A DNA stretch of 64,000 nt from positions 41,574-105,573 of the forward strand of contig CAMVGD010000001.1 of the NCBI GenBank assembly GCA_947166925.1, in the 5' to 3' direction. The stretch is from an uncultured Clostridia bacterium. Its GTDB lineage: Bacteria; Bacillota; Clostridia; Christensenellales; CAG-138. Shown here piece after piece: positions 1 through 64,000 of the stretch. The notes under the pieces were generated by a model, which worked only from the letters and a program-made list of their open reading frames with translations, had not been told where the DNA came from and ran no database searches. Positions within the stretch are counted from its first letter, which is position 1. The number at the start of each line of letters is the position of its first letter. Position numbers and translations under genes: made by a program.

Positions 1-495
1 GACGCGGATTCCGGCACCAGTTCGTTCACAATGACCGGTGGCACGCTGACCTCCAAGAACGGCCATATCTTCCATGTCACCAACACGAACGCGGTGCTTA
101 CGCTGACGAACGTAACGCTTGTGAACGAGGACGGCGAAAACGTCCTGCTCTCCGTCTGCGCGGACGGCTGGAGCGGCGGCAGCAACATTGCGACGCTGAA
201 TGCAATCAAACAAGCGCTTTCCGGCACGATTCTGGTCGGCAGCGATTCGACTCTGACGCTGAACCTCACCGATGGCTCGACCTTTACGGGCTGCATCCAC
301 GGTTCGATCACCAACGCCAAGGGCACGACAGTCTCGACAGAGGTCGGTACGGTGCATGTCACGCTGGATTCCACGTCGACATGGACGCTGACGGGCGATA
401 CCTATATTACGTCGTTCACCGGCGACGCGTCCAATATCATTTCCAACGGCTATACGCTGTACGTCAACGGCGTTGCGCTTTCCGGAACGAAATAA
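1..495 (+). CDS. C-terminal part of a larger Thr/Asn/Gly-rich repeat (beta-helix-like) secreted protein; the 5' end lies outside the window
   Basis: Frame 1 is open from base 1 (DADSGTSSFT precedes the listed Met at 31) to TAA 493-495. It carries repetitive strands (TLTLTNVTLVN, TLTLNLTDGSTFTG, TWTLTGDTYITS). A hairpin terminator follows. Confidence 0.5.
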   Translation, partial: DADSGTSSFTMTGGTLTSKNGHIFHVTNTNAVLTLTNVTLVNEDGENVLLSVCADGWSGGSNIATLNAIKQALSGTILVGSDSTLTLNLTDGSTFTGCIHGSITNAKGTTVSTEVGTVHVTLDSTSTWTLTGDTYITSFTGDASNIISNGYTLYVNGVALSGTK

Positions 496-509
496 AAAGA
501 GTCATTTAC

Positions 510-548
510 AAAGCCCGAAGCGCACGCACGCTTCGGGCTTTGCTGTTT
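510..548. terminator. Hairpin terminator between convergent genes
   Basis: aaagcccgaagcg (510-522) pairs with cgcttcgggcttt (529-541). It has an A-run 5' and a T-rich tail 3', and sits between the + gene ending at 495 and the - gene ending at 559. Confidence 0.6.
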
Positions 549-558
549 CATGGCGCTG

Positions 559-921
559 CTATTCGCCATAAACCACTTCCCGGATCACGATCTCCTCCGC
601 GCGGGCGCGGAGGTTGTTCATGCGGCGGAGCCATTCCATCTGATCGGCGGCCTTCAGCGCTTCGGTGACGCCTTCGGCGGCTGCCAATTGGAGGACTGTT
701 GATTCAAGCTGCTCCCATGCCGTGCGGTCGACGTCCAGAAGATGTTCCGTCAGTTTGTCGGAGAGAACGAGAGCGGTGAACGTGCCGTCATGCCTCTCTT
801 CAAGATAGTGCTTGCGCATGCGTCCGTATTTGCCGAGCGTTCCCTCCGGCTGTGCGTCCATGACAAGGTTTGGGATTCGGATATTGCCGACCGTCGTATA
901 AGTGACGTCCATTTTCTTCAC
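559..921 (-). CDS. tnpV: Transposon-encoded TnpV-family protein
   Basis: The 120-aa protein has the pattern I recall for TnpV of Tn4451-like clostridial elements: GKYGRMRKHYLEE...EGVTEALKAADQMEWLRRMNNLRARAEEIVIREVVY. A GGAGGTG RBS lies 6 nt upstream of the ATG. Confidence 0.8.
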   Translation of the reverse strand: MKKMDVTYTTVGNIRIPNLVMDAQPEGTLGKYGRMRKHYLEERHDGTFTALVLSDKLTEHLLDVDRTAWEQLESTVLQLAAAEGVTEALKAADQMEWLRRMNNLRARAEEIVIREVVYGE

Positions 922-934
922 CTCCTCAATGAAT

Positions 935-1110
935 GCAATGCACCGGGCGCGGGGTACGGGTTCGCGGGATCGAAACGCGGATTCCGAGCAGAATCGGGAG
1001 GTTCTGCCTTGCGAACTCGATGAGATCCCTCGCCATGAAGAGCGGACGATAAGTGAAACACGTTATAGAAAAGCGTCTGTTATTCTTGATTCCAATAAAT
1101 CTAAGCGTGT
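935..1110 (-). pseudogene. Remnant of an unknown gene immediately upstream of tnpV; homologous to 8364-8639
   Basis: The minus-frame translation IGIKNNRRFSITCFTYRPLFMARDLIEFARQNLPILLGIRVSIPRTRTPRPVHCIH* aligns with the C-terminus of ORF 8364-8639 (VGIKTS...FMVAATDLVEFAKTHLPILLGTQVTVSRKQIPRPVHRIH*). Stop codons lie upstream in the same frame. Confidence 0.4.
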
Positions 1111-1173
1111 CTTGAAGAATTCAGGGAACTTCCCGATATGATAGCCTCACACGTTGTTCCTTGCAGAATCTGC

Positions 1174-1220
1174 TTGACAAACTGTGTGACGGATCGTATA
1201 GTTATTTCACCATATGAAAT
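1174..1220 (+). promoter_or_regulatory. Candidate sigma-A promoter plus inverted repeat upstream of the MarR gene
   Basis: TTGACA (1174-1179), a 17-nt spacer, then TATAGT (1197-1202). An inverted repeat ATTTCA-n5-TGAAAT at 1204-1220 is a possible MarR operator. Confidence 0.45.
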
Positions 1221-1238
1221 ATTTTTGAGGTGAACGAA

Positions 1239-1703
1239 ATGGAACAGAGACGGTATGACCGGGACGCCGTGCAGCGTATGCGTACGATCATGCAGAGGAT
1301 CCGAAACTGTCCCGCAAACAAGGACGCCATGGGTCTGTCCGTCGGCGAGAAGGGGCTGTTAAGCTGCCTGTCCTTCCGGAAGGACGGTGTGACGGCAGGC
1401 GAACTGAAGCAAATGACCGGCATCGGCGCGAGCGGCGTCACGAACCTGATGAACGCTCTGGAACGGAAAGGACTGATCCGGCGGGAGATGAATCCGAAGG
1501 ACCGGCGGAGCGTGATCGTGACCATTTCCGAATCCGGGCAGACGCTGATCCAAAATCAACAGGAAAAAATCCTTTCCTTCACGCAGGAGCTTTTGTTCCG
1601 AATGGGAGAAAAAGATACGGAAGAACTCCTGCGGATCCTGGAGAAAATGAGCAGGATCAGTGAAGAACTGTATGCGGAAAGGTCGGAAGCGGAACATGAT
1701 TAA
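1239..1703 (+). CDS. MarR-family transcriptional regulator
   Basis: Winged-HTH pattern (LSVGEKGLLSCL...TAGELKQMTGIGASGVTNLMNALERKGLIRREMNPKDRRSVIV). GAGGTG lies 7 nt before ATG 1239; the track start GTG 1230 is an alternative. The stop overlaps the next gene's start (ATGATTAA). Confidence 0.85.
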   Translation: MEQRRYDRDAVQRMRTIMQRIRNCPANKDAMGLSVGEKGLLSCLSFRKDGVTAGELKQMTGIGASGVTNLMNALERKGLIRREMNPKDRRSVIVTISESGQTLIQNQQEKILSFTQELLFRMGEKDTEELLRILEKMSRISEELYAERSEAEHD

Positions 1704-3468
1704 AGTATTTCGATACATGAAAAAACGCGATGCGCTGTACGCGCTGCTTTGCCTGTTGCTCGTCGCGGGGCAGGTGTGGTTTGATCTGACCATGCCGGAT
1801 TTTATGAGCGACATCACGACGCTGATTCTGACGCCGGGAAGCGCCATGAGAAACATCTGGATCGCCGGAGCAAAGATGCTCGGCTGCGCGCTGGGCAGCA
1901 CGGCGCTTGCGGTGATCGTCGGCTTTTTTGCCGCAAAACTCGCGTCGAACTTCAGCGCGACCGTCCGGGAAAAGGTCTTTTACCGGGTGACGGATTACGG
2001 CGAAAACGAAATCAAGAAGTTTTCCACCGCAAGTCTGATCACCAGAACCACGAATGATATCACGCAGATCCAGATGCTGATCGCAATCGGCCTGCAGGTC
2101 ATGATCAAAGCGCCGATCATGGCGGTATGGGCGGTACTGAAGATCGTCGGAAAAAGCCTGGAGCTTTCGCTGGTGACGGCGCTTGCCGTCGTCCTGATCA
2201 TGGCGGTCATCGGCGTTCTTATGGCGCTGGTCATCCCGAAGTTCCGTATCGTACAGAAGCAGATCGACGATGTGAACCGCGTTTCGCGCGAGAACCTGAC
2301 CGGACTGCGCATCGTGCGCGCGTTCAACGCGGAGTCGTATCAAGAGGATAAGTTTGAAACGGCAAATACTGCGCTGATGCGCACGCAGCTCTATACTTCG
2401 CGCAGGCTTGCGATTCTGATGCCGTTCATTTCCATGATCATGAGCGGTCTGTCTCTGGCAATCTACTGGCTCGGTGCGGCGCTGATCAACAACATTGCGG
2501 TCACCGGACAGGAAGCGATTCTTGCGCGCGTCGATCTGTTCAGCGAAGTCGTTGTGTTTTCATCCTACGCGATGTACGTGGTCATGTCGTTCATGATGCT
2601 CGTCATGATTTTCATGATGCTGCCGCGCGCGCAGGTCTCCGCCGCGCGTATTCAGGAAGTGATCGAAACGGAACCGTCGGTTCGGGAAGGCGCAGGCGCA
2701 GCGGCTTCGGACCGCGGTACGCTTGAGTTCAGAAACGTCTCCTTCCGGTATCCGGATGCGTCGGAGGATTGTCTCAAAAACATTTCCTTTACGGCGCGTT
2801 CCGGCGAAACGGTCGCCCTGATCGGCGCGACCGGCAGCGGCAAGACCACGCTCGTTTCGCTCGCCGCGCGCCTGTACGACACGACCGCGGGCGAGATTCT
2901 TCTGGACGGGCAGGACATCCGCGCATATACGTTTGCGGAGCTCTATGAAAAGGTCGGCTATATCGCGCAGAAAGCAGTGCTCTTTTCCGGTACGGTCAGG
3001 GAAAACCTGACTTTCGGCGACGCGGGACGCCCTGAGACGCAGGAAGAACTGAACGCCGCGCTTGAGATCGCGCAGGCGAAGGACTTTGTTGACGGCCTTC
3101 CGAACGGAATGCAGAGCGGGATCGCGCAGGGCGGCGCGAATCTGTCCGGCGGACAGAAGCAGCGGCTGACAATCGCCCGGACGATCGCAAGAAAGCCGGA
3201 GATCCTGATCTTCGACGATTCTTTCTCCGCACTCGATTACCGAACCGACGCCGCGCTCCGGAAGCGGCTGAGAACCGATCTTGCCGGTACGACCTGCCTC
3301 ATTGTGGCGCAGCGGATCGGAACGGTCAGGCACGCGGATCGCATCGTCGTGATCGACGACGGATCCGTTGCCGGAATCGGAACGCACGAAACGCTTTTGA
3401 AGCAGTGCGGCGTTTACCGGGAGATCGCGCTATCGCAGCTTTCGCCGGAAGAGTTGGAGGTGGGCTGA
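1696..3468 (+). CDS. ABC exporter, fused permease/ATP-binding subunit (multidrug type)
   Basis: N-terminal six-TM region; Walker A GATGSGKTT, signature LSGGQKQRL, Walker B ILIFDDS. The start ATG at 1696 is chosen for RBS and coupling to MarR. Confidence 0.9.
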   Translation: MIKVFRYMKKRDALYALLCLLLVAGQVWFDLTMPDFMSDITTLILTPGSAMRNIWIAGAKMLGCALGSTALAVIVGFFAAKLASNFSATVREKVFYRVTDYGENEIKKFSTASLITRTTNDITQIQMLIAIGLQVMIKAPIMAVWAVLKIVGKSLELSLVTALAVVLIMAVIGVLMALVIPKFRIVQKQIDDVNRVSRENLTGLRIVRAFNAESYQEDKFETANTALMRTQLYTSRRLAILMPFISMIMSGLSLAIYWLGAALINNIAVTGQEAILARVDLFSEVVVFSSYAMYVVMSFMMLVMIFMMLPRAQVSAARIQEVIETEPSVREGAGAAASDRGTLEFRNVSFRYPDASEDCLKNISFTARSGETVALIGATGSGKTTLVSLAARLYDTTAGEILLDGQDIRAYTFAELYEKVGYIAQKAVLFSGTVRENLTFGDAGRPETQEELNAALEIAQAKDFVDGLPNGMQSGIAQGGANLSGGQKQRLTIARTIARKPEILIFDDSFSALDYRTDAALRKRLRTDLAGTTCLIVAQRIGTVRHADRIVVIDDGSVAGIGTHETLLKQCGVYREIALSQLSPEELEVG

Positions 3469-3469
3469 C

Positions 3470-5275
3470 ATGGAAAGAAGAAGAGGACCGCACGGCGGAC
3501 CCGGACGGATCGCCGAAAAGCCGCATGATCTTAAAAAAACCATGGCGAACCTGCTTGCATACTGCAGCAGAGATCTGCTTGTCGTTGCGATTTCCCTGCT
3601 TTTTGCCGCGGGCGGCGCAATTCTGATCATCATCGGACCGAACCAGATCAGCAGGATCACCGATCTCATCAAAGACGGGATTATGACGGGCATCGATCTG
3701 AACGGCATCGCTCGTGTGGGGATCCTGCTCATCATCCTGTACGGCAGCGGCGCGATTTTGAGTTTTTTGCAGCATTACCTGATGGCGGGCTTCAACCAGC
3801 GTTTGTCCCTCCGGATGCGCAGAGATATTGTGGCAAAGATCAATCGGCTGAAGCTCAGTTATTTCAACTTCCATGAGTACGGCGACGTGCTGTCCCGCAT
3901 CACGAACGACGTGGATACCGTCAGCTCGTCTCTGTCCAATTCGCTGGCGACAGTGGTATCCTCCGCCGCGCAGTTTATCGGCTGCCTCGTCATGATGATC
4001 GTCACCAACTGGATCATGGCGGGAACCTCTGTGCTGTCCACGGTCTTTGCCTTTATCTTGATGACGCTGATCGTTCAAAAATCGCAGAAGCATTTCGTGG
4101 CGCGGCAGAGAAACCTCGGAAACCTCAACGGCTATATCGAGGAGATGTACGCCGGACACAGCGTGATCCGCACCTCAAACGCGGACGAAAGCGTCAAAGC
4201 TGAGTTCGGCCGTTTGAACGCCGAGGTGAAGAAGTCCAACTTCATGTCCCAGTTTCTGGGCGGACTGATGATGCCGCTGATGACGTTCATCGGCAACTTC
4301 GGATTTGTAGCGGTCTGCGTCGTCGGCGCGACGCTCGCGATGCACGATATCATCAGCTTCGGCGTTATCACGGCGTTCATGATCTATGTGCGCCTGTTCC
4401 AGAGTCCCGTGCAGCAGATCGGGCAGGCGATGACGAATATCCAGTCCGCAGCTGCTGCCGCGGAACGCGTGTTTGAGTTTCTGAACGAAGAGGAACTTGA
4501 AGATGAAAGTGAAAAGCAGCCGTGCTCCGGCGCGGTTCGCGGCGAGGTGGAGTTCCGTCATGTGAAGTTCGCCTATCCGGATAAGCCGGACGAAACGATC
4601 ATTCATGATTTTTCTGTGCATGTGATGCCCGGACAGAAGGTCGCGATCGTCGGACCGACCGGCGCGGGCAAGACGACGCTCGTCAATCTTCTGATGCGCT
4701 TCTATGAGGTTTCGGACGGCGACATTCTGATCGACGGCGTCAGCATCCGAGACATGCGCCGCAGCGACGTGCACGAACGCTTCGGCATGGTTCTGCAGGA
4801 CACCTGGCTGTTTGAAGGCACCGTGCGGGAGAATCTGATCTACAACACGCGGAACGCGACCGACGAACAAATGAAACGCGCGGCGAAAGCGTGCGGCGTG
4901 CATACGTTCATCAAAGCGCTGCCGCAGGGCTACGATACCGTGCTGTCAGACAACACTGCCGTTTCCGCAGGACAGAAGCAGCTGATGACGATCGCGCGCG
5001 CCATGATTCAGAACAGCCCCATGCTGATCCTTGACGAAGCGACGTCTTCGGTCGACACCCGCACCGAGCTTCTGACGCAACAGGCGATGGACCGGCTGAC
5101 CGAAAACCGTACAAGCTTCGTGATCGCGCACCGTCTTTCCACGATCCGCAACGCGGACATCATCCTTGTTCTCAAAGACGGCGATATCGTTGAGCAGGGC
5201 AGCCACGAGGAATTGATGAAACAGGGCGGTTTCTACGCGGAGCTGTACAACAGCCAGTTTGAAAGCGCGGCATAA
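3470..5275 (+). CDS. ABC exporter, fused permease/ATP-binding subunit (heterodimer partner)
   Basis: Starts 1 nt after the previous stop. Walker A GPTGAGKTT, signature VSAGQKQLM, Walker B LILDEATS. Confidence 0.9.
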   Translation: MERRRGPHGGPGRIAEKPHDLKKTMANLLAYCSRDLLVVAISLLFAAGGAILIIIGPNQISRITDLIKDGIMTGIDLNGIARVGILLIILYGSGAILSFLQHYLMAGFNQRLSLRMRRDIVAKINRLKLSYFNFHEYGDVLSRITNDVDTVSSSLSNSLATVVSSAAQFIGCLVMMIVTNWIMAGTSVLSTVFAFILMTLIVQKSQKHFVARQRNLGNLNGYIEEMYAGHSVIRTSNADESVKAEFGRLNAEVKKSNFMSQFLGGLMMPLMTFIGNFGFVAVCVVGATLAMHDIISFGVITAFMIYVRLFQSPVQQIGQAMTNIQSAAAAAERVFEFLNEEELEDESEKQPCSGAVRGEVEFRHVKFAYPDKPDETIIHDFSVHVMPGQKVAIVGPTGAGKTTLVNLLMRFYEVSDGDILIDGVSIRDMRRSDVHERFGMVLQDTWLFEGTVRENLIYNTRNATDEQMKRAAKACGVHTFIKALPQGYDTVLSDNTAVSAGQKQLMTIARAMIQNSPMLILDEATSSVDTRTELLTQQAMDRLTENRTSFVIAHRLSTIRNADIILVLKDGDIVEQGSHEELMKQGGFYAELYNSQFESAA

Positions 5276-5294
5276 AACGGGGGGACGAACGGAT

Positions 5295-6497
5295 ATGCAG
5301 TACAGAAAAGATAAAAAAGGGAATCTGCTGTCGGTGCTGGGCTTCGGCTGCATGCGGTTCCCGCAAAAGGGCAGAAGCATTGACCTTGAAGAAACCGAGC
5401 GGGAGATCATGGAGGCGTTTCACGCGGGCGTAAACTATTTCGACACCGCGTATATCTACGGAGGAAGCGAAGCGGCGCTCGGCGAGATTGTCGAACGCAA
5501 CGGCATCCGTGAAAAGATCAGCATCGCAACAAAACTGCCGCAGTACCTTGTCGGCAGCAGAGCGGCGCTGGACCGGTATTTCAACGAGCAGCTTACACGG
5601 CTTCGCACCGATCGCGTCGACTATTATCTCATGCACCATCTGACGGACGTTGCCATGTGGGAAAAGCTCAAATCGGTCGGCGTGATCGAGTGGATCGAAG
5701 AAAAAAAGAGGAACGGCGCGATCCGGCAGATCGGCTTTTCATATCACGGCAATACCGATGGGTTTTTGCGTATTCTGAACGATTATGACTGGGATATGTG
5801 CCAGATCCAGTATAACTATTTCGACGAGTACGCGCAGGCCGGCGTCGACGGTCTGAAGACGGCGGCGCAAAAAGGGATCCCCGTCGTCATCATGGAACCG
5901 CTGCGCGGCGGAAAGCTCGTCAATATGCTGCCCGCGCGGGCAAAGGAGATCATGCAGGACAGCGGGCGCGACTGGTCGCCGGCCGAATGGAGCTTCCGCT
6001 GGCTGTATAACCAGCCGGAGGTGACGGTCGTGCTTTCCGGCATGAATTCGCTCGATATGGTGCGCGAGAACTGCCGCACCGCGGACAGCGCGGGCGCCGG
6101 TACGTTCACGCAGGCGGATTTCGACGTGCTGAAGCGCGTGACCGGGGCGATCCGCGCATCGGACAAGGTCGGCTGCACCGGCTGCCGTTACTGCATGCCG
6201 TGCCCGAAAGGCGTGGATATTCCCGGAACATTCCGCTGCTATAACGCGATGTTTATCGAATCTCCGTCCGAGGGACGGATGCAGTTTGCACAGACCGTGG
6301 GGCTGACCCGGGAACCGGCGTTCGCGTCGCAATGCGTCCAATGCGGCAAATGCGAAAAGCACTGTCCGCAGGGCATTCCGATCCGCGAAAAACTGAAGGA
6401 GGCGGACAAAGCGCTGCGCCCCCTGCCGTATAAGATCGGCATCAACGTTGTGCGTAAATTCATGTTCCGTAAGACAAAAAAGAAAGAACAAACCTGA
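5295..6497 (+). CDS. Aldo/keto reductase with C-terminal 4Fe-4S cluster-binding region
   Basis: LGFGCMRF...DTAYIYGGSE...DYYLMH AKR motifs, plus C-terminal CTGCRYCMPCP and CVQCGKCEKHCP ferredoxin-like motifs. Confidence 0.85.
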   Translation: MQYRKDKKGNLLSVLGFGCMRFPQKGRSIDLEETEREIMEAFHAGVNYFDTAYIYGGSEAALGEIVERNGIREKISIATKLPQYLVGSRAALDRYFNEQLTRLRTDRVDYYLMHHLTDVAMWEKLKSVGVIEWIEEKKRNGAIRQIGFSYHGNTDGFLRILNDYDWDMCQIQYNYFDEYAQAGVDGLKTAAQKGIPVVIMEPLRGGKLVNMLPARAKEIMQDSGRDWSPAEWSFRWLYNQPEVTVVLSGMNSLDMVRENCRTADSAGAGTFTQADFDVLKRVTGAIRASDKVGCTGCRYCMPCPKGVDIPGTFRCYNAMFIESPSEGRMQFAQTVGLTREPAFASQCVQCGKCEKHCPQGIPIREKLKEADKALRPLPYKIGINVVRKFMFRKTKKKEQT

Positions 6498-6509
6498 AAG
6501 GAGAACAAT

Positions 6510-7319
6510 ATGATCGCATCGGAATGCATCAAAAAGCGCCGCAGCGTCCGCACCTTTGACGGAACCGCGCTGCGGGAGGAAGACGCGAAAAGGATCATCG
6601 CGTTTGCCGAAAAACTGGAAAACCCGTACGATATTTCGATCCGATGGAAACTGCTCGACGCGAAAAAACACGGGCTGAAAAGTCCGGTCATCGTCGGCAC
6701 GGACGACTTTATCGCCGGAAAGATGCCGCGTGTGCCGCACGCGGAGGAAGCGTTCGGATACGCGTTCGAAAAAGTCGTGCTGTTTGCCGGATCTCTCGGC
6801 GTCGGCACGACGTGGATCGCAGGAACGATGGACCGCCCCGCGTTTGAAAAAGCGATGGCGCTGAACGACGGTGAAGTCATGCCCTGCGTAAGCCCGCTCG
6901 GATATCCGGCAAAGAAGATGTCCGTGCGCGAGGCCATGATGCGAAAGAGCATAAAGGCGGATGCCCGTTTCCCGTTTGAAACGCTTTTCTTTGAAAACGG
7001 CTTCGACACGCCGCTGACGCCGGAAACGGCGGGTCCGCTGGTTTCGGCGCTCGAAGCGGTTCGCCTTGCGCCGAGCGCGGTGAACAAACAGCCGTGGCGC
7101 GTCGTCGTCTGCGGCGGCAAGGCACATTTTTACGAAAAACGCGGCAAAGGTTACGTTGCGGAAAACGGCTGGGACATCCAGAAGATCGACCTCGGCATCG
7201 CGCTCACGCACTTTGAACTGGCGGCAGCCGAAAGCGGACTGTCTCCCGCGCTGATCCTGGACGATCCGGGTCTGCGTACGCCCGACGATACCTTTTATAT
7301 TGCAACGTTTCTTTGTTGA
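6510..7319 (+). CDS. Nitroreductase-family protein
   Basis: N-terminal KKRRSVRTF and a later LAPSAVNKQPWR motif, typical of the nitroreductase fold. Confidence 0.8.
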   Translation: MIASECIKKRRSVRTFDGTALREEDAKRIIAFAEKLENPYDISIRWKLLDAKKHGLKSPVIVGTDDFIAGKMPRVPHAEEAFGYAFEKVVLFAGSLGVGTTWIAGTMDRPAFEKAMALNDGEVMPCVSPLGYPAKKMSVREAMMRKSIKADARFPFETLFFENGFDTPLTPETAGPLVSALEAVRLAPSAVNKQPWRVVVCGGKAHFYEKRGKGYVAENGWDIQKIDLGIALTHFELAAAESGLSPALILDDPGLRTPDDTFYIATFLC

Positions 7320-7325
7320 CGGACG

Positions 7326-7886
7326 ATGGGAATGCTGACAGTCTATCATACCGGCATCGAAGAAATCCCAAAACCCGATCTGCGCGTCGGCAGGAGAAAC
7401 GCCGACTTTGGGCAGGGCTTTTATCTTTCGGACGACGCGTCCTTTGCGCTCCGGTGGGCAAAGGAACGCGGCGATATGCCCTGCGTGCTGAACGTGTACC
7501 GGTTCAATCCAGAAGGTCTTCGCATCAGGCGTCTGTACCGCAGCGGCACATGGTTTGATTACATCTGCGCAAACCGCGCGGGACGTCCGGATGCGTTTTC
7601 GGCGTATGATGCGGTGATCGGTCCGATCGCCTGCGACACGCTGTACGATACGTGGGGCATTCTGACAAGCGGCATGATCGGAAAAAGGCTCGCCGTGGAA
7701 GCGTACCGGCTCGGACCGTATTACCGGCAGATCGTGCTGAAATCGGAAAAGGCTCTTTCGGGGCTTTGCTTTGTTTCGGCGCAGACCGTTGCAAAAGAAC
7801 AGATCGCCAAAAACAGAGCGGTCGTAAAACAGGAGGAACAGGCGTATCAGGAAAAAATGCTGCAGCTGCTCGACTCCGGAGAATAA
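7326..7886 (+). CDS. DUF3990 domain protein
   Basis: LTVYHTGIEEIPKPDL...NADFGQGFYLSDD resembles the DUF3990 N-terminal signature as I recall it. Confidence 0.65.
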   Translation: MGMLTVYHTGIEEIPKPDLRVGRRNADFGQGFYLSDDASFALRWAKERGDMPCVLNVYRFNPEGLRIRRLYRSGTWFDYICANRAGRPDAFSAYDAVIGPIACDTLYDTWGILTSGMIGKRLAVEAYRLGPYYRQIVLKSEKALSGLCFVSAQTVAKEQIAKNRAVVKQEEQAYQEKMLQLLDSGE

Positions 7887-7935
7887 AGAGTAAAAAAGGC
7901 ATTTATTAACCTAAAATTACAAAGGAGGTCATACA

Positions 7936-8346
7936 ATGAAAATCGCAGTCAGATACTACACAAAAACAGGCAATACCAAGCGTCTTGCGGAAGCGGTCGC
8001 AAAAGCGGTCGGCGTTGAAGCGCTGCCAATCAGCGAGCCCGTCACGGATCCCGTGGACATTCTATTTCTTGGGAACTCCTATTACGCCTTTACCATCGAT
8101 CCGGAGGTGCGCAGATTCGTCGCGTCGCTGAATAAGGAAAAGGTCGGGAAAATTGTCAACTTCGGGTCGGCGGCGATGCTGAATTCGACCTATAAAAAGG
8201 TCAAGGCGGAGGCCGCCAAAGCCGGCATTCCGATGGACGAACGTGAATTTCACTGCAAGGGCGAGTTTAAGGGGATCCATAAGGGAAAGCCGGATGCGGC
8301 AGACCTTGCCGCCGTTGCCGCATTCGCTGCGGAAATCGTCAAATAA
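7936..8346 (+). CDS. Flavodoxin-like protein
   Basis: MKIAVRYYTKTGNTKRLAEAVA is a flavodoxin FMN-loop pattern. A GGAGG RBS lies upstream. Confidence 0.75.
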   Translation: MKIAVRYYTKTGNTKRLAEAVAKAVGVEALPISEPVTDPVDILFLGNSYYAFTIDPEVRRFVASLNKEKVGKIVNFGSAAMLNSTYKKVKAEAAKAGIPMDEREFHCKGEFKGIHKGKPDAADLAAVAAFAAEIVK

Positions 8347-8363
8347 TCGAAGCTGTTTTGTTT

Positions 8364-8639
8364 TCAGTGGATCCGATGGACCGGACGCGGGATCTGCTTC
8401 CGGGAAACGGTGACCTGCGTTCCCAACAGAATCGGGAGATGGGTTTTTGCGAATTCAACCAGATCCGTCGCCGCTACCATAAAAATGACCATCCCAATCG
8501 GGTGGTCAATTTTTATTGCGGCTGATGTTTTGATTCCAACGGGCGCGAAGTGTCCGTTCGGTAACGCGCCCGCGCCCTCGGCGCGGATCAGCGCGTTCTC
8601 GGAGAAATCTCCTTGAAGAAAGGCGCGAAGCGCCTGCAA
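8364..8639 (-). pseudogene. Probable 5'-truncated gene remnant of unknown family; homolog of 935-1110
   Basis: The frame starts only at TTG, directly after an in-frame TGA (8640-8642). The C-terminal 55 aa align with the fragment upstream of tnpV, with conservative substitutions (I/V, R/K, S/T) and the same stop position. I could not assign a family. Confidence 0.35.
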
Positions 8640-8668
8640 TCAGATTTCTCCGTATCGGATCGCCGCTG
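8623..8668. repeat. 46-nt direct repeat, copy 1 (partner at 26568-26613)
   Basis: gcgcgaagcgcCtgcaatcagatttctccgTaTcGgatcgccgCtg matches the partner at 41 of 46 positions. It is embedded in a local hairpin (ggagaaatct 8601-8610 with agatttctcc 8642-8651). Confidence 0.8.
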
Positions 8669-8889
8669 CCATATTGTCTGCATGACGGACGTGCCGCTTC
8701 CGATTGACGAAAAAAACAGCTTCATTCCGTCGAATATCATATGAGAGAAAGATATTACATGTTTTCAATAAAGAATTAACAGCCAATCAAAAACGCTCCC
8801 GGTTCGGGCGACGCGCATAAGGAAGCTTTCTGTTGTGGAGGAGCGGAGCAGTCAGGCTGGCTGCTCTGTTCCTGTTTTGCAGAGCGCGT

Positions 8890-9066
8890 TCAGGCACTCT
8901 GCGTTTCATCAAAGAGGGAAATGAGTTCCGCTTCGTTCGGAACCTTGAACCTGCCGACGCCGGTGAAATAGATGTTCACCTGAACGCGCTTGTGTCCGTC
9001 GATCCTGACCGGGTTGTGAATCTCGATCCGTTCGATCAGCGATAAATAAAGCGTAGGGCAGCGGCT
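8890..9066 (-). pseudogene. Remnant of the C-terminus of a large serine recombinase (DUF4368-like)
   Basis: LYLSLIERIEIHNPVRIDGHKRVQVNIYFTGVGRFKVP matches the remembered DUF4368 pattern (lIerIeV...q.i.IyY.fvG). The sequence upstream in the same ORF shows no recombinase features. Confidence 0.45.
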
Positions 9067-9371
9067 TCGATATGTATGAGTACCGTTTTCAAGTGTGAAC
9101 ACTGCAAGAAAAGGACGAATCGGGACAATAAAAGATATCACTTTTTGTGCCGGTTCCATCCCTGCAAAAACAGATCGGTTTTGATCTGTTAGGGGTGAAC
9201 CAGCATTGGGGTGTGATGGCAATCCGTCCGTGAGAAACGTCCTTAAACCCGGAAATAAAGAATTGCCTTTCGCTTTCATTCCGTTTGTCGGAGAATCCAA
9301 AGAAATACGGTTCAACCACATGTATATTGTCGGGAAAAGAAATCCTTGCATTTTCTCTGTAACAAATCAGA

Positions 9372-9404
9372 TAAAAAAGGACTGCCCGGCGAAGCGGCAG
9401 TCCT
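9372..9404 (-). terminator. Rho-independent terminator of gene 9440-10723
   Basis: AGGACTGCC (9378-9386) pairs with GGCAGTCCT (9396-9404). The A-run at 9373-9378 on the + strand gives a T-run on the - strand. Confidence 0.7.
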
Positions 9405-9439
9405 ATTATCAGGAGGGGAAGGAGGTTTCAACTGTGGGA

Positions 9440-10723
9440 TCAGAAGCTTTTGGGCGGCCAGAACAGGGAGAGCTTGTCGATGTGCTCCTCCGGCATATCC
9501 TTCCAGCCGGATTCGGGATCCGTCCAGGTACGGGTGTCGGGGCACTTCCAAAGCTTATAGACATTGCCGAACGGGTCCGCAACGGGGAACATGCTGGCCC
9601 AGTTGTCCGCATCGGGGATCTCGCCGAGCAGCTTGCCGCCGAGCGCAAGGATCTTGTCGACGGTGACCTTAGGGCTTTCCGTCATGCGGATCTCGATGAC
9701 GAACTCAACGTCCGGCACGGTCTCTTCATCGGTGTGCGTGACCATGAAGTTCATATGTCCCGGTACAAGACCTTCGTAATCGTAATAGCTCGGACCGGTT
9801 GCGGCGATCAGCGTCGGGTTTTCCGCACCTTCTTCCTTGCCGCCTGCGCTGCCGGGCAGTTCGATCATATCCCAGCCGAACAGATCGACCCAGAACTTCT
9901 GCCAGCGGCGGAAATCCTTATAATAAATGTTGCCGAAACGGAGACGTCCGTGCAGATCCTGTTCGGGGAACTTCTTCGGCGGTCGGCCGATGTACTCCGG
10001 CACCTTACCCTGGTTTTTGAGTCCTTCGCGGTACATCTGCGGGTATTCACGCACGTCAAAATTGACCTGATTTTCAGGCGCGCTCCAGTCGAGACCTTCG
10101 GGCGTCTGCGTCAGATAGAACGGGTTGCCTTCCGGGTCTTCCGCAACGGCATAGGTCACGCCCTCGACGTTCTCGTACGGCGTGCGAAGCACCTTGCCGC
10201 CGTATGCGGGGATCTTTTCGAGGATCGCATTGAGATCGTCCACCTCCACGAGAAACTTCGGATTTTTCGCCTCAACGTCCTTTTTCTTGGATTTCAGATA
10301 GGCATAAGTGAAGGAGGGGAACATCGGTTCCCAGTTGTCGAAGCCGTCCCCGGTCGCCGCAAAGTACAGCGGTTCGGGATTGTCCGGGTCCTCGCCCTTG
10401 GCAAGCACGATGTCCCAGCCGAAGACGTCTTCGTAGTATTTTTTGGCGAGCGCCGCGTCGTCATAGCCGAGCACGGCTCTGCGCGCCTGTCCGTGGCGGG
10501 TGTGCGCCGGGAACGCTTTTGCATGGTGGAAAGAAACGTCATACTTATCCCAGTCGGGATCGGGAAGAATGGGATCGACATGGATGCGGCGGTCGTCGAA
10601 ACTGGTGATAAAGGGTTCCTCGAAGATGATGCTCTTCCCGCAATACGGGCAGACTTTCGGGGCGACTTCCTCTTCGAGATCATAGGCGGTTCCGCAGGTG
10701 AAGCAGGTGTAGATTTTTCTCAT
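9440..10723 (-). CDS. Zinc-ribbon plus tandem VOC (glyoxalase/bleomycin-resistance/dioxygenase fold) protein, paralog 1
   Basis: N-terminal CFTCG...CPYCG; conserved linker RRIHVDPILPDPDWDKYDVSFHHAKAFPAHTRHGQARR; two VOC-like repeats centred on YYEDVFGWD and FWVDLFGWD. Confidence 0.8.
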   Translation of the reverse strand: MRKIYTCFTCGTAYDLEEEVAPKVCPYCGKSIIFEEPFITSFDDRRIHVDPILPDPDWDKYDVSFHHAKAFPAHTRHGQARRAVLGYDDAALAKKYYEDVFGWDIVLAKGEDPDNPEPLYFAATGDGFDNWEPMFPSFTYAYLKSKKKDVEAKNPKFLVEVDDLNAILEKIPAYGGKVLRTPYENVEGVTYAVAEDPEGNPFYLTQTPEGLDWSAPENQVNFDVREYPQMYREGLKNQGKVPEYIGRPPKKFPEQDLHGRLRFGNIYYKDFRRWQKFWVDLFGWDMIELPGSAGGKEEGAENPTLIAATGPSYYDYEGLVPGHMNFMVTHTDEETVPDVEFVIEIRMTESPKVTVDKILALGGKLLGEIPDADNWASMFPVADPFGNVYKLWKCPDTRTWTDPESGWKDMPEEHIDKLSLFWPPKSF

Positions 10724-10898
10724 GGGATTCTTCCTTTCTGTAATATTATGATTTCCGGACGTGTATTTATCCTTTTTTCATTCTTACCATATCCGGTTTC
10801 CTGACGGTTCTCAAGTTATAAACGCATCTGTTTATCTCATATTGATAACAACCGCGCAGTTTGTAACATCGGGCGAACGATCCGTGATGAATTCTAAC

Positions 10899-10929
10899 GA
10901 AAAAGACCGCCCGTAAAAACGGACGGTCT
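10899..10929 (-). terminator. Rho-independent terminator of gene 10953-12230
   Basis: agaccgcccg (10904-10913) pairs with cggacggtct (10920-10929) with one mismatch. The A-run 5' on the + strand gives a T-run on the - strand. Confidence 0.6.
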
Positions 10930-10952
10930 CTCATAATTATTCAGAACACGAC

Positions 10953-12230
10953 TCAGATCCCGGATTTGAACAGCTGCGGATCCCAGGTGTCCCAGCCGGC
11001 TTCCGCCTCGTCCCAGGTGCGCGAATCGGGGCACTTGGAGAGTGAAAGCTTGTTGCCGCTCGGGTCCCACGCGGTGAAGGTCGCAAACCAGTTCGCATTA
11101 TCGAACTTCGGCACGTCGTCGCCGACTTTGCCGCCGAAATTCTCGACTTCTGCGGCGGTCATCGCGATCGGCACATCCATATGGATCTCCATACCGAAGT
11201 TGACCTCGGGCAGCACGTCACCCTCAAACGGATAGCAGCCGAGGTTCATGTGCCCGGGCACGCAGCCTTCCCACGTTTCATAACTCGGACCGGTCGCGAT
11301 GAGACAGCCGGGATTCGGATCGCCGGCCTCTTTTCCGCCGACGGCGGCGGGCAGCTCGAAGAAGTCCCAGCCGAACAGATCGATCCAGAACTTCTGGAAC
11401 GCCTTGAAATTGCCCGTGCGATAGAAGATGTTTCCGAAGCGCGGACGTCCGTGCAGCGATTTGCGCGTGAACTTCTTCGGCGCACGGAAGGGATAGCGTG
11501 ATTTCGGATCGAAATCGGACTTGTACATCCGGTCATACTTATACGGATTCGTGCGGTCCCATTTATAATAGACCTGCGATTCCGGCTCGCTGAAGGTCAC
11601 GTCGGCAGGCGTCTGCCACACGATGAACGGATTGCCCTCGGTGTCGGCGAGCACGGCGTAGATCTTGCCGTCCTCTTCGTATCTGCTGCGGATGACGGTC
11701 CCGCCGTAGGGAACGATCTTCTTCGCGATCTCTTCCACGTCGTCGACCTCGACGACGAAATGCGGATGCACACCGGTCGGATCGGCCTCGACCGGCTTCA
11801 GGAAACCGTAGCCGGTGGAACCGAAACGCGGCTCCCAGTTCGGGAAGCCGGGACCGGTCGCGCAGAGAAAGGTCGGCCGATCTTTATCCCGATCGGCTTC
11901 GATCGGAACGGTGTCCCAGCCGAAAACCTTCTCGTAAAATTCGCGCGTCGGAACGAGGTCCTTATAATAGGTAACGAAGCGGCGCACCTGACCGTGACGC
12001 GTGCCCTTCGGAAACGCCTTCGGGTGATGGTATGCAATATCGTACTTCGGCCAGTCGGGATCGGGTCCCATCGGATCGACGTGGATTCGTCTCTTCTCAA
12101 TGCTGCCGCACCAGGGCTCGCGCAGATATTGCGATTTGGGAGCTGAGCAGGAAGGGCAGAATTCCGGGCAGTCCTCTTCCTCGAGCGCCATCGGAAATCC
12201 GCACTTGAAACAGGTGTAGATGTACTTCAT
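10953..12230 (-). CDS. Zinc-ribbon plus tandem VOC protein, paralog 2
   Basis: The start at ATG 12230 (MKYIYTCFKCG) has GGAGG 7 nt upstream. CFKCG...CPSCS, then RRIHVDPMGPDPDWPKYDIAYHHPKAFPKGTRHGQVRR, FYEKVFGWD and FWIDLFGWD. It is colinear with paralog 1. Confidence 0.8.
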   Translation of the reverse strand: MKYIYTCFKCGFPMALEEEDCPEFCPSCSAPKSQYLREPWCGSIEKRRIHVDPMGPDPDWPKYDIAYHHPKAFPKGTRHGQVRRFVTYYKDLVPTREFYEKVFGWDTVPIEADRDKDRPTFLCATGPGFPNWEPRFGSTGYGFLKPVEADPTGVHPHFVVEVDDVEEIAKKIVPYGGTVIRSRYEEDGKIYAVLADTEGNPFIVWQTPADVTFSEPESQVYYKWDRTNPYKYDRMYKSDFDPKSRYPFRAPKKFTRKSLHGRPRFGNIFYRTGNFKAFQKFWIDLFGWDFFELPAAVGGKEAGDPNPGCLIATGPSYETWEGCVPGHMNLGCYPFEGDVLPEVNFGMEIHMDVPIAMTAAEVENFGGKVGDDVPKFDNANWFATFTAWDPSGNKLSLSKCPDSRTWDEAEAGWDTWDPQLFKSGI

Positions 12231-12483
12231 ATTGCCGCCTCCTTGTATGATTATAATGGAAATTGTTTTGAAAACACGCAAAACGATACGCTCGGTTTCA
12301 TTGTTGCGTATCTGTTCACCGGATGCAAGTTACAGCATCGCCGCATTCAAACGGAAAGCGTGAAAAAAACGGGCGATTATAACGCGGACGTTCATATCGA
12401 CAGAAAACTATACCGCATCGAGGAATGTATAAATGACCGAATGAATACATGCGACACGGTGACGATGGCATTTCAAAAAAAGG

Positions 12484-12526
12484 TTGCAATTTGTATACTT
12501 GTGACGTAGAATATTATTGATAATAT
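12484..12526 (+). promoter_or_regulatory. Candidate promoter of the TetR gene with an overlapping palindromic operator
   Basis: TTGCAA (12484-12489), a 17-nt spacer, then TAGAAT (12507-12512). A palindrome ATATTAT-TG-ATAATAT lies at 12511-12526, in the divergent region shared with the VOC paralog. Confidence 0.45.
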
Positions 12527-12559
12527 CCGGATCAAACACGGAAAGGAGATGCAGCAGCG

Positions 12560-13138
12560 GTGAACGAACCGACAAAAAAGAGAATCGCTTCGGCATTTAC
12601 GGAAATACTTTGCCGAAAGCCGTTTGCAAGCATCAAGGTCAAAGACGTCATCGACGCCGCGGGTGTGTCGCACATGACGTTCTACCGGAACTATTCCGAT
12701 ATGTATGATCTGGTAGAAAAGATTTGCTACGAGGATCTGATGCTGTTTTCAAAGATCTACGGCAGAAACGCAGAGTGGAAGGCGATCGTTTTCTGTATTT
12801 TGAATACAATCAAAAATAACGCGGCCTTCTACGGAAAGATTCTGAAAGACGAACAGGCAATCGAGTCGTTTAACCGTGCCCTTTGCCGTGTATCCATCGA
12901 TACGACGGGAGCGCAGGGATCCAAAACAACGCAGACTGCTTGGTGCGACACCATGCAGAAATGGGCAAAGAGCGGGTTTTCCGAATCCGTTGAGGATGTG
13001 TATATTGAACTGATCGGAGCGATGCCGCTGCACGAGGTATTTACGGGCGATGCGCTGCGCGACGTGATTCAGGCGTATGAGACAAGCACGCTGGACGATT
13101 TCCGCAATCGTCTGAAATATCCGCAGAAAAAAGTATAA
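12560..13138 (+). CDS. TetR/AcrR-family transcriptional regulator
   Basis: N-terminal HTH pattern (KKRIASAFTEILCRKPFASIKVKDVIDAAGVSHMTFYRNYSDMYDL). Confidence 0.85.
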   Translation: MNEPTKKRIASAFTEILCRKPFASIKVKDVIDAAGVSHMTFYRNYSDMYDLVEKICYEDLMLFSKIYGRNAEWKAIVFCILNTIKNNAAFYGKILKDEQAIESFNRALCRVSIDTTGAQGSKTTQTAWCDTMQKWAKSGFSESVEDVYIELIGAMPLHEVFTGDALRDVIQAYETSTLDDFRNRLKYPQKKV

Positions 13139-13165
13139 CTGCCGCACAGCGCACTTTACCGGTCG

Positions 13166-13203
13166 GGGGATCTTTCCGGAAACGGAACGATCCCTTTATT
13201 CGT
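13166..13203 (+). terminator. Rho-independent terminator after the TetR gene
   Basis: The hairpin gggggatctttccg-gaaa-cggaacgatccc is followed by tttattcgttt. Confidence 0.55.
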
Positions 13204-13374
13204 TTGCCGGTTTATCCCTCGGGGTGTTACGAACAGGAAAAAATATAACACGGGTATGATGCACCCGAAAAGTTATAACTTGCCGCTCCGCTCAAAAACT
13301 TTATAATTATAATCAAGAACGGAGTATTTATAAATCCGGCTTGACGCGATTTCAGAACGGAAGGAGACGCGAAA

Positions 13375-15799
<2,425 letters not shown>

Positions 15800-15819
15800 G
15801 GTTCGGAAAGGAGAGCAAT

Positions 15820-17319
15820 ATGGCGGAAACGATTCTTAAAGCAGAACACATGTTCAAGGAATTCGGCGCCACGAAAGCGGTTACGGATGTCACCATCGAA
15901 CTGCGTCAGGGCACGGTTCTCGGACTTGTCGGCGAAAACGGTTCCGGCAAATCCACGCTGTCAAGCATGATCGCGGGTGTATATCCTCCAACGAAGGGGC
16001 AGATGACCTATATGGGCGCGGCGTACAAGCCGGGTTCGGTGCTTGAAGCGAGAAAAGCCGGTATCCAGTACCTGACGCAGGAGCAGGGAACGATCGACGG
16101 CATGACGGTTGCGGAGAACATGTTCCTCGGCGAGGAGGACAGCTTCGGCAAAGGCGGCATGGTCAATATGCGACGGCTGATCGCGCGTGCGAAGGAGATC
16201 CTGAACGAGAACGGACTCGCGCACGTCGACCCTTCGCAGCCCATCGAAAAGTATTCGTTCGAGGACCGCAAGATGATCGAGACGGCGCGCTCGCTTTCGA
16301 AGCAGCCGGACATCCTGATCATCGACGAGACGACGACGGCGCTGTCCAAGAAGGGCGTCGAGCGCATCTATGAGATCATTGCCGAACAGAAAGCAAAAGG
16401 CACGGCGATCCTGATCATTTCCCACGACCTTTCCGAGGTGCAGCATCTGTGCGACGAAGTCATGATTCTGCGTGACGGCGTGTTTATCGATCTTCTGCAC
16501 GGAGACGATATCAATCCGGACAACATGCGTCAGAAAATGATCGGACGCGAGTTCGAGGGTTCCTATTACCGGGCGGACTTTGAATGCACGCACGGGGACG
16601 AGGTCGTGCTCTCCGCCAAGCACCTGACGGTCGACGGCGCGTTCCGCGATATCAGCTTCGATCTGCACAAGGGCGAGATCCTCGGCTTCGGCGGACTTTC
16701 CGACTGCGGCATGCACGAGGTCCTGAAGACCGTATTCGGCGCGATCAAACCCACGCACGGCAGCGTGACGCTGACCGAGGGCGGCATAAAGATTCACAAC
16801 ACGACCACGTCCGTGAAGCACAAGATCGCGTACATCCCGAAGGACAGAGACAAGGAATCACTCTTCCAGCCGACCAGCATCAAGGACAACATCGTGGCGT
16901 CCTCGCTTGACAAGATCAGAAAGTGGATCTACATCTCGCCGCGTGCCGAACGGAAAATGGCGAACGAACAGGCGAAGATCATGGAAGTCAAGATGCAGAG
17001 CGTCATGCAGATGGCGAAGGACCTGTCCGGCGGCAACAAGCAGAAGGTCGTCATTGCCAAATGGCTTGCAAACGATTCGCGGATCTTCATCATGGACTGC
17101 CCGACGCGCGGCATCGACGTCGGCGTCAAGGCCAAGATCTACCGTTTGATGGAGGATTTCAAAAAGCAGGGGATCTCGGTGCTGATGGTTTCCGAAGAAA
17201 TGATGGAACTGATCGGCATGGCGGATCGCATCATCACGATGAAGGACGGCAGACAGACCGGCGAGTTTATGCGGTCGGAGTCGCTTTCCGAAGCGGACAT
17301 CATTCAGAAGATCATCTGA
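15820..17319 (+). CDS. Sugar ABC transporter ATP-binding protein (duplicated ABC domains, CUT2 type)
   Basis: GENGSGKST Walker A, and a second half with LSGGNKQKV. Confidence 0.9.
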   Translation: MAETILKAEHMFKEFGATKAVTDVTIELRQGTVLGLVGENGSGKSTLSSMIAGVYPPTKGQMTYMGAAYKPGSVLEARKAGIQYLTQEQGTIDGMTVAENMFLGEEDSFGKGGMVNMRRLIARAKEILNENGLAHVDPSQPIEKYSFEDRKMIETARSLSKQPDILIIDETTTALSKKGVERIYEIIAEQKAKGTAILIISHDLSEVQHLCDEVMILRDGVFIDLLHGDDINPDNMRQKMIGREFEGSYYRADFECTHGDEVVLSAKHLTVDGAFRDISFDLHKGEILGFGGLSDCGMHEVLKTVFGAIKPTHGSVTLTEGGIKIHNTTTSVKHKIAYIPKDRDKESLFQPTSIKDNIVASSLDKIRKWIYISPRAERKMANEQAKIMEVKMQSVMQMAKDLSGGNKQKVVIAKWLANDSRIFIMDCPTRGIDVGVKAKIYRLMEDFKKQGISVLMVSEEMMELIGMADRIITMKDGRQTGEFMRSESLSEADIIQKII

Positions 17320-17334
17320 CGGGGGGTACGGAAC

Positions 17335-18249
17335 ATGCGTGACAAGATTCGAAAAATCATTCCGGTCGCAGGTCTTTTGATCCTGATCGTTCTGTTTTCT
17401 CTGACGACGGACGGCAAGTTCTTTACCTGGCGAAACCTGCAGAACATCGTTATGCAGGCGTCGATCGCGCTGGTCGCCGCCGTCGGTACCGTGTTCGTCA
17501 TGGCGCACAACAACCTTGACTTCTCGCTGGGCGGCGCGTGCGCGCTTTCGAGCGTACTCGCGTATCTTTGCTCCGGCGGAAACCTCTGGCTGTTCATTAT
17601 TCTGGCGATTGTGTTCGGCGTCTGCTGCGGGCTGTTCTCCGCGGTTGTGCACATTTACGGACGCGTTCCGGCGTTCATGGGCGGTCTGTGCCTGATGTTC
17701 GCGGGCCGCGGCGTCGCGCAGACGGCGTCCGCATCACGGAACATGATGGTCACCAAAGCGGTCGCGCTCAACAATTTCTGGGTGTTCCTTGCGGTCGTGG
17801 CCGTGGTGTTCGGCGTCGGGTACTTTATTTTCAACTTTACGAAGGTCGGCAAGTTCCAGAAACTGATCGGCACCAATCCGAAAGCGACCGAGCTCTCCGG
17901 CGTCAGCGTCGACAAATATAAGGCGATCGCTTTCGTGATCAGCGGCGTGACGCTCGGCATCGCATCCACGCTCGCGCTTTCGAGAAGCCTTGCGGTCACG
18001 GGCAACACGGGTCTGAACCTCGAGACGGACGTGCTCCTCGCGCTGAGCCTCGGCGGCATCGCAATGGCGGGCGGTTCCGCAACGCGCATCCGCTCCGCGA
18101 TCATCGGTGTGCTGACCTACTACATCCTGAACAACGGCATGCTGCTCTGGGGCATGAACCCCGATTACGTGGACATCGTCAAGGCAGTGTTCTTCCTGGC
18201 AACGGTTTCGATTTCCATCGATCGCTCTGAGTACGATCTCATTGCGTAA
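17335..18249 (+). CDS. Sugar ABC transporter permease (RbsC-like)
   Basis: Multi-TM hydrophobic protein in operon context. Confidence 0.85.
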   Translation: MRDKIRKIIPVAGLLILIVLFSLTTDGKFFTWRNLQNIVMQASIALVAAVGTVFVMAHNNLDFSLGGACALSSVLAYLCSGGNLWLFIILAIVFGVCCGLFSAVVHIYGRVPAFMGGLCLMFAGRGVAQTASASRNMMVTKAVALNNFWVFLAVVAVVFGVGYFIFNFTKVGKFQKLIGTNPKATELSGVSVDKYKAIAFVISGVTLGIASTLALSRSLAVTGNTGLNLETDVLLALSLGGIAMAGGSATRIRSAIIGVLTYYILNNGMLLWGMNPDYVDIVKAVFFLATVSISIDRSEYDLIA

Positions 18250-18298
18250 ATATGGAATGATGATAAACAAAACAAAAAAATAAACGGAGGAAAACAAA

Positions 18299-19429
18299 AT
18301 GAAAAAGGTTCTGGCAATCGTACTGGCTGTTATGATGATGCTCGCATTTGCGGCATGTTCCGGCAGCGACAAACCGGCGGACGGCGGCCAAGAGGGCGGC
18401 TCGAACGTCAGGCACAAGATCGGCATGATCTGGTACGGCAACACCGACCCGATGGGCGGCACCTTCTATGCGTGGGCGAACCATGCGGCGGAACTGCTGA
18501 ACGTTGAGCTCGTGTGGCATCTCGGCGACTACACCACCGAAGCGGAACTCGCTGCCTGCGAGCAGATGATCAGCGCGGGCTGCGAAGGCATCTACTTCAT
18601 CCCGATGGACACCGCGGCAAACCTGCAGCTCGGCAACGCGTGCAAGGACGCGGGCGTTTACTGGGCGGTATCCAACCGCGACATCCTCGACGAGGACATC
18701 AAGGCGGCGTGCTACGCGAACCCCTACATGGTCACCCATATCTGGGACGCGAGCTACGATCTGGCGAAGAACATGGTCAAGGTCCTTGCGGATCAGGGCG
18801 TCAAGAAGGTCTGCATGATCTCCGGCGACCCGAAGGACGCGATGATGGTCGACCGCAACAACGGCTTCCAGGACGGCTGCAAGGAATACGGCATTGAGAT
18901 CCTCGGCACCTTCCAGACTGAGACCGACGCAAAGGTCATCACCGACGGCGTGAACAACTTCCTGACCCTCTATCCGGACGTGCAGGGCATTCTGGCCGTA
19001 TCCGGAACGGCAGGTTGCGGCGAAGCGATCATCTCCACGCTCGAAGGCTCCGGCAGAGAAGCGGGCTCCATCAAGGTTGCGACGTTCGACACGTTCGACG
19101 GCAACAAGGAAGCGTTTGAAAAGGGCTGGCTCGCAGCGAACTGCGGCGGCTACACCTCCGAGTGCCTCGTTGCGTTCCTCGCGCTGGTCAACAGAGTGCA
19201 GGGCAACATCACGACCGACGGTCCGTTCAAACTCCATCTTTCCCCGATCATCATCAGCAGTGCGGAAGAAATGGACATCTTCTCCCAGTACGTTGACAAC
19301 CCCGAGATCCAGCTCTACAGCGATGAGGACATCAAGGGCATGGTGAGCGCAAACTGCGACGAAGCGTACTATCAGGGCGTGCTCGACAACTGGACGATTG
19401 ACTTTGTCAAGAAGGCAGTCGGTAAATAA
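18299..19429 (+). CDS. Sugar ABC transporter substrate-binding lipoprotein
   Basis: Signal peptide with lipobox LAFAACSG; periplasmic-binding-protein-like composition. Confidence 0.85.
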   Translation: MKKVLAIVLAVMMMLAFAACSGSDKPADGGQEGGSNVRHKIGMIWYGNTDPMGGTFYAWANHAAELLNVELVWHLGDYTTEAELAACEQMISAGCEGIYFIPMDTAANLQLGNACKDAGVYWAVSNRDILDEDIKAACYANPYMVTHIWDASYDLAKNMVKVLADQGVKKVCMISGDPKDAMMVDRNNGFQDGCKEYGIEILGTFQTETDAKVITDGVNNFLTLYPDVQGILAVSGTAGCGEAIISTLEGSGREAGSIKVATFDTFDGNKEAFEKGWLAANCGGYTSECLVAFLALVNRVQGNITTDGPFKLHLSPIIISSAEEMDIFSQYVDNPEIQLYSDEDIKGMVSANCDEAYYQGVLDNWTIDFVKKAVGK

Positions 19430-19509
19430 GAATCTGATGCAGGGATGCGTTTCCGGGATGATTCCCGGAAACGCATCGGAAGGACAAATCTGAAACGAGA
19501 GGTATGGTT

Positions 19510-20511
19510 ATGAAAACGGTTTTAAAGTATGTCAAAGCGTACGCGCTCGCAATTCTGTCGCCCGTCGCTCTGATGCTCGTACTCCTTCTGGTCTCGCCTG
19601 AAACCAGAAGCTGGGCGGCCGTCTGGAACGTGATCCGGCAGTCGCTTGCGCCGGCGGTGCTCGGCATGGGCGTTCTGTTCAACATGAAGATCGGCAACTG
19701 GGACTTTTCGATCGGCGCGCGCGTCGTGCTGACAACGATCCTTGCCGGCAACTTCGCAATGCAGATCACGACGGCGCTGGGCCTCGGCGTTGCGGGATTC
19801 GTTCCGGTTCTGATCATCCTGTCGGTGCTGATCGGCATCGTGCTGGGCGTCATCGTCGGCGCTGCCTATTATTTCCTGCAGATTCCAACGCTGATCGTAT
19901 CCATCGGTCTGATGCTGATCATGGAGAGCTTTACGCGCATCCTGTTCAACGGCGCGGGAACGCACATCTCGCCCGGCTACATGGTGCTCGGCAAAACGCC
20001 CTGGGATCTGATCCTGTTCGCGGTCGCGTTCGTATTTGCATCGATCCTGTATTATAAACGCAAGATCGGCTACAGCGTACGTGCGGTCGGCAGCAATCCG
20101 GTCGTGGCAAAGACGAACGGCATCAACCCGAAGTTCCTGAAAGCGGAAGCGCTGGCGGTCTCCGGCATCTTCGCGGGTCTGTACTCGCTGATGAGCCTGA
20201 GCGCGACCGGCGTACAGTCCGCCGTCCAGGGCACAATGGGCAGTGCAGCGGCGGTTTTCGACGCCATGATGTGCGTTCTTATCGGCATGTCGATCGCAGG
20301 AAAAGGCAACATCATGTTCGGCGTATTCGCCGGTGCGGTTGTTGCCCAGATCCTCAAGATGGGCATGATGGCAATCGGTCTTCCGACAACATTCAACAAG
20401 GTTGTCATCGGCGTGTTCGTTGTCATCTTCATGGTTGGTTCCTCACGGTCCGATCTGTTCCGAAAGCTCGGCGCAAAGCTGCGCCGCAAAAAGTCGGAGA
20501 TCAGCGCTTAA
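19510..20511 (+). CDS. Sugar ABC transporter permease (second)
   Basis: Multi-TM protein. ATG 19510 is preferred over 19504 because GAGAGG lies 7 nt upstream. Confidence 0.85.
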   Translation: MKTVLKYVKAYALAILSPVALMLVLLLVSPETRSWAAVWNVIRQSLAPAVLGMGVLFNMKIGNWDFSIGARVVLTTILAGNFAMQITTALGLGVAGFVPVLIILSVLIGIVLGVIVGAAYYFLQIPTLIVSIGLMLIMESFTRILFNGAGTHISPGYMVLGKTPWDLILFAVAFVFASILYYKRKIGYSVRAVGSNPVVAKTNGINPKFLKAEALAVSGIFAGLYSLMSLSATGVQSAVQGTMGSAAAVFDAMMCVLIGMSIAGKGNIMFGVFAGAVVAQILKMGMMAIGLPTTFNKVVIGVFVVIFMVGSSRSDLFRKLGAKLRRKKSEISA

Positions 20512-20561
20512 TATTTATTAGCGATACTTTTCAGAACCGATCGTAATCTCTCTTTTCTTTT

Positions 20562-20608
20562 GAAAGGAATCTGTGTGAGAGTCTCTTACAGGTTCCTTTC
20601 AGTTTTTT
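20562..20608 (+). terminator. Rho-independent terminator of the sugar operon
   Basis: gaaaggaatctgt...acaggttcctttc hairpin (20562-20600) followed by agtttttt. Confidence 0.65.
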
Positions 20609-20864
20609 CATTTGTCTGGTATGATTCCACAATATACCTTGCTTTTGCTCCGATCTCGGAAAGGTGCTTATCGGGCTTGCCGAAAAACAGCAGTTCATAA
20701 TATAAATTCTAATGACAAATGTGCAAAAAAATCGGAGAGAGCTGAATAGCTTTCTCCGATGTTTCTGTGCCCTTACCGTGAAACCCGATAAAGCTATTTC
20801 TAAAAACCATGTAAATTTCTACTGACAGGGACATACATATAAAGGAAACTCTGTCAGCAGGCTT

Positions 20865-22322
20865 TTAGCTCTTCAGACGATATGTTCGATTGCGGTTGCC
20901 GCCTTCCGGAACAACGATGCCTTCTGAAACGAGCTCGTACAACAGTTGCTTTACTCTCGTTGATTTCACCCCCAACACCTGAGTAAGCTGCGATACGCTG
21001 CATTTGCTTTGATTTGTTAAGTGCTCGATGATCAAAGCCTTCTGCACAGATGCTTTTATCGTCACTTTTTTATCGTCGCTTTTTATCGTCACTTTTTTAT
21101 CGTCACTTTTGAACAGCGGCAATACAAGCGTGCTTCGGTCGGGTTCGGAGGAGACCAGAATCGTCGGATCGCTCCAGCCCTGCTGCTTCCAGGCAGAAAA
21201 GATATTCGGAATACCGCTGCCCGCGCGTTCACCGATATCGATCAGATTGAACATCTTCATCATCGTACCGTTGCGCGGATCGGAGATGCCGCCGGAACGC
21301 GCGGCGGAAAGACCGATGCGGAAATCACCCGGATTGGTCATGGTGATCACATCTTTTTTCTTGATAATGACGAGTCCCTGCCGACCGTAGTAATCGGCGT
21401 TGACCAGGCAATTTGCCAACGCTTCGCGCAGCGCCCGATGGACCGGCGTATCATCGACGCGGTAAATCCCGTTCATCTCAAAGGGGACTTTCAGATCAAG
21501 CTGAAGCTTGTTATAGACCCGGAAATAGAAATCGAAGACGTTTCCGCTCCAATCTCCGGAAGAAGAGATGACCCGATCTGTCCATCGATGGACGTCATCG
21601 TATTCTTCGCGATAATCCAGGAAGTAGCGCGGGTATTCACGGACGATATCCGATTCGTTTCCAAACATCAATAAGCCTGCTGCGGTGGGATGAACCGAAC
21701 CGTTTTCGCCGATTGCCGCTGCGCCGAGTTTGATGAGAAAATGCTCGTCGTCCAGAGTATCCCAGACATGCCCGGGCTTGCTGAGACGCATCCGCTGCCG
21801 ATAAGCACGCAAGCTCTCGGCGTTGATGACGTCCAGACGCATTTCCTGCAGAACGAGCATATCCTGCGTCTTTATTGAGGCATCACGGTACATTGCATGC
21901 AGTTCGTCGGCGGTGCACTTGTAATCGCCTTCTCCGTTGCGGCGATAGCTGTTCAGCGGATTGCCGTCCACAAAAACCGGTTTATAGGTGCGATCGGCCC
22001 GCGGGACATTGATAACGACGATGCTTTCCTCGCCGACAGGTTCAATCGTAACATCTTTGCTCGAAAGAATGTTGACGCTGGCTTTATTGGGATTGTTGAC
22101 GGCGTCCCAGAAATCCTTTACCAGTTTTTCCGGATCCGGAAGATGGACTGCGTGGAGAGATTTGTCCGGATGCTCTTCGACACCGAGCAGAATGATCCCG
22201 CCTAGCGTATTTGCGAATGCGGAATATGTCTCCCAAATGCTCTGCGGAAGTCCGCCGACAGCTTTCTTTGCTTCGATTCGGTTGTTTTCTCTGTACTGTT
22301 CCAGATGCTGCAGGTCGATCAT
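20865..22322 (-). CDS. AlbA_2 (Schlafen-like) / HATPase_c_4 / C-terminal wHTH protein ('putative DNA-binding ATPase')
   Basis: N-terminal ENNRIEAKKAVGGLPQSIWETYSAFANTLGGIILLGVEE; central LREALANCLVNADY...GERAGSGIPNIF; C-terminal wHTH-like LTQVLGVKSTRVKQLLYELVSEGIV. Its GC is lower than the neighbouring genes. Confidence 0.75.
   Translation of the reverse strand: MIDLQHLEQYRENNRIEAKKAVGGLPQSIWETYSAFANTLGGIILLGVEEHPDKSLHAVHLPDPEKLVKDFWDAVNNPNKASVNILSSKDVTIEPVGEESIVVINVPRADRTYKPVFVDGNPLNSYRRNGEGDYKCTADELHAMYRDASIKTQDMLVLQEMRLDVINAESLRAYRQRMRLSKPGHVWDTLDDEHFLIKLGAAAIGENGSVHPTAAGLLMFGNESDIVREYPRYFLDYREEYDDVHRWTDRVISSSGDWSGNVFDFYFRVYNKLQLDLKVPFEMNGIYRVDDTPVHRALREALANCLVNADYYGRQGLVIIKKKDVITMTNPGDFRIGLSAARSGGISDPRNGTMMKMFNLIDIGERAGSGIPNIFSAWKQQGWSDPTILVSSEPDRSTLVLPLFKSDDKKVTIKSDDKKVTIKASVQKALIIEHLTNQSKCSVSQLTQVLGVKSTRVKQLLYELVSEGIVVPEGGNRNRTYRLKS
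21057..21110. repeat. Perfect-register 2 x 27-nt tandem duplication inside the CDS
   Basis: tatcgtcacttttttatcgtcGctttt / tatcgtcacttttttatcgtcActttt (one mismatch), encoding KSDDKKVTI twice in the linker before the wHTH. Confidence 0.9.
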
Positions 22323-22584
22323 GGTATACCTCCGAAAATCTCCATATACATTATAGCCGAAGGCAGCAGTGTTTACAATGTTTTTTCATGCTGAATGGAG
22401 CCGACTGACCGTGCCGAAACCAGGTTCCTTCAGTGGATCCGATAAATGAACTTGTCTGTACAGGTAAAAACCGGTACAATAAAAAGACCGCTTTTATCAG
22501 AATGAGAAAAAATGGTATGATAAAAAACGGATGCAATATTTTTCGGTGTTCGTGCGTTGTTATGATGAAAGGACGGAAAATGAC

Positions 22585-23157
22585 ATGTTGATAAATGCAC
22601 AAAAAGCAGAAGACCCGGATCGCGAGAGAATCGATTCTTTGCTGTCACGCATCAAGGACGGAGATCGGCACGCCATGGAGTTGCTGTATCGCTGTACCGC
22701 GAAGAACGTGTACGGCTATGCGCTGTCCATGCTGAAAAGCACGGCGGACGCAGAGGACGTTTTGCATGACTGCTACGTGCAGGTATTTCAGAAAGCGCGT
22801 TTTTACAGAAGTGAAGGAAAGCCTATGGCGTGGATCCTCACGATTGTGAAGAACCTCTGCCGCGATGCGATGCGGAAGCGAAAAAAGACCGATCCCCTTC
22901 CGGACGGAGATTGGGTTGCGGAGCTTGCAGAACAAAAGCACTTATCGAACGACGAGCGTCTTCTGTTGGACGAGTGCATGAAAAGACTTTCCGATGAGGA
23001 GCGCATGATCATCGTGCAGCATGCCGTTATCGGATTCAAGCATCAGGAAATCGCAGACGATCCGGATCTGCCGCTGTCAACCGTTCTTTCCAAATACCGG
23101 CGGGCGCTCATGAAACTGCGCACCGCAATGCTGAAAGGAGATTCCTATGATGCCTGA
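22585..23157 (+). CDS. ECF-type sigma-70 family RNA polymerase sigma factor
   Basis: Region 2 (AMELLYRCTAKNVYGYALSMLKSTADAEDVLHDCYVQVF) and region 4 (LSDEERMIIVQHAVIGFKHQEIADDPDLPLSTVLSKYRRALMKL). ATG 22585 has AAAGGA upstream. Confidence 0.85.
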   Translation: MLINAQKAEDPDRERIDSLLSRIKDGDRHAMELLYRCTAKNVYGYALSMLKSTADAEDVLHDCYVQVFQKARFYRSEGKPMAWILTIVKNLCRDAMRKRKKTDPLPDGDWVAELAEQKHLSNDERLLLDECMKRLSDEERMIIVQHAVIGFKHQEIADDPDLPLSTVLSKYRRALMKLRTAMLKGDSYDA

Positions 23158-24679
23158 TAAAGAACTGGAAAAAAAGGTGGATGATCTGTTCGCAAAACTG
23201 ACGCCCGATTACGCGGAATCGATGCTCAAAGATATCGATACGGTGCAAAAACCTGCCGGCAAAAAGCGCAATCTGAAAAATCTCTGGCTGCGCGTCGGAT
23301 CGATCGCGGCGGTATTCGTTCTTGTGACGGTCGGGATCGTCGCCGCTGTCAATTTTACGCGCTACAACAAGGTCGATACGACCGTAACGCTTGACGTCAA
23401 CCCGAGCATTGAATTGCGCGTCAACCGGTATGACCGCGTTCTGCGCGTCACGCCGCTCAACGCAGACGGCGAAACGGTGATCGGTACGATGCAGCTGAAG
23501 AACGTTGACCTCGACGTTGCGGTCAACGCACTGATCGGCTCCATGATGAAGAACGGTTATCTCAGCGAGATGTCAAACTCGATCCTTGTTACGGTGGATG
23601 GTTCTGACGCCGCGCGAAGCAGCACTCTTACAGAACGTATTTCCTCGGATATTGAAGCGCAGCTGAACGCCGGCTTTACCGGATCGGTGTTAAGCCAGAC
23701 GGTACAGCACGATGCAGCGCTGCAATCGCTTGCCGACGAACACTCGATCACGGTCGGGAAAGCACAGCTGATCCAAGCGCTGGTCAGCCGCAATCCGCTT
23801 TACTCGTTCGACGCGCTCTCAAAGCTGTCCATCAACGAGCTGAACGTGCTGCTTGCAAAGGAGCCCGTAAATACCGACGCCATTCACACATCCGGCAGCG
23901 CAAGCACAAGCGCGTATATCGGCGAGGAACAGGCGCTTTCGATCGCTTGTCTCTATGTCGGGCTTGAGCCGTCCGAGGTGACGCTGACGGAGGCGATCGA
24001 GCTGGAATACGAAAACGGCAAGATGGTCTATGACGTGGAATTTCGCAAGGATGACTGCAAGTATGAATTCGATATCGACGCCATAACCGGAGAGATCGTT
24101 TCTTTCGGGCAAAAGCAGAAACCAAGCAGTGAACCGGTCTCTCCGCCGGTCACGCCGGCACCGCCTGTTGCGGATATCGGGCAGGAACGAGCCGTTGCGA
24201 TCGCGCTTTCCCACGCAAACGTACCGCAGAGCGAAGCGGTTATCAGGAAGATCGAAACGGAATCAGACAACGGTGTAACGTATTATGAGATCGAGTTTAT
24301 CGATTCCGCCTTTGAGTACGAGTATAAGGTCAATGCCGCGACCGGTGCGATCATCAAAGCCGACAAGGAGCGCGACGACGATGCGCCCGGCACACATTCG
24401 GAAGCGCCGGAGCACAGCGCCGAGCTGATCGGCGAAGCAAAGGCAAAGGAGATCGCTTTGCGCCATGCGGGCTTCAGCGCCGGTGCGGTCAAGAAGCTGA
24501 AATGTGAGCTGGATCGCGAAAAAGGCAAGCTCGTCTATGAGGTCGAGTTCGAGGCGAACGGAATCGAATACGAATACACCGTCGACGCCGAGACCGGAGA
24601 GATCGTAAAGATCGAAAAAGAAGACGACCGGAAAGATATTGACGACGACGATGACGACGATTTCGACGACGATGATTAA
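23147..24679 (+). CDS. Membrane anti-sigma factor with three PepSY-like repeats and a poly-Asp tail
   Basis: Overlaps the sigma gene by 11 nt. It has a single TM (VGSIAAVFVLVTVGIVAAV) and three repeats of the type IGEE/QERA..IAL.HAG.....V......E.ENG..VYEVEF....EYEY.VDA.TGEI. It ends DIDDDDDDDFDDDD. Confidence 0.7.
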   Translation: MMPDKELEKKVDDLFAKLTPDYAESMLKDIDTVQKPAGKKRNLKNLWLRVGSIAAVFVLVTVGIVAAVNFTRYNKVDTTVTLDVNPSIELRVNRYDRVLRVTPLNADGETVIGTMQLKNVDLDVAVNALIGSMMKNGYLSEMSNSILVTVDGSDAARSSTLTERISSDIEAQLNAGFTGSVLSQTVQHDAALQSLADEHSITVGKAQLIQALVSRNPLYSFDALSKLSINELNVLLAKEPVNTDAIHTSGSASTSAYIGEEQALSIACLYVGLEPSEVTLTEAIELEYENGKMVYDVEFRKDDCKYEFDIDAITGEIVSFGQKQKPSSEPVSPPVTPAPPVADIGQERAVAIALSHANVPQSEAVIRKIETESDNGVTYYEIEFIDSAFEYEYKVNAATGAIIKADKERDDDAPGTHSEAPEHSAELIGEAKAKEIALRHAGFSAGAVKKLKCELDREKGKLVYEVEFEANGIEYEYTVDAETGEIVKIEKEDDRKDIDDDDDDDFDDDD

Positions 24680-24711
24680 GTCGCGGTTGGGTTAATCGAT
24701 ATACGCAGATC

Positions 24712-26521
24712 AAAGGGGCTGTTAAAAAGTCCCAATAAAAAATAGCAAGACTCTCGGAAAAAGTTTCCGGGAGTCTTTGCTATGTGGTATAATATTTGTG
24801 TGAATAAACAACCATAACACAATTATAGCGCAAAGCAGGGAAGATTACCAGTGTTTTTTGCAGATATGTTGAATATCTGCGATCCGGTATTGGCATTTGA
24901 CGAGCTCATGGAGGAAGTCAACATAAAACGGTACCTTCGGGAACGTCCGTACGGAAAGAAAGGACGGCCGGGGTATAATCGCGTCAACATGCTGAAAACG
25001 GTACTGTTCGGATTCATGGAACATGGATATGCGGCACTGAGAACACTGGACGATGACTGCAAAGTAAATCTGCGGTACATGTATCTCATGGACTGGGAAA
25101 CACCGAGTTACGGAGCATTCGGATACTTCATCCGGGAAGAGCTGCAGGGAAGCATGGAAGAGATCTTTCAGGCAGTGAACGCAAGGATCTTTGAAAAAGA
25201 GCATGTAGATCTGAAACACTTGTATATCGACGGAACGAAGCTGGAAGCGAACGCGAACAAGTACAGCTGGGTGTGGAGGAAAGGCACGGAGAAAAGCCGG
25301 TACAGGATGTTCGGAAAGATCACCGCATTATTGGAGCAGATCAACGAAACGCTCGCTCCGACCGGTATGCGGATGGAACCCAACACCGAGTACGTACCGG
25401 AATATCTGGATCTGCTCTCAGAGCGGTACCGGGAGGTCAGGCATATCGATCCGGACACGTTTGTTTCGGGACGCGGACATCACAAGAGCACGGAGCAGCG
25501 CTATTACGAGCAGTTGACGGCATATACGGAGAAGCTGAGAGAATACACGGAAAAGCTGCGCATCTGCGGACCGGAACGGAACAGCTATTCCAAAACGGAT
25601 CGTGACGCGACGTTCATGCGGATGAAACAGGATTATATGGGGAACGACCAGCTGCTTCCTGCGTACAACATCCAGATCGGAGTCGCGGATGAATACATTG
25701 CCGTTATGGACGTACAGCAATACCGTTCGGACATGGACTGCTTTGTCCCGCTCATGGAGAAGTTCCAAAGGCAATACGGCTTCTACCCGAGATATCCGGT
25801 AGCGGACGCAGGGTACGGCTCCTACAACAATTATCTGTACTGCCGGGAACATGATATGGAATTATACATGAAGTTCCCCATGTACGAGAAAGAGACAAAA
25901 GACAGGAAGTATGCTTCCGATCCGTTCCGGGCAGTCAACTTCCGGACGGATGAAGCCGGGAATCTCATCTGTCCGAATGACCGAAAGCTGTCCTTTTCCT
26001 ACCGGAAGGCAGTCAAAGGAAACCGATACGGACGGCAGGAAGAGGTCTACACTTGTGAGGACTGCAGTGATTGTCCGTATGCTTCCCAATGCAAGAAGAC
26101 CGATCAGAACCGAACGATCCGGCTGAATCAGGAACTGACGCAGATCCATGAGGAAGTGCTGGAAAACCTGAACTGCATTCACGGCGCACTGCTCCGGAGG
26201 AACCGCTCTATCCAGGCAGAAGGCACTTTCGGGATCATGAAGCAGGACCGGAACTACCGGCGGACACGACGAAGAAGTCTTGATTTCGTCCGAACCGAGT
26301 TATATCTCGTTTCTATCGGGCACAACCTCTACAAATACTGCAACTAACTCCAAAAACAACAGATCGCAGCGTAGCCAAAGGAATCTTCCGGTTTCTGGGG
26401 TAAGGGGTACTATATTCATTCGCACAAAACTTCACTCTATTACATCGCTCGTTCTTCCGATTTGTAAATGAAACGGAGCCGTTAAGATCCTCTTTCGGGT
26501 TTCTTAACGGTTCCCCGTTTC
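24712..26521 (+). mobile_element. IS1182-family insertion sequence (ends approximate)
   Basis: It encloses the transposase. The candidate imperfect terminal inverted repeats are aaaggggctgttaaaaagtccc (24712-) and gggtttcttaacggttccccgttt (-26521). The right end also forms a hairpin (26470-26520). No clear target-site duplication was identified. Confidence 0.5.
24851..26347 (+). CDS. IS1182-family DDE transposase
   Basis: YSKTDRDATFMRMK, LLPAYNIQIGVADEYI, YPVADAGYGSYNNY and a C-terminal Cys-rich CEDCSDCPYASQC segment, as I recall for IS1182-type transposases. It has a GTG start and lower GC. Confidence 0.85.
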   Translation: MFFADMLNICDPVLAFDELMEEVNIKRYLRERPYGKKGRPGYNRVNMLKTVLFGFMEHGYAALRTLDDDCKVNLRYMYLMDWETPSYGAFGYFIREELQGSMEEIFQAVNARIFEKEHVDLKHLYIDGTKLEANANKYSWVWRKGTEKSRYRMFGKITALLEQINETLAPTGMRMEPNTEYVPEYLDLLSERYREVRHIDPDTFVSGRGHHKSTEQRYYEQLTAYTEKLREYTEKLRICGPERNSYSKTDRDATFMRMKQDYMGNDQLLPAYNIQIGVADEYIAVMDVQQYRSDMDCFVPLMEKFQRQYGFYPRYPVADAGYGSYNNYLYCREHDMELYMKFPMYEKETKDRKYASDPFRAVNFRTDEAGNLICPNDRKLSFSYRKAVKGNRYGRQEEVYTCEDCSDCPYASQCKKTDQNRTIRLNQELTQIHEEVLENLNCIHGALLRRNRSIQAEGTFGIMKQDRNYRRTRRRSLDFVRTELYLVSIGHNLYKYCN

Positions 26522-26567
26522 TTGTATCAGAAAAGACGCTGCATCGGACCGCCGCGGCGTCATTTTT

Positions 26568-26613
26568 GCGCGAAGCGCTTGCAATCAGATTTCTCCGCAA
26601 CAGATCGCCGTTG
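26568..26613. repeat. 46-nt direct repeat, copy 2 (partner at 8623-8668)
   Basis: gcgcgaagcgcTtgcaatcagatttctccgCaAcAgatcgccgTtg. It lies between the IS right end and the 3' end of the MATE gene. Confidence 0.8.
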
Positions 26614-26681
26614 GTATTATTATGTCATTTGCGAAACAAACCGCCGTGCTGCAGGGCTTTTCCGGAAAGGCGGGGGATCCG

Positions 26682-28112
26682 TCAGTCCGGCTGCTGTTCG
26701 CCGACGTCGGCGTCATCGCTGCGTACGATGTTGACGACCCAGCGATCGCTCCTTACCAGGATAAAGCCGATCACGCACTTGATGAGCTCCAGCGAACAGC
26801 ACACGATATAGAGCGGCAAAATCGGAAGCGCCGTAAACCGGCTCAGAACGAACGCGACGGGAATACAGATCGCCCAGACGAAGCAGCTGTCGAACAGCAT
26901 CGTGATCCGCGTCTGTCCGCCGGAGCGCAGGGTGAAATAGCAGGCGTGGGTGAACGCGTTGAACGGCATCATGCATGCGGAGACCCAGAGGAACCGCGTC
27001 GCGAGCGTCTTCACCTCGTCGCCGGTGTTGTAAAGCCGGGGGATGAACGGCGCGGCGACGGCGAGCGCGGCGCCGAAGAACAGGCAGGTGCACACCGACA
27101 GCGCAATGATCTTTCTGTCCGTGTCCTTCGCTTCCTCCAGCTTGTTCGCGCCGAGCAGGTTGCCGACGATGATGCCGATCGAGGAGCCGATGGACATGAA
27201 GACGATGTTAAAGAGGTTCGATACCGTGCTCGAAATGTTCAGCGCCGCGACCGCGGAGATGCCGCGCATCGAATAGCACTGCATCATGGTCGTCATGCCG
27301 AGCGACCAGAACGCCTCGTTCAACAGAAGCGGCGTGCCCTTCAGAACGATCTGTTTTGCAAGGGCGCCGGGCACATAAAGCGAGCGGCAGACGCCTTTGA
27401 AGAACGGGAAGCGATTCGTGTGGGTATGCGCGTAGGTCACGATGATCGCAAGCTCAACAAAGCGGGAAATGACCGTTGCGATCGCCGCGCCGAGCACGCC
27501 GAGCGCGGGGAAGCCGAGCTTGCCGAAGATCAGCAGATAGTTGAACAGCAGATTGATGAGCACGGCGGACCCGCTGGCGACCATCGGCACGAAGGTCTCG
27601 CCCGTTTCGCGCAGAGAAAAGGCGTAGCACATCGAAAGCGCGGCGGGAACGAGCCCGATCAGCATGATCAGGACGTATTTGCTGCCGTATTCGAGCGTTG
27701 CGGCAAGGTCGCCCTCCGCACCGCTTTCGTGCAGAAACAGCGTGAGCAGCGGTTTATGAAAAAAGCCGAGGACGACCAGCGCGACGGTCGAGACGCAGAC
27801 GCAGATCAGCAGCTTAAAGCGGAGCACGTGCCGCACGCCGTCCGTATCCTTTTTCCCGGCGAACTGCGCGCCGAAGATGCTGGCGCCGGAAAGCCCGCCG
27901 AAGACGGTCAGATTGAACACGAAGATCAGCTGGTTTGCGATCGCGACGCCGCTCATCTGCTCGGTTCCGATCCTGCCGACCATCAGATTGTCCAGTACGT
28001 TGACGAACTGGCTGACGCCGTTCTGGATCACGACAGGAATGACGATCGCAAGGACCGCCTGATAAAACGCTTTATTCCCGATGTATTTTGAAAGAAAAGA
28101 CCGATGTTCCAT
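26682..28112 (-). CDS. MATE-family efflux transporter
   Basis: 12-TM type protein with an N-terminal FYQAVLAIVIPVVIQNGVSQFVNVLDNLMVGRIG motif. ATG 28112 (MEHRSFL) is preferred over the upstream track start. Confidence 0.85.
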   Translation of the reverse strand: MEHRSFLSKYIGNKAFYQAVLAIVIPVVIQNGVSQFVNVLDNLMVGRIGTEQMSGVAIANQLIFVFNLTVFGGLSGASIFGAQFAGKKDTDGVRHVLRFKLLICVCVSTVALVVLGFFHKPLLTLFLHESGAEGDLAATLEYGSKYVLIMLIGLVPAALSMCYAFSLRETGETFVPMVASGSAVLINLLFNYLLIFGKLGFPALGVLGAAIATVISRFVELAIIVTYAHTHTNRFPFFKGVCRSLYVPGALAKQIVLKGTPLLLNEAFWSLGMTTMMQCYSMRGISAVAALNISSTVSNLFNIVFMSIGSSIGIIVGNLLGANKLEEAKDTDRKIIALSVCTCLFFGAALAVAAPFIPRLYNTGDEVKTLATRFLWVSACMMPFNAFTHACYFTLRSGGQTRITMLFDSCFVWAICIPVAFVLSRFTALPILPLYIVCCSLELIKCVIGFILVRSDRWVVNIVRSDDADVGEQQPD

Positions 28113-28392
28113 TGTCCGCCGTTCTCCGCAGGGCGTTCTTCCGCCCGTCCGTCTCACAGTATACCATGAACGCCTGCAAAAGAAAAGCCGGAAAGCGCGA
28201 TCCGGGCTTTTGTCAAAAAAATAGCTGCATGAATCCGTTTTGCTTTTTCGCAAAAGGGATTTCCCTTTACGGAACGATTAAGAAGGCGATGCCGACGGAC
28301 GGTTTGCCGCTTGCGTCTGTGCGCATGAGAAAAAAAGCAGTCCGAAGCGTCTGTACGGAACAGTATGCGGGCAGATGTATACAAATTTTGCA

Positions 28393-28421
28393 TTGCAATC
28401 CGACCGGATTTGCTTTACACT
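28393..28421 (+). promoter_or_regulatory. Candidate promoter of the PPTase-STAS-PP2C-NRPS operon
   Basis: TTGCAA (28393-28398), a 17-nt spacer, then TACACT (28416-28421), in an AT-rich divergent region. Confidence 0.35.
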
Positions 28422-28453
28422 GTATATGTGATAATATATAAATCCGAACGACG

Positions 28454-29143
28454 GTGCACAAAGGAATGCTGACAAGGATCTATTTTACCTGCGTAAGTCC
28501 GCTTGCGGACGAGCGGCTCTATCGAAGTCTGTACGCGGCGGCTTCGGAGGAACGAAGGCAGAAGACCGATCGGTATCGGTTTTTGAAGGACCGGATGCTG
28601 TCTCTCGGCACGGAGGGGCTGCTGCTTTACGCGCTTGGAAAGGCGGGTCGAGATTACAAAGCGGTCTCCTGTCGGTACGGGGAGCATCAAAAGCCGTATC
28701 TTTCCGACGCGGACGGGTTCTTCTTCAACTTCTCCCACGCCGGAGAATATGCGATGCTCGCGGTCTCGGATGCGGAGGTGGGCTGCGACGTCGAAAAGAT
28801 CCGTCCGGTCGATCCCGGACTGTTCGCCCGCGTGCTGACCACGGACGAGCATGCCGCACTGACGGCGGCGCCGAAAGCGGAGCGGGACGCGCTGTTTTTC
28901 CGGTACTGGGTGCTGAAGGAGAGCTGTATGAAGGCGCTCGGAAAGGGACTCCTTCTGGACCCGAGATCGTTCTCGCTCACGCTTGCCCCTGCGATCCGTG
29001 CAAGCGGCGCAGGCGTTTCGGGACCGCTTGCGTTTGCCGACGGCGCATTTTCGGACTACCGTTACGCGGTCTGCCGCTTCGGAGAAGACATTCGGATACA
29101 AACGGAGATCGTTCCGATAGAAGATATCACAGGAGGTATTTGA
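28454..29143 (+). CDS. Sfp-type 4'-phosphopantetheinyl transferase
   Basis: FNFSHAGEYAMLAVS..VGCDVEKI and FFRYWVLKESCMKALGKGL are PPTase motifs. The start is uncertain (GTG 28454 or ATG 28466). Confidence 0.85.
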   Translation: MHKGMLTRIYFTCVSPLADERLYRSLYAAASEERRQKTDRYRFLKDRMLSLGTEGLLLYALGKAGRDYKAVSCRYGEHQKPYLSDADGFFFNFSHAGEYAMLAVSDAEVGCDVEKIRPVDPGLFARVLTTDEHAALTAAPKAERDALFFRYWVLKESCMKALGKGLLLDPRSFSLTLAPAIRASGAGVSGPLAFADGAFSDYRYAVCRFGEDIRIQTEIVPIEDITGGI

Positions 29144-29144
29144 C

Positions 29145-29438
29145 ATGACCATTGAAAAGATCGAAGAAAACGGTGTCGTTACGCTGAAGCTCGCGGGCTG
29201 GCTCGACACGCAGGCCGCAGCACTGTTTGAGGAGCAGATCGAAGCGCTGGACCCCGGCACGCCGTCGCTTGTTCTCGACCTTGCAGCGCTGGAGTACACG
29301 TCCTCGGCCGGACTCCGGCAGATCGTCGCCGCCCACAAAAAGGTGGACGGACGCCTGACGCTGAAGAACGTACAGCCGGAGATCATGGATGTGCTCGAAA
29401 TGGCAGGATTCTTAAAGCGCCTGCACGTTGAATCATGA
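29145..29438 (+). CDS. STAS-domain protein (anti-sigma-factor-antagonist type, SpoIIAA/RsbV-like)
   Basis: 97 aa with LDLAALEYTSSAGLRQIV (a conserved phosphorylatable Ser context). It starts 1 nt after the PPTase stop. Confidence 0.85.
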   Translation: MTIEKIEENGVVTLKLAGWLDTQAAALFEEQIEALDPGTPSLVLDLAALEYTSSAGLRQIVAAHKKVDGRLTLKNVQPEIMDVLEMAGFLKRLHVES

Positions 29439-31384
29439 AGCGTTCGATCGGAAAACAGATCGTTCTGCTTTTTTCGATCACGCTGATCCTGACCATCCTT
29501 GCGTCGGCGGCGCTCGGTTTCAGCAGTGCGTATTCGGCCGAGCTGGAGCAAAACCGGACCGTCGGACGCAGCGCAGCTTATATCACCTCGGATATTCTGA
29601 ATACGATCGGTCTGGATCTGATCATGGATCCGCAAAACGACCTGGCGTACGATATGGCCAGAATGCAGCTCCGGACGGTCTGCCAAAGCCTGTCGCTGAC
29701 GTATCTGTATGTCTATACCGTAGATGCGGACGAGGTGCGGCATTATGTCGTGACCGTCGCTTCCGACGATGTGCTCGACGAGACTGTGCGCGAAGGGCTC
29801 GGGCTCGGCGCCGTCAGCCGGGAGCCGCTGCATGAGCAGGAGCGCGTCGCGCTTGCCGGCGGGGAGAGCGACAGCCGCTTTCTTCTGAACAATCGGTTCG
29901 GCAGAACGTCCGTATGGACCACGCCTTACTTTTCTCCGAGCGGAAAGCTTGCCGCGCTGATCGGCGCGGACGTCAGCGTCGAGGTCAGCAACGATGCGAT
30001 CATGAAGCAGTTTCTTGTGCGCGTTCTGCCCGTGTCCGCGTTTCTGATCGCGGCGTTTCTCTTTTTGTATTTCCTGCTGCATCGCCGTCTGATCCGGCCT
30101 TTGCACACCGTCGCGGCGCGCATGGAACAGTTCGATCCGTCGACGGAAAACGAGCCGCTTTCGATCCGTTCGCAGGATGAGATCCAGCAGATCGCCGATG
30201 CGTTCGAAAAGATGTCCGGCGATATCCGCAGGTATATCCGCAATATCGAAACGATCACCGCGCAGCGGCAGTATGAACGCGCGCAGCTTGACGTTGCCCG
30301 GCGCATCCAGTACGGAATGGTTCCGGCGTCGTTCCATGACTGCAGGGACGGCGTGGACGTCTCCGGGCTGATGCGCCCCGCAAAGGAGGTCGGCGGCGAC
30401 TTCTACGATTGCTTCCTGCGCCCCGACGGGCAATACTGCGCGTTGATCGCAGACGTCTCCGGCAAGGGCGTTGCAGGCGCGCTGTTCATGGCGCTGACCA
30501 AGAATCTTGTGCGGGAGCGGATCATGCACTGCGAGGATCCGGCGGAGGCGCTGAACAGCGTCAACGACGACCTTTGCGCGCAAAACCCCGAGGGCATGTT
30601 CGTTACGCTCTTTGCAATGCTCATCGACCCGCAGACCGGGGCGGTCCGCTGCGCCAACGCGGGACATAACCCGCCCGTGCTGCTGAAGCGCGGCGCGGCT
30701 GCGTATATGAAGCCGAAGCCCGGCATCGCGCTCGGGCTTTTCCCGGACGCGGACATCGAAACGGAGACCTTGACGCTCGCGCCCGGTGAAGGTGTGCTGC
30801 TGTATACCGACGGCGTGACCGAGGCGGTCAGTACGGAAAAAACATTTTACGGCACGGAACGGCTCCTGAAGCTTACGGAGACGCTCGGCAGAACGGACAG
30901 CCGCGCGGCCGTAACGGCGGTCGAGGAATCGGTCGACGCGTTCTTTGCCGGCTGCGAGCAGTTCGACGACATCACGGTCGTTGCGGCATATTATACGGGA
31001 GCGGACGAGCGGACGGCGCTGGCGCTTACGCTCGACGCGTTCGAGCCGGTCAAGCAAAAAATCCTTTCCGAATGCGAGGGGAGCGCGAACGCGAAAAAGA
31101 TCGTGCTCGCCTGTGAAGAAGCCTTCGTCAACATCGTGCGATACGCAAACGCGACCGAGGCCGATTACCGCGTCATGCGCGAAGGCGAACTGCTGACCGT
31201 GGAGCTTCGGGACAACGGCACGCGCTTCGACCCGTTCTCGGAAACATTGAAGGATGACGACGAGTTCTTAAGCATGGACGAGGGCGGACTCGGCATCCGT
31301 TTTATCCGGGATCTCACAGCGAACGCCGGATGGAGCTACGTTGACGGCAGAAACGTTTTGACGCTGGTTTTCAGAATCCGATAA
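29435..31384 (+). CDS. Membrane sensor-HAMP-PP2C (SpoIIE-type) phosphatase fused to a C-terminal RsbW/SpoIIAB-like ATPase/kinase domain
   Basis: ATGA overlap with the STAS gene. Two TM segments flank an extracytoplasmic region of about 165 aa. PP2C core AKEVGGDFYDCF...ADVSGKGVAGALFM...NAGHNPP...LYTDGVTEA. C-terminal EEAFVNIVRYA, RDNGTRFDP and EGGLGIRFI (N, G1 and G2 boxes). Confidence 0.85.
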   Translation: MKRSIGKQIVLLFSITLILTILASAALGFSSAYSAELEQNRTVGRSAAYITSDILNTIGLDLIMDPQNDLAYDMARMQLRTVCQSLSLTYLYVYTVDADEVRHYVVTVASDDVLDETVREGLGLGAVSREPLHEQERVALAGGESDSRFLLNNRFGRTSVWTTPYFSPSGKLAALIGADVSVEVSNDAIMKQFLVRVLPVSAFLIAAFLFLYFLLHRRLIRPLHTVAARMEQFDPSTENEPLSIRSQDEIQQIADAFEKMSGDIRRYIRNIETITAQRQYERAQLDVARRIQYGMVPASFHDCRDGVDVSGLMRPAKEVGGDFYDCFLRPDGQYCALIADVSGKGVAGALFMALTKNLVRERIMHCEDPAEALNSVNDDLCAQNPEGMFVTLFAMLIDPQTGAVRCANAGHNPPVLLKRGAAAYMKPKPGIALGLFPDADIETETLTLAPGEGVLLYTDGVTEAVSTEKTFYGTERLLKLTETLGRTDSRAAVTAVEESVDAFFAGCEQFDDITVVAAYYTGADERTALALTLDAFEPVKQKILSECEGSANAKKIVLACEEAFVNIVRYANATEADYRVMREGELLTVELRDNGTRFDPFSETLKDDDEFLSMDEGGLGIRFIRDLTANAGWSYVDGRNVLTLVFRIR

Positions 31385-31412
31385 TAAAATCATACAGACG
31401 CAGGAGGAACAT

Positions 31413-34400
31413 ATGACGGAATCGAACAGAGAGATCAATCTGAATGCGGGACAGACCGGCATCTATCTTGAATGCGTGCAGGCGCCGGATACGCTGAAAT
31501 ACAATATTCCGGTGTTCGTGCGGCTCCCGGAGGACGTCGAACGGGAACGGCTGATCGTCGCGGTCGGGACGGCTGCCGAAGGTCATGAGGCGCTGTTTGC
31601 CGTCGTTCGGGAATCGCGGGGCGTGCCCGCGATCGTATTCAAAAGGACGGAGATCCGTGTGGATACGCTTCGCGCGGACAGGATCGAGGAGGGCGTCAGG
31701 GACTTTATCAGACCGTTCGATCTTGCAAACGGTCCGCTGTACCGGTTCGCCTATCTCAGCACGCCCGAGGGAGACGGACTTCTTCTCGACGTGCACCATA
31801 TCGTATTCGACGGCTTTTCGCTGCATCTGCTGCTCGACGAGATCGCCGCGGCATACGGCGGCGAAGCGCTTCCGAAGGAATCGCCGACGTTCTCCGAGCT
31901 TCTGACGCCGGCAGTGAAGGACCCCGAATGGACAGAACGGATCCGGGCGATGCTCCGGGACGAGCTGGAAGGCGCGGATTTCGATTTTCGTCTCGACCCG
32001 GATCAGATCCTGAAGGAAAAGCCCTCCGGCATGGGGATTTGCGAGATCCCGATCGGCGCCCTTCCGATCGGCGCGGGCGAAGCCTTCGCAAAGACAAACG
32101 GGATCAGCGAAAACGCGCTGTTTCTCGGCGCTTTCGGCTTTGCGCTGGCGGCTTATGCCGGCACGGAGGAGGCGGTCTTTTCTTCGGCGCATTACGGACG
32201 TTCGGCGTTCAAAAACGATCCGGTCGTCGGCATGTTCGTACGTACGCTGCCGATCCGTGTCCGCTTCTCGGCGGACGAAAGCCCGAAGGCATACCTTTCC
32301 CGCGTCTATGACAGCTATTACCGGATGCAGCAGAACGACTGCGTCGATTTTTCCGAGCTTGCGGCGACGTACGGGATCCGCGAGAACCTCTCCTTCGTAT
32401 ACCATGCGGATCTTCTGAACGACATTGCGATCGGCGGGAAGACCGCGCCGGTCGAGCTTTTGAATACGAACGATCCGATCTGCGATCTGGAATTCACGGT
32501 CCGCAAGCGTCAAAACGGCTACGCGGTGATCGCAAAGTACCGCCGGTCTCTGTACACGGAGGACTATATCCGAAGCTTTACCGATACGTTTCAGACCGTC
32601 GCGGCGCAGATGTGCACCGCGGACCGCATCGGCGCGATCGATCCCGTTTCCGCGGCGAACCGTGCGCGTATCGACGCCTTCAACCGCACGGAAAGGGAAT
32701 ACGACACGACGCATACGGTCGTCGATCTGTTCCGGATGCAGGCGCGCAAAACGCCTGATGCGGAGTGCCTTGTATATCTCGACAAGCGCTTCACCTATCG
32801 CGAGGTCGACGAGATCACCGAGCGCCTTGCGAAGCATCTTGTAAAGCGCGGCATAGGAAGGGGCAGCATCATCGGGATCATGATCCCACGGTGCGAATAC
32901 ATGCTGCTGTGCTCGATGGGGGTTCTGAAATCGGGCGCGGCATACCTCCCGATGGATCCCTCGTACCCAACGGAGCGGCTGAATCAGATGCTTTCGGATT
33001 CCGGCGCGTCGTTTCTGATCACGACGGAGGAGCTTTCGCCCCGCATCACGGACGACTTTGCCGGCGAACGGATGATGACCGATGCGATCCCAAAGCTTTT
33101 GGACGACGATACGGCGCTTGCAGCCCCGTCGCCCGAGGATCTGTTCATCGTTCTGTATACCTCCGGTTCGACCGGAAAGCCGAAGGGCGTTATGTTCCGC
33201 CATGCGAACACGATGGTCACCGTCGCCTGGGGACGCGAGTTCTTCGGCTTCGGGGAAGGCAGCCGGTTCGGGGTCTATGCCAGCTTCGGCTTCGACGCCA
33301 ATGTTTTCGATACCTATCCCATTATCACCTCCGGCGCGGCGCTGTACATCATTCCGGACGAGCTGCGGCTCGATCTCTTTGCGCTGCAGCGCTATTTCAA
33401 CGAGAACGGAATCACGAATTCCATCATGACCACGCAGGTCGGCACGCAGTTTTTGCGCATGCAGGGCACAAAGACGCTCCGCACGCTTTCGGTTGCGGGG
33501 GAAAAGCTTGTGCCGATCGACCCGCCGAAGGACTTTCAGCTGTATAATCTGTACGGGCCGACGGAGGGCTCGGTGCTGGTCACCGCATTCCCCGTGGACC
33601 GGCCGTACGAGGACATCCCGATCGGACATGCGGTCGACAACGTCAAGCTGTATGTCGTGGACGGTTCCGGCCGTCTTGTGCCGCCCGGCGCGAAGGGTGA
33701 GCTGTGGATCACCGGCCCGCACGTGACGGCGGGATACCTGAACGATCCCGAAAAGACCGAAAAGGCGTATGTCAATAATCCGTTCTGCACGGCGCCGGGC
33801 TATGAGCGCGCCTATCGCACCGGCGATCGTGTGCGCTTCCTCATGGACGGCAATCTGCAGTTCGTGGGCCGCGGCGACAGTCAGGTCAAGATTCGCGGCT
33901 TCCGCGTGGAGCTCAAGGAGGTCGAGGAGGTCATCCGCCGCTTCGACGGGATCAAGGACGCGACGGTCGCGGACTTTACGGAGCCGTCCGGCGGCAAATT
34001 CATCGCGGCGTACGTCGTCGCCGACGAGCCGGTCGACGTCGCGGCGCTGAACGCGTTTATCCGGTCCGAAAAACCGGACTACATGGTCCCGGCGGTGACG
34101 ATGCAGATCGAACGCATCCCGCTGAACCAGAACCAGAAGGTCAATAAGAAAGCGCTGCCCTATCCCGAGCGGCAGCAGAAGCAGGAAACGCCGCCCGAGA
34201 ACGAAACGCAGCAGAAGGTTTTCGATCTTGCGGCGGAAGCGATCGGGCATTCGGGGTTCGGGATCGATACGAACCTTCTGGACGCGGGTCTGACCTCGGT
34301 CGGCGTGCTGAAGCTGAACGTGGCTTTGAGCGAAGCGTTCGGCGTCAACATGCGGATCTCGGAGCTAAGGCAATACGAAACGATTCGCAAGCTTGCGGCG

Positions 34401-37400
34401 GTCCTCGCGCCCTCGGCGGATCAGGAACGGACGACCGAAACGCCGCAGGAAGCGCAGCCCGGCGAAACGGAGACCTGTCCGCTGTCGAGCGTACAGCAGG
34501 GCGTCTATGTGGAATGCCTTGCAAGTCCGAACTCGACCGCATACAACATCCCGCTGCTTCTGAAGCTCGACCCCTCGGTCGATGCCGACCGCCTCAAAGC
34601 AGCGCTGACTGCGGCGATCGACGCGCATCCGTATCTCAAGATGCAGCTCGTCGTTTCCGGATCCGGCAAGGTCATGGCCGAGCGGCACGATACGGATCCG
34701 ATCGAGATCGCGATCCTCGACCGATCGGACCTGCATCTCGGCTTTTCCGAGCTCGTCCGCCCGTTCCGCCTGACGGACGCGCCGCTCGTGCGCGCCGCGC
34801 TGATCCGGGACGGCGCGAGCCTGTATCTGTTCTTCGACGCGCATCATCTGGTCTTTGACGGAGAATCGCTCATCGTGCTCCTGCGCGATCTTGAGCTCGC
34901 CTACGGCGGCGGCACGCCGAAAGCGGAACGCTTTACCGGTTTTGAATATGCGCTGGAGGAAGAAGCGCTTCGCAGGGGACCGGCATACGCGGAGGCGAAG
35001 GCTTACTATACCGCCCTGCTCGACGGACTGGACGCCGATTGCCTGCCCGTGCGCGACAAGAATGATGCGGTCGCCGACGTCGGGCTTTTGTCGCATCGCG
35101 TCGCCGTAGACCGCGCCGCCGCGGAGCGGTTCCTGAAGAACGCGCGGACCACTGCAAACGCGCTCTGGAACGCGGCGTTCGGCTTCACGCTTGCAAAGTT
35201 CCTCGCCCGCAGCGATTGCGTCTATACCACCGTCTACAACGGCAGGAACGACGCGCGGCTGATGGATTCCATCGGCATGTTCGTGCACACGCTTCCGGTC
35301 GTCTGCGATCTGAAAAAGGACGAGACCGGCAGTGCGTTCGTTTCGCGCATCGGCAGGCAGCTCAATGACAGCATGGCGCACGATATCTATTCGTTCGCGG
35401 AGATCTCCCGCGCGTTCGACGTCAAGGCAAACATCCTGTTCGTCTATGAAGGCGCGATCGGCGGGTCCTTTACCGTCGGCGGAAGTCCTGCGGAGCAGAT
35501 CGCGCTCCAGCCGGACGACCGAAAGGCGCCGCTGACCTTCTTTGTGTTCGACACGGAGGAGGGCTTTAGGATCGATTGCGAATACGAGACGGAGCACTAT
35601 GAAGAATGGGACGTCCGCTCCCTGCTCGAGAGCCTGGAGCAGGCGCTCAAAGCGCTGTTAAGAGATGAACCGCTTGACGCGATCTCGCTGCTGACGGAAG
35701 ACGGGAGGGAACAGCTTGTGGCGTTCAACCGTACCGAGAAGGAGATCGAGGACGCCGATATCGCGACACAGTTCAGACGGATCGCCGCGCGGTATCCGGA
35801 CCGCACCGCACTGATCTGCGGCGACGTTCGCATGTGCTATCGCGCGGTCGACGATCTGTCCGACCGGATCGCGGCATACGCAAGGCGCCTCGGGATCGGA
35901 CCGGAGGACGTCGTATCCATCCTGATCCCGCGCAGCGAATACATGGCGGTGACCGCGCTCGGCGCGCTGAAGGCGGGCGCGGCGTATCAGCCGCTCGACC
36001 CGGGCTATCCCACCGAACGTCTGCAGTACATGATCGGCGACGCGAATGCGAAGCTGCTGATCACGGACGAGACGCTTCTGGACCTGCTGCCGGATTACAA
36101 GGGTCCCGTGCTGCTTCTGAAGGATATCGCATCGCTTCCGGAGAGCGGCGCGGTCGAGTCCGGTTTAAGCCCCGACAACCTGTTCATCCTGCTCTATACC
36201 AGCGGCACCACAGGCAAGCCGAAGGGCGTGATGCTGACGCATAATAATCTCGTCAACTTCTGCGATTGGTACCGGACGTACTATGAACTGACGCCCGAAT
36301 CGGTCGTCGCCGCGTACGCCAGCTTCGGCTTCGACGCGAACATGATGGACATGTACCCGGCGCTCACGACCGGCGCGGCAGTATGCATCGTGCCGGAGGA
36401 CCTTCGGATCGATCTGCCGCTGCTGAACGAATACTATCAAAAGAACGGCGTGACGCACGTCTTTATGACGACGCAGATGGGTCGTCTGTTCGCCTCGCAG
36501 ATTCAGGACGCAAAGCTTCGGCATCTGTCCGTCGGCGGCGAAAAACTCGTACCGCTGCAGCCGCCGAAGGGCTACACGCTCACCAACGGCTACGGACCGA
36601 CCGAGTGCACGATCTTTTCCACGACACAGCCGGTCGACCGGCTCTACGACCGCATTCCGATCGGATCGCCGCTGTCAAACTACAAGCTTTACGTTACGGA
36701 CAGCTTCGGTCACGAGATGCCGGTAGGCGCGATGGGCGAGCTCTGGATCGCAGGACGCGGCGTCGGACGCGGATACCTGAATCTTCCGGAACGGACCGCA
36801 GCGGTGTTCACGAAGAATCCGTTCTGCAGCAGTCCCGGCTTTGACCGCGTGTTCCGCACCGGCGACATCGTACGGCGTCTCAACGACGGCAGGATCGACT
36901 TCATCGGCCGCAACGACGGTCAGGTCAAGATCCGCGGCTTCCGCATCGAGCTTGCCGAGGTCGAGGGCGTCATACGCGACTATCCCGGCATTCGCGACGT
37001 TACCGTGCAGGCGTTCGAGGACGAGGCGTTCGGCGGAAAATATATCGCCGCCTACATCGTTTCGGACGCGGCGGTGGACTTCGGAAAGCTCAGCGATTTT
37101 ATCCGCAGCAAAAAGCCCTCGTACATGATCCCGGCGGCGTTCATGCAGCTCGACGCGATCCCGTTGAATCAGAATCAGAAGGTCAACAAGCGCGCGCTGC
37201 CGAAGCCGAAACGGCGCGAGGAGACCGGCGTCTTCGTGGAGCCGGCGACGCCGCTCGAACGCGAGATCTGCGAGAAATACGCGTCGATCCTCGGGCTTGA
37301 TCGGGTCAGCGCGACGGACAGTTTCTTCGACATCGGCGGCAGCTCGATCAGCGTGGCGGAGATCGTCATGTTCGCCATGAACAAGGGCTATCCGATCGTC

Positions 37401-38669
37401 TATAAGGATGTGTTTGCAAACCCGTCCGCCCGCGAGCTCGCCCGCGTGATCGTCGGTCAGGGAAAGGACGAGAAATCCAGGGCGGCAGCGGACTTCGACT
37501 ATACCGCGATCAACGAGCTGATCAAGGTCAATACCATGGACCGTGTGGACGAGATCTCCGCGCATCCGCTCGGAAACGTCATCCTCACCGGCGCGACGGG
37601 CTTCCTCGGCATCCACGTGCTGTACGCATATCTCAAAAACACGGACGGAAAGATCACCTGCCTCATCCGCCGCGGCCGCTACGAAACGGCGGAAAAGCGC
37701 ATGAAGACGATGCTGATGTACTACTTCGGCGAGATGATGCCGGAGCTGTTCGGCAAGCGCATCTTCTGTGTGGACGGCGATATCACCGTGCCGGAGAGCC
37801 TCACCGCGCTCGAAACGGCGGACGCCGACGCCGTCATCAACTGCGCAGCCTGCGTCAAGCACTTCGCAAAGGACGATATCCTCGACCGGATCAATGTGCA
37901 CGGCGTCGAAAACCTGATCGATTTCTGTGTGCGCAGCAAAAAGCGTCTCGTGCAGATCTCCACGATCAGCGTCGGCGGCGAGATCGGCACAAAGAACCTG
38001 CAAAAGCTTCGGGAGGATATGCTCTACTTCGGACAGAACGTCGACAACGATTACGTCCGCACCAAGTTCCTCGCCGAGCGCGCGATCCTGAACGCGCGCG
38101 TGAACCGCGGACTCGACGCGGTGATCCTGCGCGTGGGCAACCTGATGGGACGGCATACGGACGGCGAGTTCCAGATCAACTTCGAGACGAACGCCTTCAT
38201 GCGTTCGCTTTGGGCGTACATCCAGCTTAAACAGGTTCCGGTCACGATCCTCGAGCAGCCCGCGGAGTTCTCTCCCATCGATTCCGTTGCGAACGCCGTC
38301 CTGACGCTCGCCGGCGCGGACAGCCGCTTCAGCATCTTCCACGTGAACAACAATCATTCGGTCACGATGGCGGACCTGATGGCGGTCGTACGGCAGCACG
38401 GCTTTGACGTCAGGACCGTTTCGGAGGCGGAATTCAGGAACACGCTCAGCGAGGCTACGAAGCACGAGGAGGAGAGCCGGACCGTGCTCTCGCTGGTCGC
38501 CTATTCCAACAAGGAGGGCGATGACCTTGCGCTGGTCGAAGCCGACCATCGCTTCACGGTCAACGCGCTTTTCCGGCTCGGCTTCAAGTGGCCGATCATC
38601 GATGACAGCTATCTCGAACGCGTGATCCAGTCTCTTGATTCCTTCGGCTTCTTTACGGAGACGGTATGA
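31413..38669 (+). CDS. Bimodular non-ribosomal peptide synthetase, C-A-T-C-A-T-R (terminal thioester reductase)
   Basis: 2418 aa with an AGGAGG RBS. All core motifs are readable (see the domain features below). Confidence 0.95.
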   Translation: MTESNREINLNAGQTGIYLECVQAPDTLKYNIPVFVRLPEDVERERLIVAVGTAAEGHEALFAVVRESRGVPAIVFKRTEIRVDTLRADRIEEGVRDFIRPFDLANGPLYRFAYLSTPEGDGLLLDVHHIVFDGFSLHLLLDEIAAAYGGEALPKESPTFSELLTPAVKDPEWTERIRAMLRDELEGADFDFRLDPDQILKEKPSGMGICEIPIGALPIGAGEAFAKTNGISENALFLGAFGFALAAYAGTEEAVFSSAHYGRSAFKNDPVVGMFVRTLPIRVRFSADESPKAYLSRVYDSYYRMQQNDCVDFSELAATYGIRENLSFVYHADLLNDIAIGGKTAPVELLNTNDPICDLEFTVRKRQNGYAVIAKYRRSLYTEDYIRSFTDTFQTVAAQMCTADRIGAIDPVSAANRARIDAFNRTEREYDTTHTVVDLFRMQARKTPDAECLVYLDKRFTYREVDEITERLAKHLVKRGIGRGSIIGIMIPRCEYMLLCSMGVLKSGAAYLPMDPSYPTERLNQMLSDSGASFLITTEELSPRITDDFAGERMMTDAIPKLLDDDTALAAPSPEDLFIVLYTSGSTGKPKGVMFRHANTMVTVAWGREFFGFGEGSRFGVYASFGFDANVFDTYPIITSGAALYIIPDELRLDLFALQRYFNENGITNSIMTTQVGTQFLRMQGTKTLRTLSVAGEKLVPIDPPKDFQLYNLYGPTEGSVLVTAFPVDRPYEDIPIGHAVDNVKLYVVDGSGRLVPPGAKGELWITGPHVTAGYLNDPEKTEKAYVNNPFCTAPGYERAYRTGDRVRFLMDGNLQFVGRGDSQVKIRGFRVELKEVEEVIRRFDGIKDATVADFTEPSGGKFIAAYVVADEPVDVAALNAFIRSEKPDYMVPAVTMQIERIPLNQNQKVNKKALPYPERQQKQETPPENETQQKVFDLAAEAIGHSGFGIDTNLLDAGLTSVGVLKLNVALSEAFGVNMRISELRQYETIRKLAAVLAPSADQERTTETPQEAQPGETETCPLSSVQQGVYVECLASPNSTAYNIPLLLKLDPSVDADRLKAALTAAIDAHPYLKMQLVVSGSGKVMAERHDTDPIEIAILDRSDLHLGFSELVRPFRLTDAPLVRAALIRDGASLYLFFDAHHLVFDGESLIVLLRDLELAYGGGTPKAERFTGFEYALEEEALRRGPAYAEAKAYYTALLDGLDADCLPVRDKNDAVADVGLLSHRVAVDRAAAERFLKNARTTANALWNAAFGFTLAKFLARSDCVYTTVYNGRNDARLMDSIGMFVHTLPVVCDLKKDETGSAFVSRIGRQLNDSMAHDIYSFAEISRAFDVKANILFVYEGAIGGSFTVGGSPAEQIALQPDDRKAPLTFFVFDTEEGFRIDCEYETEHYEEWDVRSLLESLEQALKALLRDEPLDAISLLTEDGREQLVAFNRTEKEIEDADIATQFRRIAARYPDRTALICGDVRMCYRAVDDLSDRIAAYARRLGIGPEDVVSILIPRSEYMAVTALGALKAGAAYQPLDPGYPTERLQYMIGDANAKLLITDETLLDLLPDYKGPVLLLKDIASLPESGAVESGLSPDNLFILLYTSGTTGKPKGVMLTHNNLVNFCDWYRTYYELTPESVVAAYASFGFDANMMDMYPALTTGAAVCIVPEDLRIDLPLLNEYYQKNGVTHVFMTTQMGRLFASQIQDAKLRHLSVGGEKLVPLQPPKGYTLTNGYGPTECTIFSTTQPVDRLYDRIPIGSPLSNYKLYVTDSFGHEMPVGAMGELWIAGRGVGRGYLNLPERTAAVFTKNPFCSSPGFDRVFRTGDIVRRLNDGRIDFIGRNDGQVKIRGFRIELAEVEGVIRDYPGIRDVTVQAFEDEAFGGKYIAAYIVSDAAVDFGKLSDFIRSKKPSYMIPAAFMQLDAIPLNQNQKVNKRALPKPKRREETGVFVEPATPLEREICEKYASILGLDRVSATDSFFDIGGSSISVAEIVMFAMNKGYPIVYKDVFANPSARELARVIVGQGKDEKSRAAADFDYTAINELIKVNTMDRVDEISAHPLGNVILTGATGFLGIHVLYAYLKNTDGKITCLIRRGRYETAEKRMKTMLMYYFGEMMPELFGKRIFCVDGDITVPESLTALETADADAVINCAACVKHFAKDDILDRINVHGVENLIDFCVRSKKRLVQISTISVGGEIGTKNLQKLREDMLYFGQNVDNDYVRTKFLAERAILNARVNRGLDAVILRVGNLMGRHTDGEFQINFETNAFMRSLWAYIQLKQVPVTILEQPAEFSPIDSVANAVLTLAGADSRFSIFHVNNNHSVTMADLMAVVRQHGFDVRTVSEAEFRNTLSEATKHEEESRTVLSLVAYSNKEGDDLALVEADHRFTVNALFRLGFKWPIIDDSYLERVIQSLDSFGFFTETV
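31434..32700 (+). other. NRPS condensation domain C1 (N-terminal, starter-type position)
   Basis: HHIVFDGFS with His128/129 encoded at 31794-31799. Confidence 0.8.
32706..34165 (+). other. NRPS adenylation domain A1
   Basis: LYTSGSTGKPKG, SFGFDANVFD, NLYGPTE, GELWITGPHVTAGY, YRTGDRVRF, GRGDSQVKIRGFRVEL, NQNQKVNKKALP. Confidence 0.85.
34209..34405 (+). other. NRPS carrier (T/PCP) domain T1
   Basis: LLDAGLTSVGVLKL, with the candidate phosphopantetheine Ser962 at 34296-34298. This is a non-canonical GLTS rather than GGxS. Confidence 0.7.
34476..35720 (+). other. NRPS condensation domain C2
   Basis: HHLVFDGES with His1144/1145 encoded at 34842-34847. Confidence 0.85.
35751..37205 (+). other. 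NRPS adenylation domain A2
   Basis: LYTSGTTGKPKG, SFGFDANMMD, NGYGPTE, GELWIAGRGVGRGY, FRTGDIVRR, GRNDGQVKIRGFRIEL, NQNQKVNKRALP. Confidence 0.85.
37248..37452 (+). other. NRPS carrier domain T2
   Basis: FFDIGGSSISVAE, with Ser1978 at 37344-37346. Confidence 0.8.
37578..38666 (+). other. NRPS terminal thioester reductase (R, SDR fold)
   Basis: Rossmann motif ILTGATGFLG, and YVRTKFLAE (YxxxK) near 38053. Confidence 0.8.
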
Positions 38670-38727
38670 TCGTCCGATCGAACTGCGCTCCCGACGGCAT
38701 CGCCGGGAGCGCTTCCTTGTTTCGGGC

Positions 38728-39090
38728 GGCTATGCGCCGCAGACGATCCGGCGGGGGACGAGTTCTTCCGCACGGGCGAGAAGGGCGTCCATGCGAAAAA
38801 AACTTCCGGCGGGTTCCAGACTTTCAGACGCTCGGTGACGCCTTCCGACGGCGCTGTTCGGGGGACCGCGGATTCGATCTGCTCCCTTGCCGTGCGGTCG
38901 ATCTCTGAAAAGGCATAAAACCGTTTCCCCGGGCAAAGCCGGAGACTGACGGCGCCGGTCCGGCTTCAAGGGGGGTGCTCTGAACGCGCGGATACTTCCG
39001 GACAAACAGAATGGGAAAAGTGCAAAGCGGGACAGGAAAATGTGCGAAACCGTATCCTGCGGATCCCGGAAAGACAGTACAAATGAAAAA
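38728..39090 (-). pseudogene. Degraded tnpV homolog (at least two frameshifts)
   Basis: Minus-strand pieces lie in different frames: RKYPRVQSTPLE / PGKRFYAFSEIDRTAREQIESAV...EGVTERLK / RMDALLARAEELVPRRIVCGA*. They align in order with the intact TnpV (GKYGRMRKHYLEE / DKLTEHLLDVDRTAWEQLESTV...EGVTEALK / RMNNLRARAEEIVIREVVYGE*). The nucleotide similarity to 600-720 is visible directly. Confidence 0.55.
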
Positions 39091-39381
39091 AGCTATTATT
39101 GCAGCAAACGAAAAAAGCGGGACCGGAATACGCCGGGCTGCCGCCGTACCCTGCGGCATAAAGTCTGATTTCGGGTCTCAGCTGAATATGAAAAGGGATA
39201 CGATCGTCGCCGAAACGGGTTCGCATTTTTCTGGATTTTAGGGAAAGGACGGCTGTTTATTTGGACATTCTTTGGACATGCTTTGCTATAATAAAATGTT
39301 GAAAAATATATTTTTGCATGTTGCCGGTCCGAACGATTGACGGCGGCAAGGAAACAATTCAATTGACAGGAGGAAAAAACA

Positions 39382-40419
39382 ATGTTCTCATTCAAAGGAC
39401 CCGGATTGAAAATCTTCGCGGCGATCCTTGCCGTGATCGTGCTCGGCGTCGGCGTTTATTTCACGTTCTTCCGGTCGAAGGGCTATGAAAAGACCGAAGC
39501 GACCATCGTTTCCATCGAAAACGACCCGGATTACATCCCCGATCCGGACACCGAAAACGACGCCGGACGGATCGTGACCGTGAAGTACACGGTCGACGGC
39601 AAGGAATATACGGCGCAGCTCGATTCCGACAGCCCGTCTTACGAGGTGGGGAAGACGGTTCATATTCAGTATGATCCGCAGAACCCCGCAAAGATCACGT
39701 CCTCGAAGGGCTTCGGCATCTATTTCATGATCGCGGGCGCGGTCATCCTGCTTCTGGTGGTCGGACTGACGGTCAAAAAGAAGCTCGACGTCAAGAAGCT
39801 CAAGGAAACGCAGGGCGAGACCGTCTATGCGCCGTCCGAGCAGGGCGAGGAGCGCGAGCTGTACTTCTTGACCGACCTCGGCACGCCGAAGTACGGTCAT
39901 CGCATCGAGGACAAGGACCGCAACGTCCTCTACGAGGCGAAGATGACGAAGTTCACGCTGGCGGGTCCGTTCGGCTTCGACTTCATCGACTATGAGCACG
40001 GCACGACCAGGGCGCACCTCGTCGGACATCAGGAGGAGACCGACTGGAATTCCTTCCTGCTCGACAACCACTACACCTTCTCGCTGGACGGCGAGGACAT
40101 CTGGAAGCATCTGAAGCGGAACGGCGTCAAGGTGGAATCCCGCTTTGCGCAGGGCAAGGTCCTGTTCCCGTCCTACACGGTTTCGAGAGACGGCGCGGAG
40201 ATCGGCTATATCGAGGCTTCGAGCCAGTACGTCCATGAGGAGGACGCGGAGGAGCATACGGTCGCGAACAAGGTCCCGGTTGCGGGATTCTATCGCATCT
40301 TCACGAGTGAAAAGAACCTCGACCTGCTGTTCGTCGTCGCGCTTGCATTCGCGCGCAGCGGCGCTACGGACGACAAGGGCGGTTCCCGCAAGATCGTCTT
40401 CAACACCCTGAAGGGCTGA
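39382..40419 (+). CDS. Membrane protein with a DUF3592-like N-terminal module and an uncharacterised C-terminal domain of about 200 aa
   Basis: GGAGG-type RBS. The layout is TM, then a beta-rich segment (ATIVSIEND...VTVKYTVDGKEYTA...YEVGKTVHIQYDPQNP), then a second TM, which is typical of DUF3592. The C-terminal fold is not assignable by eye. Confidence 0.6.
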   Translation: MFSFKGPGLKIFAAILAVIVLGVGVYFTFFRSKGYEKTEATIVSIENDPDYIPDPDTENDAGRIVTVKYTVDGKEYTAQLDSDSPSYEVGKTVHIQYDPQNPAKITSSKGFGIYFMIAGAVILLLVVGLTVKKKLDVKKLKETQGETVYAPSEQGEERELYFLTDLGTPKYGHRIEDKDRNVLYEAKMTKFTLAGPFGFDFIDYEHGTTRAHLVGHQEETDWNSFLLDNHYTFSLDGEDIWKHLKRNGVKVESRFAQGKVLFPSYTVSRDGAEIGYIEASSQYVHEEDAEEHTVANKVPVAGFYRIFTSEKNLDLLFVVALAFARSGATDDKGGSRKIVFNTLKG

Positions 40420-40479
40420 GATCCCGTAAATCGTACGGAACTTTCCGAAATACAGCAAAGACAAGGATCAGGAGGCATT

Positions 40480-41445
40480 ATGGACAACAAACAAATCTAC
40501 AGAAAGACGCTCGGATTCTCCCTGCGCCGCGTGCTCTGGGATATCATTTCGGTCGCGCTGCTTTTAGGCGCGGGAACGCTCGGCTATTTCCTCGGCGAAA
40601 AATACGCGCAAAACGGACCGATCGGTCTGCTGATCGGCGGCGTGATCGGCATCGTTGCGCTGGTCCTCATTACGCGGTTCATTTCGTATGCGCTGAAAGC
40701 CGGACAGATCGCCATGATGACCCGCGGCGTTTCCGAAGGCGAGCTGCCCGACGACGTTATCAAAGAGGGCAAGAAGGTCGTCAAGGAGCGCTTCGCGACC
40801 GTTGCGGCGTTCTTCGCGATCACCGGCGTGATCCGCGGGATCTTCAACCAGATCGGCCGCGGCGTCACGAAGCTCGGCGAAAGCATCGGCGGCGATACCG
40901 GCGGCGCGATCGGCGGCGCAGTGAGCTCCGTCATGCAGACGATCGTCAATTATCTTTGCGACTGCTGCCTCGGCTGGGTCTTCTACCGCAAGGAGGTCAA
41001 GCCCGCGCGGGCGGCGTGCGAAGGCGCGGTGCTGTTCTTCAAGCACGGCAAGACGTTTGCAAAGAACATGGGCCGCGTGTTCGGCATAGGCTTTGCTTCT
41101 CTGCTCGGGATCGGCGGCGTATCCGGCGTCATTTCGTACCTGATCCTGAAGGGGCAGACGTTCTATCAGCCGCTTGCGGCGTGGATGACGGAAAACCTTA
41201 CCGATACGTCGAACTGGCTCGGTCAGATCCTCAGCAATCCCAAAACGCTGCCCATCGCTTTCGCGGCGCTCATCGGGATCATCGTGTGGGCGATCATCCA
41301 CTCGGTATTTATCAAGCCGTTCGTGCTGGTCGGCGTGCTGAGAAACTACATCGAATCCGGCAAGAACGATATCCCGTCGGAGGAGAGCTTCCGGATGCTC
41401 GATTCCAAGTCTCCGAAGTTCCGCAAGCTCCATCAGCAGATGTAA
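40480..41445 (+). CDS. Hypothetical polytopic membrane protein
   Basis: AGGAGG RBS, several hydrophobic helices and Gly-rich loops (GGDTGGAIGGAV). I recognised no family. Confidence 0.55.
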   Translation: MDNKQIYRKTLGFSLRRVLWDIISVALLLGAGTLGYFLGEKYAQNGPIGLLIGGVIGIVALVLITRFISYALKAGQIAMMTRGVSEGELPDDVIKEGKKVVKERFATVAAFFAITGVIRGIFNQIGRGVTKLGESIGGDTGGAIGGAVSSVMQTIVNYLCDCCLGWVFYRKEVKPARAACEGAVLFFKHGKTFAKNMGRVFGIGFASLLGIGGVSGVISYLILKGQTFYQPLAAWMTENLTDTSNWLGQILSNPKTLPIAFAALIGIIVWAIIHSVFIKPFVLVGVLRNYIESGKNDIPSEESFRMLDSKSPKFRKLHQQM

Positions 41446-41480
41446 CGGACGCGGGTACGATCCGAGAGGTGTTTACCGTT

Positions 41481-41900
41481 ATGAATAAAAGATCTGTCGC
41501 TGCAATCGTTCTTGCCGCCGTCGCGCTGTGCCTGTCGGTCGCGGGACTGATCGTTGCGCTGCTGCCGAAGCAGGCAGCGGGGGACGTGCAGTACGTCATG
41601 TATCTCGGTACGAACGATAAGGATACGAACGAGCCGGTGTTCACGCCGGACGAAGCCAAAACGAAAGCGGAGGAGATCCTGCTCAAGCATGTCGGCGGCT
41701 GGACGATCCAGGAGGCGAACGGCGGCTGGGCAGACGGAGAGATGCTCTATCGCGAATACACGATCGTGATCTATCTGAGCGACACGAGCGCGGAAGCCGT
41801 TCACGCCGCTGCGGACGACCTGATCGCGGCGTTTCATCAGAGCTCCGTTCTGATCCAGAAAAACGTGACCGCGACCGAGTTCTATTACGGCAGACCGTAA
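41481..41900 (+). CDS. Small membrane-anchored or secreted protein (tentatively DUF3574-like)
   Basis: In-frame ATG at 41481 within track ORF 40956-41900. It has an N-terminal signal/anchor (VAAIVLAAVALCLSVAGLIVALL) followed by YLGTNDKD...GGWTIQEANGGW...EYTIVIYL. Confidence 0.5.
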   Translation: MNKRSVAAIVLAAVALCLSVAGLIVALLPKQAAGDVQYVMYLGTNDKDTNEPVFTPDEAKTKAEEILLKHVGGWTIQEANGGWADGEMLYREYTIVIYLSDTSAEAVHAAADDLIAAFHQSSVLIQKNVTATEFYYGRP

Positions 41901-41920
41901 GCGGTCCGACCGAAGCATAT

Positions 41921-41960
41921 CCGGCGCCGCGCGTTTTGCGGCGCCGGTATCCGGGTTTTC
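41921..41960 (+). terminator. Possible terminator (GC hairpin with a weak T tract)
   Basis: ccggcgccg (41921-41929) pairs with cggcgccgg (41939-41947), followed by tatccgggttttc. Confidence 0.4.
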
Positions 41961-42015
41961 ACGGACCGGAACGAATCATCAGATAACCCATAGCGGGAGA
42001 AAAAGGAGCAAAGCA

Positions 42016-42312
42016 ATGACGATTCAAAAAACCCAAAATGAAAAGGCGCTGACGATCGCCCTTGAAGGGCGGCTGGATACCTTGACCGCGCCGGAGCTGG
42101 AGGCGGTGCTGAACGACGCGCTTGCGGACGCGGAGGAGCTGACCTTCGATTTTGAGAAGCTCGATTACATCTCCTCGGCAGGTCTTCGCGTGCTGCTTGC
42201 GGCGCAGAAGACGATGAACCGGCAGGGGACCATGAAGGTGATCCATACGAACGAAATGATCCGGGAGATCTTCGAGGTCACCGGTTTTTCGGACATTCTG
42301 ACCGTCGAATGA
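42016..42312 (+). CDS. STAS-domain protein (second copy)
   Basis: 98 aa with FDFEKLDYISSAGLRVLL. Same length class and motif as 29145-29438. Confidence 0.85.
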   Translation: MTIQKTQNEKALTIALEGRLDTLTAPELEAVLNDALADAEELTFDFEKLDYISSAGLRVLLAAQKTMNRQGTMKVIHTNEMIREIFEVTGFSDILTVE

Positions 42313-42343
42313 CCGTTGCCCGGAAAAGGATAAAAAGTATTCC

Positions 42344-44380
42344 ATGAAGTGGCTGCGTCAACACATTACCGTCAAGAGCATAGCCGGCATCGTGCTGCTG
42401 CTGGTGCTGTTTTCCGTGGTCGTCGGCATCATCGGCTATCGGACCTTTACCGACGCGCTGCTGAATCAGTACGCAGAGGGCGCTTTTCTGACGGCGCAGA
42501 CGGCTGCTGAGCTCGTTGACGCCGATCAAATAGACGAATACGCCCAAAGCGGCGGCGTTACCCCTGCATACACGGAGGTCTGGGATCGGCTGGACCGTTT
42601 GTGCAACACCTCCGGGTCCACCTTCATCTATGTGATCGTGCCCGACCGGTCGGATTATCGGCATATCACCTTTCTCTTTTCCACCATCGACCACGACAGT
42701 TCATATACAAAGTACGAGTTCGGCTTCGTGCGGGACACCACCAACGACGAGTACCGCGAGAAATATCGCGCGCTCTACGAGCTGGAAGCGGACCGGGAAC
42801 TGGTGATCCGGGACAAGGGCAACATCGAGACCGATTCGCACATCACCGCCATGATCGGGCTTCCGGGGTCCGACGGCAGCGTGAAGGGGATCCTCTGCGT
42901 GCAGCGGCAGATGGACATCCTCGCCGGCGTACGCAGCACCTTCCTCAACAAGATCGCGCTTGCCGTCGTGACGCTGGTGCTGCTCGTGATCCTGGGACAG
43001 AGCTTATACCTGCATCGGGTGCTGCTGCATCCCGTCAACCTGATCACGGAGGAGGCGGCGCGGTTCTCCCGGGAGAATACGGCGTCCGTGCAGAAGCTGC
43101 AGAACGCCATCCGCAACAAGGACGAGATCGGGCAGCTGGCAAAGTCCATCGACACGATGGAGGAACAGATCGAGACCTACATCTCGGATATCACGCAGAT
43201 CACCGCCGAGCGGGAACGCATCAGCACGGAGCTGTCTCTCGCGACCCGCATTCAGGCGGCGTTCATCCCGCATCTGTTCCCGCCTTTCCCCGACCGACCG
43301 GAGTTCGCGCTTTACGCGTCCATGGATCCCGCCAAGGAAGTGGGCGGCGATTTCTTCGATTTCTTCCTGATCGACGAGGACCATCTGGGACTGGTCATCG
43401 CCGACGTGTCCGGAAAGGGCGTGCCGGCGGCGCTGTTCATGATGGCCTCCAAGATCATCCTGCAGAGCTGCGCCATGCTGGGGCACGGCCCGGCGGCGAC
43501 CCTGACCAAGACCAACGAGGCGATCTGCTCCAACAACCAGGAACAGATGTTCGTCACCGTATGGCTGGGGATCTTAGAGATCTCCACCGGCAGGCTCACT
43601 GCGGCAAACGCGGGGCACGAATACCCGGTGATCAAGGAGCCGGACGGCGACTTTGCCCTGCTGAAGGATAAGCACGGTCTTGTGATCGGCGGCATGAGCG
43701 GCGTCCGGTATCGGGAGTATGAGGTACAGCTGACGCCGGGAGCAAAGATCTTCGTCTATACGGACGGCGTGCCCGAAGCGAGCAACGCGGAAAACGAGCT
43801 CTTCGGTTCCGAACGCATGGTCGCCGCGCTGAACGACGCCAAGGACGAAGCGCCGGAGGCGATCCTGCGCAGCGTGCGCCGGGCGGTGGACGGCTTTGTG
43901 CAGGAGGCGGAGCAGTTCGACGACCTCACCATGCTCTGTCTTGAATATAAGGGTCCAAAGGCGGCGGCGCCCGTGAAGGAGCTGACCGTGGAAGCCACGG
44001 TCGAAAACATCTCCGCTGTGGCCGGGTTCGTCGAAGCGGAGCTGGACGCGGTCGACTGCCCGCCGAAGGCCAAGATGCAGATCGGCGTGGCGATCGACGA
44101 GATCATGGCGAACATCGCCCAATACGCCTACGCGCCGGGGACCGGTCCAGTAACCGTTCGGTTCGGATACGAGCAGGCGTCAAAAACGGCGACCCTGACC
44201 TTCCTGGACAAGGGCATGCCCTATAACCCTCTGGAAAAGAAAGACCCGGACGTGACCCTTTCCGCAGAGGACAGACCGATCGGAGGGCTGGGCATCTTTC
44301 TGGTGAAGAAGACCATGGACAGCATGGACTATGCATACAAGTTCGGACAAAACGTCCTGACGATACAGAAAAAGCTATAA
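42344..44380 (+). CDS. Membrane sensor-HAMP-PP2C phosphatase fused to an RsbW-like ATPase/kinase domain (second copy)
   Basis: Same architecture as 29435-31384: AKEVGGDFFDFF...ADVSGKGVPAALFM...NAGHEYP...VYTDGVPEA. C-terminal IDEIMANIAQYA, LDKGMPYNP and IGGLGIFLV. Confidence 0.85.
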   Translation: MKWLRQHITVKSIAGIVLLLVLFSVVVGIIGYRTFTDALLNQYAEGAFLTAQTAAELVDADQIDEYAQSGGVTPAYTEVWDRLDRLCNTSGSTFIYVIVPDRSDYRHITFLFSTIDHDSSYTKYEFGFVRDTTNDEYREKYRALYELEADRELVIRDKGNIETDSHITAMIGLPGSDGSVKGILCVQRQMDILAGVRSTFLNKIALAVVTLVLLVILGQSLYLHRVLLHPVNLITEEAARFSRENTASVQKLQNAIRNKDEIGQLAKSIDTMEEQIETYISDITQITAERERISTELSLATRIQAAFIPHLFPPFPDRPEFALYASMDPAKEVGGDFFDFFLIDEDHLGLVIADVSGKGVPAALFMMASKIILQSCAMLGHGPAATLTKTNEAICSNNQEQMFVTVWLGILEISTGRLTAANAGHEYPVIKEPDGDFALLKDKHGLVIGGMSGVRYREYEVQLTPGAKIFVYTDGVPEASNAENELFGSERMVAALNDAKDEAPEAILRSVRRAVDGFVQEAEQFDDLTMLCLEYKGPKAAAPVKELTVEATVENISAVAGFVEAELDAVDCPPKAKMQIGVAIDEIMANIAQYAYAPGTGPVTVRFGYEQASKTATLTFLDKGMPYNPLEKKDPDVTLSAEDRPIGGLGIFLVKKTMDSMDYAYKFGQNVLTIQKKL

Positions 44381-44395
44381 AAGGAGATTCCGAAA

Positions 44396-45076
44396 ATGAA
44401 GAAATTACTGACTGTTTTACTGATCGCCCTGCTGATCCTCAGCGCTGCGGCCTGCACTAAGAAGAATGAATCCGACGCTCCGGCGTCTTCCTCGGTCGAT
44501 CCGACCCAGTGGAAGACTCTGGGCGACGTCTGGGAGTATGAATTCTGGGGCTCCGTCGTCGAGGAAGGCACGTATATCCGGGCCTTCAAAGCGGAAGACG
44601 GATACTACCGCGTGGAGGCGGACGTCACGGAGGACGTGACGGAGAAGCTGGACGCCATCGACTTTTTCGACAAGACAGGGGAGGAGCAGGAAAAAGCGCT
44701 GATGAAGGATCTGCCCATCAAAACGATCATCAACCTTTCCGAGGTCCTGCTTTCTCAGAGCGATCTCGACACATTGGCGGGCAAGACCGGTCAGGAGCTT
44801 TTGGATATGGGCTTCGTGCCGCAGGGCAGCAAGGGCTTCAGCACGCAGGAGCAGCTCTCCTGGGCAACTTTGGAGAAGGGACCGTTCGTATATGAGGTTA
44901 CCTTCCAGGAATACGTGGACGTCGACGACGATCCCAACGTGGCGGCGGTCATCCGGCCGCTGACCGTGAAGAGCGTGACCTTTTCCGGCGTTTCCCAGTA
45001 CGCGACGGAAAAAGCGTTCGATATCAACGGCGGCAAATCGCTGGCGGACTATGAAGCAATGTTCAACGGGGACTGA
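44396..45076 (+). CDS. Hypothetical lipoprotein
   Basis: Signal peptide with lipobox LSAAACTK. It starts 15 nt after the previous gene, with a GGAG RBS. Confidence 0.65.
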   Translation: MKKLLTVLLIALLILSAAACTKKNESDAPASSSVDPTQWKTLGDVWEYEFWGSVVEEGTYIRAFKAEDGYYRVEADVTEDVTEKLDAIDFFDKTGEEQEKALMKDLPIKTIINLSEVLLSQSDLDTLAGKTGQELLDMGFVPQGSKGFSTQEQLSWATLEKGPFVYEVTFQEYVDVDDDPNVAAVIRPLTVKSVTFSGVSQYATEKAFDINGGKSLADYEAMFNGD

Positions 45077-45134
45077 TCCAAAATCTTAAACCATACCGTC
45101 GGCAGTGCGCTGCGGGCGGGGGACGGAAAGCGAC

Positions 45135-47042
45135 ATGAAGATAACGAAAGCGAAAAGAACAGGACTGCTGATCCTTGCCGCCGTGCTGGCGGTCTGCTGG
45201 ATCGGCTGCAATCGGGGGAGCCGGCAGGAGACGGCTGCGTCAGCCACTTCTTCCGCGTCTCCGACCGTTCCGGAACAGTCCCCGTCGGCAAAGGCGGAAC
45301 CGACCTCCGTTCCGGAACCTGCCGTCACGGCGGAACCGGCGGGACCGGATTACGGCGATCCCGGCTCGTGGGCGTACTTTGCCGAGGGCGAGGACAAGGA
45401 CGCGGACGTGTTCCTCATCTGCCCGTTGGTGGACACCCGGAGCGAGCGGAATGCTTACGATCTCAACGACAAGCTCAAGGAACGATTTGTCAACGCTCTG
45501 GATATGGAGAAAGGTATCTACGAGGATGTGGGGAGGCTCTATTCCCCCTTCTACCGGCAGATGTCCATGAACGCTTATCGGCTGCCCGAGCCCGAACGCG
45601 AAATGACCAGGGCGGTGGCATATGCCGATATTTCCGCCGCATTCCGCTGGTATCTCGATCATGAGAACAACGGCAGACCGCTGATCCTTGCCGGCTTTTC
45701 CCAGGGCGCCGAGATGTGTCTCGAGCTTATGAAGGAGTTCTTCGGGGATACGCCGGAGGGCGGCGCTTTGCGGGAGCGGCTGATCACCGTTTACGCCATC
45801 GGTTGGCGTGTGACGGAGGAGGATACCCGCGCCTATCCGCAGATCGTGCCCGCGCAGGGAGAAAAGGATCTCGGCACGGTGGTGAGCTTCGACTGCGAGG
45901 ACGGTTCTCTTCAGGAGACCATCATCATTCCGGCAGGCGTCAGGACCCTGTCCGTCAATCCGCTGAACTGGAGGACGGACGGCACCCCGGCGGATTGCTC
46001 TTTGAATCTCGGCGCGGTCATGAGCACGGGCGCGGAGCCCGTTCCCGGTCTGTGCGGCGCATACATCGGCGACCGGGGAGAGCTCGTGGTGACGGACGTG
46101 GAGGCGGGGGACTATCCTCCGGGACTGGATCTGTTCCCGACAGGCGCATACCACGTCTATGATTATCTGTTCTTCTTTACAAACCTGAAACAGAACATCG
46201 CCGATCGCGCAGCCGCCTATTTCGAGGCGCAGCGCGGCGCATGTCTGGGACAGCTTTTGCAGGACCTTTTGACGGCACGCGAAACGCCGAACGCCGATGA
46301 CGCGCAAAGGATCGATGCGGATCTTGCCGCGGTCAAAGCGGCCGCCGAGGCGGATTATCCCGTGGCAAAGGCGATCGCGGATCACTGGCGGCAGGTGTAC
46401 CTCGATCCGGCGTATACCCTATGCTGCCACGGCGAAGGAAAGCTGGCGCCGGAGCTTGACGGCGCAGGCATTCCCGACGAACGCACGCACGCGTTCGTGG
46501 TCCTGGGCTATGAGCTTCAGAACGGGGAGATGACGGACGAGCTCAGGGGACGCTGCGAAGCGGCGGCCGCGGCAGCCAGATCCTTCCCGAATACGATCCT
46601 CGTCTGCTCCGGCGGCGCGACCGGACCCAACAATCCGGACGGGCATACCGAAGCAGGGCTTATGAAGCAGTATCTTACGGAGGTATGCGGCATCGACGCC
46701 GACCGGATCTTTACGGACGAGCGGGCGTTGACCACGGCGGAGAACGCCGTCAACACCTTCGCCATTCTGAAGGAGCAGGGGGTCGAGACCATGACCATCG
46801 TGACCTCCTCCTACCATCAGCGGTGGGGGCAGGCTTTGTACAACGCACTGGCGGCGATCTATGAGCAGCAGTACGGCTACCATGCCCGGCTGATCGGCAA
46901 CTATTGCTTCGACACCGAGCCTTCCGTGGACGCCTTTTTGCACGACGACTGGTTCGCCGTCTATCAGCTGGGAGAGATCCTGAACCTCCCCGGCGAGCAG
47001 ATGAACCGGTTCCGCGACGTATACGCCCTTCTCGGACAGTGA
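45135..47042 (+). CDS. Secreted or lipoprotein fusion of a DUF3089 (alpha/beta-hydrolase-like) domain and a DUF218/YdcF-like domain
   Basis: ATG 45135 (MKITKAKRTGLLILAAVLAVCWIGC). DUF3089-like WAYFAEGEDKDADVFLICPLVD...YSPFYRQ...GFSQGAEM. C-terminal VVLGYEL...VCSGGATGP...TEAGLMKQYL...TTAENA...IVTSSYHQRW. Confidence 0.65.
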   Translation: MKITKAKRTGLLILAAVLAVCWIGCNRGSRQETAASATSSASPTVPEQSPSAKAEPTSVPEPAVTAEPAGPDYGDPGSWAYFAEGEDKDADVFLICPLVDTRSERNAYDLNDKLKERFVNALDMEKGIYEDVGRLYSPFYRQMSMNAYRLPEPEREMTRAVAYADISAAFRWYLDHENNGRPLILAGFSQGAEMCLELMKEFFGDTPEGGALRERLITVYAIGWRVTEEDTRAYPQIVPAQGEKDLGTVVSFDCEDGSLQETIIIPAGVRTLSVNPLNWRTDGTPADCSLNLGAVMSTGAEPVPGLCGAYIGDRGELVVTDVEAGDYPPGLDLFPTGAYHVYDYLFFFTNLKQNIADRAAAYFEAQRGACLGQLLQDLLTARETPNADDAQRIDADLAAVKAAAEADYPVAKAIADHWRQVYLDPAYTLCCHGEGKLAPELDGAGIPDERTHAFVVLGYELQNGEMTDELRGRCEAAAAAARSFPNTILVCSGGATGPNNPDGHTEAGLMKQYLTEVCGIDADRIFTDERALTTAENAVNTFAILKEQGVETMTIVTSSYHQRWGQALYNALAAIYEQQYGYHARLIGNYCFDTEPSVDAFLHDDWFAVYQLGEILNLPGEQMNRFRDVYALLGQ

Positions 47043-47105
47043 TCCGCTTTCCGCAGGATCGCACAGAACAGACACGACCATCAGTTCACAAAGGAGACCG
47101 AACCC

Positions 47106-48326
47106 ATGGCAGAAGAAAAACGATTCACCAAAGCCACATGGCAGATCATGGAGCAGCTTTTGGAGGTGGACAGCCTCGACGACGCGCTCTCCGGCAGTCT
47201 GGAAATCATTGTCAAGACGCTGAACAGCGAAGCAGGAGCGATCTGGCTTCTGGATACCAAGACGGATCGGCTGACCCCGATGTTCCACATCGGTCCGGCG
47301 GACATTTCCAACATCACGGTGGAAAACGGGCTCGGCATCGAGGGTGTCGTCACCAAGACCGGCAAGTCCGTGATCGTGGAGGATGCAGTGAACGATTCGC
47401 GCTTCGAGGGCTCCGTGTTCGACGACAACGGGCTCGTCACCAAGACGATGATCTGCGTGCCGCTGAATAACCTCCACGACGTGATCGGCTGCGTGCAGAT
47501 CGTCAACAAGAAGGACGGCAGTCTGTACGACGCCGAGGAGCTGAAGCTGTGCGAGCGGATGGCGTCGCTGGCCGCGATCACGATCGACGAAAAGGGACTG
47601 ATCGTCGATCTCGGCGAGCAGAAAGAGATCCTGGCGACGCTTCGGAACGTCACGAAGGAGTTCCCCTCCGGCGACGGCGTGCTGCGCGTTTTAAAGGGGA
47701 TCAATCTCGACATCTACAAGAACGAGTTCGTCGTCGTTCTCGGCGAATCCGGCTGCGGCAAGTCCACCATGATGAACATCGTCGGCGGCATGGACTTTCT
47801 GACCGACGGCACGCTAACGGTCGAGGGGAAGGATTTTTCGCATCCGTCCGACGCCGAGCTGACGAAGTACCGCCGCGAGTATATCGGCTTCATCTTCCAG
47901 TCCTATAACCTGATGCCGAACCTCACCGCGCTCGAAAACGTGCAGTTTATCGCGGAGCTTGTGAAGGATCCCATGGACGCGGCGGACGCGATCGCGAAGG
48001 TCGGACTTTCCGAACGCGCCAACAACTATCCCGGTCAGATGTCCGGCGGTCAGCAGCAGCGCGTGTCCATTGCGCGCGCGATCGTGAAAAAGCCGAAGCT
48101 GATCCTTGCCGACGAGCCGACGGCGGCGCTCGACTATACGACGAGCATCGAGGTACTGTCTGTCGTGGAGGATATCGTGCGCAAGCAGGGCGCGACAGTC
48201 ATGATGGTCACGCACAACCCCGAGATCGCCAAGATGGCGGACCGCGTGGTCAAGGTGCGCAACGGCAAGATCGCAAGCATCAAAAAGAATCTGCATCCCG
48301 TTCACGCGGAAGAACTGGTTTGGTGA
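47106..48326 (+). CDS. GAF-domain-fused MacB/LolD-type ABC transporter ATP-binding protein
   Basis: AAGGAG RBS. The N-terminal ~165 aa are GAF-like (AGAIWLLDTKTDRL...GIEGVVTKTGKSVIVEDA...MICVPLNNLHDVIGCVQIVNK). Then GESGCGKST, MSGGQQQRV and ILADEPT. Confidence 0.85.
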   Translation: MAEEKRFTKATWQIMEQLLEVDSLDDALSGSLEIIVKTLNSEAGAIWLLDTKTDRLTPMFHIGPADISNITVENGLGIEGVVTKTGKSVIVEDAVNDSRFEGSVFDDNGLVTKTMICVPLNNLHDVIGCVQIVNKKDGSLYDAEELKLCERMASLAAITIDEKGLIVDLGEQKEILATLRNVTKEFPSGDGVLRVLKGINLDIYKNEFVVVLGESGCGKSTMMNIVGGMDFLTDGTLTVEGKDFSHPSDAELTKYRREYIGFIFQSYNLMPNLTALENVQFIAELVKDPMDAADAIAKVGLSERANNYPGQMSGGQQQRVSIARAIVKKPKLILADEPTAALDYTTSIEVLSVVEDIVRKQGATVMMVTHNPEIAKMADRVVKVRNGKIASIKKNLHPVHAEELVW

Positions 48327-48332
48327 TCTGTC

Positions 48333-50987
48333 TTGAAAAAAACGCAGCTGAAAGACGCATTACGCAATATATGGAAGCAGAAGGTCTCCTTTCTGTCGAT
48401 CATTGTGATCGCGCTTTTGGGCGTGACCACCTTTTTGGGTATCGGATATTCGGCGGCGGCATTGCGGAAGAACGCATCGACGGCATATAACCGGCAGAAC
48501 TACCGCGATATCGAAGTCATCTCCACGCGCCTATTAACGTCGGAGGACCTGGACTGCATCCGCGCGCTTGACGGTGTGAAGGACGTTGAGCCGGTCTGGC
48601 AGACCGCCGCGAACGCTTACATCGGCAGCGAAAAGCAGGTCATCAACATCATCACCGCAACGGAGCGGATCAATCTCGTATCGATGATCGAGGGGCGCAT
48701 GCCGAAAGACGCTTCGGAATGCGCGATCGAACAAAGCGTCGCAGAGGAAGCCGGGTGGAAGGTCGGCGACGAGATCGAATGGGCGGAAATGACCGACGTT
48801 ACCGGACAGTTTTTTCTCGGCGCGGATCCGTTTACGATCGTCGGTGTCGTTGCGCATCCCGATCACGCAAGCAAAACCGTGCCGGAGACGCCCTATATGA
48901 TCGTCAGCCCGGATCGGTTCGATCGGATAGCCATGGAAAACTGCTGCATGAAGGCGGAGATCGTCGTTGAGAAGGCGGCGGACGTCAACCGGTTTACCAA
49001 GGCATACGATGAGACCGCAGCGACGGTTTTGCAAAAGATCGAGGAGATCTCCGCGGAACGGATCGCGATCCGCGACGCACAGCTCAAAGAACAGGCGCTG
49101 CAGCTGATCGAGCAGGCGGAAACGGCGCTTGCGGAAAACAGAGAGCAGCTGACGACGGGAACCCAGGCAAGGGATACCCTGCTCGGCATAATCGTGCAGG
49201 CGGAGCAGATCGCAGGCGGCATAGACGGAATGAACGCCGCCGTCGCTTCTCTGCGGGAGTTCAGGCAGAAGATCGAAGCAGAGACGTCCGAGCTGAACGA
49301 CGCCGAAGCGATGCTTGCGCAGACGGAAGCGATGATCAAAGAATTGCGCGATCAGCTGGACAACATGGAACCCGGCCGCTGGTTCATCTTTGACGGGCAC
49401 GGCAACGCAAGCTTTGTACAGCTGATCATCGGCAGCGGAAACCTCGAGAGCCTCGAAATGACCTTCTCTCTGCTGTTCGTTCTGGTCGGCGCGCTCGTGA
49501 TCTACGCCACGATCAGCAAGATGATCGACGAGCAGCGCACGCTGGTCGGGACCACCAAGGCGCTCGGCTTCTTCAATCGGGAGATCTTTGCAAAGTACCT
49601 GCTGTTCGGACTGTCCGCAACGGTGCTCGGCACGCTGTTCGGCGTCCTGCTTGCGCGGTTCGTCCTTGAACCGTTCATTCTGAAAGGGTACGGCGCGTAC
49701 TACACCTATGATACCACGGCGCCGACGGTGACGGTCGGACCGACGCTGATCGTGCTGCTTGCGGGGATCGTCCTTGCCGTCGGCGCGATCACGTTCGCCT
49801 GCTACCGGCTGATGCGCACGCCTGCGATCCGGCTGATGCAGCAGGCGGTCCCCAAGGGCAAAAAGGGAAGCGCAAAAGGCGGAAAGCGGCTTCTGTCGCT
49901 GTATTCGCGCCTGATCCTTCTGAACATCCGCACCGACCTTCGGCGCGTGATCGTGACGATCGTAAGCGCGGCGGGCTGCTGCGCGCTGATCGTGATCGGC
50001 TTTACACTGAAGGCAGCGGTGAACGGCGCGGTCAAAAACCAGTATTCTTCCGTCGTGCATTACGACGCGAAGGTGCAGTATGCATACGGCGAGGAGATCG
50101 AAGCGGAGCTTAAAAAGTCCGGCGCGGAATGCGTGCCGCTGTACGACGTATTCATCACCTATCGGATTAAGGACAATCAGGTGGGAGAGCTGCTCTGCGG
50201 CGATATTGAAGCCATCGAATCCATGTACCGCCTGAACGACTGGCGCACCAAGGACCCGATCGAACCGACCGACGAGGGCATTCTGATCCAGCGGCGTCTG
50301 GCGGAGATCGATAAGCTGGACGTCGGAAGCGAGTTTCAGATCACTGTAGGTGGCGCGAAAACGGCGAAGGTCCGTGTGGCGGGCATCTTTGAAAACTACA
50401 TCGGTCGCTCCATGGTGATGAGCAGCGGGTATTACGCGTCGCTGTTTGGCCAGGAACCGACGCCCAATTCCTACCTGATCCGCCTGAACGACGCGGACGA
50501 GGAGGCGCTGCGTACGCGGCTCAAAATGACTTCGGGCTTTACGAGCTACACGCCGGCGTCGTCGGACCGGGCCATGTTCGACTCCGCGACCTCGGTCGTC
50601 AACAGCATCGTCGTGCTGTTCATCGTCCTGGCGGCGATCATGGCGGGCGTGGTGCTGACCAATCTGACGAACATCTATGTCATGCAGAAGAAGCGCGAGC
50701 TCGTTGTCATGCGCATCAACGGCTTTACGGTCAAAGAGGTCATCGGATACTGCACGCGGGAAACGATCCTGACGACGATCGCGGGCATCGTTCTGGGCAT
50801 CGCGCTCGGCTCCGGGATCGCCTATCGCATCGTGCGTGCGATGGAACAGGCGTTCATCCGGTTCGACCGCAGCGTCAGCCCGATCGCATGGCTGTACGGC
50901 GCGCTGATTACGGTGCTGTTCACGATCATCATCAATGTGATCGTTCTTCGGAAAGTTAAACACCTGAAGCTGACGGACGCCGCCTGA
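48333..50987 (+). CDS. FtsX-family ABC permease, double-module (884 aa)
   Basis: The TTG start is supported by N-terminal colinearity with the paralog (MKKTQLKDALRNIWKQKVSF). It has TM bundles at both ends and a large extracytoplasmic domain with a short coiled-coil segment. Confidence 0.85.
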   Translation: MKKTQLKDALRNIWKQKVSFLSIIVIALLGVTTFLGIGYSAAALRKNASTAYNRQNYRDIEVISTRLLTSEDLDCIRALDGVKDVEPVWQTAANAYIGSEKQVINIITATERINLVSMIEGRMPKDASECAIEQSVAEEAGWKVGDEIEWAEMTDVTGQFFLGADPFTIVGVVAHPDHASKTVPETPYMIVSPDRFDRIAMENCCMKAEIVVEKAADVNRFTKAYDETAATVLQKIEEISAERIAIRDAQLKEQALQLIEQAETALAENREQLTTGTQARDTLLGIIVQAEQIAGGIDGMNAAVASLREFRQKIEAETSELNDAEAMLAQTEAMIKELRDQLDNMEPGRWFIFDGHGNASFVQLIIGSGNLESLEMTFSLLFVLVGALVIYATISKMIDEQRTLVGTTKALGFFNREIFAKYLLFGLSATVLGTLFGVLLARFVLEPFILKGYGAYYTYDTTAPTVTVGPTLIVLLAGIVLAVGAITFACYRLMRTPAIRLMQQAVPKGKKGSAKGGKRLLSLYSRLILLNIRTDLRRVIVTIVSAAGCCALIVIGFTLKAAVNGAVKNQYSSVVHYDAKVQYAYGEEIEAELKKSGAECVPLYDVFITYRIKDNQVGELLCGDIEAIESMYRLNDWRTKDPIEPTDEGILIQRRLAEIDKLDVGSEFQITVGGAKTAKVRVAGIFENYIGRSMVMSSGYYASLFGQEPTPNSYLIRLNDADEEALRTRLKMTSGFTSYTPASSDRAMFDSATSVVNSIVVLFIVLAAIMAGVVLTNLTNIYVMQKKRELVVMRINGFTVKEVIGYCTRETILTTIAGIVLGIALGSGIAYRIVRAMEQAFIRFDRSVSPIAWLYGALITVLFTIIINVIVLRKVKHLKLTDAA

Positions 50988-51022
50988 CCGAACGGCACGG
51001 CGTTCGCAGAGGGGGAAAGCAT

Positions 51023-54000
51023 ATGAAGCAAACACAGATCAAAGATGCTTTGCGGAACATCCGAAAACTGCAGATCTCATTCTGGTCGATCGTCGTGATC
51101 GCCGCGCTCGGCGTGACGATCTTTCTCGGCGTCGACTACGCTGCGGCTGCGCTCCGAAAAAACGCCACCGTCTATTATCGGGATGCGGGATTCCGCGATG
51201 TTGAGATCATTTCCACCATGCTGCTTTCCGGAGAGGATATGGACGTCATCCGAAACACGGAGGGCGTGACGGACGTCGAGGGCGTTTATATGACCTCCGC
51301 CAAGGTGACGTCGAACGACATCCGTAAGGACGCGTATGTGATCTCCTTGACGGAACGGATCAACATTCCGTCCGTATATGAAGGGCGTCTGCCGGAAAAG
51401 GACGGCGAATGCGCCGTCGAACAGCGGCTGATGAACCAGATGGGGTGGAAGGTCGGCGATACGATCGCGGTCACGAGCGCCGAAGGCGCGACGCCGCAGT
51501 ACCTGAAAGCCGATTCGTTTGTCATCTGCGGCGCGATCCTGCATCCGGATCACGCCTGCAACAGCATCCCCGAAACGCGTTACATTATCGTGACGCCCGG
51601 GGCGTTCGATGCGGAAGCGCTGGACGGCTGTTATATGAAGGCGGAGATCATGGCGGACCGCCCGATCGACATGAACCGTTACGAAGCCGAATACCGGAAG
51701 GCGACGGTTGTCGTGCGCGAACGGATGGAAGCGGCAGCCGGAACCTATGCGCCGCTTCGCGAGGCGTCGGTCAAGGCGCAGCTCGACGAGAACCGCCAGA
51801 AGCTCGACGACGCCGAAGCGGAGCTCGGGAACGGCCGTGCGGAGCTCGACGACGGCTGGAAGCAGCTTGCGGAGGGCGAACAACAATACGAAGACGGCGT
51901 AAAGCAGGCGGAGGACGCGCGGGCGCAGCTGGACGAGGCAAAGCAGAAGCTCGACGACGCCGAACAGCAGCTTCGGGACGGACGTGCGGAGCTGGACGCC
52001 GCAAAGGCGGAGCTTGAGGCGGGCAAGGCACAGCTTGATTCGGCGAAAAAGCAGCTTGATTCGGCAAACCGACAGCTCGTTTCCGGCTGGAACACGATCG
52101 AGGACGTCAAGACGCAGATCCGGAACAAGCTGCATGCCGGGCTTGACGACGTCATCGGCGAAGATTCCTCGCAATGGATCCACTGGGCGGATCCGCTGGA
52201 GGCGAACCCGAACAGCTCGGGCGTTTCCGCGAGCGATTTCCGGATCACGGATCAGTTGACGGTCAATTTCGGCGCATCGCTGTCCGGCAAGATCAATCAG
52301 CTTATGAACACGGTGCAGATCCCGGACCGCGTGCTGCGCAAAGCGTTTGAAAAGCTCGGCGGCGAGGGCGAATACGATCCCGAAGTCGCGCGCAAGCTCC
52401 TTGCCGACCGCATTGCGTCGCTTGCGGGCGAGTATCAGTCGCAGTACGACGCGCTCGCCGACGGATGCACCAAGTGGGACAACGGGCACGAGACCTATCT
52501 TTCGGGACTTCGGCAGTACCGCGACGGACTTGCAAAATACGAGAGTGCGCTTAAGCTGTATCAGGAGGGCGAGGCGCAGTACGCCGAGGGACTTGCGCAA
52601 TATGAGGACGGACTTCGGCAGTACAACGACGGGGAAGCGCAGTATGCGCAGGGGCTCATCGACCTTGAAACCGGCCGTAAGGAGCTCGACGACGCCCGCG
52701 CAAAGCTCGAGGACGGCGAACGGCAATACGCGGACGGACTCACACGGTACAACGACGGAAGGGAAGCGCTTGAGAAGGCGCAGAAACGCATCGACGGGCT
52801 CGGTCCGTGCAAGTGGATCGTGACCGACTGCTTCGGGAACGTCGGTTTCGTGCAGGCCGGGACTGCCGCCGACAACCTGAAAAGCATGGAGATGACCTTT
52901 GCGCTCCTGTTCATTCTGGTAGGCGCGCTCGTCATCTATGCGACCGTCAGCAAGATGGTCGACGAACAGCGCAGGCAGATCGGGACAACGAAAGCGCTCG
53001 GCTTCTTCAACGGCGAGATTTTCACAAAGTATCTATTGTTCGGGATCTCGGCGACGCTGCTCGGCTGCGTGATCGGTCTGCTGATCGCACGGTTCGGGAT
53101 CCAGAGATTCATCACGAACGGCTATAATCTCTATTTCGATTACAATCTTAAGAAACCCGCAATGGTCGCGCTTCCGACGGTGATCGTGTTCTTCGCAGGC
53201 GTTTTACTGGCGTTCTTTTCCATCTGGTTTGCCTGCGTGAAGCTGCTGCGCACACCGGCGATCAGACTGATGCAGCAGTCGGTTCCGAAGGGCAGGAACA
53301 AGGCGGCGTCCGGCAGAAAACCCACGCTGTCGCTGTATTCGCGCCTGATCCTTCTGAACATCCGGACGGATTTCCGCCGCGTGCTCGTCACCGTGATCAG
53401 CGTCGCGGGCTGCTGCGCGCTGGTTATCATCGGCGTTACGCTCCGGAACGCGGTCAGCAATTCGCTGGATCTGCAGCTCCATGAGGTCATCCGCTACGAC
53501 GGCATGGCGTCGATCGATCCGGAAGCGAACGCCGACGCGGCGGACAGCGCCGCGCAGATCCTTGCGGACACGGGCGCAAAGGGCTGTCCCGTTCAGAAAA
53601 AGAACGTCACCGTGCACATCAAGGATCTCGACATGCTGGAGCTGTACGTCGGAGATCTTGCGGAGATCGGCAAAATGATCCTGCTCGCCGACGTTAAAAC
53701 CGGCGACCCGATCCCGCCGACCGACGAAGGCATTCTGGTTTCGAGACGGTTTTCCGAAAACTATCAGGTCAGCGTCGGCGATCCGATCGAGATTTCCTTG
53801 AACGGTACGGAGACCGTGCAGACAACCGTCGCAGGCATCTTCAATGTTTACGTCGGCAGAACGATGTATATGAGCGACAATTGCTTCCGGAAGCTGTTCG
53901 GACGCGATCCGGAAACGAACGCGTTTCTGATCCGGCTCGACGGCGCGAAGCTCGATCCGCTGCTTGATCGGCTCAGTACAGTCGAGGGGTATGAGAGCTA

Positions 54001-54439
54001 CGAGCGCTCCGATTCCTTCAAATCGCTGTTTGAAACGGCGACCAGCGTTATGAACATGGTCGTGCTGCTGTTCATCTTCATGGCGGCGGTCATGGCGGGC
54101 GTCGTGCTGATGAACCTGACCAACATCTATATCATGCAGAAGCTGCCGGAGCTGACGATCATGCGCATCAACGGCTTTACGGTCCGGGAGACCATCGGCT
54201 ATGTCCTGCGCGAAACGGTCGTCACGACTGCGGCGGGCATTCTGCTCGGCGTCGGGCTCGGCACGGTCATCGGCTACAAGATCGTATGCTCGCTGGAGCA
54301 GAGCTTCGTGCAGTTCGACCGCCGTCCGTCCGTCGTCGCGTGGATCGTCGGCGCATTGATGACGATCGCATTCACGGTCATCGTCAACGCGATCGCGCTG
54401 AAGAAGGTCAAGAAGCTGAAGCTGACGGACGCCGCCTGA
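51023..54439 (+). CDS. FtsX-family ABC permease, double-module with a coiled-coil insertion of about 300 aa (1138 aa)
   Basis: MKQTQIKDALRNIRKLQISF. Long repeats such as QLDEAKQKLDDAEQQLRDGRAELDAAKAELEAGKAQLDSAKKQLDSA and YRDGLAKYESALKLYQEGEAQYAEGLAQYEDGLRQYNDGEAQYAQG. Confidence 0.85.
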   Translation: MKQTQIKDALRNIRKLQISFWSIVVIAALGVTIFLGVDYAAAALRKNATVYYRDAGFRDVEIISTMLLSGEDMDVIRNTEGVTDVEGVYMTSAKVTSNDIRKDAYVISLTERINIPSVYEGRLPEKDGECAVEQRLMNQMGWKVGDTIAVTSAEGATPQYLKADSFVICGAILHPDHACNSIPETRYIIVTPGAFDAEALDGCYMKAEIMADRPIDMNRYEAEYRKATVVVRERMEAAAGTYAPLREASVKAQLDENRQKLDDAEAELGNGRAELDDGWKQLAEGEQQYEDGVKQAEDARAQLDEAKQKLDDAEQQLRDGRAELDAAKAELEAGKAQLDSAKKQLDSANRQLVSGWNTIEDVKTQIRNKLHAGLDDVIGEDSSQWIHWADPLEANPNSSGVSASDFRITDQLTVNFGASLSGKINQLMNTVQIPDRVLRKAFEKLGGEGEYDPEVARKLLADRIASLAGEYQSQYDALADGCTKWDNGHETYLSGLRQYRDGLAKYESALKLYQEGEAQYAEGLAQYEDGLRQYNDGEAQYAQGLIDLETGRKELDDARAKLEDGERQYADGLTRYNDGREALEKAQKRIDGLGPCKWIVTDCFGNVGFVQAGTAADNLKSMEMTFALLFILVGALVIYATVSKMVDEQRRQIGTTKALGFFNGEIFTKYLLFGISATLLGCVIGLLIARFGIQRFITNGYNLYFDYNLKKPAMVALPTVIVFFAGVLLAFFSIWFACVKLLRTPAIRLMQQSVPKGRNKAASGRKPTLSLYSRLILLNIRTDFRRVLVTVISVAGCCALVIIGVTLRNAVSNSLDLQLHEVIRYDGMASIDPEANADAADSAAQILADTGAKGCPVQKKNVTVHIKDLDMLELYVGDLAEIGKMILLADVKTGDPIPPTDEGILVSRRFSENYQVSVGDPIEISLNGTETVQTTVAGIFNVYVGRTMYMSDNCFRKLFGRDPETNAFLIRLDGAKLDPLLDRLSTVEGYESYERSDSFKSLFETATSVMNMVVLLFIFMAAVMAGVVLMNLTNIYIMQKLPELTIMRINGFTVRETIGYVLRETVVTTAAGILLGVGLGTVIGYKIVCSLEQSFVQFDRRPSVVAWIVGALMTIAFTVIVNAIALKKVKKLKLTDAA

Positions 54440-54523
54440 CCGGATGTCACGGCGTTCGCAGAGAAAAAGGATACAAAGCAAGGCAGCGCAGGACTGAATG
54501 CCCTGCGGTGAACGCAAACGGAC

Positions 54524-54556
54524 AAGGGGCGAAGCCTTTCGGCTTCGCCCCTTTTG
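54524..54556 (+). terminator. Rho-independent terminator ending the 42.0-54.4 kb operon
   Basis: aaggggcgaagcc-tttc-ggcttcgcccctt followed by ttgc. Confidence 0.7.
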
Positions 54557-54769
54557 CATGCGGATCGAAGGATCGGGATCGCGGGTCCTTTTCCCCGCTT
54601 TGCGATATGAGCCTTGCATAACGACTGCCGCCATGGAGATCAGAGAACGAGAACCCGCTGCAGGTCCGGACGACCGTTTACCGAAAACGATTTCGCGGGA
54701 AACGGGCATTTTTGTGCAGAAGCGGCGCCGGACGGGCGGAAATTCGGTCCGAAGGCGCCGTTTTCCGGT

Positions 54770-55351
54770 TTCCGCACGTTCTTCATCGCTGTCATCGTAC
54801 AAAACCGGTTATGATGACCGGGAAACAGCTATTATTCCGGAGACAAGGCGGATCTGCTGCTTCCCGAGCCGCAGAGGATTTTGCCGGACGGCGTCCTTGC
54901 CGTCGGAAAGCCCACGATCGTGATCCAGCTCGCCGGAAGCGCCATGGACCTTTCCGCGGCGCAGGAAAAGGCGGACGCCGTACTCCTCGGCTGGTATCCG
55001 GGCGCAGGCGGCGGAAGGGCGGTGGCAAAGCTGCTGTTCGGAGAGGTCTCTCCCTCCGGAAAACTGCCGGTCACGTTCTGCCGCAACGAGGCGCTTTCCG
55101 AGATGCCGGACTTCACGGACTATGCCATGACCGGAAGGACGTACCGATACTACCGCGGCGAACCGCTCTATCCCTTCGGCTACGGATTGAGCTACGGCGC
55201 CTGCGAGGTGACCGCTCTTTCGGCGGATCGGGAAAAGGCTGCGGTCAGGATCGTCAACCGGGGACCGCGGGATACCGACGAGGTGCTTGAGCTGTATCTA
55301 AAGGACGAGCAGAGTCCTTACGCGACGCCTGAAAATGTCGGTATATATTGA
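54770..55351 (+). pseudogene. Glycoside hydrolase family 3 remnant (C-terminal portion, truncated at both ends and frameshifted)
   Basis: PGNSYYSGDKADLLLPEPQ...AVGKPTIVIQLAGSAMDL...WYPGAGGGRAVAKLLFGEVSPSGKLPVTF...YRYYRGEPLYPFGYGLSYG are GH3 C-terminal motifs. TGA TGA lies just upstream in frame, and there are GH3-like scraps (FFIAVIV, GYDDRE) in other frames. The frame stops inside the fibronectin-like domain. Confidence 0.65.
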
Positions 55352-55376
55352 TTATCGTCCTGTTTTCCGGTATACT
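55328..55376 (+). promoter_or_regulatory. Promoter-like 49-nt repeat, copy 1 (partner at 59119-59167), upstream of the histidine kinase
   Basis: TTGATT (55348-55353), a 17-nt spacer, then TATACT (55371-55376). It shares cctgaaaatg, attgattatcg and tgttttc blocks in register with copy 2 (36 of 49 identical). Confidence 0.4.
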
Positions 55377-55442
55377 GTATTTTATCGGGTCGTCGGATCG
55401 GAACGCCGAAAACCGGAGCATGACAGAAGGGAGCGCAGGCAT

Positions 55443-56717
55443 ATGACCGTCAATTATAACACGTTTGCTGCGATCGCGCCGCTGCTGCTGCTTCTGATCG
55501 GACTGTCGGTCACGGTGATGATCGATCCGTATATCCGGCGGGAGCATCGGCGGGTCATGCTGATCATCGCGGCGCTGCTCGTGACGCTGATTGCACAGAA
55601 TGTTCTGGACTTTTGGTTAGAGCAGGACAGCACGCAGCGCACGGCGAGGACGATCCTCGGCATCTACGGGTATTCCGTTCGTCCGGCGGTCCTTGTGCTG
55701 TTTATGTACCTGTTCGGTACAAAGCGCAGATTCTGGCCTTTCTGGACGCTGGTCGGCGTCAATGCGCTGATCTATTCGACGGCGCTGTTTTCCGGCATCA
55801 GCTTTTCCATGGATGAAACCAATCACTTCATTCGCGGACCGCTGGGCTACAGCTGTCATATCGTCAGCGGCATCTTGCTGTTCTGCCTGCTTTGGATTAC
55901 GATCCGCGCGTTTCGCAAGATCAAAAGAGCGGAAATGTGGATCCCGCTTTTGAACGCGGTGCTGATCATTGCCTGCGTTCTGATGGATTCCGTATTCGCA
56001 ACAAACCTGCGTTATCCGGTCACTTTTCTGACTGTCGGCATTGTGATCAGCACGGTGTTCTATTATATCTGGCTGCATCTGCAGTTCGTACGCGCGCATG
56101 AGCGCGATCTTATGGCAACGCAGCGCATCCGGATCATGATGACGCAGATCCAGCCGCACTTCCTGTTTAACGCGCTCAACACCATCCGCGCGCTGTACGC
56201 AAAGGATCCGCCCATGGGAGATCGCATCCTGGAAGATTTCAGCACATACCTCAGGCAGAATCTGGAAACGCTGAACCAGACCGAGCTGATTCCGATCAAA
56301 AAGGAATTGGAGCACACGCGGCTGTATGCGGAGATCGAAACGCTCCGTTTCCCGCAGATCCGTGTGGAGTACCGGATCGAGGACGATGCGTTTTCGATCC
56401 CCGCGCTGACGATCCAGCCGCTGGTGGAGAACGCGATCCGGCACGGCGTCCGAAGCTGCAAGGAAGGACTGGTGACCGTTTCCACCGCGCGCGAGGCGGG
56501 CGGGCACCGGATCACGATCGAGGACAACGGCGTCGGTTTCGACCCGACCCGGGAGGCGGGCGACGAGGAATCCCATATCGGAATTCAGAATGTCAGAGAA
56601 CGCATCGAACAGATGTGCGGCGGAACGATGATCCTGAGAAGCGAGATCGGAAAGGGCACCGACGTCACGCTGCTCATCCCGGATGCGGCGGAGAAAGAAA
56701 AGGGGAGCAAACCGTGA
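55443..56717 (+). CDS. LytS/YehU-type sensor histidine kinase (His_kinase + HATPase) with a polytopic N-terminal sensor
   Basis: ATG 55443. About 6 TM segments, then MTQIQPHFLFNALNTI (H-box of the LytS family), LVENAIRHG and DNGVGFD. Confidence 0.85.
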   Translation: MTVNYNTFAAIAPLLLLLIGLSVTVMIDPYIRREHRRVMLIIAALLVTLIAQNVLDFWLEQDSTQRTARTILGIYGYSVRPAVLVLFMYLFGTKRRFWPFWTLVGVNALIYSTALFSGISFSMDETNHFIRGPLGYSCHIVSGILLFCLLWITIRAFRKIKRAEMWIPLLNAVLIIACVLMDSVFATNLRYPVTFLTVGIVISTVFYYIWLHLQFVRAHERDLMATQRIRIMMTQIQPHFLFNALNTIRALYAKDPPMGDRILEDFSTYLRQNLETLNQTELIPIKKELEHTRLYAEIETLRFPQIRVEYRIEDDAFSIPALTIQPLVENAIRHGVRSCKEGLVTVSTAREAGGHRITIEDNGVGFDPTREAGDEESHIGIQNVRERIEQMCGGTMILRSEIGKGTDVTLLIPDAAEKEKGSKP

Positions 56718-57523
56718 AAGCAATCTGTGTAGACGACGAGCCGCTTGCGGTCGAGTATACGGTGCGACAATGCGAGAGCCTGCCGGAGATCGACGAGATC
56801 CGGGGGTTTACGGATGCGCAGTCCGCGCTGGACTGGCTTTCGGCACATTCCGCAGACCTTGCCATCCTCGATATCAATATGCCGGGGATCGACGGCATTG
56901 CGCTTGCCGCGCGGATCAAGGAGATGCATCCGCAAACGGCGATCCTGTTTTTGACCGCATACAAGGAATACGCCCTTGACGCGTATGCGGTGCATCCGAC
57001 GGGCTATCTTCTGAAGCCGGTCTCTCTGGAGAAGCTTGCGGCGGAGGTGCGGTATCTCAATGCAGGGAAACGGTCCGAAGCGCCGGAACGGATCCGGATC
57101 AAGACCTTCGGATCCTTCGACGTGTTTGTGGAGGATCGGTTCGTCCATTTCAAGCTGGCAAAAAGCAAGGAGATTTTGGCGTATCTGGTGGACCGGCAGG
57201 GTTCCGGGGTCACGCGGGCGGAGCTCTTTGCCGCGATATGGGAGGATCGCCCGTACGACCGCGGCATGCAGAAGCAGCTTGACACGTACATCCGTTCGCT
57301 GCGGGATACCCTGCGCGAATACGGCGCGGAGGAGATCATGGAGATGAGCAAGGGGATCCTTCGCGTCAGACCGGAGACGTTCACCTGCGACGCATACCGG
57401 TTCCATGCGGGCGACAGCGAGGCGATCAACGCGTACCGCGGGGAATACATGAGCGCCTATTCCTGGGCGAGCATGACGGAAAGCATCCTGTCCGGAAAAG
57501 CGAATAAAACTGAGTCCAACTAA
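56714..57523 (+). CDS. Response regulator: REC domain plus SARP/OmpR-like winged-helix output
   Basis: GTG 56714 overlaps the kinase stop. ICVDDEP...DLAILDINMPGIDG...LTAY, then a wHTH pattern FGSFDVFVEDRFVHFKLAKSKEILAYLVDRQGSGVTRAELFAAIWED. Confidence 0.85.
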   Translation: MKAICVDDEPLAVEYTVRQCESLPEIDEIRGFTDAQSALDWLSAHSADLAILDINMPGIDGIALAARIKEMHPQTAILFLTAYKEYALDAYAVHPTGYLLKPVSLEKLAAEVRYLNAGKRSEAPERIRIKTFGSFDVFVEDRFVHFKLAKSKEILAYLVDRQGSGVTRAELFAAIWEDRPYDRGMQKQLDTYIRSLRDTLREYGAEEIMEMSKGILRVRPETFTCDAYRFHAGDSEAINAYRGEYMSAYSWASMTESILSGKANKTESN

Positions 57524-57532
57524 GAAAAGGAA

Positions 57533-57566
57533 GCCGCTTTTTTCAAATTTTTATGAGAAAAGCGGC
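57533..57566. terminator. Bidirectional hairpin terminator between convergent genes
   Basis: gccgctttt (57533-57541) pairs with aaaagcggc (57558-57566), with T/A runs on both sides. Confidence 0.6.
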
Positions 57567-57572
57567 CATTTC

Positions 57573-59000
57573 TTATTTCACACCGAGATAGCGGATGCAC
57601 AGCATGGTGATGTCGTCGAACTGCTCGGCGCCGTTCGCGTGCACATCGATTGCCGCCTTGACGTCGGTGAGGATCTCTTCCGGCGTTTTGTCTGCGGAGG
57701 CTTCGAGACAATCGGCAAGCCGCTGTTCGCCGAACAGCTCATGCGCATTGTTTTCGGCTTCGGTGATGCCGTCGGTATAGAGGAACAGCCGGTCGCCCTT
57801 CTTGAGCGTCATGGTCTGTTCGCGGTAGGGAATGCCTTCCATACCGGCGAGCACGAAGCCGCCGCGGCGTTTGATGAACTCCGGCGTTCCGTCCGAGATC
57901 AGCACGGGCGGGTTGTGCCCCGCGCAGACAAACGTGAGCGCGCCGCTCGAAAGATCGAGCACGCCGATCCATGCGGTCACGAACATCTGCGCCGTGTTGT
58001 TGCTGCAAAGGCTGTCGTTCGCGACGGTGATCGCTTCGGAAAGCGTGGGATAATCGCGCACACAGTTCTGGATGGTGGTCTTGGAGGTCGCCATAAAGAG
58101 CGCTGCGGGGATGCCCTTGCCGGAAACGTCCGCGACGACGAAGGCGAGCCGATCCTTATCCACAAAGAATACGTCGTAAAAGTCGCCGCCGACCTCTTTT
58201 GCGGCGTCCATAGAAGCGGCGACCCCGATCTCCGGTCTGCCGGGATAGGTTTCCGTAATGGGCGGCAGCAGCGAATGCTGAATGACGGTCGCGACTTCAA
58301 GCTCCGTCTTGAGGCGCGAGCGCTCGAGCGTGATCTCCCGCTGACGTTCGATATAATTGATCATGGTGATCATCAGCGTAAAGCCGACGGCGTTGACAAG
58401 GATGAAGGGCAGGGCGATCGCCTTGACGATGTCGAGCCCCGCATGGGGATTCTCGGGCGTCCGGACGATGAGAAAAACGAGCGAAAGATGAAAGATCTCC
58501 ATTAAGACGCCGGTCAGCAGCGCCCACCAGGGCTTTTTCAGCTTTTGATTGAATTTCCGTGCAAATATGCCGCACATGGTACCGATGCAGACCGTCGCAA
58601 TGATGCAGGCATAGGTAACGAGCATCGTGGCGGAATCCCATGTGCCGGGATCGGTGATCTGGTATCCCTTACCGGTATGGAGAAAGACGTAAAAGAATCG
58701 GTGCGCCCCGGCAATCACACCCGCGATCAGACCGCCGAGCGGTCCGCCGGTGAAGCCTGCAAGCATCGGTCCGACGTCTCGGACGGAAATGACCGCGCCG
58801 TTGAGCTGCAGACCGGACATGGTTCCGTAGATGCCGAATACGCCGCCCAAAAGACCGGCGAACAGCGAATACTTCCAGTTCGATTTCGAACCGGAAAATT
58901 TCATCATCAACTCGCTGCCGCCGATAAACGCGGCGATCACGAGGATCACGGCGAGCGTGCCGATCATGTTGGTGAAAAAAGCCGTCAGATTTCCGTCCAT
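57573..59000 (-). CDS. 5TM-LytS-type (5TMR-LYT-like) membrane sensor fused to a PP2C (SpoIIE-type) phosphatase
   Basis: N-terminal Gly-rich TM bundle (LFAGLLGGVFGIYG...GPMLAGFTGGPLGGLIAGVIAGAHRF), then AKEVGGDFYDVF...ADVSGKGIPAALFM...CAGHNPP...LYTDGITEA. There is no kinase domain. Confidence 0.85.
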   Translation of the reverse strand: MDGNLTAFFTNMIGTLAVILVIAAFIGGSELMMKFSGSKSNWKYSLFAGLLGGVFGIYGTMSGLQLNGAVISVRDVGPMLAGFTGGPLGGLIAGVIAGAHRFFYVFLHTGKGYQITDPGTWDSATMLVTYACIIATVCIGTMCGIFARKFNQKLKKPWWALLTGVLMEIFHLSLVFLIVRTPENPHAGLDIVKAIALPFILVNAVGFTLMITMINYIERQREITLERSRLKTELEVATVIQHSLLPPITETYPGRPEIGVAASMDAAKEVGGDFYDVFFVDKDRLAFVVADVSGKGIPAALFMATSKTTIQNCVRDYPTLSEAITVANDSLCSNNTAQMFVTAWIGVLDLSSGALTFVCAGHNPPVLISDGTPEFIKRRGGFVLAGMEGIPYREQTMTLKKGDRLFLYTDGITEAENNAHELFGEQRLADCLEASADKTPEEILTDVKAAIDVHANGAEQFDDITMLCIRYLGVK

Positions 59001-59118
59001 GGAACAACCTCCGCAGATCCCTGAAAGATGATTTTATTGTAACAGCTTTGCGGAAAGAGGTCAACACGGGAACGAAAAAGATCGATGATCCATCGAACAA
59101 TCCGCACGGAAATACGCA

Positions 59119-59167
59119 CCTGAAAATGGTGAAGAATATTGATTATCGATTTGTTTTCTGATAAAAT
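59119..59167 (+). promoter_or_regulatory. Promoter-like 49-nt repeat, copy 2
   Basis: TTGATT (59139-59144), a 17-nt spacer, then TAAAAT (59162-59167). Confidence 0.4.
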
Positions 59168-59225
59168 CAACTAAATATATGATACGTTTACGAGAATACA
59201 TTACGATCAACAGGATCCGCAAACC

Positions 59226-59456
59226 ATGAAACAGACAAAAGAAACGATTTCCAAACGCATTTTCAACAGTATGTTCAAAACCGGCACGCTGACGGCGTTT
59301 ACGCTGGTCGGCGCGGGCGGAGCTTTTCCGATTGCGGACAGCACAGGCCGCTTCTTCGTCGAACCGGACGGATGCGCGCCCGTTTATCTGGGAAAGGATC
59401 CGAAGCGGTCGACCGCAGAAGAGCTCGGCGGGCTGTGCTCGAGCCGTTATGCATAA
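59226..59456 (+). CDS. Hypothetical small protein (76 aa); weak call
   Basis: The ORF lies downstream of repeat copy 2. It has a poor RBS and no family I recognised. Confidence 0.3.
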   Translation: MKQTKETISKRIFNSMFKTGTLTAFTLVGAGGAFPIADSTGRFFVEPDGCAPVYLGKDPKRSTAEELGGLCSSRYA

Positions 59457-59621
59457 ATCGCCGTGCGCAAAGGAGCGAAGCCAAACGGCTTTGAGCGCAG
59501 GGCAAAGACTTTCTTTGGCGGCACCGCCCGTATTCCACCTGTTTCATGCGCGGGACTGCAATCCGTTTTTCGGCTGCCGCCGCGCAGTTTCTGTTTTGAA
59601 AACAAAAACAAGTTTCGTGTG

Positions 59622-59650
59622 TTGCAAAATTGCAAAGCATCGGTTATAAT
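59622..59650 (+). promoter_or_regulatory. Near-consensus sigma-A promoter
   Basis: TTGCAA (59622-59627), a 17-nt spacer, then TATAAT (59645-59650). Confidence 0.55.
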
Positions 59651-60004
59651 ACGATGCAGGGCCGAATGAGCCTGCGCCGCGTTCTTCAAGAGCGCGGAAA
59701 ATCAGAAAGGGAAGTCGACCGATGATCTTTACCGCATAGTGATCTGTACGTCATGCCGAACGGCATTGACGGCGTGCAGCCGGAATTTCAGACAAAGGAA
59801 CCAGAGCCGTGAAAACGTATCGTCCGCAGGGCGTGTTTTGTGATCGACGCGTGGTTTCCCTACCCGAAAAAGCTGCACACAGAACATTTTGCGACAAAGA
59901 GCATCGCCGAACCCGAAGGGTGTTTTGCTTCCGAATTGCGGAAGCGGAATACGCCGTCGTCTGATTGTGTGCAGGAGCATTCTGCTTTTTCATACAAATC
60001 GACC
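59651..60004 (+). promoter_or_regulatory. Candidate structured 5' leader / attenuator or small RNA (unclassified)
   Basis: About 350 nt with no credible ORF, lying between a strong promoter and an intrinsic terminator. It has multiple local hairpins (CCGCG-n11-CGCGG, ATGCC-GAAC-GGCAT, CTTCCG-AATTG-CGGAAG) and a 5-codon mini-ORF with an RBS at 59722-59739. Confidence 0.35.
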
Positions 60005-60038
60005 GCGGACCGGCAGCGCTTTGCCCGGTCCGCTTTTT
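60005..60038 (+). terminator. Rho-independent terminator 29 nt upstream of the next start codon
   Basis: GCGGACCGG (60005-60013) pairs with CCGGTCCGC (60025-60033), followed by TTTTT. Confidence 0.7.
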
Positions 60039-60066
60039 ATATGAATATTTACGTGGATAAAAGAGA

Positions 60067-61773
60067 ATGAACATGAAGGGATATGAATTAAAGAATAAAA
60101 ACCTGCATCTCGAAAAGATCAATGCAGATAACTTTCTCGCTCTGTACGATCTCGAGGTGAGCGAGGAACAGAAACAGTTCGTGGCGTCGAACCGCTTCAG
60201 CATGGCGGAGGCGTATGCGCGTCTGAGTAACGGTCAGTTCGTGCAGTGCTTCGGCATCATCGACGGAGATACGCCGGTCGGTTTTGCGATGATCGGACAT
60301 GACGTCGAAGAGGAGGGGAGCCCGGTGTCCGTCAACAAATGCTATCTTTTGTGGCGGTTCATGATCGGACAGCAGTATCAGAGACGCGGTTACGGCAGGG
60401 ACGCTCTGCATCTGCTGCTGGATTGGGTGCTGACGTTCCCGGACGGACCGTCCGAACGGTTTTCCACGACCTACGAACCGAACAACGAAGCCGCAAAGCA
60501 TCTGTATACGTCGTTCGGCTTTATTCCGACCGGGGAGAAGGACTGCGACGACGAGGAGGACGCCGAGGACGTCGCGGTGCTGCCCCTGACCGACAGAATT
60601 GCAAAAGAAATAAAAGAACAAAAGGAGAAGCTTATGGAACATACAATCTTTGACAACGCAACCAAAGAACTGACCGCGCAAAACGGTGCGGCAGCGCTCG
60701 GCTATGCCGATGAAAACATGTGGTTTTCCGAAAAGCCGGACTATGCGGCGTGTGTCAGGGAGCTTATCGAAACCGTGCGGGAGCAGGAGATCCGCGCGAG
60801 CATCCTGATCGCGACGGACGAGGACGTGATCTTTGCCTGCGGCGCGCGGTCGAAGGATCGGAACGGAGGAACGGTCACGCCGCTTTCGACGTTCGAGATC
60901 GGCTCGCTCACCAAGATGCACACCGCGGTGCTGATCTTCAAGCTGATCGAGGAGGGCAGGCTGGCGCTTACCGACAAGGTCACAAAGTTCTTCCCGGACT
61001 ATGCGAAAGCGGGCGAAATGACGGTCTTCGACCTACTGCACATGCGCTCGGGCATCGTCGATTTTGCCAACGACGCCGAAGTCTTTTTCGGAGACGAAGA
61101 AACGGTCGAAGCACTGGACCGCGGCGAGATCACCGACGAGATCTTTCTCGGGCGGCTGAAAGCGTGCGATCTCACGTTCAAGCCGGGCTCGAAGATGGAA
61201 TACAGCAACACGAACTACGTGCTGCTTGCCATGATCGTCGAACAACTCACGGGAAAGTCCTACAGGGAGAACGCGGAGGAGCGGATCTTCCGTCCGCTCG
61301 GCATGAAATGGTCCTCCGCGACAACGTTCGGCGACGTTACAAGCATGCCGGAGGGCGAGGAAGGCTACATGATGGAATACGAGATCGCGCGCGGCGCGGG
61401 CGACGTCCATGAAAACGCCGTCGATCTTTTGAAATTCGACCGTGCGTTCTTCAACGGACGGCTCGTAAATCGCGCGTCGATGGACGGCATTCTGGATTTC
61501 GTCGACGGCTATGGCTGCGGCTGGGAGAATTCTGAGAAGTATGATCTTGTCTGCCACGGCGGCGAGACCAATTCCTACTACTGCCTGAACTATGTGCTGC
61601 ATCCCGCGGGCAAGCGGACGTATTTCCTCATGCTGACCTGCTGCAATTCGGACGACGAGGAAGATGAGGACCGGGACGAGACCGCCGAAGCCGCAGATAA
61701 CGAAGCGAACGACGAAGCGGAATTCAACCAGTATCAGACGATCTTCGATATCGTCAAGAAGCATCTGTTATAA
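60067..61773 (+). CDS. Fusion of a GNAT N-acetyltransferase and a class-C beta-lactamase-fold serine hydrolase, with an acidic tail
   Basis: N-terminal GNAT motif A (IGQQYQRRGYGRDALHLLL...YTSFGF), an acidic linker, then the serine-hydrolase SxxK (FEIGSLTKMHT) and YSNTNY. The C-terminus is DDEEDEDRDETAEAADNEANDEAE. Confidence 0.8.
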   Translation: MNMKGYELKNKNLHLEKINADNFLALYDLEVSEEQKQFVASNRFSMAEAYARLSNGQFVQCFGIIDGDTPVGFAMIGHDVEEEGSPVSVNKCYLLWRFMIGQQYQRRGYGRDALHLLLDWVLTFPDGPSERFSTTYEPNNEAAKHLYTSFGFIPTGEKDCDDEEDAEDVAVLPLTDRIAKEIKEQKEKLMEHTIFDNATKELTAQNGAAALGYADENMWFSEKPDYAACVRELIETVREQEIRASILIATDEDVIFACGARSKDRNGGTVTPLSTFEIGSLTKMHTAVLIFKLIEEGRLALTDKVTKFFPDYAKAGEMTVFDLLHMRSGIVDFANDAEVFFGDEETVEALDRGEITDEIFLGRLKACDLTFKPGSKMEYSNTNYVLLAMIVEQLTGKSYRENAEERIFRPLGMKWSSATTFGDVTSMPEGEEGYMMEYEIARGAGDVHENAVDLLKFDRAFFNGRLVNRASMDGILDFVDGYGCGWENSEKYDLVCHGGETNSYYCLNYVLHPAGKRTYFLMLTCCNSDDEEDEDRDETAEAADNEANDEAEFNQYQTIFDIVKKHLL

Positions 61774-61806
61774 TCAAAAACAAGGATCATTACGGAGGAA
61801 AACAGT

Positions 61807-63192
61807 ATGGATCAGAAAACAACAATGGAAAACCTTGCCCGCGCGGCATACGAAAAGGGCGGCTTCAACGGCGTGTGGCTGTATGCGGAAAAGGGCGAGA
61901 TTATCAGCAAAGGCGCATTCGGCTGGGTCGATGCAGAAAGCACGCTGCCCATGCGGGAGGACAGCATCTTTGAAATGGCGTCCGTCACCAAGATGTTCAC
62001 GGCAACGGCGGTCATGCTGCTGGTTCGCGAAGGCAAGCTGGGGCTCGACGACGCATACACGAAGTATTTCCCGGATTACCCGTACGAGGGCGTTACGATC
62101 CGGCATCTTCTGACGCACACGAGCGGCATGCCCGATTTTGACGTGGAGGAACTGGTCGGACCGGTGCTTGACGAAGAAAACCGGATCCCGGCAAACAGCG
62201 AGATCATCGACCTGATCCTTAAGACCGGCGAGGACGCCGCCTGCGCGCCGGGCGAAACGTTCGAGTATACCGACGTCGGCTACATGCTGCTTGCCAACGC
62301 GGTGGAAAAGGTCTCCGGTATGAAGTTCGAGGACTTTATGAAAAAGAACGTGTTCGAGCCCGCCGGCATGAAGGATTCCGGGATCTACCATACCCGCCGT
62401 GACGGAAGCCCCTCCGACCGCTTTACCCGCAATATGGTTTTGGAGGACGGAAAACTCGTTCCCTCGGATCTCTCGGAACATACGAGGAGCTACGTGGTCG
62501 GCTCGGACGGCATGAACGGCTGCGACTATCTGTATACCACCGTATTCGATATGCTCGCCTGGGACAAAGCGCTGCGCGAAGAAACGGTGCTGACACGCGA
62601 GGAGCAGAACATCATGTACGCCCCGATGCCGCTCAACAACGGCGACATTGCCGGAGCAGATGAGGACAACGACGGCTATGGCTTCGGATGGTGTTTCAAA
62701 ACCGAACCGGAATCGGGGCTTATCGTTCGCCACGCGGGCGGTATGCCCGGGCTCGAAACGTGGTTCGAGCGTTTCGTTGACGCGGACAAAGTGCTCGTCA
62801 TTATGAACTGCCACGATGTTGAAGACGCCAGAGTGTTCGAGAGCTTCTGGGATGGCATGGAAGCGGTCGTAAGGGGTGAGGAGCCCGAGCCCGTCGTCTG
62901 CATCGAGGATCTGACGATCAAGGACCCCGACAAGTCGAAGTGGGAGAGCTTCTGCGGCAAATACGAGCATCCGGAGGACGAGGGGTTCGTGATCGACGAG
63001 GTGTTTGAAAAGGACGGAGAACTGTGGGCGAAAGCGATCATTGACGACGATGACTACTACGAGCAGGGAGATTTTTCGTTCCGTCTCTATCCGATCGGCG
63101 AAAACGAATTCGGCAGAAAGGGCGGCTTCCTGAAAGTGAAATTCGGCGACGGGCACTTGAAGTACGACGATTTCATTTGCAAAAAGCTGTAA
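61807..63192 (+). CDS. Class-C beta-lactamase-fold serine hydrolase
   Basis: FEMASVTKMFTA (SxxK) and YTDVGY (YxN-like), with a C-terminal extra domain. Confidence 0.85.
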   Translation: MDQKTTMENLARAAYEKGGFNGVWLYAEKGEIISKGAFGWVDAESTLPMREDSIFEMASVTKMFTATAVMLLVREGKLGLDDAYTKYFPDYPYEGVTIRHLLTHTSGMPDFDVEELVGPVLDEENRIPANSEIIDLILKTGEDAACAPGETFEYTDVGYMLLANAVEKVSGMKFEDFMKKNVFEPAGMKDSGIYHTRRDGSPSDRFTRNMVLEDGKLVPSDLSEHTRSYVVGSDGMNGCDYLYTTVFDMLAWDKALREETVLTREEQNIMYAPMPLNNGDIAGADEDNDGYGFGWCFKTEPESGLIVRHAGGMPGLETWFERFVDADKVLVIMNCHDVEDARVFESFWDGMEAVVRGEEPEPVVCIEDLTIKDPDKSKWESFCGKYEHPEDEGFVIDEVFEKDGELWAKAIIDDDDYYEQGDFSFRLYPIGENEFGRKGGFLKVKFGDGHLKYDDFICKKL

Positions 63193-63246
63193 GCGTACGA
63201 CAACAGGGCGGCGGAACTTCCCGCCGCCCGGAAAAGAGAAAACAGA

Positions 63247-64000
63247 ATGATGGGATACAAACATGTTGATCTGACGGAGGAAGACGCCGGATATATCGAA
63301 AAAAGTCAGAGAAAATGACGATCCTTTTGTCGTGCCGGAGGACGGCGCGCCGGAAAACGAGGATCTCGTTTTGAAGATCGAAGACGAAACCGGTACGAGC
63401 ATTGCCGGCTGCGTCGGAGGGTTTTATTCCTGAGGTCAGATGCAGATCGACGTCCTGCGGGTGGATGAGAGATACCGCTTCAGGGACCTGGGTTCCCGTC
63501 TCCTTCGCAAGGTCGAGCGGATCGCAAGGGAGAAGGGCTGCCGTGTCGTGACGCTCGGCACCGCGAGCTTCATGACAAGACCGTTCTATGAAAATCACGG
63601 CTGCACGGTGTTTACAACGCTGAAGAAAGCAAACGGCTACATCAGCTATTCCCCGGTCAAGTATCCGGACCGGGAGACGCCGATCTACGTGCCGACCGCC
63701 AACTGCGGTGCGCACTTTCGGCTCTCGTTTGGCAATGATGACGACGCAAAGGGGATCGTAAACGGCATCCACAGTTACAGCGAAGCCTACGAGCCGGAAT
63801 GCGAGAGCTTCTGGATCCGGCTCGATACGGCGGCGGGGGAGCGGTGCAGAGCCTTGCGTCCGCGCCGCGATAAAACGGCCGGAAGCGCCCGCGGAGAAAT
63901 CTCTCTCACAAAGGCGCGCGACACGAAAAAACTGCATTCGCATGCGAATCTGCACGAAAAACAGCATAATCCGCTTGATAATCAGTCTGTTTTGATATAT
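63247..64000 (+). pseudogene. GNAT-family acetyltransferase gene disrupted by a frameshift and an in-frame TGA; runs off the window
   Basis: Frame 1 gives MMGYKHVDLTEEDAGYIEKSQRK*. After the A6 run near 63302, a second frame gives VRENDDPFVVPEDG...IAGCVGGFYS-TGA(63431-63433)-GQMQIDVLRVDERYRFRDLGSRLLRKVERIAREKGC (GNAT motif A). That frame stays open to base 64000. Confidence 0.55.

Follow-up and report, generated by a model that had tools for sequence, protein, structure and literature searches.

Few biosynthetic clusters of the human and ruminant gut are as widespread as the reductase-terminated NRPS clusters of gut Clostridia, whose aldehyde products inhibit host proteases. Guo et al. (Cell, 2017) reportedly assigned di- and tripeptide aldehydes or pyrazinones to such clusters, and the rup/ruminopeptin cluster of Ruminococcus bromii, said to have been reported by Schneider and Balskus in 2018, likewise contains a reductase-terminated NRPS. 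According to reviews, the products are dipeptide aldehydes that cyclise to pyrazinones, and exhaustive attempts to isolate them from native producers failed (PMC12327764 among these reviews). In the window analysed here, i.e. the whole stretch of 64,000 nucleotides from an uncultured gut or rumen Clostridia bacterium, an NRPS gene of this type follows genes for a STAS protein and a sensor-phosphatase-kinase fusion. Do these regulators belong to the NRPS pathway, and what could they control?

A reductase-terminated NRPS in a five-gene cassette

The cassette spans positions 26682-38669 and consists of genes for a MATE exporter, a PPTase, a STAS protein, a sensor-PP2C-kinase protein and a C-A-T-C-A-T-R NRPS. 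Its features are as follows.

26682-28112, minus strand: MATE-family efflux transporter, 476 aa (Pfam MatE, 1.7e-45; NCBIfam TIGR00797, 189 bits, above cut-off)
28393-28421, plus strand: promoter-like TTGCAA-17 nt-TACACT upstream of the PPTase gene (read directly; candidate only)
28466-29143, plus strand: Sfp-type 4'-phosphopantetheinyl transferase (PPTase), 225 aa (Pfam ACPS, 3.7e-18; AASDHPPT_N, 7e-07)
29145-29438, plus strand: single-domain STAS protein of the anti-sigma-antagonist type, 97 aa (Pfam STAS, 2.8e-13; NCBIfam TIGR00377)
29435-31384, plus strand: TM-sensor-HAMP-PP2C-HATPase_c_2 fusion, 649 aa (Pfam HAMP; SpoIIE, 5e-49; HATPase_c_2, 4e-12)
31358-31385, plus strand: promoter-like TTGACG-16-GATAAT where the fusion gene ends, shortly before the NRPS start (scan, 10/12 matches)
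31413-38669, plus strand: bimodular NRPS, 2418 aa, C-A-T-C-A-T-R (Pfam domains and motif positions)
37575-38666, plus strand: terminal thioester-reductase (R) domain of the NRPS, aa ~2055-2418 (NAD_binding_4, 4e-35; Epimerase, 5e-20; TGATGFLG, YVRTK)

The four same-strand genes and three tight junctions reported in a preliminary description of this DNA were all reproduced. The TGA stop of the PPTase gene (29141-29143) and the STAS start codon at 29145 are separated by 1 nt, with an AGGAGG at 29131-29136. Stop and start of the STAS and fusion genes overlap as ATGA (29435-29438), and the fusion stop, ending at 31384, is followed by a 28-nt gap containing AGGAGG before the NRPS ATG at 31413. The PPTase most likely starts at ATG 28466 and not further upstream; the resulting 225 aa equal the length of its 89%-class relative in locus L001. 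The PPTase's NCBIfam matches (AcpT, HetI and AusB) were every one under cut-off. The divergent exporter was likewise recovered as a minus-strand MatE gene. It shares 94% DNA identity with the same gene in L001 and most likely starts at 28112 (MEHRS...), which gives a divergent intergenic region of 353 nt.

The first base of the candidate promoter upstream of the PPTase gene, 28393, is the coordinate at which the preliminary description began. This element is kept in L001 and L005 (TTGCAA-17-TAGACT); it was not listed by an automated promoter scan that overall performed no better than on shuffled sequence. The match at 31358-31385 may represent an internal promoter for the NRPS, and is a flag only on whether the genes are co-transcribed, since the number of promoter-like matches in the region was not above the shuffled expectation.

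Pfam detected Condensation (three matched stretches), two AMP-binding and two PP-binding domains and a C-terminal NAD_binding_4 domain (4e-35) in the NRPS. Module 1 carries HHIVFDG at aa 128, LYTSGSTGKPKG at aa 581 and the carrier Ser962; the corresponding positions in module 2 are HHLVFDG at aa 1144, LYTSGTTGKPKG at aa 1594 and Ser1978, and TGATGFLG (aa 2059) and YVRTK (aa 2214) follow in the R domain. All motif positions agreed with those given before, and the earlier domain calls, their C-A-T-C-A-T-R order and the reductase terminus were borne out by Pfam and motifs. The core motifs of a bimodular architecture are thus intact: HHxxxDG in both C domains, the A3 motifs, both carrier serines, and the Rossmann and YxxxK motifs of the R domain. 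The latter two motifs are clear, as is the NAD_binding_4 match (121.6 bits against a cut-off of 20.1 bits). The best NCBIfam similarities of the R domain, to the AusA C-terminus and to the thioester-reductase model TIGR01746, both stayed under cut-off (175 bits for TIGR01746, below 213 bits), so that the family-specific model was not formally passed.

A search of genome contigs yielded 585 relatives of the R domain, the best 80 of which share 40-73% identity with it and stem mainly from Clostridia of gut or rumen; for loci in Blautia, Lachnospiraceae, Ruminococcus and Enterocloster the identity is 43-73%. The cassette therefore probably belongs to the gut and rumen Clostridia family of reductase-terminated, peptide-aldehyde NRPSs. 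Its bimodular (C-)A-T-C-A-T-R synthetase, PPTase and MATE transporter recur in the known aldehyde clusters from anaerobic gut and rumen Firmicutes. The likeness lies in this architecture and in R-domain identity to genome loci, and placement in the family of Guo et al. (2017) rests on the same architecture and on homology to gut Clostridia loci.

Components of a probable partner switch

Three parts of a partner switch were looked for, and all are present: a STAS protein with the conserved serine, a PP2C domain with metal-binding aspartate motifs, and a GHKL serine kinase carrying the N, G1 and G2 boxes. With TIGR00377 the STAS protein scored 55.3 bits, above the cut-off of 53.45 bits, and matched SpoIIAA and RsfB among PDB sequences. 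Its predicted phospho-acceptor is Ser54 in YTSSAGLR, a serine that all 60 of the NRPS-linked STAS proteins compared have in common. By hand alignment, it probably corresponds to Ser58 of SpoIIAA.

In the fusion protein, hydrophobic segments mark TM1 (aa ~8-30) and TM2 (~192-216) on either side of an extracytoplasmic domain (~35-190); the cytoplasmic part, assigned by Pfam, comprises HAMP (214-265), PP2C/SpoIIE (285-525) and an RsbW-type HATPase_c_2 domain (535-649). An AF2 model of aa 1-276 (pLDDT 85.5) matched the sensor domains of WalK, DctB, Tlp3 and CitA in Foldseek with E-values down to 1e-08. The modelled extracytoplasmic region thus resembles one single Cache/PDC-like domain. The PP2C motifs GGDFYD (aa 320), DVSGKG (340), YTDGVTE (457) and FDDIT (510) and the kinase motifs EEAFVN (N-box, 561), DNGTRF (G1, 593) and GGLGI (G2, 617) are nearly invariant among 60 homologues.

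Elsewhere in the window, STAS and HAMP-SpoIIE-HATPase genes form another pair (42016-44380), and a SpoIIE phosphatase, the third, is encoded at 57573-59000; neither locus has an adjacent NRPS.

Linkage of NRPS and partner-switch genes among relatives

Of nine relatives of the fusion that were looked up, all 37-89% identical to it, eight adjoin a reductase-terminated NRPS. One relative, L007/L008, has kept PPTase, STAS and fusion genes without an NRPS beside them. Three gene orders occur, namely STAS-fusion-NRPS, NRPS-STAS-fusion and NRPS-MatE::HATP-STAS-fusion, and the genes flanking the cassettes are unrelated between loci. NRPS counterparts of 2414-2435 aa adjoin the STAS and fusion genes in L001, L002, L005, L009 and L012.

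The linkage was also examined from the NRPS side in the best 80 of the 585 R-domain loci, many of them on incomplete contigs. At least one partner-switch part was present in 61 of the 80. A STAS gene was found in 48, a PP2C gene in 31, and in 45 a gene for a MATE transporter with a C-terminal RsbW-like domain (MatE::HATPase_c_2). All but one of 51 STAS genes (50) run in the direction of the NRPS, with 293 nt as the median distance, and in 24 of the 48 loci the STAS gene is within 150 nt of the NRPS reading frame. No partner-switch part was detected in 19 of the 80 loci, for example those of Acetobacterium, and 13 loci with MatE::HATP show no STAS gene in the available sequence of these often incomplete contigs. 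Two MatE::HATPase proteins that were sampled both lie within PP2C::HATP-STAS-NRPS-MatE::HATP cassettes. Further examples of the cassette were found in MAGs assigned to Atopobiaceae, Chloroflexi, Treponema and Selenomonadaceae, and in a Thermoplasmata archaeon; it appears to be transferred as a unit.

The preliminary description had proposed that the STAS and PP2C-kinase pair belongs functionally with the NRPS, and had named homologous clusters that never carry the pair as a sign of chance adjacency. The opposite was found on both sides of the comparison, and the central proposal stands with a linkage kept across relatives. The same counts revise its view of the pair as unusual: parts in 61 of 80 loci are the common state of this NRPS family, and the linkage at this locus is family-typical, not exceptional.

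We also considered that, in an organism rich in STAS and SpoIIE genes, a general stress or sporulation-type pair simply happens to lie between the PPTase and NRPS genes. The additional STAS pair and SpoIIE phosphatase of the window, neither beside an NRPS, and the more than 7600 homologues of the fusion architecture would fit such an accident. It is nevertheless very improbable, as the orthologous subfamily stays with reductase-terminated NRPSs down to 37% identity, through rearrangements, between different flanks and across phyla, and the two pairs of the window share only 29% identity. The 37-89% divergence of the loci also argues against one recently spread mobile element.

An association of this kind is already remarked in passing for Methanobrevibacter ruminantium M1 (Leahy et al. 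2010, PMC2812497), with an NRPS locus, mru0066-0071 (NRPS mru0068), and a second locus, mru0512-0516, with genes for a PPTase, for a phosphatase and its antagonist counterpart, i.e. an antagonist protein, and for an anti-sigma Ser/Thr kinase; sensing of the environment and regulation of the NRPS were the roles that the authors suggested. As described there, the neighbour set resembles that of the cassette. It differs in its archaeal host, whose genes are thought to be of bacterial origin, and in its unfused parts split over two loci, and the paper contains no comparative or mechanistic analysis of the link. In the literature searched, we found no discussion of the gut Clostridia aldehyde clusters in terms of partner-switch genes.

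Possible outputs of the switch

On balance, the STAS protein and the fusion probably form a dedicated partner-switching module that gates the pathway at the protein level without a sigma factor. An extracellular small-molecule cue would tip the fusion towards its kinase or its phosphatase activity, the balance of the two would set the phosphorylation state of Ser54, and unphosphorylated STAS would bind a partner and thereby gate the pathway. In most relatives the evident partner would be the RsbW-like domain on the C-terminus of the cluster's MATE exporter. In this class of HATPase domain the N and G1 boxes are kept, but the ATP lid is shortened and the G2 box is without its GxG.

The MatE::HATPase fusion suggests an exporter-level, post-translational output in these relatives, and since it occurs in most of them, export gating is our favoured output. 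This best clue does not extend directly to the present locus. The MATE of the window contains a MatE domain only, with no C-terminal HATPase_c_2 in Pfam or NCBIfam, shares only 23% identity with the MATE part of the fusions and is divergently encoded, so that a Rosetta-stone argument is not directly applicable. Candidate targets here are the exporter, through a different contact, the NRPS, e.g. one of its carrier domains, or the fused kinase domain alone.

SypE of Vibrio fischeri is cytoplasmic, has the order kinase-REC-PP2C and receives its input from a phosphorelay, unlike the membrane-bound fusion described here with its extracytoplasmic sensor and the order Cache-HAMP-PP2C-kinase. Both combine an RsbW-like serine kinase and a PP2C domain on one polypeptide; SypE acts on a single-domain STAS protein, SypA, encoded inside the 18-gene syp locus for polysaccharide biosynthesis and export, whereas the fusion accompanies an NRPS. 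No sigma factor is the output of SypE/SypA, and the STAS target is unknown (PMC4517449, PMC10120452). Together with HenR/All4160 (bioRxiv 10.64898/2026.04.08.717354) and MlaB-MlaF (PMC7367683), this system is a precedent for a partner switch or STAS protein acting on biosynthesis or transport without a sigma factor. Post-translational regulation of a transporter by STAS contact, as in MlaB-MlaF and the C-terminal STAS domains of SulP/SLC26, is the mode proposed for STAS and MatE::HATPase. There, STAS contacts an ABC ATPase or forms part of the carrier itself; in the relatives studied here the MATE would carry the STAS-binding RsbW-like domain, and STAS is separate and presumably phosphorylatable.

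A classical transcriptional switch would instead use the HATPase_c_2 domain of the fusion as anti-sigma factor for a distant sigma factor, which dephosphorylated STAS would free to transcribe the NRPS operon, with positive autoregulation as in the sigB operon. All three parts are indeed homologous to RsbU/RsbV/RsbW and SpoIIE/SpoIIAA/SpoIIAB, with conserved catalytic and phospho-acceptor motifs, regulators commonly share a transcript with their targets, and regulation of NRPS expression is what Leahy et al. proposed (PMC2812497). We nevertheless consider this unlikely. The preliminary description saw no sigma or anti-sigma output in the cluster, and none was found; likewise, ten Pfam-annotated homologous contexts contain no Sigma70-family gene within 10 kb. 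The only sigma gene in the vicinity of the cluster (22531-23157) encodes an ECF sigma factor with its own RsgI-like anti-sigma factor; a transposase lies between this gene and the cluster, and the L001 context lacks it. In a classical partner switch the kinase/anti-sigma factor has a sigma factor or another output protein as its alternate binding partner; with no sigma gene in the cluster or the ten contexts, the cluster would work like a partner switch that lacks this classical output. Further differences from the Rsb and SpoII systems are the fusion of kinase and phosphatase in one membrane protein and, in relatives, the second, lid-degenerate RsbW-like domain, whose tethering to a MATE suggests a membrane protein target rather than RNA polymerase.

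Alternatively, unphosphorylated STAS might dock on the synthetase itself, e.g. on a T or R domain, and control chain release or loading, the exporter fusions being a secondary elaboration. STAS is the partner-switch part nearest to the NRPS gene, almost always on its strand, and is present in cluster types that lack MatE::HATP, including this window. A crystal structure has reportedly been obtained for the STAS domain of E. coli YchM in complex with acyl carrier protein, which is related in fold to T domains. An Anabaena partner-switch-like STAS protein has been reported to regulate a biosynthetic enzyme directly (bioRxiv 10.64898/2026.04.08.717354). Direct control of the NRPS would, however, leave the RsbW-like domain on the exporter in 45 of 80 loci unexplained, and the Pfam domains of the NRPS revealed no extra domain or insertion marking a docking site, so we give it a low probability as well.

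Returning to the sigma-independent module, we tentatively propose, as a specific version that may well prove wrong, that it couples a Cache-sensed extracellular small-molecule cue to post-translational gating of peptide-aldehyde secretion or assembly, with a previously undescribed MATE class bearing a lid-degenerate RsbW-like STAS-receptor domain as output in most relatives. The family's own membrane sensor, phosphatase/kinase, STAS protein and, often, STAS-receptor-like exporter provide a testable lead on how these clusters are activated. If true, an NRPS pathway would have a dedicated partner switch for the first time, partner switching would extend to the control of an assembly line for secondary metabolites or of a MATE transporter, and the silence of the gut aldehyde clusters in culture would be explained.

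Layout and boundaries of the gene cluster

The NRPS belongs to a group of four tightly packed genes on the plus strand (28466-38669), with a MATE gene transcribed divergently from them.

26682-28112 (most likely extent), minus strand, MATE gene
ending at 29143, plus strand, PPTase gene (Pfam ACPS/AASDHPPT_N)
starting at 29145, plus strand, STAS gene (Pfam STAS)
29435-29438, plus strand, ATGA overlap of the STAS stop and the fusion start
ending at 31384, plus strand, fusion gene (Pfam HAMP, SpoIIE, HATPase_c_2)
starting at 31413, plus strand, NRPS gene of 2418 aa preceded by AGGAGG (Pfam Condensation in three matched stretches, two AMP-binding, two PP-binding, NAD_binding_4)

These Pfam matches bear out the domain calls of the preliminary description for PPTase, STAS, fusion and NRPS, and the NRPS motif positions quoted there were all exact on recomputation. 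Its start coordinate, 28393, coincides with the first base of a promoter-like TTGCAA-17-TACACT element, which is kept in two relatives. Given the most likely extent of the MATE gene, the divergent intergenic region measures 353 nt. Scanning of 26500-39500 for promoter and terminator consensus sequences yielded counts no higher than those in shuffled sequence and was thus uninformative on operon structure. No riboswitch or leader was found with Rfam in 26000-42500 (E<=0.1). Downstream, an 80-aa ORF (38666-38908, plus strand) begins with an ATG overlapping the NRPS stop codon (ATGA); it is rich in Arg, Ala, Ser and Gly, matches no Pfam family and is probably not a gene.

With L001, the closest relative, DNA homology extends over 26677-28204 and 28367-38722 and resumes at 59639 (95% identity), which defines the conserved unit as extending from MATE to NRPS. 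The intervening block of approx. 21 kb (38723-59638) is absent from L001, reflecting either an insertion in the window or a deletion in L001. It holds a second switch pair and ABC/FtsX genes. The stretch downstream of this pair (44396-54439) also encodes a 226-aa protein without Pfam match, followed by a DUF3089/DUF218 protein.

42016-42312, plus strand, second STAS
42344-44380, plus strand, second HAMP-SpoIIE-HATPase_c_2 fusion, 29% identical to the first
47106-48326, GAF-domain ABC ATPase downstream of the second pair
48333-50987 and 51023-54439, two very large FtsX-type permeases downstream of the second pair
55335-56717, plus strand, LytS-like histidine kinase
57573-59000, minus strand, 5TMR-LYT-SpoIIE phosphatase, the third gene of the PP2C family within 64 kb

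The second pair may represent a further partner switch beside a transporter. Comparison with another relative (L002) revealed flanking ABC-transporter genes that are 97% identical (window 17966-20487, L002 19426-21947), whereas identity within the cluster drops to 80% and its orientation relative to them is reversed. The cluster, with a DDE transposase gene beside it, looks like a variable island that is rapidly exchanging or rearranging.

Association of the partner-switch genes with reductase-terminated NRPSs

Adjacency in one genome is weak proof of a connection between switch and NRPS, because the fusion architecture is very common (more than 7600 homologues) and the window contains both the further pair at 42016-44380 and a third SpoIIE phosphatase. 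Contigs of nine fusion homologues (identities 89, 71, 59, 50, 46, 41, 39, 37%) were inspected. Eight of the nine homologues adjoin a reductase-terminated NRPS, and the flanking genes of the different loci are unrelated to one another. The cluster genes come in three orders: STAS-fusion-NRPS, MatE-NRPS-STAS-fusion and NRPS-MatE::HATP-STAS-fusion(-PPTase), in which MatE::HATP denotes a MATE exporter with a fused C-terminal HATPase_c_2 domain. The exception (L007/L008, 50% identity) retains PPTase-STAS-fusion (L007 8982-11947), and unrelated minus-strand genes occupy the place of the NRPS, which was either lost or moved off to another site. The genes found there on the opposite strand are Abi_2, DUF1016 and a 1552-aa unknown gene.

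The association was also examined from the side of the NRPS. An alignment scan with the R domain, using one genome per species, detected 585 related loci, the best 80 of which were searched with purpose-built HMMs for STAS, PP2C, HATPase_c_2, MATE, PPTase and sensor. At least one partner-switch part was present in 61 of these best 80 of 585 loci; a STAS gene was found in 48, a MATE exporter fused to HATPase_c_2 in 45 and a PP2C gene in 31. Truncated contigs are frequent in the set. STAS genes in this set were almost always co-stranded with the NRPS (50 of 51), with a median gap to the NRPS ORF of 293 nt, and in 24 of the 48 STAS-containing loci the distance was 150 nt or less. The two comparisons (8/9 fusion homologues; 61/80 loci among the best 80 of 585) are decisive in showing, as the preliminary description had proposed, that the pair is tied to the NRPS and not placed there by chance. 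By the same 61 loci, which carry partner-switch parts, the pair is typical of this NRPS family and not, as was also suggested, an unusual feature. A functional linkage of switch pair and NRPS is strongly supported.

The cassette was found in MAGs classified as Lachnospiraceae, Blautia, Ruminococcus, Oscillospiraceae, Atopobiaceae, Chloroflexi, Treponema and Selenomonadaceae and also in a Thermoplasmata archaeon, and on account of this distribution it seems to be transferred as one unit.

In the Thermoplasmata archaeon MAG (L087, 10001-14727), NRPS-R, PPTase, PP2C::HATPase (a phosphatase-kinase fusion) and STAS genes are consecutive. If the predicted MAG assignment is correct, this arrangement suggests that the whole cassette has passed into archaea, echoing the case of M. 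ruminantium (PMC2812497).

Sensor fusion, STAS protein and candidate outputs

Sequence matches place the STAS protein close to SpoIIAA- and RsfB-type antagonists. Ser54 (YTSSAGLR) is invariant in 60 of 60 distinct NRPS-linked STAS proteins, and we take it to be the counterpart of the SpoIIAA phospho-acceptor Ser58, based on a hand alignment to the SpoIIAA sequence. The 649-aa fusion protein contains two hydrophobic segments (aa ~8-30 and ~192-216), between which the AlphaFold model of aa 1-276 (pLDDT 85.5) displays a single alpha/beta domain. Foldseek matched this sensor domain to WalK, DctB, Tlp3 and CitA, which are extracytoplasmic sensors of the Cache/PDC type, at E values down to 1e-08. 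After the second segment come HAMP, a PP2C domain in which the four Asp-containing motifs are all present, and a GHKL domain of the RsbW type whose N, G1 and G2 boxes are intact. Because of these features the fusion looks like a transmembrane receptor that would set phosphatase against kinase activity, with the co-translated STAS protein as the single substrate of both.

In relatives, the companion met most often is a MATE transporter that carries a HATPase_c_2 domain at its C-terminus. The family of these fusions comprises at least 800 members, which their sources label no more specifically than 'ATP-binding protein' or 'MATE family efflux transporter'. All sampled cases adjoin an R-terminated NRPS, and both members sampled from long contigs lie in PP2C::HATP-STAS-NRPS-MatE::HATP cassettes. 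The fusions were located at the following positions in contigs of relatives.

L012, 7958-9694, MatE::HATPase_c_2 fusion
L014, 1-691, MatE::HATPase_c_2 fusion
L096, 10001-11749, MatE::HATPase_c_2 fusion
L097, 10001-11746, MatE::HATPase_c_2 fusion
L016-L095 (the 80 R-domain loci), 45 loci with a MatE::HATPase_c_2 fusion

PP2C-fused and stand-alone HATPase_c_2 domains retain E..N, DxG..F and GGlGi. In the MATE-fused domains the N and G1 boxes are preserved, but the lid is six residues shorter and '.GIe' replaces the G2 glycines. Such changes would be expected if the domain served for docking, or were at least a diverged kinase. In the AlphaFold model of one such exporter, 12 helices make up the MATE body, and after it comes a small alpha/beta domain, the C-terminal domain already identified by Pfam; model confidence is low exactly at the lid region.

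Beyond the domain assignments, we infer every step of the simplest reading, a four-step switch. The kinase fused to PP2C would inactivate STAS, and PP2C under sensor control would reactivate it. Unphosphorylated STAS would then bind the RsbW-like domain of the exporter, and export would thus be gated at the protein level.

A minimal type of locus occurs in Blautia and relatives (L029-L037), with the order MatE::HATPase - ~3000-aa NRPS - STAS - (stand-alone HATPase_c_2) - PPTase. Judging from the domain list of the similar-sized L014 NRPS, this NRPS is probably trimodular. No PP2C gene lies within 10 kb in these loci and Ser54 of STAS is still kept, so that the phosphatase is either encoded elsewhere or absent.

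The exporter of the window is transcribed divergently and carries no extra HATPase_c_2 domain according to Pfam and NCBIfam. It belongs to a different lineage, being only 23% identical to the fused MATE type. Within the close clade of the window, a plain MATE is present in L001 and L010, and no MATE is nearby in L002, L005 and L009. The sole RsbW-like domain of the window cluster is the one fused to PP2C. One possible target of free STAS in the window is the NRPS itself. In favor of this, STAS is the part placed nearest the NRPS across the family, and a complex of a STAS domain with acyl carrier protein is known from E. coli YchM. Another possible target is the exporter, through a different contact. 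A sigma factor encoded elsewhere may also be the output of the window switch; a Sigma70-family gene was found in none of ten Pfam-annotated contexts. Upstream of the cluster lie three genes, of which the sigma and anti-sigma genes were considered in this connection.

22531-23157, plus strand, ECF sigma factor
23147-24679, plus strand, RsgI-like anti-sigma with PepSY repeats
24851-26347, plus strand, DDE transposase, immediately upstream of the MATE gene

The L001 context lacks all three. The sigma/anti-sigma pair (22531-24679) was rejected as the missing output for this reason, and because the sigma factor has its own anti-sigma and the transposase lies in between.

Relation to known systems

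Architecture and homology indicate that the NRPS fits the peptide-aldehyde/pyrazinone family of gut Clostridia, whose chemistry and failed native isolation are covered by reviews (PMC12327764 for the isolation failure). Manual reading of the A-domain codes at the A4, A5 and A10 anchors was dropped, since placing position 278 would have required a reference sequence; the incomplete codes obtained (A1 D-A-F..S-A-L-V-L, A2 D-A-M..S-G-G-I-F, position 278 unplaced) gave no verifiable canonical match.

In our literature search on STAS/SpoIIE with NRPS and on partner switching with MATE, only the M. ruminantium genome paper of 2010 (PMC2812497) was relevant, and no later analysis was found. One paragraph of that paper reports the co-occurrence of phosphatase, antagonist and MatE genes with NRPS and supposes that these genes serve in environmental sensing and in the control of NRPS expression. 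The nearest mechanistic analogues are SypE/SypA (PMC4517449), Anabaena HenR/All4160 (bioRxiv 10.64898/2026.04.08.717354) and MlaB-MlaF (PMC7367683).

The association of switch and NRPS is real and had already been glimpsed before. New are the family-wide tally of partner-switch parts, the Cache-type sensor and the invariant Ser54, together with the MATE::RsbW-like fusions as candidate output of the switch.

Follow-up and report, generated by a model that had tools for sequence, protein, structure and literature searches.

The RsbU/RsbV/RsbW and SpoIIE/SpoIIAA/SpoIIAB systems of Bacillus have a free-standing kinase, which serves as the anti-sigma factor of a co-encoded sigma factor. Regulators in which a PP2C phosphatase is fused to such a kinase have already been characterised, namely HsbR and CrsR (both REC-PP2C-kinase) and SypE (PMC6482189, PMC8256260). 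In the HsbR-HsbA system of Pseudomonas aeruginosa and the CrsR-CrsA system of Shewanella oneidensis, the PP2C domain is followed by an RsbW-type kinase/anti-sigma domain in one polypeptide, the adjacent single-domain STAS protein is phosphorylated on a conserved Ser, and the operon contains no sigma factor (PMC6482189). SypE of Vibrio fischeri is a dual serine kinase/phosphatase that acts on a STAS protein, SypA, whose target belongs to no known sigma system (PMC8256260, PMC10120452). In Escherichia coli, MlaB, a single-domain STAS protein of ~100 aa, is encoded with the ABC ATPase MlaF and regulates it (PMC7367683). When MlaB is bound to MlaF, its Thr52, which is equivalent to the phospho-site, lies in the interface; regulation by phosphorylation has been proposed but is unproven (PMC7367683).

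Here we describe a STAS-sensor pair (pair 2, comprising STAS2 and sensor2) in a 64,000-nucleotide stretch of DNA from an uncultured Clostridia bacterium, referred to below as the window. Pair 2 is built from the same three catalytic and substrate families as the Bacillus systems, with the same phospho-serine position, but its kinase is fused to the phosphatase, or separate from it in some relatives, and the pair has no co-encoded sigma factor. In these respects, and in domain order, it follows HsbR and CrsR. Gene order suggests that pair 2 controls the ABC transporter encoded downstream of it, and not a sigma factor or the neighbouring NRPS.

STAS2 is encoded at 42016..42312 (+ strand), and is a 98-aa single-domain STAS protein of the anti-sigma-antagonist type. 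After 31 nt it is followed by sensor2 (42344..44380, + strand), a membrane sensor of 678 aa in which phosphatase and kinase are fused; both open reading frames and the gap are as given in the preliminary description of this DNA. Independent gene calls on the public contig ENA ERZ14209545 NODE_132 agreed, and the sensor2 protein there was identical. STAS2 matched Pfam STAS (1.2e-14) and NCBIfam ant_ant_sig (TIGR00377; 2.8e-20, 72 bits, above the cut-off of 53.45). Its predicted phospho-acceptor is Ser54, the second S of DYISSAGL (codon 42175-42177), which aligned with the Ser that is phosphorylated in RsbV (6m36_B) and SpoIIAA (1th8_B). The motif was retained in all transporter-linked STAS2 orthologues.

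Sensor2 consists of a TM segment, a single-Cache ectodomain, a second TM segment, a HAMP/signalling helix, a PP2C (SpoIIE) domain and an RsbW-type kinase domain. TM1 (42359-42454) and TM2 (42929-43030), both on the + strand, were located by hydropathy at residues 6-37 and 196-229, and a full-length AF2 model (pLDDT 82.9) agreed in domain order with Pfam and hydropathy. No Response_reg or PAS match was found in sensor2, the N-terminus being TM-Cache-TM-HAMP. The HAMP-like linker and signalling helix (43010..43264, + strand; residues 223-272, with the helix to ~307) lead into the PP2C domain, and the AF2 model places helices at 191-244 and 261-307. The Pfam HAMP match was below the cut-off (4.3e-4, 21 bits against 25); clearer matches were obtained for the paralogue sensor1, described below, and for the related locus L139. 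The PP2C domain (43304..43948, + strand; Pfam SpoIIE 1.4e-50, residues 344-535) has relatives in the PDB (6k4e, 3ke6 and 3es2), and its metal-binding residues Asp336, Asp354, Asp474 and Asp526/527 were invariant in 53 homologues.

The RsbW/SpoIIAB-type serine kinase domain (43976..44374, + strand; HATPase_c_2 8.6e-22, residues 550-676) aligned with RsbW (6m36_A). It had been considered that the C-terminal domains might lack ATP-binding residues, but the N (E586, N590), G1 (D622-x-G624) and G2 (G647-G648-x-G650) boxes are all present. The boxes were invariant or nearly so in 53 homologues from both paralogue families, with E586, N590, G624, G647, G648 and G650 invariant. The antagonistic activities do appear fused in a single membrane sensor, as first proposed, since one open reading frame carries both SpoIIE and HATPase_c_2. 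Judged by its sequence, pair 2 is an intact partner-switching-type phospho-module with predicted kinase and phosphatase activities. These data support STAS2 as the only soluble component of the pair, in keeping with its earlier designation as the sole diffusible output.

The extracytoplasmic sensor domain (42455..42928, + strand; residues 38-195) lies between TM1 and TM2. The TM-ectodomain-TM topology of the preliminary description was upheld, but the ectodomain measures about 158 aa by the hydropathy TM segments and not ~170 aa. No Pfam Cache model matched it at E <= 0.01, and the fold was therefore taken from structure prediction. In the AF2 model (pLDDT 89.9, pTM 0.87), a long helix at the N-terminus leads into a PAS-like alpha/beta core, the whole lying between the two TM helices, in the manner of a single-Cache/PDC fold. 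A Foldseek search of the PDB returned Tlp3, the WalK ectodomain, the sCache formate sensor (8py0), CitA and DcuS (E 4.6e-5 to 2e-3, TM about 0.5), and 28 ectodomain positions were invariant across 43 homologues. The predicted Cache assignment is one of fold level only. Of the domains named at the outset, profile searches bore out STAS, SpoIIE and HATPase_c_2, placed HAMP below its cut-off and returned no Cache.

STAS2 stands at the head of a same-strand gene string that runs through the last FtsX gene with gaps of 31, 15, 28, 63, 6 and 35 nt. A GC-rich hairpin (41921..41947, + strand) lies directly 3' of the preceding DUF3574 gene; the RNA fold of 41901-41970 was -39.6 kcal/mol (z = -3.65 against shuffled sequences). 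The hairpin is a plausible transcript boundary, so that STAS2 would open a new transcription unit. It lacks a clean T-run, and its terminator function is what we infer from the fold. Scans of 38500-57600 for promoter and terminator consensus sequences found sites no more often than in shuffled sequence.

Fifteen nt after sensor2 is the gene for a predicted lipoprotein of 226 aa (44396..45076, + strand), with a lipoprotein-like N-terminus in translation and no match in Pfam or NCBIfam. It is a variable member of the string, with homologues in L003-5 and L095-97. The next gene, for a 645-aa DUF3089/DUF218 protein (45105..47042, + strand; Pfam 3.2e-42 and 2.4e-18), is also variable, being found in L003-5 and L095-97 and not in L014 or L001. 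The transporter genes follow. The GAF-ABC ATPase (47106..48326, + strand) belongs to the MacB/LolD/DevA/FtsE type and carries a GAF domain at its N-terminus (Pfam GAF_2 4.6e-13, ABC_tran 1e-33), and its top NCBIfam matches were the MacB, DevA and LolD ATPases. Two FtsX-family permeases complete the string. The first (48333..50987, + strand; 884 aa, Pfam FtsX 4.5e-26 in two stretches) is syntenic in L001-5, L014, L093 and L094-L173. The second (51023..54439, + strand; 1138 aa, Pfam FtsX 3.6e-27) also has coiled-coil-type matches, and its L139 orthologue matched MacB_PCD as well, weakly.

Conservation of this arrangement was examined in relatives, whose genes were called with a composition-filtered caller checked on the window. 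Among sensor2 relatives at 78-90% identity, the order STAS-sensor-...-GAF-ABC-FtsX was kept, with no NRPS. In a reciprocal survey seeded on the GAF-ABC ATPase, with clusters dereplicated, a STAS2-type gene was present within 5 kb upstream in 12/27 clusters of the clade at >=82% identity, and anywhere in the locus in 17/27. In the more distant GAF-ABC clade, 2/16 clusters had one within 5 kb upstream, and GAF-ABC relatives with no nearby STAS also occur. The association persisted through at least four arrangements: STAS immediately before GAF-ABC (gap 31-83 nt), STAS-fused sensor-GAF-ABC, STAS-kinase-GAF-ABC and, in L139 by Pfam, STAS-kinase-HAMP-PP2C-GAF-ABC-FtsX. In L095-97 the sensor open reading frame is cleanly deleted and the STAS gene intact. 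The transporter was one of several targets suggested for the STAS protein in the preliminary description, and by synteny it is the best supported of them.

The best explanation as a whole, which we hold with slightly less than even confidence, is that STAS2 phosphorylation, set by the Cache sensor, modulates the GAF-ABC transporter. A ligand would bind the single-Cache ectodomain of sensor2 as an extracellular input, and the signal would probably reach the PP2C domain by way of TM2, the HAMP domain and the signalling helix. The C-terminal RsbW-type kinase is expected to phosphorylate STAS2 on Ser54 and the PP2C domain to take the phosphate off. With both acting on Ser54, sensor2 alone would set the ratio of STAS-P to STAS. 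One phosphorylation state of STAS2 might then bind the GAF-ABC ATPase of the MacB-type transporter (47106-54439) and alter its activity or assembly, an action modelled on that of MlaB on MlaF. Of the parts of this scheme that we infer, the transporter as output is so above all.

The same neighbourhoods also bear on a SypA-like alternative, in which STAS2 acts on a target outside both its neighbourhood and any sigma/anti-sigma system, and its synteny with the transporter reflects nothing but inherited gene order. SypE/SypA is itself a fused kinase/phosphatase-STAS pair with no identified target (PMC8256260). The STAS-transporter link is limited to one GAF-ABC clade and is absent from the sensor2 orthologues at 58-68% identity (L006-L008), where the neighbours are unrelated housekeeping genes; shared ancestry therefore accounts for part of the link. 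Passive synteny does not, however, predict an adjacency that outlasts several independent rearrangements and loss of the sensor. Transporters are also a recurrent theme around the whole sensor family, including MatE proteins (often fused to HATPase_c_2) and ABC exporters, and the SypA-like alternative seems unlikely to us. In a broader form of the transporter reading, partner switching in these rumen Clostridia would have shifted its target from sigma factors to membrane transport. A Cache-set STAS protein would directly gate the MacB-type transporter via its GAF-ATPase and, in relatives, the same logic would apply to MATE exporters with a built-in RsbW-like docking domain. It would be the first demonstrated case of an ABC transporter controlled by a STAS protein that has its own dedicated kinase and phosphatase. 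This extension is speculative and we consider it rather doubtful.

Control of a sigma factor was assessed from the content of the window and of related loci. A tblastn census put the STAS domains of the window at exactly two, the PP2C domains at three and the RsbW-like domains at two, with a single ECF sigma factor, the first two counts being those originally reported. The sigma factor (22531-23157) lies 19 kb from pair 2 and is followed by an RsgI_M/PepSY anti-sigma protein, so that the earlier observation of its own PepSY partner was correct. Ten other mid-size open reading frames of the window were checked, and none is a sigma factor. The third PP2C protein (57573..59000, - strand; 5TMR-LYT-SpoIIE by Pfam, without a kinase) has a PP2C domain 48% identical to that of sensor2 and 37% to that of sensor1, and could be a second phosphatase input to STAS2.

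Membrane tethering is unusual for RsbW-type anti-sigma factors, and this counts against a sigma-factor output. Such an output would follow HsbR and CrsR, with the sensor2 kinase domain sequestering a sigma factor encoded elsewhere, dephosphorylated STAS2 displacing it, and transcription as the result; the transporter may or may not belong to the regulon. The order of PP2C and RsbW-like kinase beside a STAS gene is the HsbR/CrsR pattern (PMC6482189), the kinase domain can be aligned with RsbW, and STAS2 scored above the NCBIfam cut-off for the anti-sigma-antagonist superfamily. The preliminary description held that there is no cognate sigma factor. None is encoded with the pair in the window or, recurrently, in relatives, and that part stands; absence of a cognate partner cannot be deduced from local absence, because the kinase domains of HsbR and CrsR bind RpoS, encoded at a distant locus (PMC6482189). 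Yet no sigma-factor family recurred among 280 neighbour genes within 5 kb at 42 species-level loci, and STAS2-type genes stay beside the transporter where neither kinase nor PP2C is nearby, which an anti-sigma role of the kinase leaves unexplained. On balance, we regard a sigma-factor output as improbable.

The window also carries a paralogous pair (pair 1, 29145..31384, + strand; STAS1 29145-29438, sensor1 29435-31384). The paralogy and the common domain order of the two sensors, both noted at the outset, were confirmed: Pfam gave sensor1 the same order as sensor2, and identity is 29% between the sensors (E 4e-66) and 35% between the STAS proteins. Pair 1 is inserted between a PPTase gene and the NRPS gene, and its STAS-sensor-NRPS order was kept in three genomic contexts (89% and 71% identity). 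Of the two pairs, it is the one belonging to the NRPS cluster.

Pair 2 might share with pair 1 the control of synthesis or export of the NRPS product, of the dipeptide-aldehyde/pyrazinone type, with the Cache domain perhaps sensing that product. Pair 2 lies 3.3 kb downstream of the NRPS (domain order C-A-T-C-A-T-R), and pair 1 is tightly linked to that gene. Three loci carry NRPS genes near related modules: L024, which has a sensor2-type ectodomain (67% identical) with A-T-C and A-T-R NRPS and a PPTase nearby; L077, in which a sensor, a MatE-kinase and a STAS gene precede an NRPS; and L101, with the order NRPS-DUF3574-STAS-GAF-ABC. For this reason the NRPS tie of pair 2 was downgraded but not dismissed. 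Most close relatives of pair 2 (L001-5, L014, L095-100), however, have no NRPS within 7-10 kb, the NRPS block adjoins a transposase and is variably present, and the cluster already has a pair of its own. The view that the NRPS cluster always includes pair 2 was rejected, only pair 1 being consistently linked, and NRPS control by pair 2 appears very unlikely. Bracketing of the NRPS by the two pairs, to which attention had been drawn, is not conserved: it is pair 1 that accompanies the NRPS, and the close relatives of pair 2 are mostly without it.

Fusion of kinase and phosphatase had at first been presented as a departure from systems with separate proteins. HsbR, CrsR, SypE and Rv1364c precede it, so that the fusion in pair 2 is not new, nor is it a rarity: among 75 species-level loci of the Cache-HAMP sensor family, 39 had the fused form, 8 the split form and 28 no kinase. 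Most of the family is fused, and this form is abundant in rumen and gut Clostridia. Fused and split forms are interconverted by a 1-nt indel, and in L001/L002 the kinase domain is a separate 135-aa open reading frame; since close relatives encode the kinase separately, fusion is mechanistically non-essential. A kinase in cis accompanied a STAS gene within 3 kb (22/34 loci versus 5/21, Fisher p = 0.005). A family of ~200-aa 'MKTDVI' proteins was considered as a pseudo-kinase, which we do not claim (hhalign against the kinase domains, 8.8% probability). A STAS-AMP-binding fusion was seen in one lineage.

How accessory proteins control bacterial ABC transporters post-translationally is poorly understood, and the MlaFB structure paper left unsettled whether an ABC-ATPase-bound STAS protein is ever phosphoregulated (PMC7367683). 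This locus is a natural test case, with STAS protein, kinase, phosphatase, extracellular sensor and candidate transporter in a single gene string and with natural variants of the module (fused, split and sensor-deleted). If the transporter link is true, partner switching would gain a transcription-independent output, and there would be a handle on the coupling of extracellular cues to export in abundant uncultured rumen Clostridia. If the link is not real, pair 2 is another member of a very common, already named domain architecture. Our literature search found no characterised HAMP-PP2C-HATPase_c_2 sensor and no STAS protein paired with an FtsX-type transporter.

Compared with the described systems, sensor2 resembles HsbR and CrsR at the domain level only. 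They receive their input from a phosphorelay, at a cytoplasmic REC domain, whereas the input part of sensor2 is TM-Cache-TM-HAMP; their outputs are known (RpoS, FlgM and HsbD), whereas the conserved neighbour of pair 2 is an ABC transporter. SypE has the order kinase-REC-PP2C, and is soluble and encoded in a polysaccharide locus, in contrast to the membrane protein sensor2. Rv1364c of Mycobacterium tuberculosis (PDB 3ke6) has a fused PP2C and RsbW-like kinase of solved structure, which sensor2 residues 320-600 matched over both domains (E 1.8e-10); the full-length protein is cytoplasmic and also carries a PAS domain at its N-terminus and a STAS domain of its own at the C-terminus. For the HAMP-PP2C part, the best PDB and NCBIfam match was SiaA (6k4e, 1.3e-13; NF038263), although at 73.3 bits the latter was far below the equivalog cut-off of 700. 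In the SiaA/SiaB/SiaC system of Pseudomonas aeruginosa, a membrane HAMP-PP2C phosphatase counteracts the kinase of a small switch protein, and the output is a diguanylate cyclase and not a sigma factor; SiaB kinase and SiaC substrate come from families other than those of pair 2. The Mla system transports lipids in Gram-negative bacteria, is of the MCE/MlaE type and lacks a dedicated kinase or phosphatase, whereas the pair 2 locus, from Clostridia, has a MacB/FtsX-type transporter with a GAF-ATPase and a SpoIIAA-like STAS protein with its own kinase and phosphatase. Mla-type partners (an MlaE permease and an MlaD MCE protein) are not found here, the permeases being of the FtsX family and the ATPase of the MacB/LolD/DevA type. 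Like MlaB with MlaF, STAS2 is encoded with an ABC ATPase in a same-strand string; because the transporter is of the MacB/FtsX and not the Mla type, this resemblance is one of functional analogy and not of membership.

The second STAS-sensor pair (pair 2) comprised a 98-aa STAS ORF (STAS2, 42016–42312; Pfam STAS, 1.2e-14) and, 31 nt further on in the ORF list, a 678-aa ORF (sensor2, 42344–44380) matching SpoIIE (1.4e-50) and HATPase_c_2 (8.6e-22), with HAMP below threshold. Hydropathy placed transmembrane segments at residues 6–37 and 196–229. The full-length AlphaFold model (pLDDT 82.9) gave the order transmembrane helix, alpha/beta ectodomain, transmembrane segment with HAMP and a long helix, PP2C, short linker and GHKL domain. 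Gene calls made independently on an identical public contig (ENA ERZ14209545 NODE_132, 125.6 kb) agreed. The arrangement in the preliminary description was thus confirmed, the sole correction being to the ectodomain, which is present but about 158 aa long, not about 170. Among PDB structures, the isolated ectodomain model (pLDDT 89.9) resembled sensor domains of the Cache/PDC type (Tlp3, the WalK ectodomain, an sCache formate sensor, CitA and DcuS). Pfam Cache models did not match the sensor2 ectodomain, and its predicted assignment as Cache/PDC is therefore at fold level.

Conserved residues were identified in an alignment of 53 homologues from both paralogue families. The PP2C metal-binding aspartates (D336, D354, D474 and D526/527) were invariant, as were the kinase N box (E586, N590), G1 (G624) and G2 (G647, G648, G650), and the kinase aligned motif for motif with RsbW (6m36). 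A loss of ATP-binding residues, named earlier as counter-evidence, was therefore not found, the N, G1 and G2 boxes being intact. Ser54 of STAS2 (DYISSAGL) lined up with the serine that is phosphorylated in RsbV and in SpoIIAA.

A protein search with sensor2 returned at least 8000 scored relatives; among the best 120, nearly every one carried PF07228 and PF13581, and their source annotations read 'SpoIIE family protein phosphatase' or 'RsbU'. Among species-representative genomes, the family's home was Clostridia MAGs from rumen and gut, with Clostridia bacterium RGIG2736 from goat omasum as the closest relative (90%). The fusion of kinase and phosphatase had been presented as notable, but it is ordinary, and so is the 'orphan' status. 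The kinase was fused in 39 of 75 evaluable species-level loci, encoded by a neighbouring ORF in 8 and missing in 28, and fused regulators have been characterised. The solved structure of Rv1364c (3ke6) matched sensor2 over both domains. HsbR and CrsR are REC-PP2C-kinase proteins that use their kinase domains to bind RpoS, the product of a distant gene (PMC6482189), and SypE is a dual kinase/phosphatase acting on SypA (PMC8256260); that pair 2 likewise acts on an unlinked SypA-like target seems unlikely. In related loci L001 and L002 (78% identical), a 1-nt linker insertion, together with an internal ATG for the kinase, produced a 549-aa PP2C protein and an overlapping 135-aa kinase. The site lies in the PP2C-kinase linker (L001 11631–11650; window 43945–43990), and the split protein was identical on ten contigs. 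Fused and split forms therefore interconvert over short evolutionary distances, so that fusion is not mechanistically essential. A STAS gene occurred within 3 kb in 22 of 34 loci with a kinase in cis, versus 5 of 21 without (p = 0.005).

Pair 1 (29145–31384) has the same domain order, and Pfam matches and pairwise identities (29% between the sensors, 35% between the STAS proteins) bore out the proposed paralogy. A tblastn census of the window gave exactly two STAS, three PP2C and two RsbW-like domains and one ECF sigma, in keeping with the earlier tally of three SpoIIE-type phosphatases and two STAS proteins. As had been described, the only sigma factor has a PepSY anti-sigma partner, an RsgI_M/PepSY protein encoded directly downstream; none of the other mid-size ORFs examined was a sigma factor. 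The kinase-less 5TMR-LYT-PP2C protein (57573–59000, minus strand) was 48% identical to sensor2 in its PP2C domain, closer than sensor1 is to sensor2 (37%). It adjoins genes for a histidine kinase of the LytS type and its response regulator (55335–57523), which sit upstream of STAS2 in L001 and L095, and could be a second phosphatase input.

For 42 species-level loci whose sensor carries a kinase, Pfam analysis of the 280 genes lying no more than 5 kb away identified STAS (32), APH (10, as STAS-APH fusions), MatE (10), ABC_tran (9) and HATPase_c_2 (6) as recurrent. No Sigma70 family was among the 25 families listed per set, each with at least two members, consistent with the claim that no sigma factor accompanies the pair. 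Transport, not sigma, is therefore the recurrent genomic theme. That pair 2 acts like CrsR or HsbR, as an anti-sigma system for a sigma factor encoded far away, is improbable. MatE proteins with a C-terminal HATPase_c_2 domain (583–590 aa; L003 5797–7548, L007 7172–8944, L077 11192–12958 and about 13 further loci by tblastn) adjoined STAS genes in about 14 loci, usually together with a sensor2-family sensor. In this predicted architecture, an exporter is physically joined to a STAS-binding/kinase domain. The MatE encoded in the window (26682–28253, minus strand) has no HATPase_c_2 domain. STAS-APH fusions of about 390 aa (L007 242–1417, L018 1260–2840, L153 6714–7895) occurred near sensors in about 20 loci, some with an extra C-terminal HATPase_c_2 (about 526 aa); the window has none. 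Proteins of about 200 aa beginning MKTDVI (L003 9041–9655; L007 9330–9929; L001 7334–7945, 8289–8882 and 8912–9433; L114 8905–9597) sit between the STAS gene and the sensor or GAF-ABC gene. They had no match in Pfam or NCBIfam; their N-terminus aligned weakly with the kinase N-box helix (hhalign probability 8.8%, Asn replaced), and they may be degenerate RsbW-like proteins.

STAS2, the second FtsX gene and the genes between them form a one-strand string with gaps of 6–63 nt, and a strong hairpin lies upstream. The string includes a MacB/LolD-type ABC ATPase with an N-terminal GAF domain (GAF-ABC, 47106–48326) and two FtsX permeases (48333–50987 and 51023–54439). In the neighbourhood survey proposed earlier for fused relatives, GAF-ABC-FtsX recurred at close relatives: L001–5 and L014 kept STAS, sensor (with or without separate kinase), variable genes, GAF-ABC, FtsX and FtsX. 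Relatives at 58–68% identity had different downstream genes. A reciprocal survey was performed on metagenome contigs with the GAF-ABC ATPase as query, dereplicated at 96% and split by clade, counting clusters with at least 1.5 kb of upstream sequence. In the clade at least 82% identical to the window, a STAS2-type gene lay within 5 kb upstream in 12 of 27 clusters and anywhere in the locus in 17; below 82%, both counts were 2 of 16. The STAS gene stood directly 5′ of GAF-ABC (gap 31–83 nt), with kinase and PP2C absent from the 6 kb upstream, in L101–106, L110, L120 and L145. STAS, fused sensor and GAF-ABC occurred in the window, L014 and L098–100; STAS, kinase and GAF-ABC in L143; and STAS right after the FtsX genes in L119, L128, L146 and L147. 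In L139, Pfam identified overlapping genes for STAS, kinase (143 aa), HAMP-PP2C (540 aa), GAF-ABC and FtsX. The ISS[AS]GLR core with its acceptor serine was retained in all surveyed transporter-linked STAS proteins. In L095–97, near-isogenic loci with flanks 92–93% identical to the window in nucleotide sequence, the sensor2 ORF was cleanly deleted save its first ~47 nt (~6926–7283, matching window 42056–42390 and 44377 onward), with STAS2 and the downstream genes intact. Upstream, these loci have an insertion encoding an amino-acid ABC importer, and they are without the NRPS block, which is thus variably present; their LytS-type two-component system is on the opposite side. The GAF part of the ATPase (47106–47630) was retained in 80 of 80 surveyed relatives, STAS adjacent or not. 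A 619-aa fusion of STAS to an AMP-binding (adenylate-forming) domain, limited to one lineage, directly follows GAF-ABC/FtsX in L093 (8958–10814) and L128 (6173–8029).

Both pairs had been described as bracketing the NRPS (C-A-T-C-A-T-R); a conserved link to it was found for pair 1. Pair 1 is inserted between a PPTase gene and the NRPS (window 29145–38669; also L009, L010 and L011) and accompanies it in three different genomic contexts. L009 (89% identity to pair 1) has MatE-PPTase-STAS-sensor-NRPS, L010/L011 (71%) retain STAS-sensor-NRPS in another context, and L012/13 (50%) retain PPTase-STAS-sensor with the NRPS gone. A partner-switching module thus seems to be an integral part of clusters of this kind, and gene order indicates that the pair belonging to the NRPS is pair 1, not pair 2. 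A DDE transposase (24851–26347) flanks the MatE-PPTase-pair 1-NRPS block, which fits the block's variable presence among close relatives. A few related modules do have NRPS genes nearby (L077, L101 and L024, the last with a sensor2-type ectodomain), which leaves room for control of the NRPS by pair 2. However, no NRPS was found near its close relatives L001–5 and L014, and such control is very unlikely.

For pair 2, we tentatively favour, at a little under an even chance, a sensor that sets STAS2 phosphorylation and a STAS2 that modulates the downstream transporter. By way of HAMP and the signalling helix, a ligand at the Cache domain would modulate PP2C; the kinase would phosphorylate Ser54, and the ratio of STAS-P to STAS would report the signal. 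One form of STAS2 would then bind the GAF-ABC ATPase and alter transporter activity. A STAS domain was recently shown to regulate a non-sigma enzyme in Anabaena (PMC13555669).

Its domain content makes pair 2 a partner-switching module, in the class where PP2C and kinase are fused. Three defining features of classical partner switching are present; the fourth would be a sigma factor encoded alongside and bound by the kinase, and none was found locally. The input of sensor2 is a transmembrane Cache-HAMP, which sets it apart from HsbR, CrsR and SypE. A literature search returned no paper on a Cache-HAMP-PP2C-kinase sensor, nor one tying a STAS protein to an FtsX-type transporter. The persistent STAS-transporter coupling would be an undescribed variant, and merits testing. 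The precedent for the proposed binding of STAS2 to the ATPase is the Mla system, where the small single-domain STAS protein MlaB binds the ABC ATPase MlaF with Thr52, equivalent to the phospho-site, in the interface; a T52E change makes the binding weaker, and the study raised phosphoregulation as a question (PMC7367683). The Mla transporter is of a different type from that of pair 2, and the likeness of STAS2 to MlaB is a functional one only.

Follow-up and report, generated by a model that had tools for sequence, protein, structure and literature searches.

A block of seven genes in the genome of an uncultured Clostridia bacterium of the gut or rumen appears to encode a signal-gated type VII (MacB/FtsX-type) ABC mechanotransmitter that would act on the cell envelope under two inputs, the ligand of a GAF domain and the phosphorylation state of a STAS protein, a reading to which we assign a probability of about 55%. 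The block lies in a 64,000-nucleotide stretch of contig CAMVGD010000001.1, hereafter the window, and its features are listed in Table 1.

Operon organization

The block consists of seven consecutive ORFs on the plus strand, separated by gaps of 31, 15, 28, 63, 6, and 35 nt. The original prediction, made from the letters and their reading frames, had described this one-strand run from 42016 to 54439 with gaps of 6 to 63 nt and a single strong terminator behind it; all ORF coordinates were reproduced, and strong hairpins were found to flank the block at both ends. The downstream hairpin was skipped by a consensus terminator scan only because its T-run comprises four T. Within the block, a plus-strand sequence scan found no promoter-like sites, and the one terminator-like site was weak and lay inside permease 1 (48409-48426); overall, terminator-like sites were not more common than in shuffled sequence. 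We infer that the seven genes form a single transcript. Permease 1 starts with TTG, 6 nt behind the ATPase stop codon, and the true start of the DUF3089-DUF218 gene is probably the ATG at 45135, because a GAGGA ribosome-binding site is present there and none at the GTG at 45105.

Table 1. Positions of the genes and hairpins in and around the block, numbered from the first nucleotide of the window
Feature	Position	Strand	Details
DUF3592 membrane protein	39382-40419	+	Pfam; recurrent near-clade neighbour of the module
Hairpin, likely terminator marking the operon 5′ boundary	41921-41947	+	GC-rich; 3′ of the upstream DUF3574 gene; RNAfold of 41900-42015 = -43 kcal/mol
Single-domain STAS protein, 98 aa, anti-sigma-antagonist type	42016-42312	+	Pfam STAS 1.2e-14; TIGR00377 2.8e-20
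Membrane sensor fusion, 678 aa	42344-44380	+	Pfam SpoIIE 1.4e-50, HATPase_c_2 8.6e-22, HAMP 4e-4
Predicted lipoprotein, 226 aa, no known domain	44396-45076	+	Signal peptide and Cys; weak lipoprotein-signal matches only
Predicted lipoprotein, DUF3089-DUF218	45105-47042	+	Pfam DUF3089 3.2e-42, DUF218 2.4e-18
GAF-ABC ATPase, 406 aa	47106-48326	+	GAF, residues 23-161 (47172-47588); MacB-type nucleotide-binding domain, residues ~176-406
Permease 1, 884 aa	48333-50987	+	Predicted 8-TM tandem FtsX pseudo-dimer; short coiled-coil hairpin (~residues 222-348) in outer domain 1
Permease 2, 1138 aa	51023-54439	+	Architecture of permease 1; longer stalk
Intrinsic-terminator-like hairpin, operon 3′ end	54524-54556	+	12 bp, GC-rich, followed by TTTTG
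Multi-TM His_kinase (PF06580) sensor kinase and OmpR-type response regulator	55335-57523	+	Pfam
5TMR-LYT-PP2C membrane phosphatase	57573-59000	-	Pfam

A GAF domain fused to a MacB-type ATPase

The ATPase is a true fusion of a GAF domain with a MacB-type ABC domain. Its N-terminal domain, described as GAF-like in the original prediction, exceeded the Pfam cut-offs of three models (GAF_2, 4.6e-13; GAF, 4.1e-10; GAF_3, 2.3e-8), and ABC_tran matched at 1e-33. Residues of the Walker A, signature, Walker B, and H-loop motifs did not vary among 127 homologs, and the protein ends in the subfamily motif N..P..A.EL.W. An AF2 model (pLDDT 86.7, pTM 0.83) retrieved the MacB nucleotide-binding domain (NBD) as the top Foldseek match, in agreement with the sequence comparison (E = 3e-56), and the nearest relatives of the NBD were MacB, DevA, LolD, and BceA.

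When the GAF profile was compared with the PDB, the top 18 matches were all cNMP-binding GAFs, including those of CyaB2 (5.8e-34), PDE5 (1e-28), a 5W10 chain (6e-27), and PDE2A (5e-26), and non-nucleotide GAFs scored at least 10 orders of magnitude more weakly. This profile places the domain in the cyclic-nucleotide-binding clade, closest to cAMP/cGMP-binding GAFs. All but one of the five NKFDE positions are retained, as are, among the cAMP-contact positions of CyaB2 (PMC4411481), the equivalents F60 and N108. The equivalent of Arg291, which contacts adenine N1 in CyaB2, is Ala, and that of Thr293 is also Ala, yet Thr in most relatives. Because these base-contact residues are changed, the ligand may not be cAMP or cGMP, or the GAF may be ligand-free. 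The core of the domain is conserved, with 33 invariant positions in alignment A9, and sister proteins in the NBD subfamily carry PAS or REC domains in place of the GAF, a replacement that indicates a sensor role. A PDE-like GAF dimer is doubtful, as the two GAFs of a closed NBD dimer, being N-terminal, may sit too far apart.

Genes for nucleotide-messenger enzymes beside some related copies count in favour of a nucleotide ligand: a PAS-class III cyclase gene lies 13 nt upstream in one locus (L088), a RelA_SpoT-domain gene 1 nt upstream in another (L095), and a GGDEF-EAL gene adjoins a third (L094). Similarity to the L088 cyclase detected no cyclase gene in the window.

Tandem FtsX permeases with coiled-coil stalks

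Both permeases gave two FtsX matches in Pfam, in line with the predicted MacB/FtsX-type system. The original prediction had pictured TM bundles at both ends around one large outer domain; this did not hold, as the predicted TM order in each permease is 1+3+1+3, that is, a [TM-outer domain-3TM] unit repeated in tandem, which gives two extracytoplasmic domains per permease. Sequence comparison marks the two as paralogous single-chain pseudo-dimers, 51-78% identical in the cytoplasmic linker and TM regions and 35-46% in the outer parts, a pattern that would fit a single shared ATPase.

The AF2 model of permease 2 (pLDDT 81.8) contains eight TM helices, two outer domains, and two long helices of 157 and 122 aa. 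The coiled coil predicted at roughly 51.75-52.75 kb is thus present, but its span had to be corrected to residues 222-378 (51686-52156) and 472-593 (52436-52801), with a 93-aa tip domain (residues 379-471, 52157-52435) between them. The stalk DNA shows a 21-nt (heptad) periodicity. A shorter coiled coil, beyond the one foreseen, is present in permease 1; the predicted hairpins would be about 8 nm long in permease 1 and about 18-23 nm, plus the tip domain, in permease 2. The stalks are repeat-built and vary strongly in length. Foldseek matched the permease 2 model best to YbbP (9GE6, E = 4e-16), then to BceB, LolE/C, HrtB, and MacB, and the fold matches included the outer domains of LolC/E and YknZ. 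One homolog is annotated by JGI as an antimicrobial peptide transport permease.

Distribution and linkage to a partner switch

Across 97 related loci, the constant unit of the module was the GAF-ABC ATPase with at least one such permease wherever the flank sufficed; the two were together in every lineage looked up, and the census agrees where the downstream sequence suffices. The two giant permeases of the original prediction are a trait of this lineage, whereas most relatives have one.

The STAS protein carries the phosphorylatable-serine motif DYISSAGL. The adjacent sensor fusion is ordered as TM1, an extracytoplasmic domain of ~170 aa, TM2, HAMP, a PP2C (SpoIIE) phosphatase, whose region matches the SiaA model at 1.5e-20, and an RsbW-like HATPase_c_2 serine kinase; orthologs of its domains occur in L084, L093, L095, L099-101, and others. 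STAS orthologs (42-88% identical) accompanied GAF-ABC in 27 of the 40 loci with enough flank and were absent from 80 control ABC loci. They lie directly upstream in 18 loci, and the pairing persists across at least eight gene orders, so the partner-switching link, previously only proposed, is genuine. The synteny is conserved but not universal: when loci were clustered at 90% GAF identity, STAS was present in 8 of 18 clusters and not nearby in the other 10, and hence is not obligatory. Neither the block nor its flanks showed a sigma factor gene. The 5TMR-LYT-PP2C protein encoded on the minus strand may serve the STAS protein as a second phosphatase: in L093, a divergently oriented PP2C of like architecture, whose PP2C domain shares 49% identity with that of the operon PP2C-kinase, adjoins STAS-GAF-ABC.

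The lipoprotein and the DUF3089-DUF218 gene were found upstream of the ATPase as expected, but both are accessories confined to the near clade. Homologs of the 226-aa lipoprotein (34-75% identical) occur in L096, L103-105, L115, and L129, and the DUF3089-DUF218 gene recurs in the near clade, at times 3′ of the permeases. The latter protein carries a Ser/Thr/Pro/Ala-rich linker, a DUF3089 alpha/beta-hydrolase with a GFSQG nucleophile elbow, and a SanA/YdcF-like DUF218. DUF3592 homologs lie within the cluster in L096, L099-101, L106, L130, and others. In L096/L097, L107, L116, L129, and L133, the module is preceded on its upstream side by orthologs of the kinase/regulator pair (61-75% identical), and these conserved neighbours could govern its transcription.

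Comparison with known systems

The closest parallel is E. coli YbbAP-TesA (PDB 9GE6-9GE8; PMC12646458), a type VII ABC lipid-hydrolase complex solved as YbbA2:YbbP1 plus hydrolase. Like the module, it has a pseudo-dimeric permease in which a single chain comprises two FtsX units and two outer domains; its NBD is likewise of the MacB type, and a hydrolase gene adjoins the transporter genes. At ~10% sequence identity, however, YbbP has 10 TM helices and a TM5-6 linker against eight and a cytoplasmic linker here, YbbP lacks the coiled-coil stalk and YbbA the GAF, and TesA is an SGNH enzyme, whereas the hydrolase of the module is DUF3089-DUF218 and not family-wide.

MacAB-TolC, LolCDE, and S. pneumoniae Spr0694-0695 share the NBD subfamily, and MacB-type systems share the 4-TM FtsX unit with its outer domain between TM1 and TM2. 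Unlike the module, these three are dimers of separate 4-TM chains with no fused sensor domain, and their permeases have no internal stalk because the alpha-hairpin sits on a separate adaptor, MacA; we know of none with a partner-switching link. FtsEX with EnvC, PcsB, CwlO, or RipC likewise combines type VII mechanotransmission with a long extracytoplasmic coiled coil. There the coiled coil is supplied by a partner, whereas the module permease itself carries it as an insertion; FtsX forms a 4-TM homodimer and FtsE lacks a GAF, and the module has no wall hydrolase domain.

The module GAF and its nearest solved relatives, the cNMP GAFs of Anabaena CyaB2, PDE2, PDE5, PDE6, and PDE10 (5.8e-34 to 5e-23 by sequence profile), share N-K-[F/Y]-[D/E] of NKFDE and an aromatic residue and an Asn at two ligand-contact positions. 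It differs from CyaB2 in the two Ala substitutions, and it is single and fused to an ABC NBD, whereas CyaB2/PDE GAFs are in tandem and fused to a cyclase or phosphodiesterase. As in MlaFB, in which the STAS protein MlaB is bound to the ABC ATPase MlaF (PMC7367683), the module encodes a single-domain STAS with an ABC ATPase. MlaB lacks a phospho-switch context, however, and MlaFEDB is not type VII; the module STAS is of the RsbV/SpoIIAA type (TIGR00377 above the mlaB model, which scored 1e-3), and its contact with the ATPase is putative.

Pseudomonas SiaABCD is a partner-switching system with an output other than a sigma factor, and Anabaena HenR-All4160 (bioRxiv 10.64898/2026.04.08.717354) is a partner switch with a non-sigma output, as proposed here. 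Such switches and the module have in common a STAS with a phosphorylatable serine, a PP2C, an RsbW-like kinase, and no sigma gene in the cluster. The module differs in its proposed output, a type VII ABC ATPase, and in the fusion of phosphatase and kinase in one membrane sensor.

Alternative explanations

A MacB/BceAB-like resistance or immunity pump would remove or shield membrane-active compounds, either antimicrobial peptides or a self-made toxin, with the coiled coil leading them through the wall and the signalling genes only tuning expression or activity. The kinship of the NBD agrees with it, as do BceB as the third-best permease fold match, the JGI name, the conserved kinase/regulator pair, MBOAT and MprF-C-like genes beside the module in L084, and an NRPS with a terminal reductase 3.3 kb upstream in the window. 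Yet BceB has 10 TM helices and one outer domain against eight and two here, the neighbouring kinase is PF06580 (LytS-like) and not BceS-like, and a lone helical hairpin could not make a conduit like the MacA hexamer. The suggested tie to the NRPS product also found no support: three genes and a hairpin intervene, a separate STAS/PP2C-kinase pair (29145-31384) belongs to the NRPS, and neither similarity search nor the called genes revealed an NRPS homolog in the related loci. We consider a pump of this kind unlikely.

Quite improbable, in our view, is an FtsEX-like regulator of wall enzymes, whose hairpin would be a built-in EnvC/PcsB/CwlO coiled coil activating a wall hydrolase or transpeptidase by ATP-driven movement. 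A long coiled coil arising from the first outer domain of a type VII ABC protein, its variable, repeat-built length as expected of a wall-spanning ruler, a YkuD L,D-transpeptidase-like gene in the L096 cluster, and the DUF218 domain encoded in the operon all speak for it; the SanA/ElyC family (DUF218) is linked to envelope biogenesis. Against it, CHAP, LytM, NlpC/P60, and amidase domains are absent from the operon proteins in domain searches and from the related-locus genes, FtsX structures are absent among the 50 best permease fold matches, and the permease is a tandem pseudo-dimer rather than a 4-TM FtsX. The regulatory genes might instead be merely co-transcribed and target something else, such as an unlinked sigma factor, leaving the GAF as a ligand-free dimerization or stability domain and the ABC as an ordinary constitutive transporter. 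Several STAS and PP2C genes are present in the organism, three of the PP2C genes in the window alone, so some adjacency is expected, and both the lost base-contact residues and the 10 clusters without nearby STAS would fit. We give this very little credence, since one STAS orthogroup follows GAF-ABC through its many gene orders and never the controls, the other STAS encoded in the window shares just 37% identity with the L096 module STAS ortholog, the GAF core is well kept, and PAS or REC replaces the GAF in sister proteins.

Proposed mechanism

In the signal-gated mechanotransmitter that we favour, two copies of the GAF-ABC ATPase would bind a single pseudo-dimeric permease chain via its two conserved coupling helices, with the short-stalk and long-stalk permeases as alternative partners of the common ATPase. 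ATP binding and hydrolysis would shift both outer domains and the coiled-coil hairpin, which may extend roughly 8 or 20 nm from the membrane, a reach that would take it into or through the wall. The machine would then exert its force on a component of the envelope and not pump a cytoplasmic solute. One input would come from the N-terminal GAF, whose small ligand would most likely be a signalling nucleotide, whether cyclic or not. For the other, the membrane PP2C-kinase fusion may use its extracytoplasmic domain and HAMP to read a cue from outside the cell or from the envelope, and set the phosphorylation state of the STAS protein, which would contact the ATPase directly, as MlaB does MlaF. Control of an ABC ATPase by a STAS protein has precedent (PMC7367683), and outputs of partner switches other than sigma factors are known (bioRxiv 10.64898/2026.04.08.717354).

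By analogy with YbbAP-TesA, the likely job in this lineage is that a membrane-anchored hydrophobic envelope molecule would be extracted or presented to the tethered DUF3089-DUF218 serine hydrolase and the lipoprotein. Because these two proteins are confined to the near clade, such a job cannot be ancestral. The sensor domain carried on the motor and the frequent phospho-switch neighbour indicate that this ATP-driven machine is probably controlled by cell signals.

Gene organization of the module

The original prediction placed a one-strand gene block at 42016-54439, with gaps of 6 to 63 nt and a strong terminator behind it. The ORF listing agreed, returning seven ORFs, all on the + strand and at the same coordinates, separated by 31, 15, 28, 63, 6, and 35 nt. 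The terminator was likewise present, and the consensus terminator scan had overlooked it because its T-run consists of only four T. On the + strand within the block, the consensus scan detected no promoter-like site and a single terminator-like site, a weak one in the permease 1 gene. Rfam returned no riboswitch or other RNA family in the whole window, leader included. Judged from the sequence, the gap sizes, the flanking hairpins, and the lack of an internal promoter-like site make a single transcript over the seven genes plausible.

Genes, hairpins, and neighboring features of the module
Feature	Position	Strand	Description	Source
GC-rich hairpin	41921-41947		3′ of the preceding DUF3574 gene	
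STAS protein	42016-42312	+	anti-sigma-antagonist type	Pfam, NCBIfam
PP2C-kinase	42344-44380	+	678-aa membrane protein: 2 TM, ~170-aa outer domain, HAMP, PP2C/SpoIIE phosphatase, RsbW-like HATPase_c_2 kinase	Pfam, NCBIfam
Lipoprotein	44396-45076	+	226 aa, no known domain	Pfam, NCBIfam
DUF3089-DUF218	45105-47042	+	DUF3089 + DUF218 fusion	Pfam, NCBIfam
GAF-ABC ATPase	47106-48326	+	GAF + ABC_tran	Pfam, NCBIfam
Permease 1	48333-50987	+	two FtsX domains	Pfam, NCBIfam
Permease 2	51023-54439	+	two FtsX domains	Pfam, NCBIfam
Terminator hairpin	54524-54556		12-bp GC hairpin, then TTTTG; 3′ of the last permease gene	
Glycoside hydrolase family 3 fragment	54832-55330		C-terminal domain only	
Second STAS gene	29145-29432		3.6e-13	Pfam
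Second PP2C-kinase	29435-31384		HAMP-PP2C-HATPase_c_2 fusion	
NRPS	31413-38669		2418 aa, terminal reductase	

The components of a partner switch were recognizable in the first two genes: the STAS protein carries a DYISSAGL serine motif, and its neighbor matched HATPase_c_2 (8.6e-22) and SpoIIE (1.4e-50); its sequence shows motifs of both phosphatase and kinase, with GGDF, DVSGKG, and DD.T present. Together these are the three components of an RsbV/RsbW/RsbU-type module. The signal of the DUF3089-DUF218 protein is of the lipoprotein type, its linker is rich in Ser/Thr/Pro/Ala, and its nucleophile elbow reads GFSQG; the protein gave no match among PDB sequences. Its gene probably starts at 45135, where a ribosome-binding site lies. 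PADLOC defense models yielded only generic ABC-ATPase and coiled-coil matches, and a defense-system identity was dropped for this reason. The glycoside hydrolase family 3 fragment, probably what remains of a gene, lies between the operon terminator and the histidine kinase gene; in L090, an identical contig, gene calling gave it 135 aa.

A nucleotide-type GAF domain fused to a MacB-type motor

The nucleotide-binding domain (NBD) of the ATPase belongs to the MacB/LolD/DevA group, as indicated by NCBIfam MacB, DevA, and LolD models (1e-58 to 1e-63) and by the MacB NBD among PDB sequences (3e-56). Its AF2 model was confident (pLDDT 86.7, pTM 0.83), and the best Foldseek matches were the NBDs of MacB, BceA, Spr0694, MJ0796, LolD, YbbA, HrtA, and YtrE. 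All catalytic motifs are intact and invariant across 127 homologs, and the subfamily shares a conserved C-terminal tail, N..P..A.EL.W.

Since Foldseek with the whole model was swamped by NBDs, the N-terminal domain was assessed with a GAF-only sequence profile against the PDB. The domain had originally been called GAF-like, and this assignment was borne out: Pfam GAF models scored over their cut-offs, and the domain alone, used as a PDB query, matched cyclic-nucleotide GAFs. With the family profile, the top 18 matches were all cNMP-binding GAFs, led by CyaB2 at 5.8e-34 and including PDE5, a 5W10 chain, the PmGH HD-GYP GAF, PDE2A, PDE6, and PDE10A. The GAFs of PtsP, Nlh1, DevS, NifA, fRMsr, and NreA scored 1e-14 or worse, leaving a gap of at least 10 orders of magnitude between the cNMP-binding GAFs and the others.

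At the level of residues, four of the five positions of the NKFDE motif, as defined in PMC4411481, are kept in the window GAF (N134, K135, Y141, E145, L146), the final Glu being replaced by Leu throughout the GAF-ABC family. The cAMP contacts reported for CyaB2 GAF-B are R291, T293, I308, D356, and N359 (PMC4411481), and transfer by HMMER alignment placed them at A43, A45, F60, F105/D106, and N108, respectively. The stacking residue (F60) and the Asn (N108) are therefore kept, and the base-reading Arg is replaced by Ala; the equivalent of Thr293 is Ala in the window protein and Thr in most relatives. By sequence, the GAF thus falls into the nucleotide-binding clade, at a resolution that does not name a specific ligand.

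Other sensors occur on the same type of motor. Two homologous proteins, P0128 (PAS) and P0218 (response-regulator receiver), have NBDs of the same subfamily with the same EL.W tail and carry their sensor in place of the GAF, which suggests that cytoplasmic sensors are swapped modularly. A further homolog of 621 aa, P0136, is a GAF-ABC protein with a C-terminal FtsX-like membrane segment ending in KLKLTD, as in the permeases; either motor and permease are naturally fused in it, or it is an artefact of assembly or gene calling.

Tandem permeases with a long coiled-coil stalk

Permeases 1 and 2 are paralogous, with 41-48% identity. For permease 2, hydropathy and the AF2 model (pLDDT 81.8) agree on eight TM helices arranged 1+3+1+3, and the model portrays the protein as the MacB unit repeated in tandem: outer domains and coupling helices number two each, and the halves are joined through a cytoplasmic linker that is disordered (residues 746-783, pLDDT low at 756-767). 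Foldseek placed E. coli YbbP first, over the whole chain (E = 4e-16), followed by BceB, LolE/LolC, HrtB, MacB, Spr0695, and YtrF. The outer domain fold is of the Porter/Sabre type, matching the isolated outer domains of LolE, LolC, and YknZ in Foldseek at E ~1e-5. The Pfam MacB_PCD model matched weakly in homologs and gave no match in the window permeases at E <= 0.01.

Outer domain 1 of permease 2 is interrupted by an insertion in which AF2 predicts a helix of 157 residues without a break (222-378), then a small tip domain (379-471), and then a return helix of 122 residues (472-593). At ~0.15 nm per residue, the modeled stalk would measure 18-23 nm. The corresponding insertion of permease 1 is only ~127 residues, equivalent to a stalk of ~8 nm without a tip. 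TRF detected a 21-nt (heptad) periodicity in the stalk DNA. Stalk length differs widely among relatives: the 820-aa permease of L081 has no stalk, and at the other extreme more than 500 residues are devoted to it. In two near-identical contigs, L084 and L085, the permeases (11227-14901, 1224 aa, and 8876-12172, 1098 aa) differ only by whole coiled-coil repeat blocks of the EDGRRELEEKR type, and the other genes are 97-100% identical; stalk length is thus variable within a population.

Two Cys residues of permease 2 stand out in an alignment of 102 permeases: C130 (51410-51412), which belongs to the outer domain 1 motif ECA[IV]E, is invariant, and C596 (52808-52810), which belongs to the motif CKW where the return helix has its foot, is nearly so. 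They may form a disulfide or functional pair at the stalk base, which would be unusual for an anaerobe. In addition, the two permease genes are almost identical at their 3′ ends, over the final ~25 nt of coding sequence and ~25 nt of flank beyond it (50960-51012 and 54412-54465; CTGAAGCTGACGGACGCCGCCTGACCG..CACGGCGTTCGCAGA), in contrast to the ~45% identity of the proteins. Either tandem duplication or gene conversion left this trace, or the ends form a conserved 3′ element.

Distribution and divergence of the family

An exhaustive search of 1.84 billion cluster representatives (E <= 1e-10) yielded ~15 clusters (50% identity) of full-length GAF-ABC proteins among ~255,000 ABC matches. The first homolog search listed only relatives at least 90% identical, and a profile of distant members was used to reach other lineages. 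This profile search added 120 GAF+ABC clusters, 53-89% identical to the window protein and labeled Clostridia or Lachnospiraceae, where taxonomy is that of source labels only ('MAG: Clostridia bacterium', Lachnospiraceae, Oscillospiraceae). The GAF-ABC family is common in gut and rumen Clostridia. The stalked permeases form a broader family, with proteins of 1077-1506 aa in Clostridia, Oscillospiraceae, and Lachnospiraceae MAGs, and members of this family also adjoin plain NBDs of 233-249 aa.

When the window was compared with L096, a locus of the clade closest to it (the near clade), identity was 92% for the ATPase, 84% for DUF3089-DUF218, 74% for STAS, and 35% for the lipoprotein. The permeases were 48-62% identical overall, with 52-75% in the TM and linker regions and 34-57% in the outer domains and tip. 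These values indicate that the exposed parts change much faster than the motor, a pattern that would fit diversifying pressure on what the cell displays at its surface, with phage, host, and competitors as examples of its source. In its C-terminal half, permease 1 resembles the second L096 permease more closely than the first one, suggesting that the permease paralogs have exchanged sequence.

Linkage to a partner switch

Our neighborhood census comprised 97 GAF-ABC loci (twelve context look-ups and 80 metagenome loci from a GAF-only alignment), screened by tblastn with the window proteins; 40 loci with at least 3 kb upstream and at least 6 kb downstream were treated as informative. The control set consisted of 80 generic MacB-type NBD loci without GAF. 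They came from the matches listed in the scan of a genome collection with the full-length GAF-ABC alignment, whose patterns derived from the Walker A and Walker B regions, so that its loci were useless for synteny and were reused as controls.

Synteny was kept, though not universally, and the partners fell into three groups. The GAF-ABC protein and a stalked tandem permease formed a constant unit wherever enough flank was present. Of the 40 informative loci, 27 had a STAS ortholog, 42-88% identical to that of the window; with loci clustered at 90% GAF identity, 8 of 18 clusters had one, in a census biased to relatives with at least 67% GAF identity and with many short contigs. The lipoprotein, DUF3089-DUF218, and the second permease, also among the proposed partners, proved lineage-specific: the lipoprotein, DUF3089(-DUF218), DUF3592, and a kinase-regulator pair recur only in the near clade, in shuffled positions, and two permeases occur only there and in L095.

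STAS lay directly upstream of the ATPase gene, 300-450 nt before its start, in 18 loci. PP2C was found in 12/40 informative loci and the RsbW-like kinase in 16/40, and none of the 80 control loci had any of the three. Besides the order of the window, we observed STAS then GAF-ABC; STAS-PP2C/kinase-GAF-ABC (L099-L101, at 97% GAF identity, with one permease and without the hydrolase); STAS-kinase-PP2C-GAF-ABC; STAS-kinase-GAF-ABC; and GAF-ABC-permease-STAS with or without PP2C/kinase after it. In RsbV/RsbW/RsbU-type modules the switched partner is a sigma factor, yet no sigma-factor domain was detected in the window genes between 29.1 and 59 kb, and the genes called in related loci included none; a sigma factor switched here would be an unlinked one.

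Several loci have additional genes beside the module. A PAS-class III cyclase gene lies 13 nt upstream of GAF-ABC in L088/L089 (L088 5660-7051), a RelA_SpoT-domain gene 1 nt upstream in L095 (5723-6772), a 7TM-GGDEF-EAL gene adjoins it in L094 (12684-14957), and a second cyclase homolog is beside it in L133 (2572-3144). Such nucleotide-messenger enzymes hint at the ligand class of the GAF, the L088/L089 cyclase being an indirect hint at cAMP/cGMP binding. In L084, the PP2C-kinase, STAS, and GAF-ABC genes adjoin a gene (4951-6717) whose product joins a MATE-family transporter to a HATPase_c_2 kinase domain of the RsbW-like kind, so that here, too, partner-switch parts are wired to a membrane transporter. 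In L086 (14903-16762) and L121, GAF-ABC, the permease, and a free STAS gene are directly followed by a gene in which a STAS domain is joined to an AMP-binding (adenylate-forming) enzyme, and the next gene encodes a membrane acyltransferase (Acyl_transf_3).

A second STAS and PP2C-kinase pair lies immediately before the NRPS gene of the window (table). Its STAS is only 37% identical to a module STAS ortholog, indicating that one specific STAS orthogroup travels with the module. Export of, or immunity to, the NRPS product had been considered as a role of the ABC system, and we rejected this link because no NRPS homolog was found in related loci and the NRPS has its own switch pair. STAS and PP2C-kinase pairs seem to be leading cassettes for different output genes in this organism.

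Comparison with known systems and rival explanations

The call of a MacB/FtsX-type ABC system held for the NBD models, the two FtsX matches per permease, and the fold matches. The module has the structural features that define type VII systems, namely an NBD of the MacB/LolD/FtsE subfamily, a 4-TM unit of the FtsX type in which TM1 and TM2 flank a large outer domain, and a Porter/Sabre-type fold of that domain. It departs from the described systems nearest to it. In YbbAP, NBDs and permease assemble 2:1, there are 10 TM helices, and a hydrolase is bound (PMC12646458). Its single-chain pseudo-dimeric permease is shared, whereas its halves are linked by TM5-6 instead of a cytoplasmic linker between eight TM helices. 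The SGNH-type TesA sits on its outer domain, whereas here the candidate hydrolase, DUF3089 (alpha/beta, GFSQG)-DUF218, is adjacent as a gene and absent from most family loci.

Three rival explanations were weighed: a peptide-resistance pump, an FtsEX-like enzyme regulator, and regulators unrelated to the motor they adjoin. The pump invites comparison with BceAB, whose BceB was among the fold matches; BceAB, however, has 10 TM helices and one large outer domain (TM7-TM8) against eight and two here, and its partner is of the BceRS two-component type, whereas the neighboring kinase here is of the PF06580 multi-TM type. An enzyme regulator would resemble FtsEX, in which a separate protein, an activator of wall hydrolases, docks its coiled coil on the outer domain. 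FtsX is, however, a 4-TM homodimer and not a tandem permease, NCBIfam FtsX models reached only 5e-4 to 5e-3 on our permeases, far under their cut-offs, and Pfam and NCBIfam detected no hydrolase-activator gene in the block. The census loci are related and hence not independent samples, although a single arrangement that was simply inherited would not be expected to show so many gene orders.

The module thus lacks features that define YbbAP, BceAB, and FtsEX, and full-text searches of our library found no paper on a GAF fused to a MacB/FtsX-type or type VII ABC system. On these grounds, together with its type VII features, we regard it as a new sensor-fused, partner-switch-linked, stalk-bearing family within the known type VII ABC systems.

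Proposed mechanism and significance

From the parts, folds, and gene linkage observed, a working scheme can be outlined. Two GAF-NBD chains would bind one permease, by analogy with the 2:1 stoichiometry of YbbAP, and the two permeases would be alternative partners of the one ATPase, given that they are best conserved in the coupling helices and the linker. With ATP turnover, the outer domains and stalk would move by mechanotransmission, without a path for a substrate across the membrane, the GAF would bind a nucleotide-type ligand, and the PP2C-kinase sensor would set the phospho-state of STAS. STAS, which is genetically linked to the ATPase, may act directly on it; a STAS protein can control an NBD in MlaB-MlaF (PMC7367683), and a partner switch acting on a biosynthetic enzyme instead of a sigma factor has been described (bioRxiv 10.64898/2026.04.08.717354). 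In this lineage, the job would most likely be, by analogy with YbbAP-TesA, to extract a hydrophobic membrane-anchored envelope molecule or present it to the tethered hydrolase.

A bolder reading is a new kind of inside-out signaling device, in which a cytoplasmic second messenger read by the GAF and the phospho-state of an ATPase-bound STAS time a type VII motor that moves a ~20-nm tipped rod through the wall, altering a surface property or activating a wall partner, with fast-evolving, length-variable stalks under phage or host pressure. We hold this reading tentatively, at a probability of roughly 0.3. If it is true, partner switching would here be seen for the first time to act on an ABC motor, and a mechanotransmitter to be gated by a sensor domain.

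Type VII ABC systems such as MacB, LolCDE, FtsEX, BceAB, and YbbAP are central to envelope biology, and to our knowledge, how these motors are switched on and off from the cell interior is largely unknown. The GAF-ABC family displays its regulators openly, with a cNMP-type GAF fused to the motor, PAS and REC sister proteins, and a tightly linked STAS/PP2C/kinase switch. Because the family is common and its regulators are visible, the question of motor switching can be put directly to the test in vitro. Partner switching would gain a new output class through the family, and a wall-length coiled-coil stalk inside a permease would add a structural route by which Gram-positive bacteria act across the wall.
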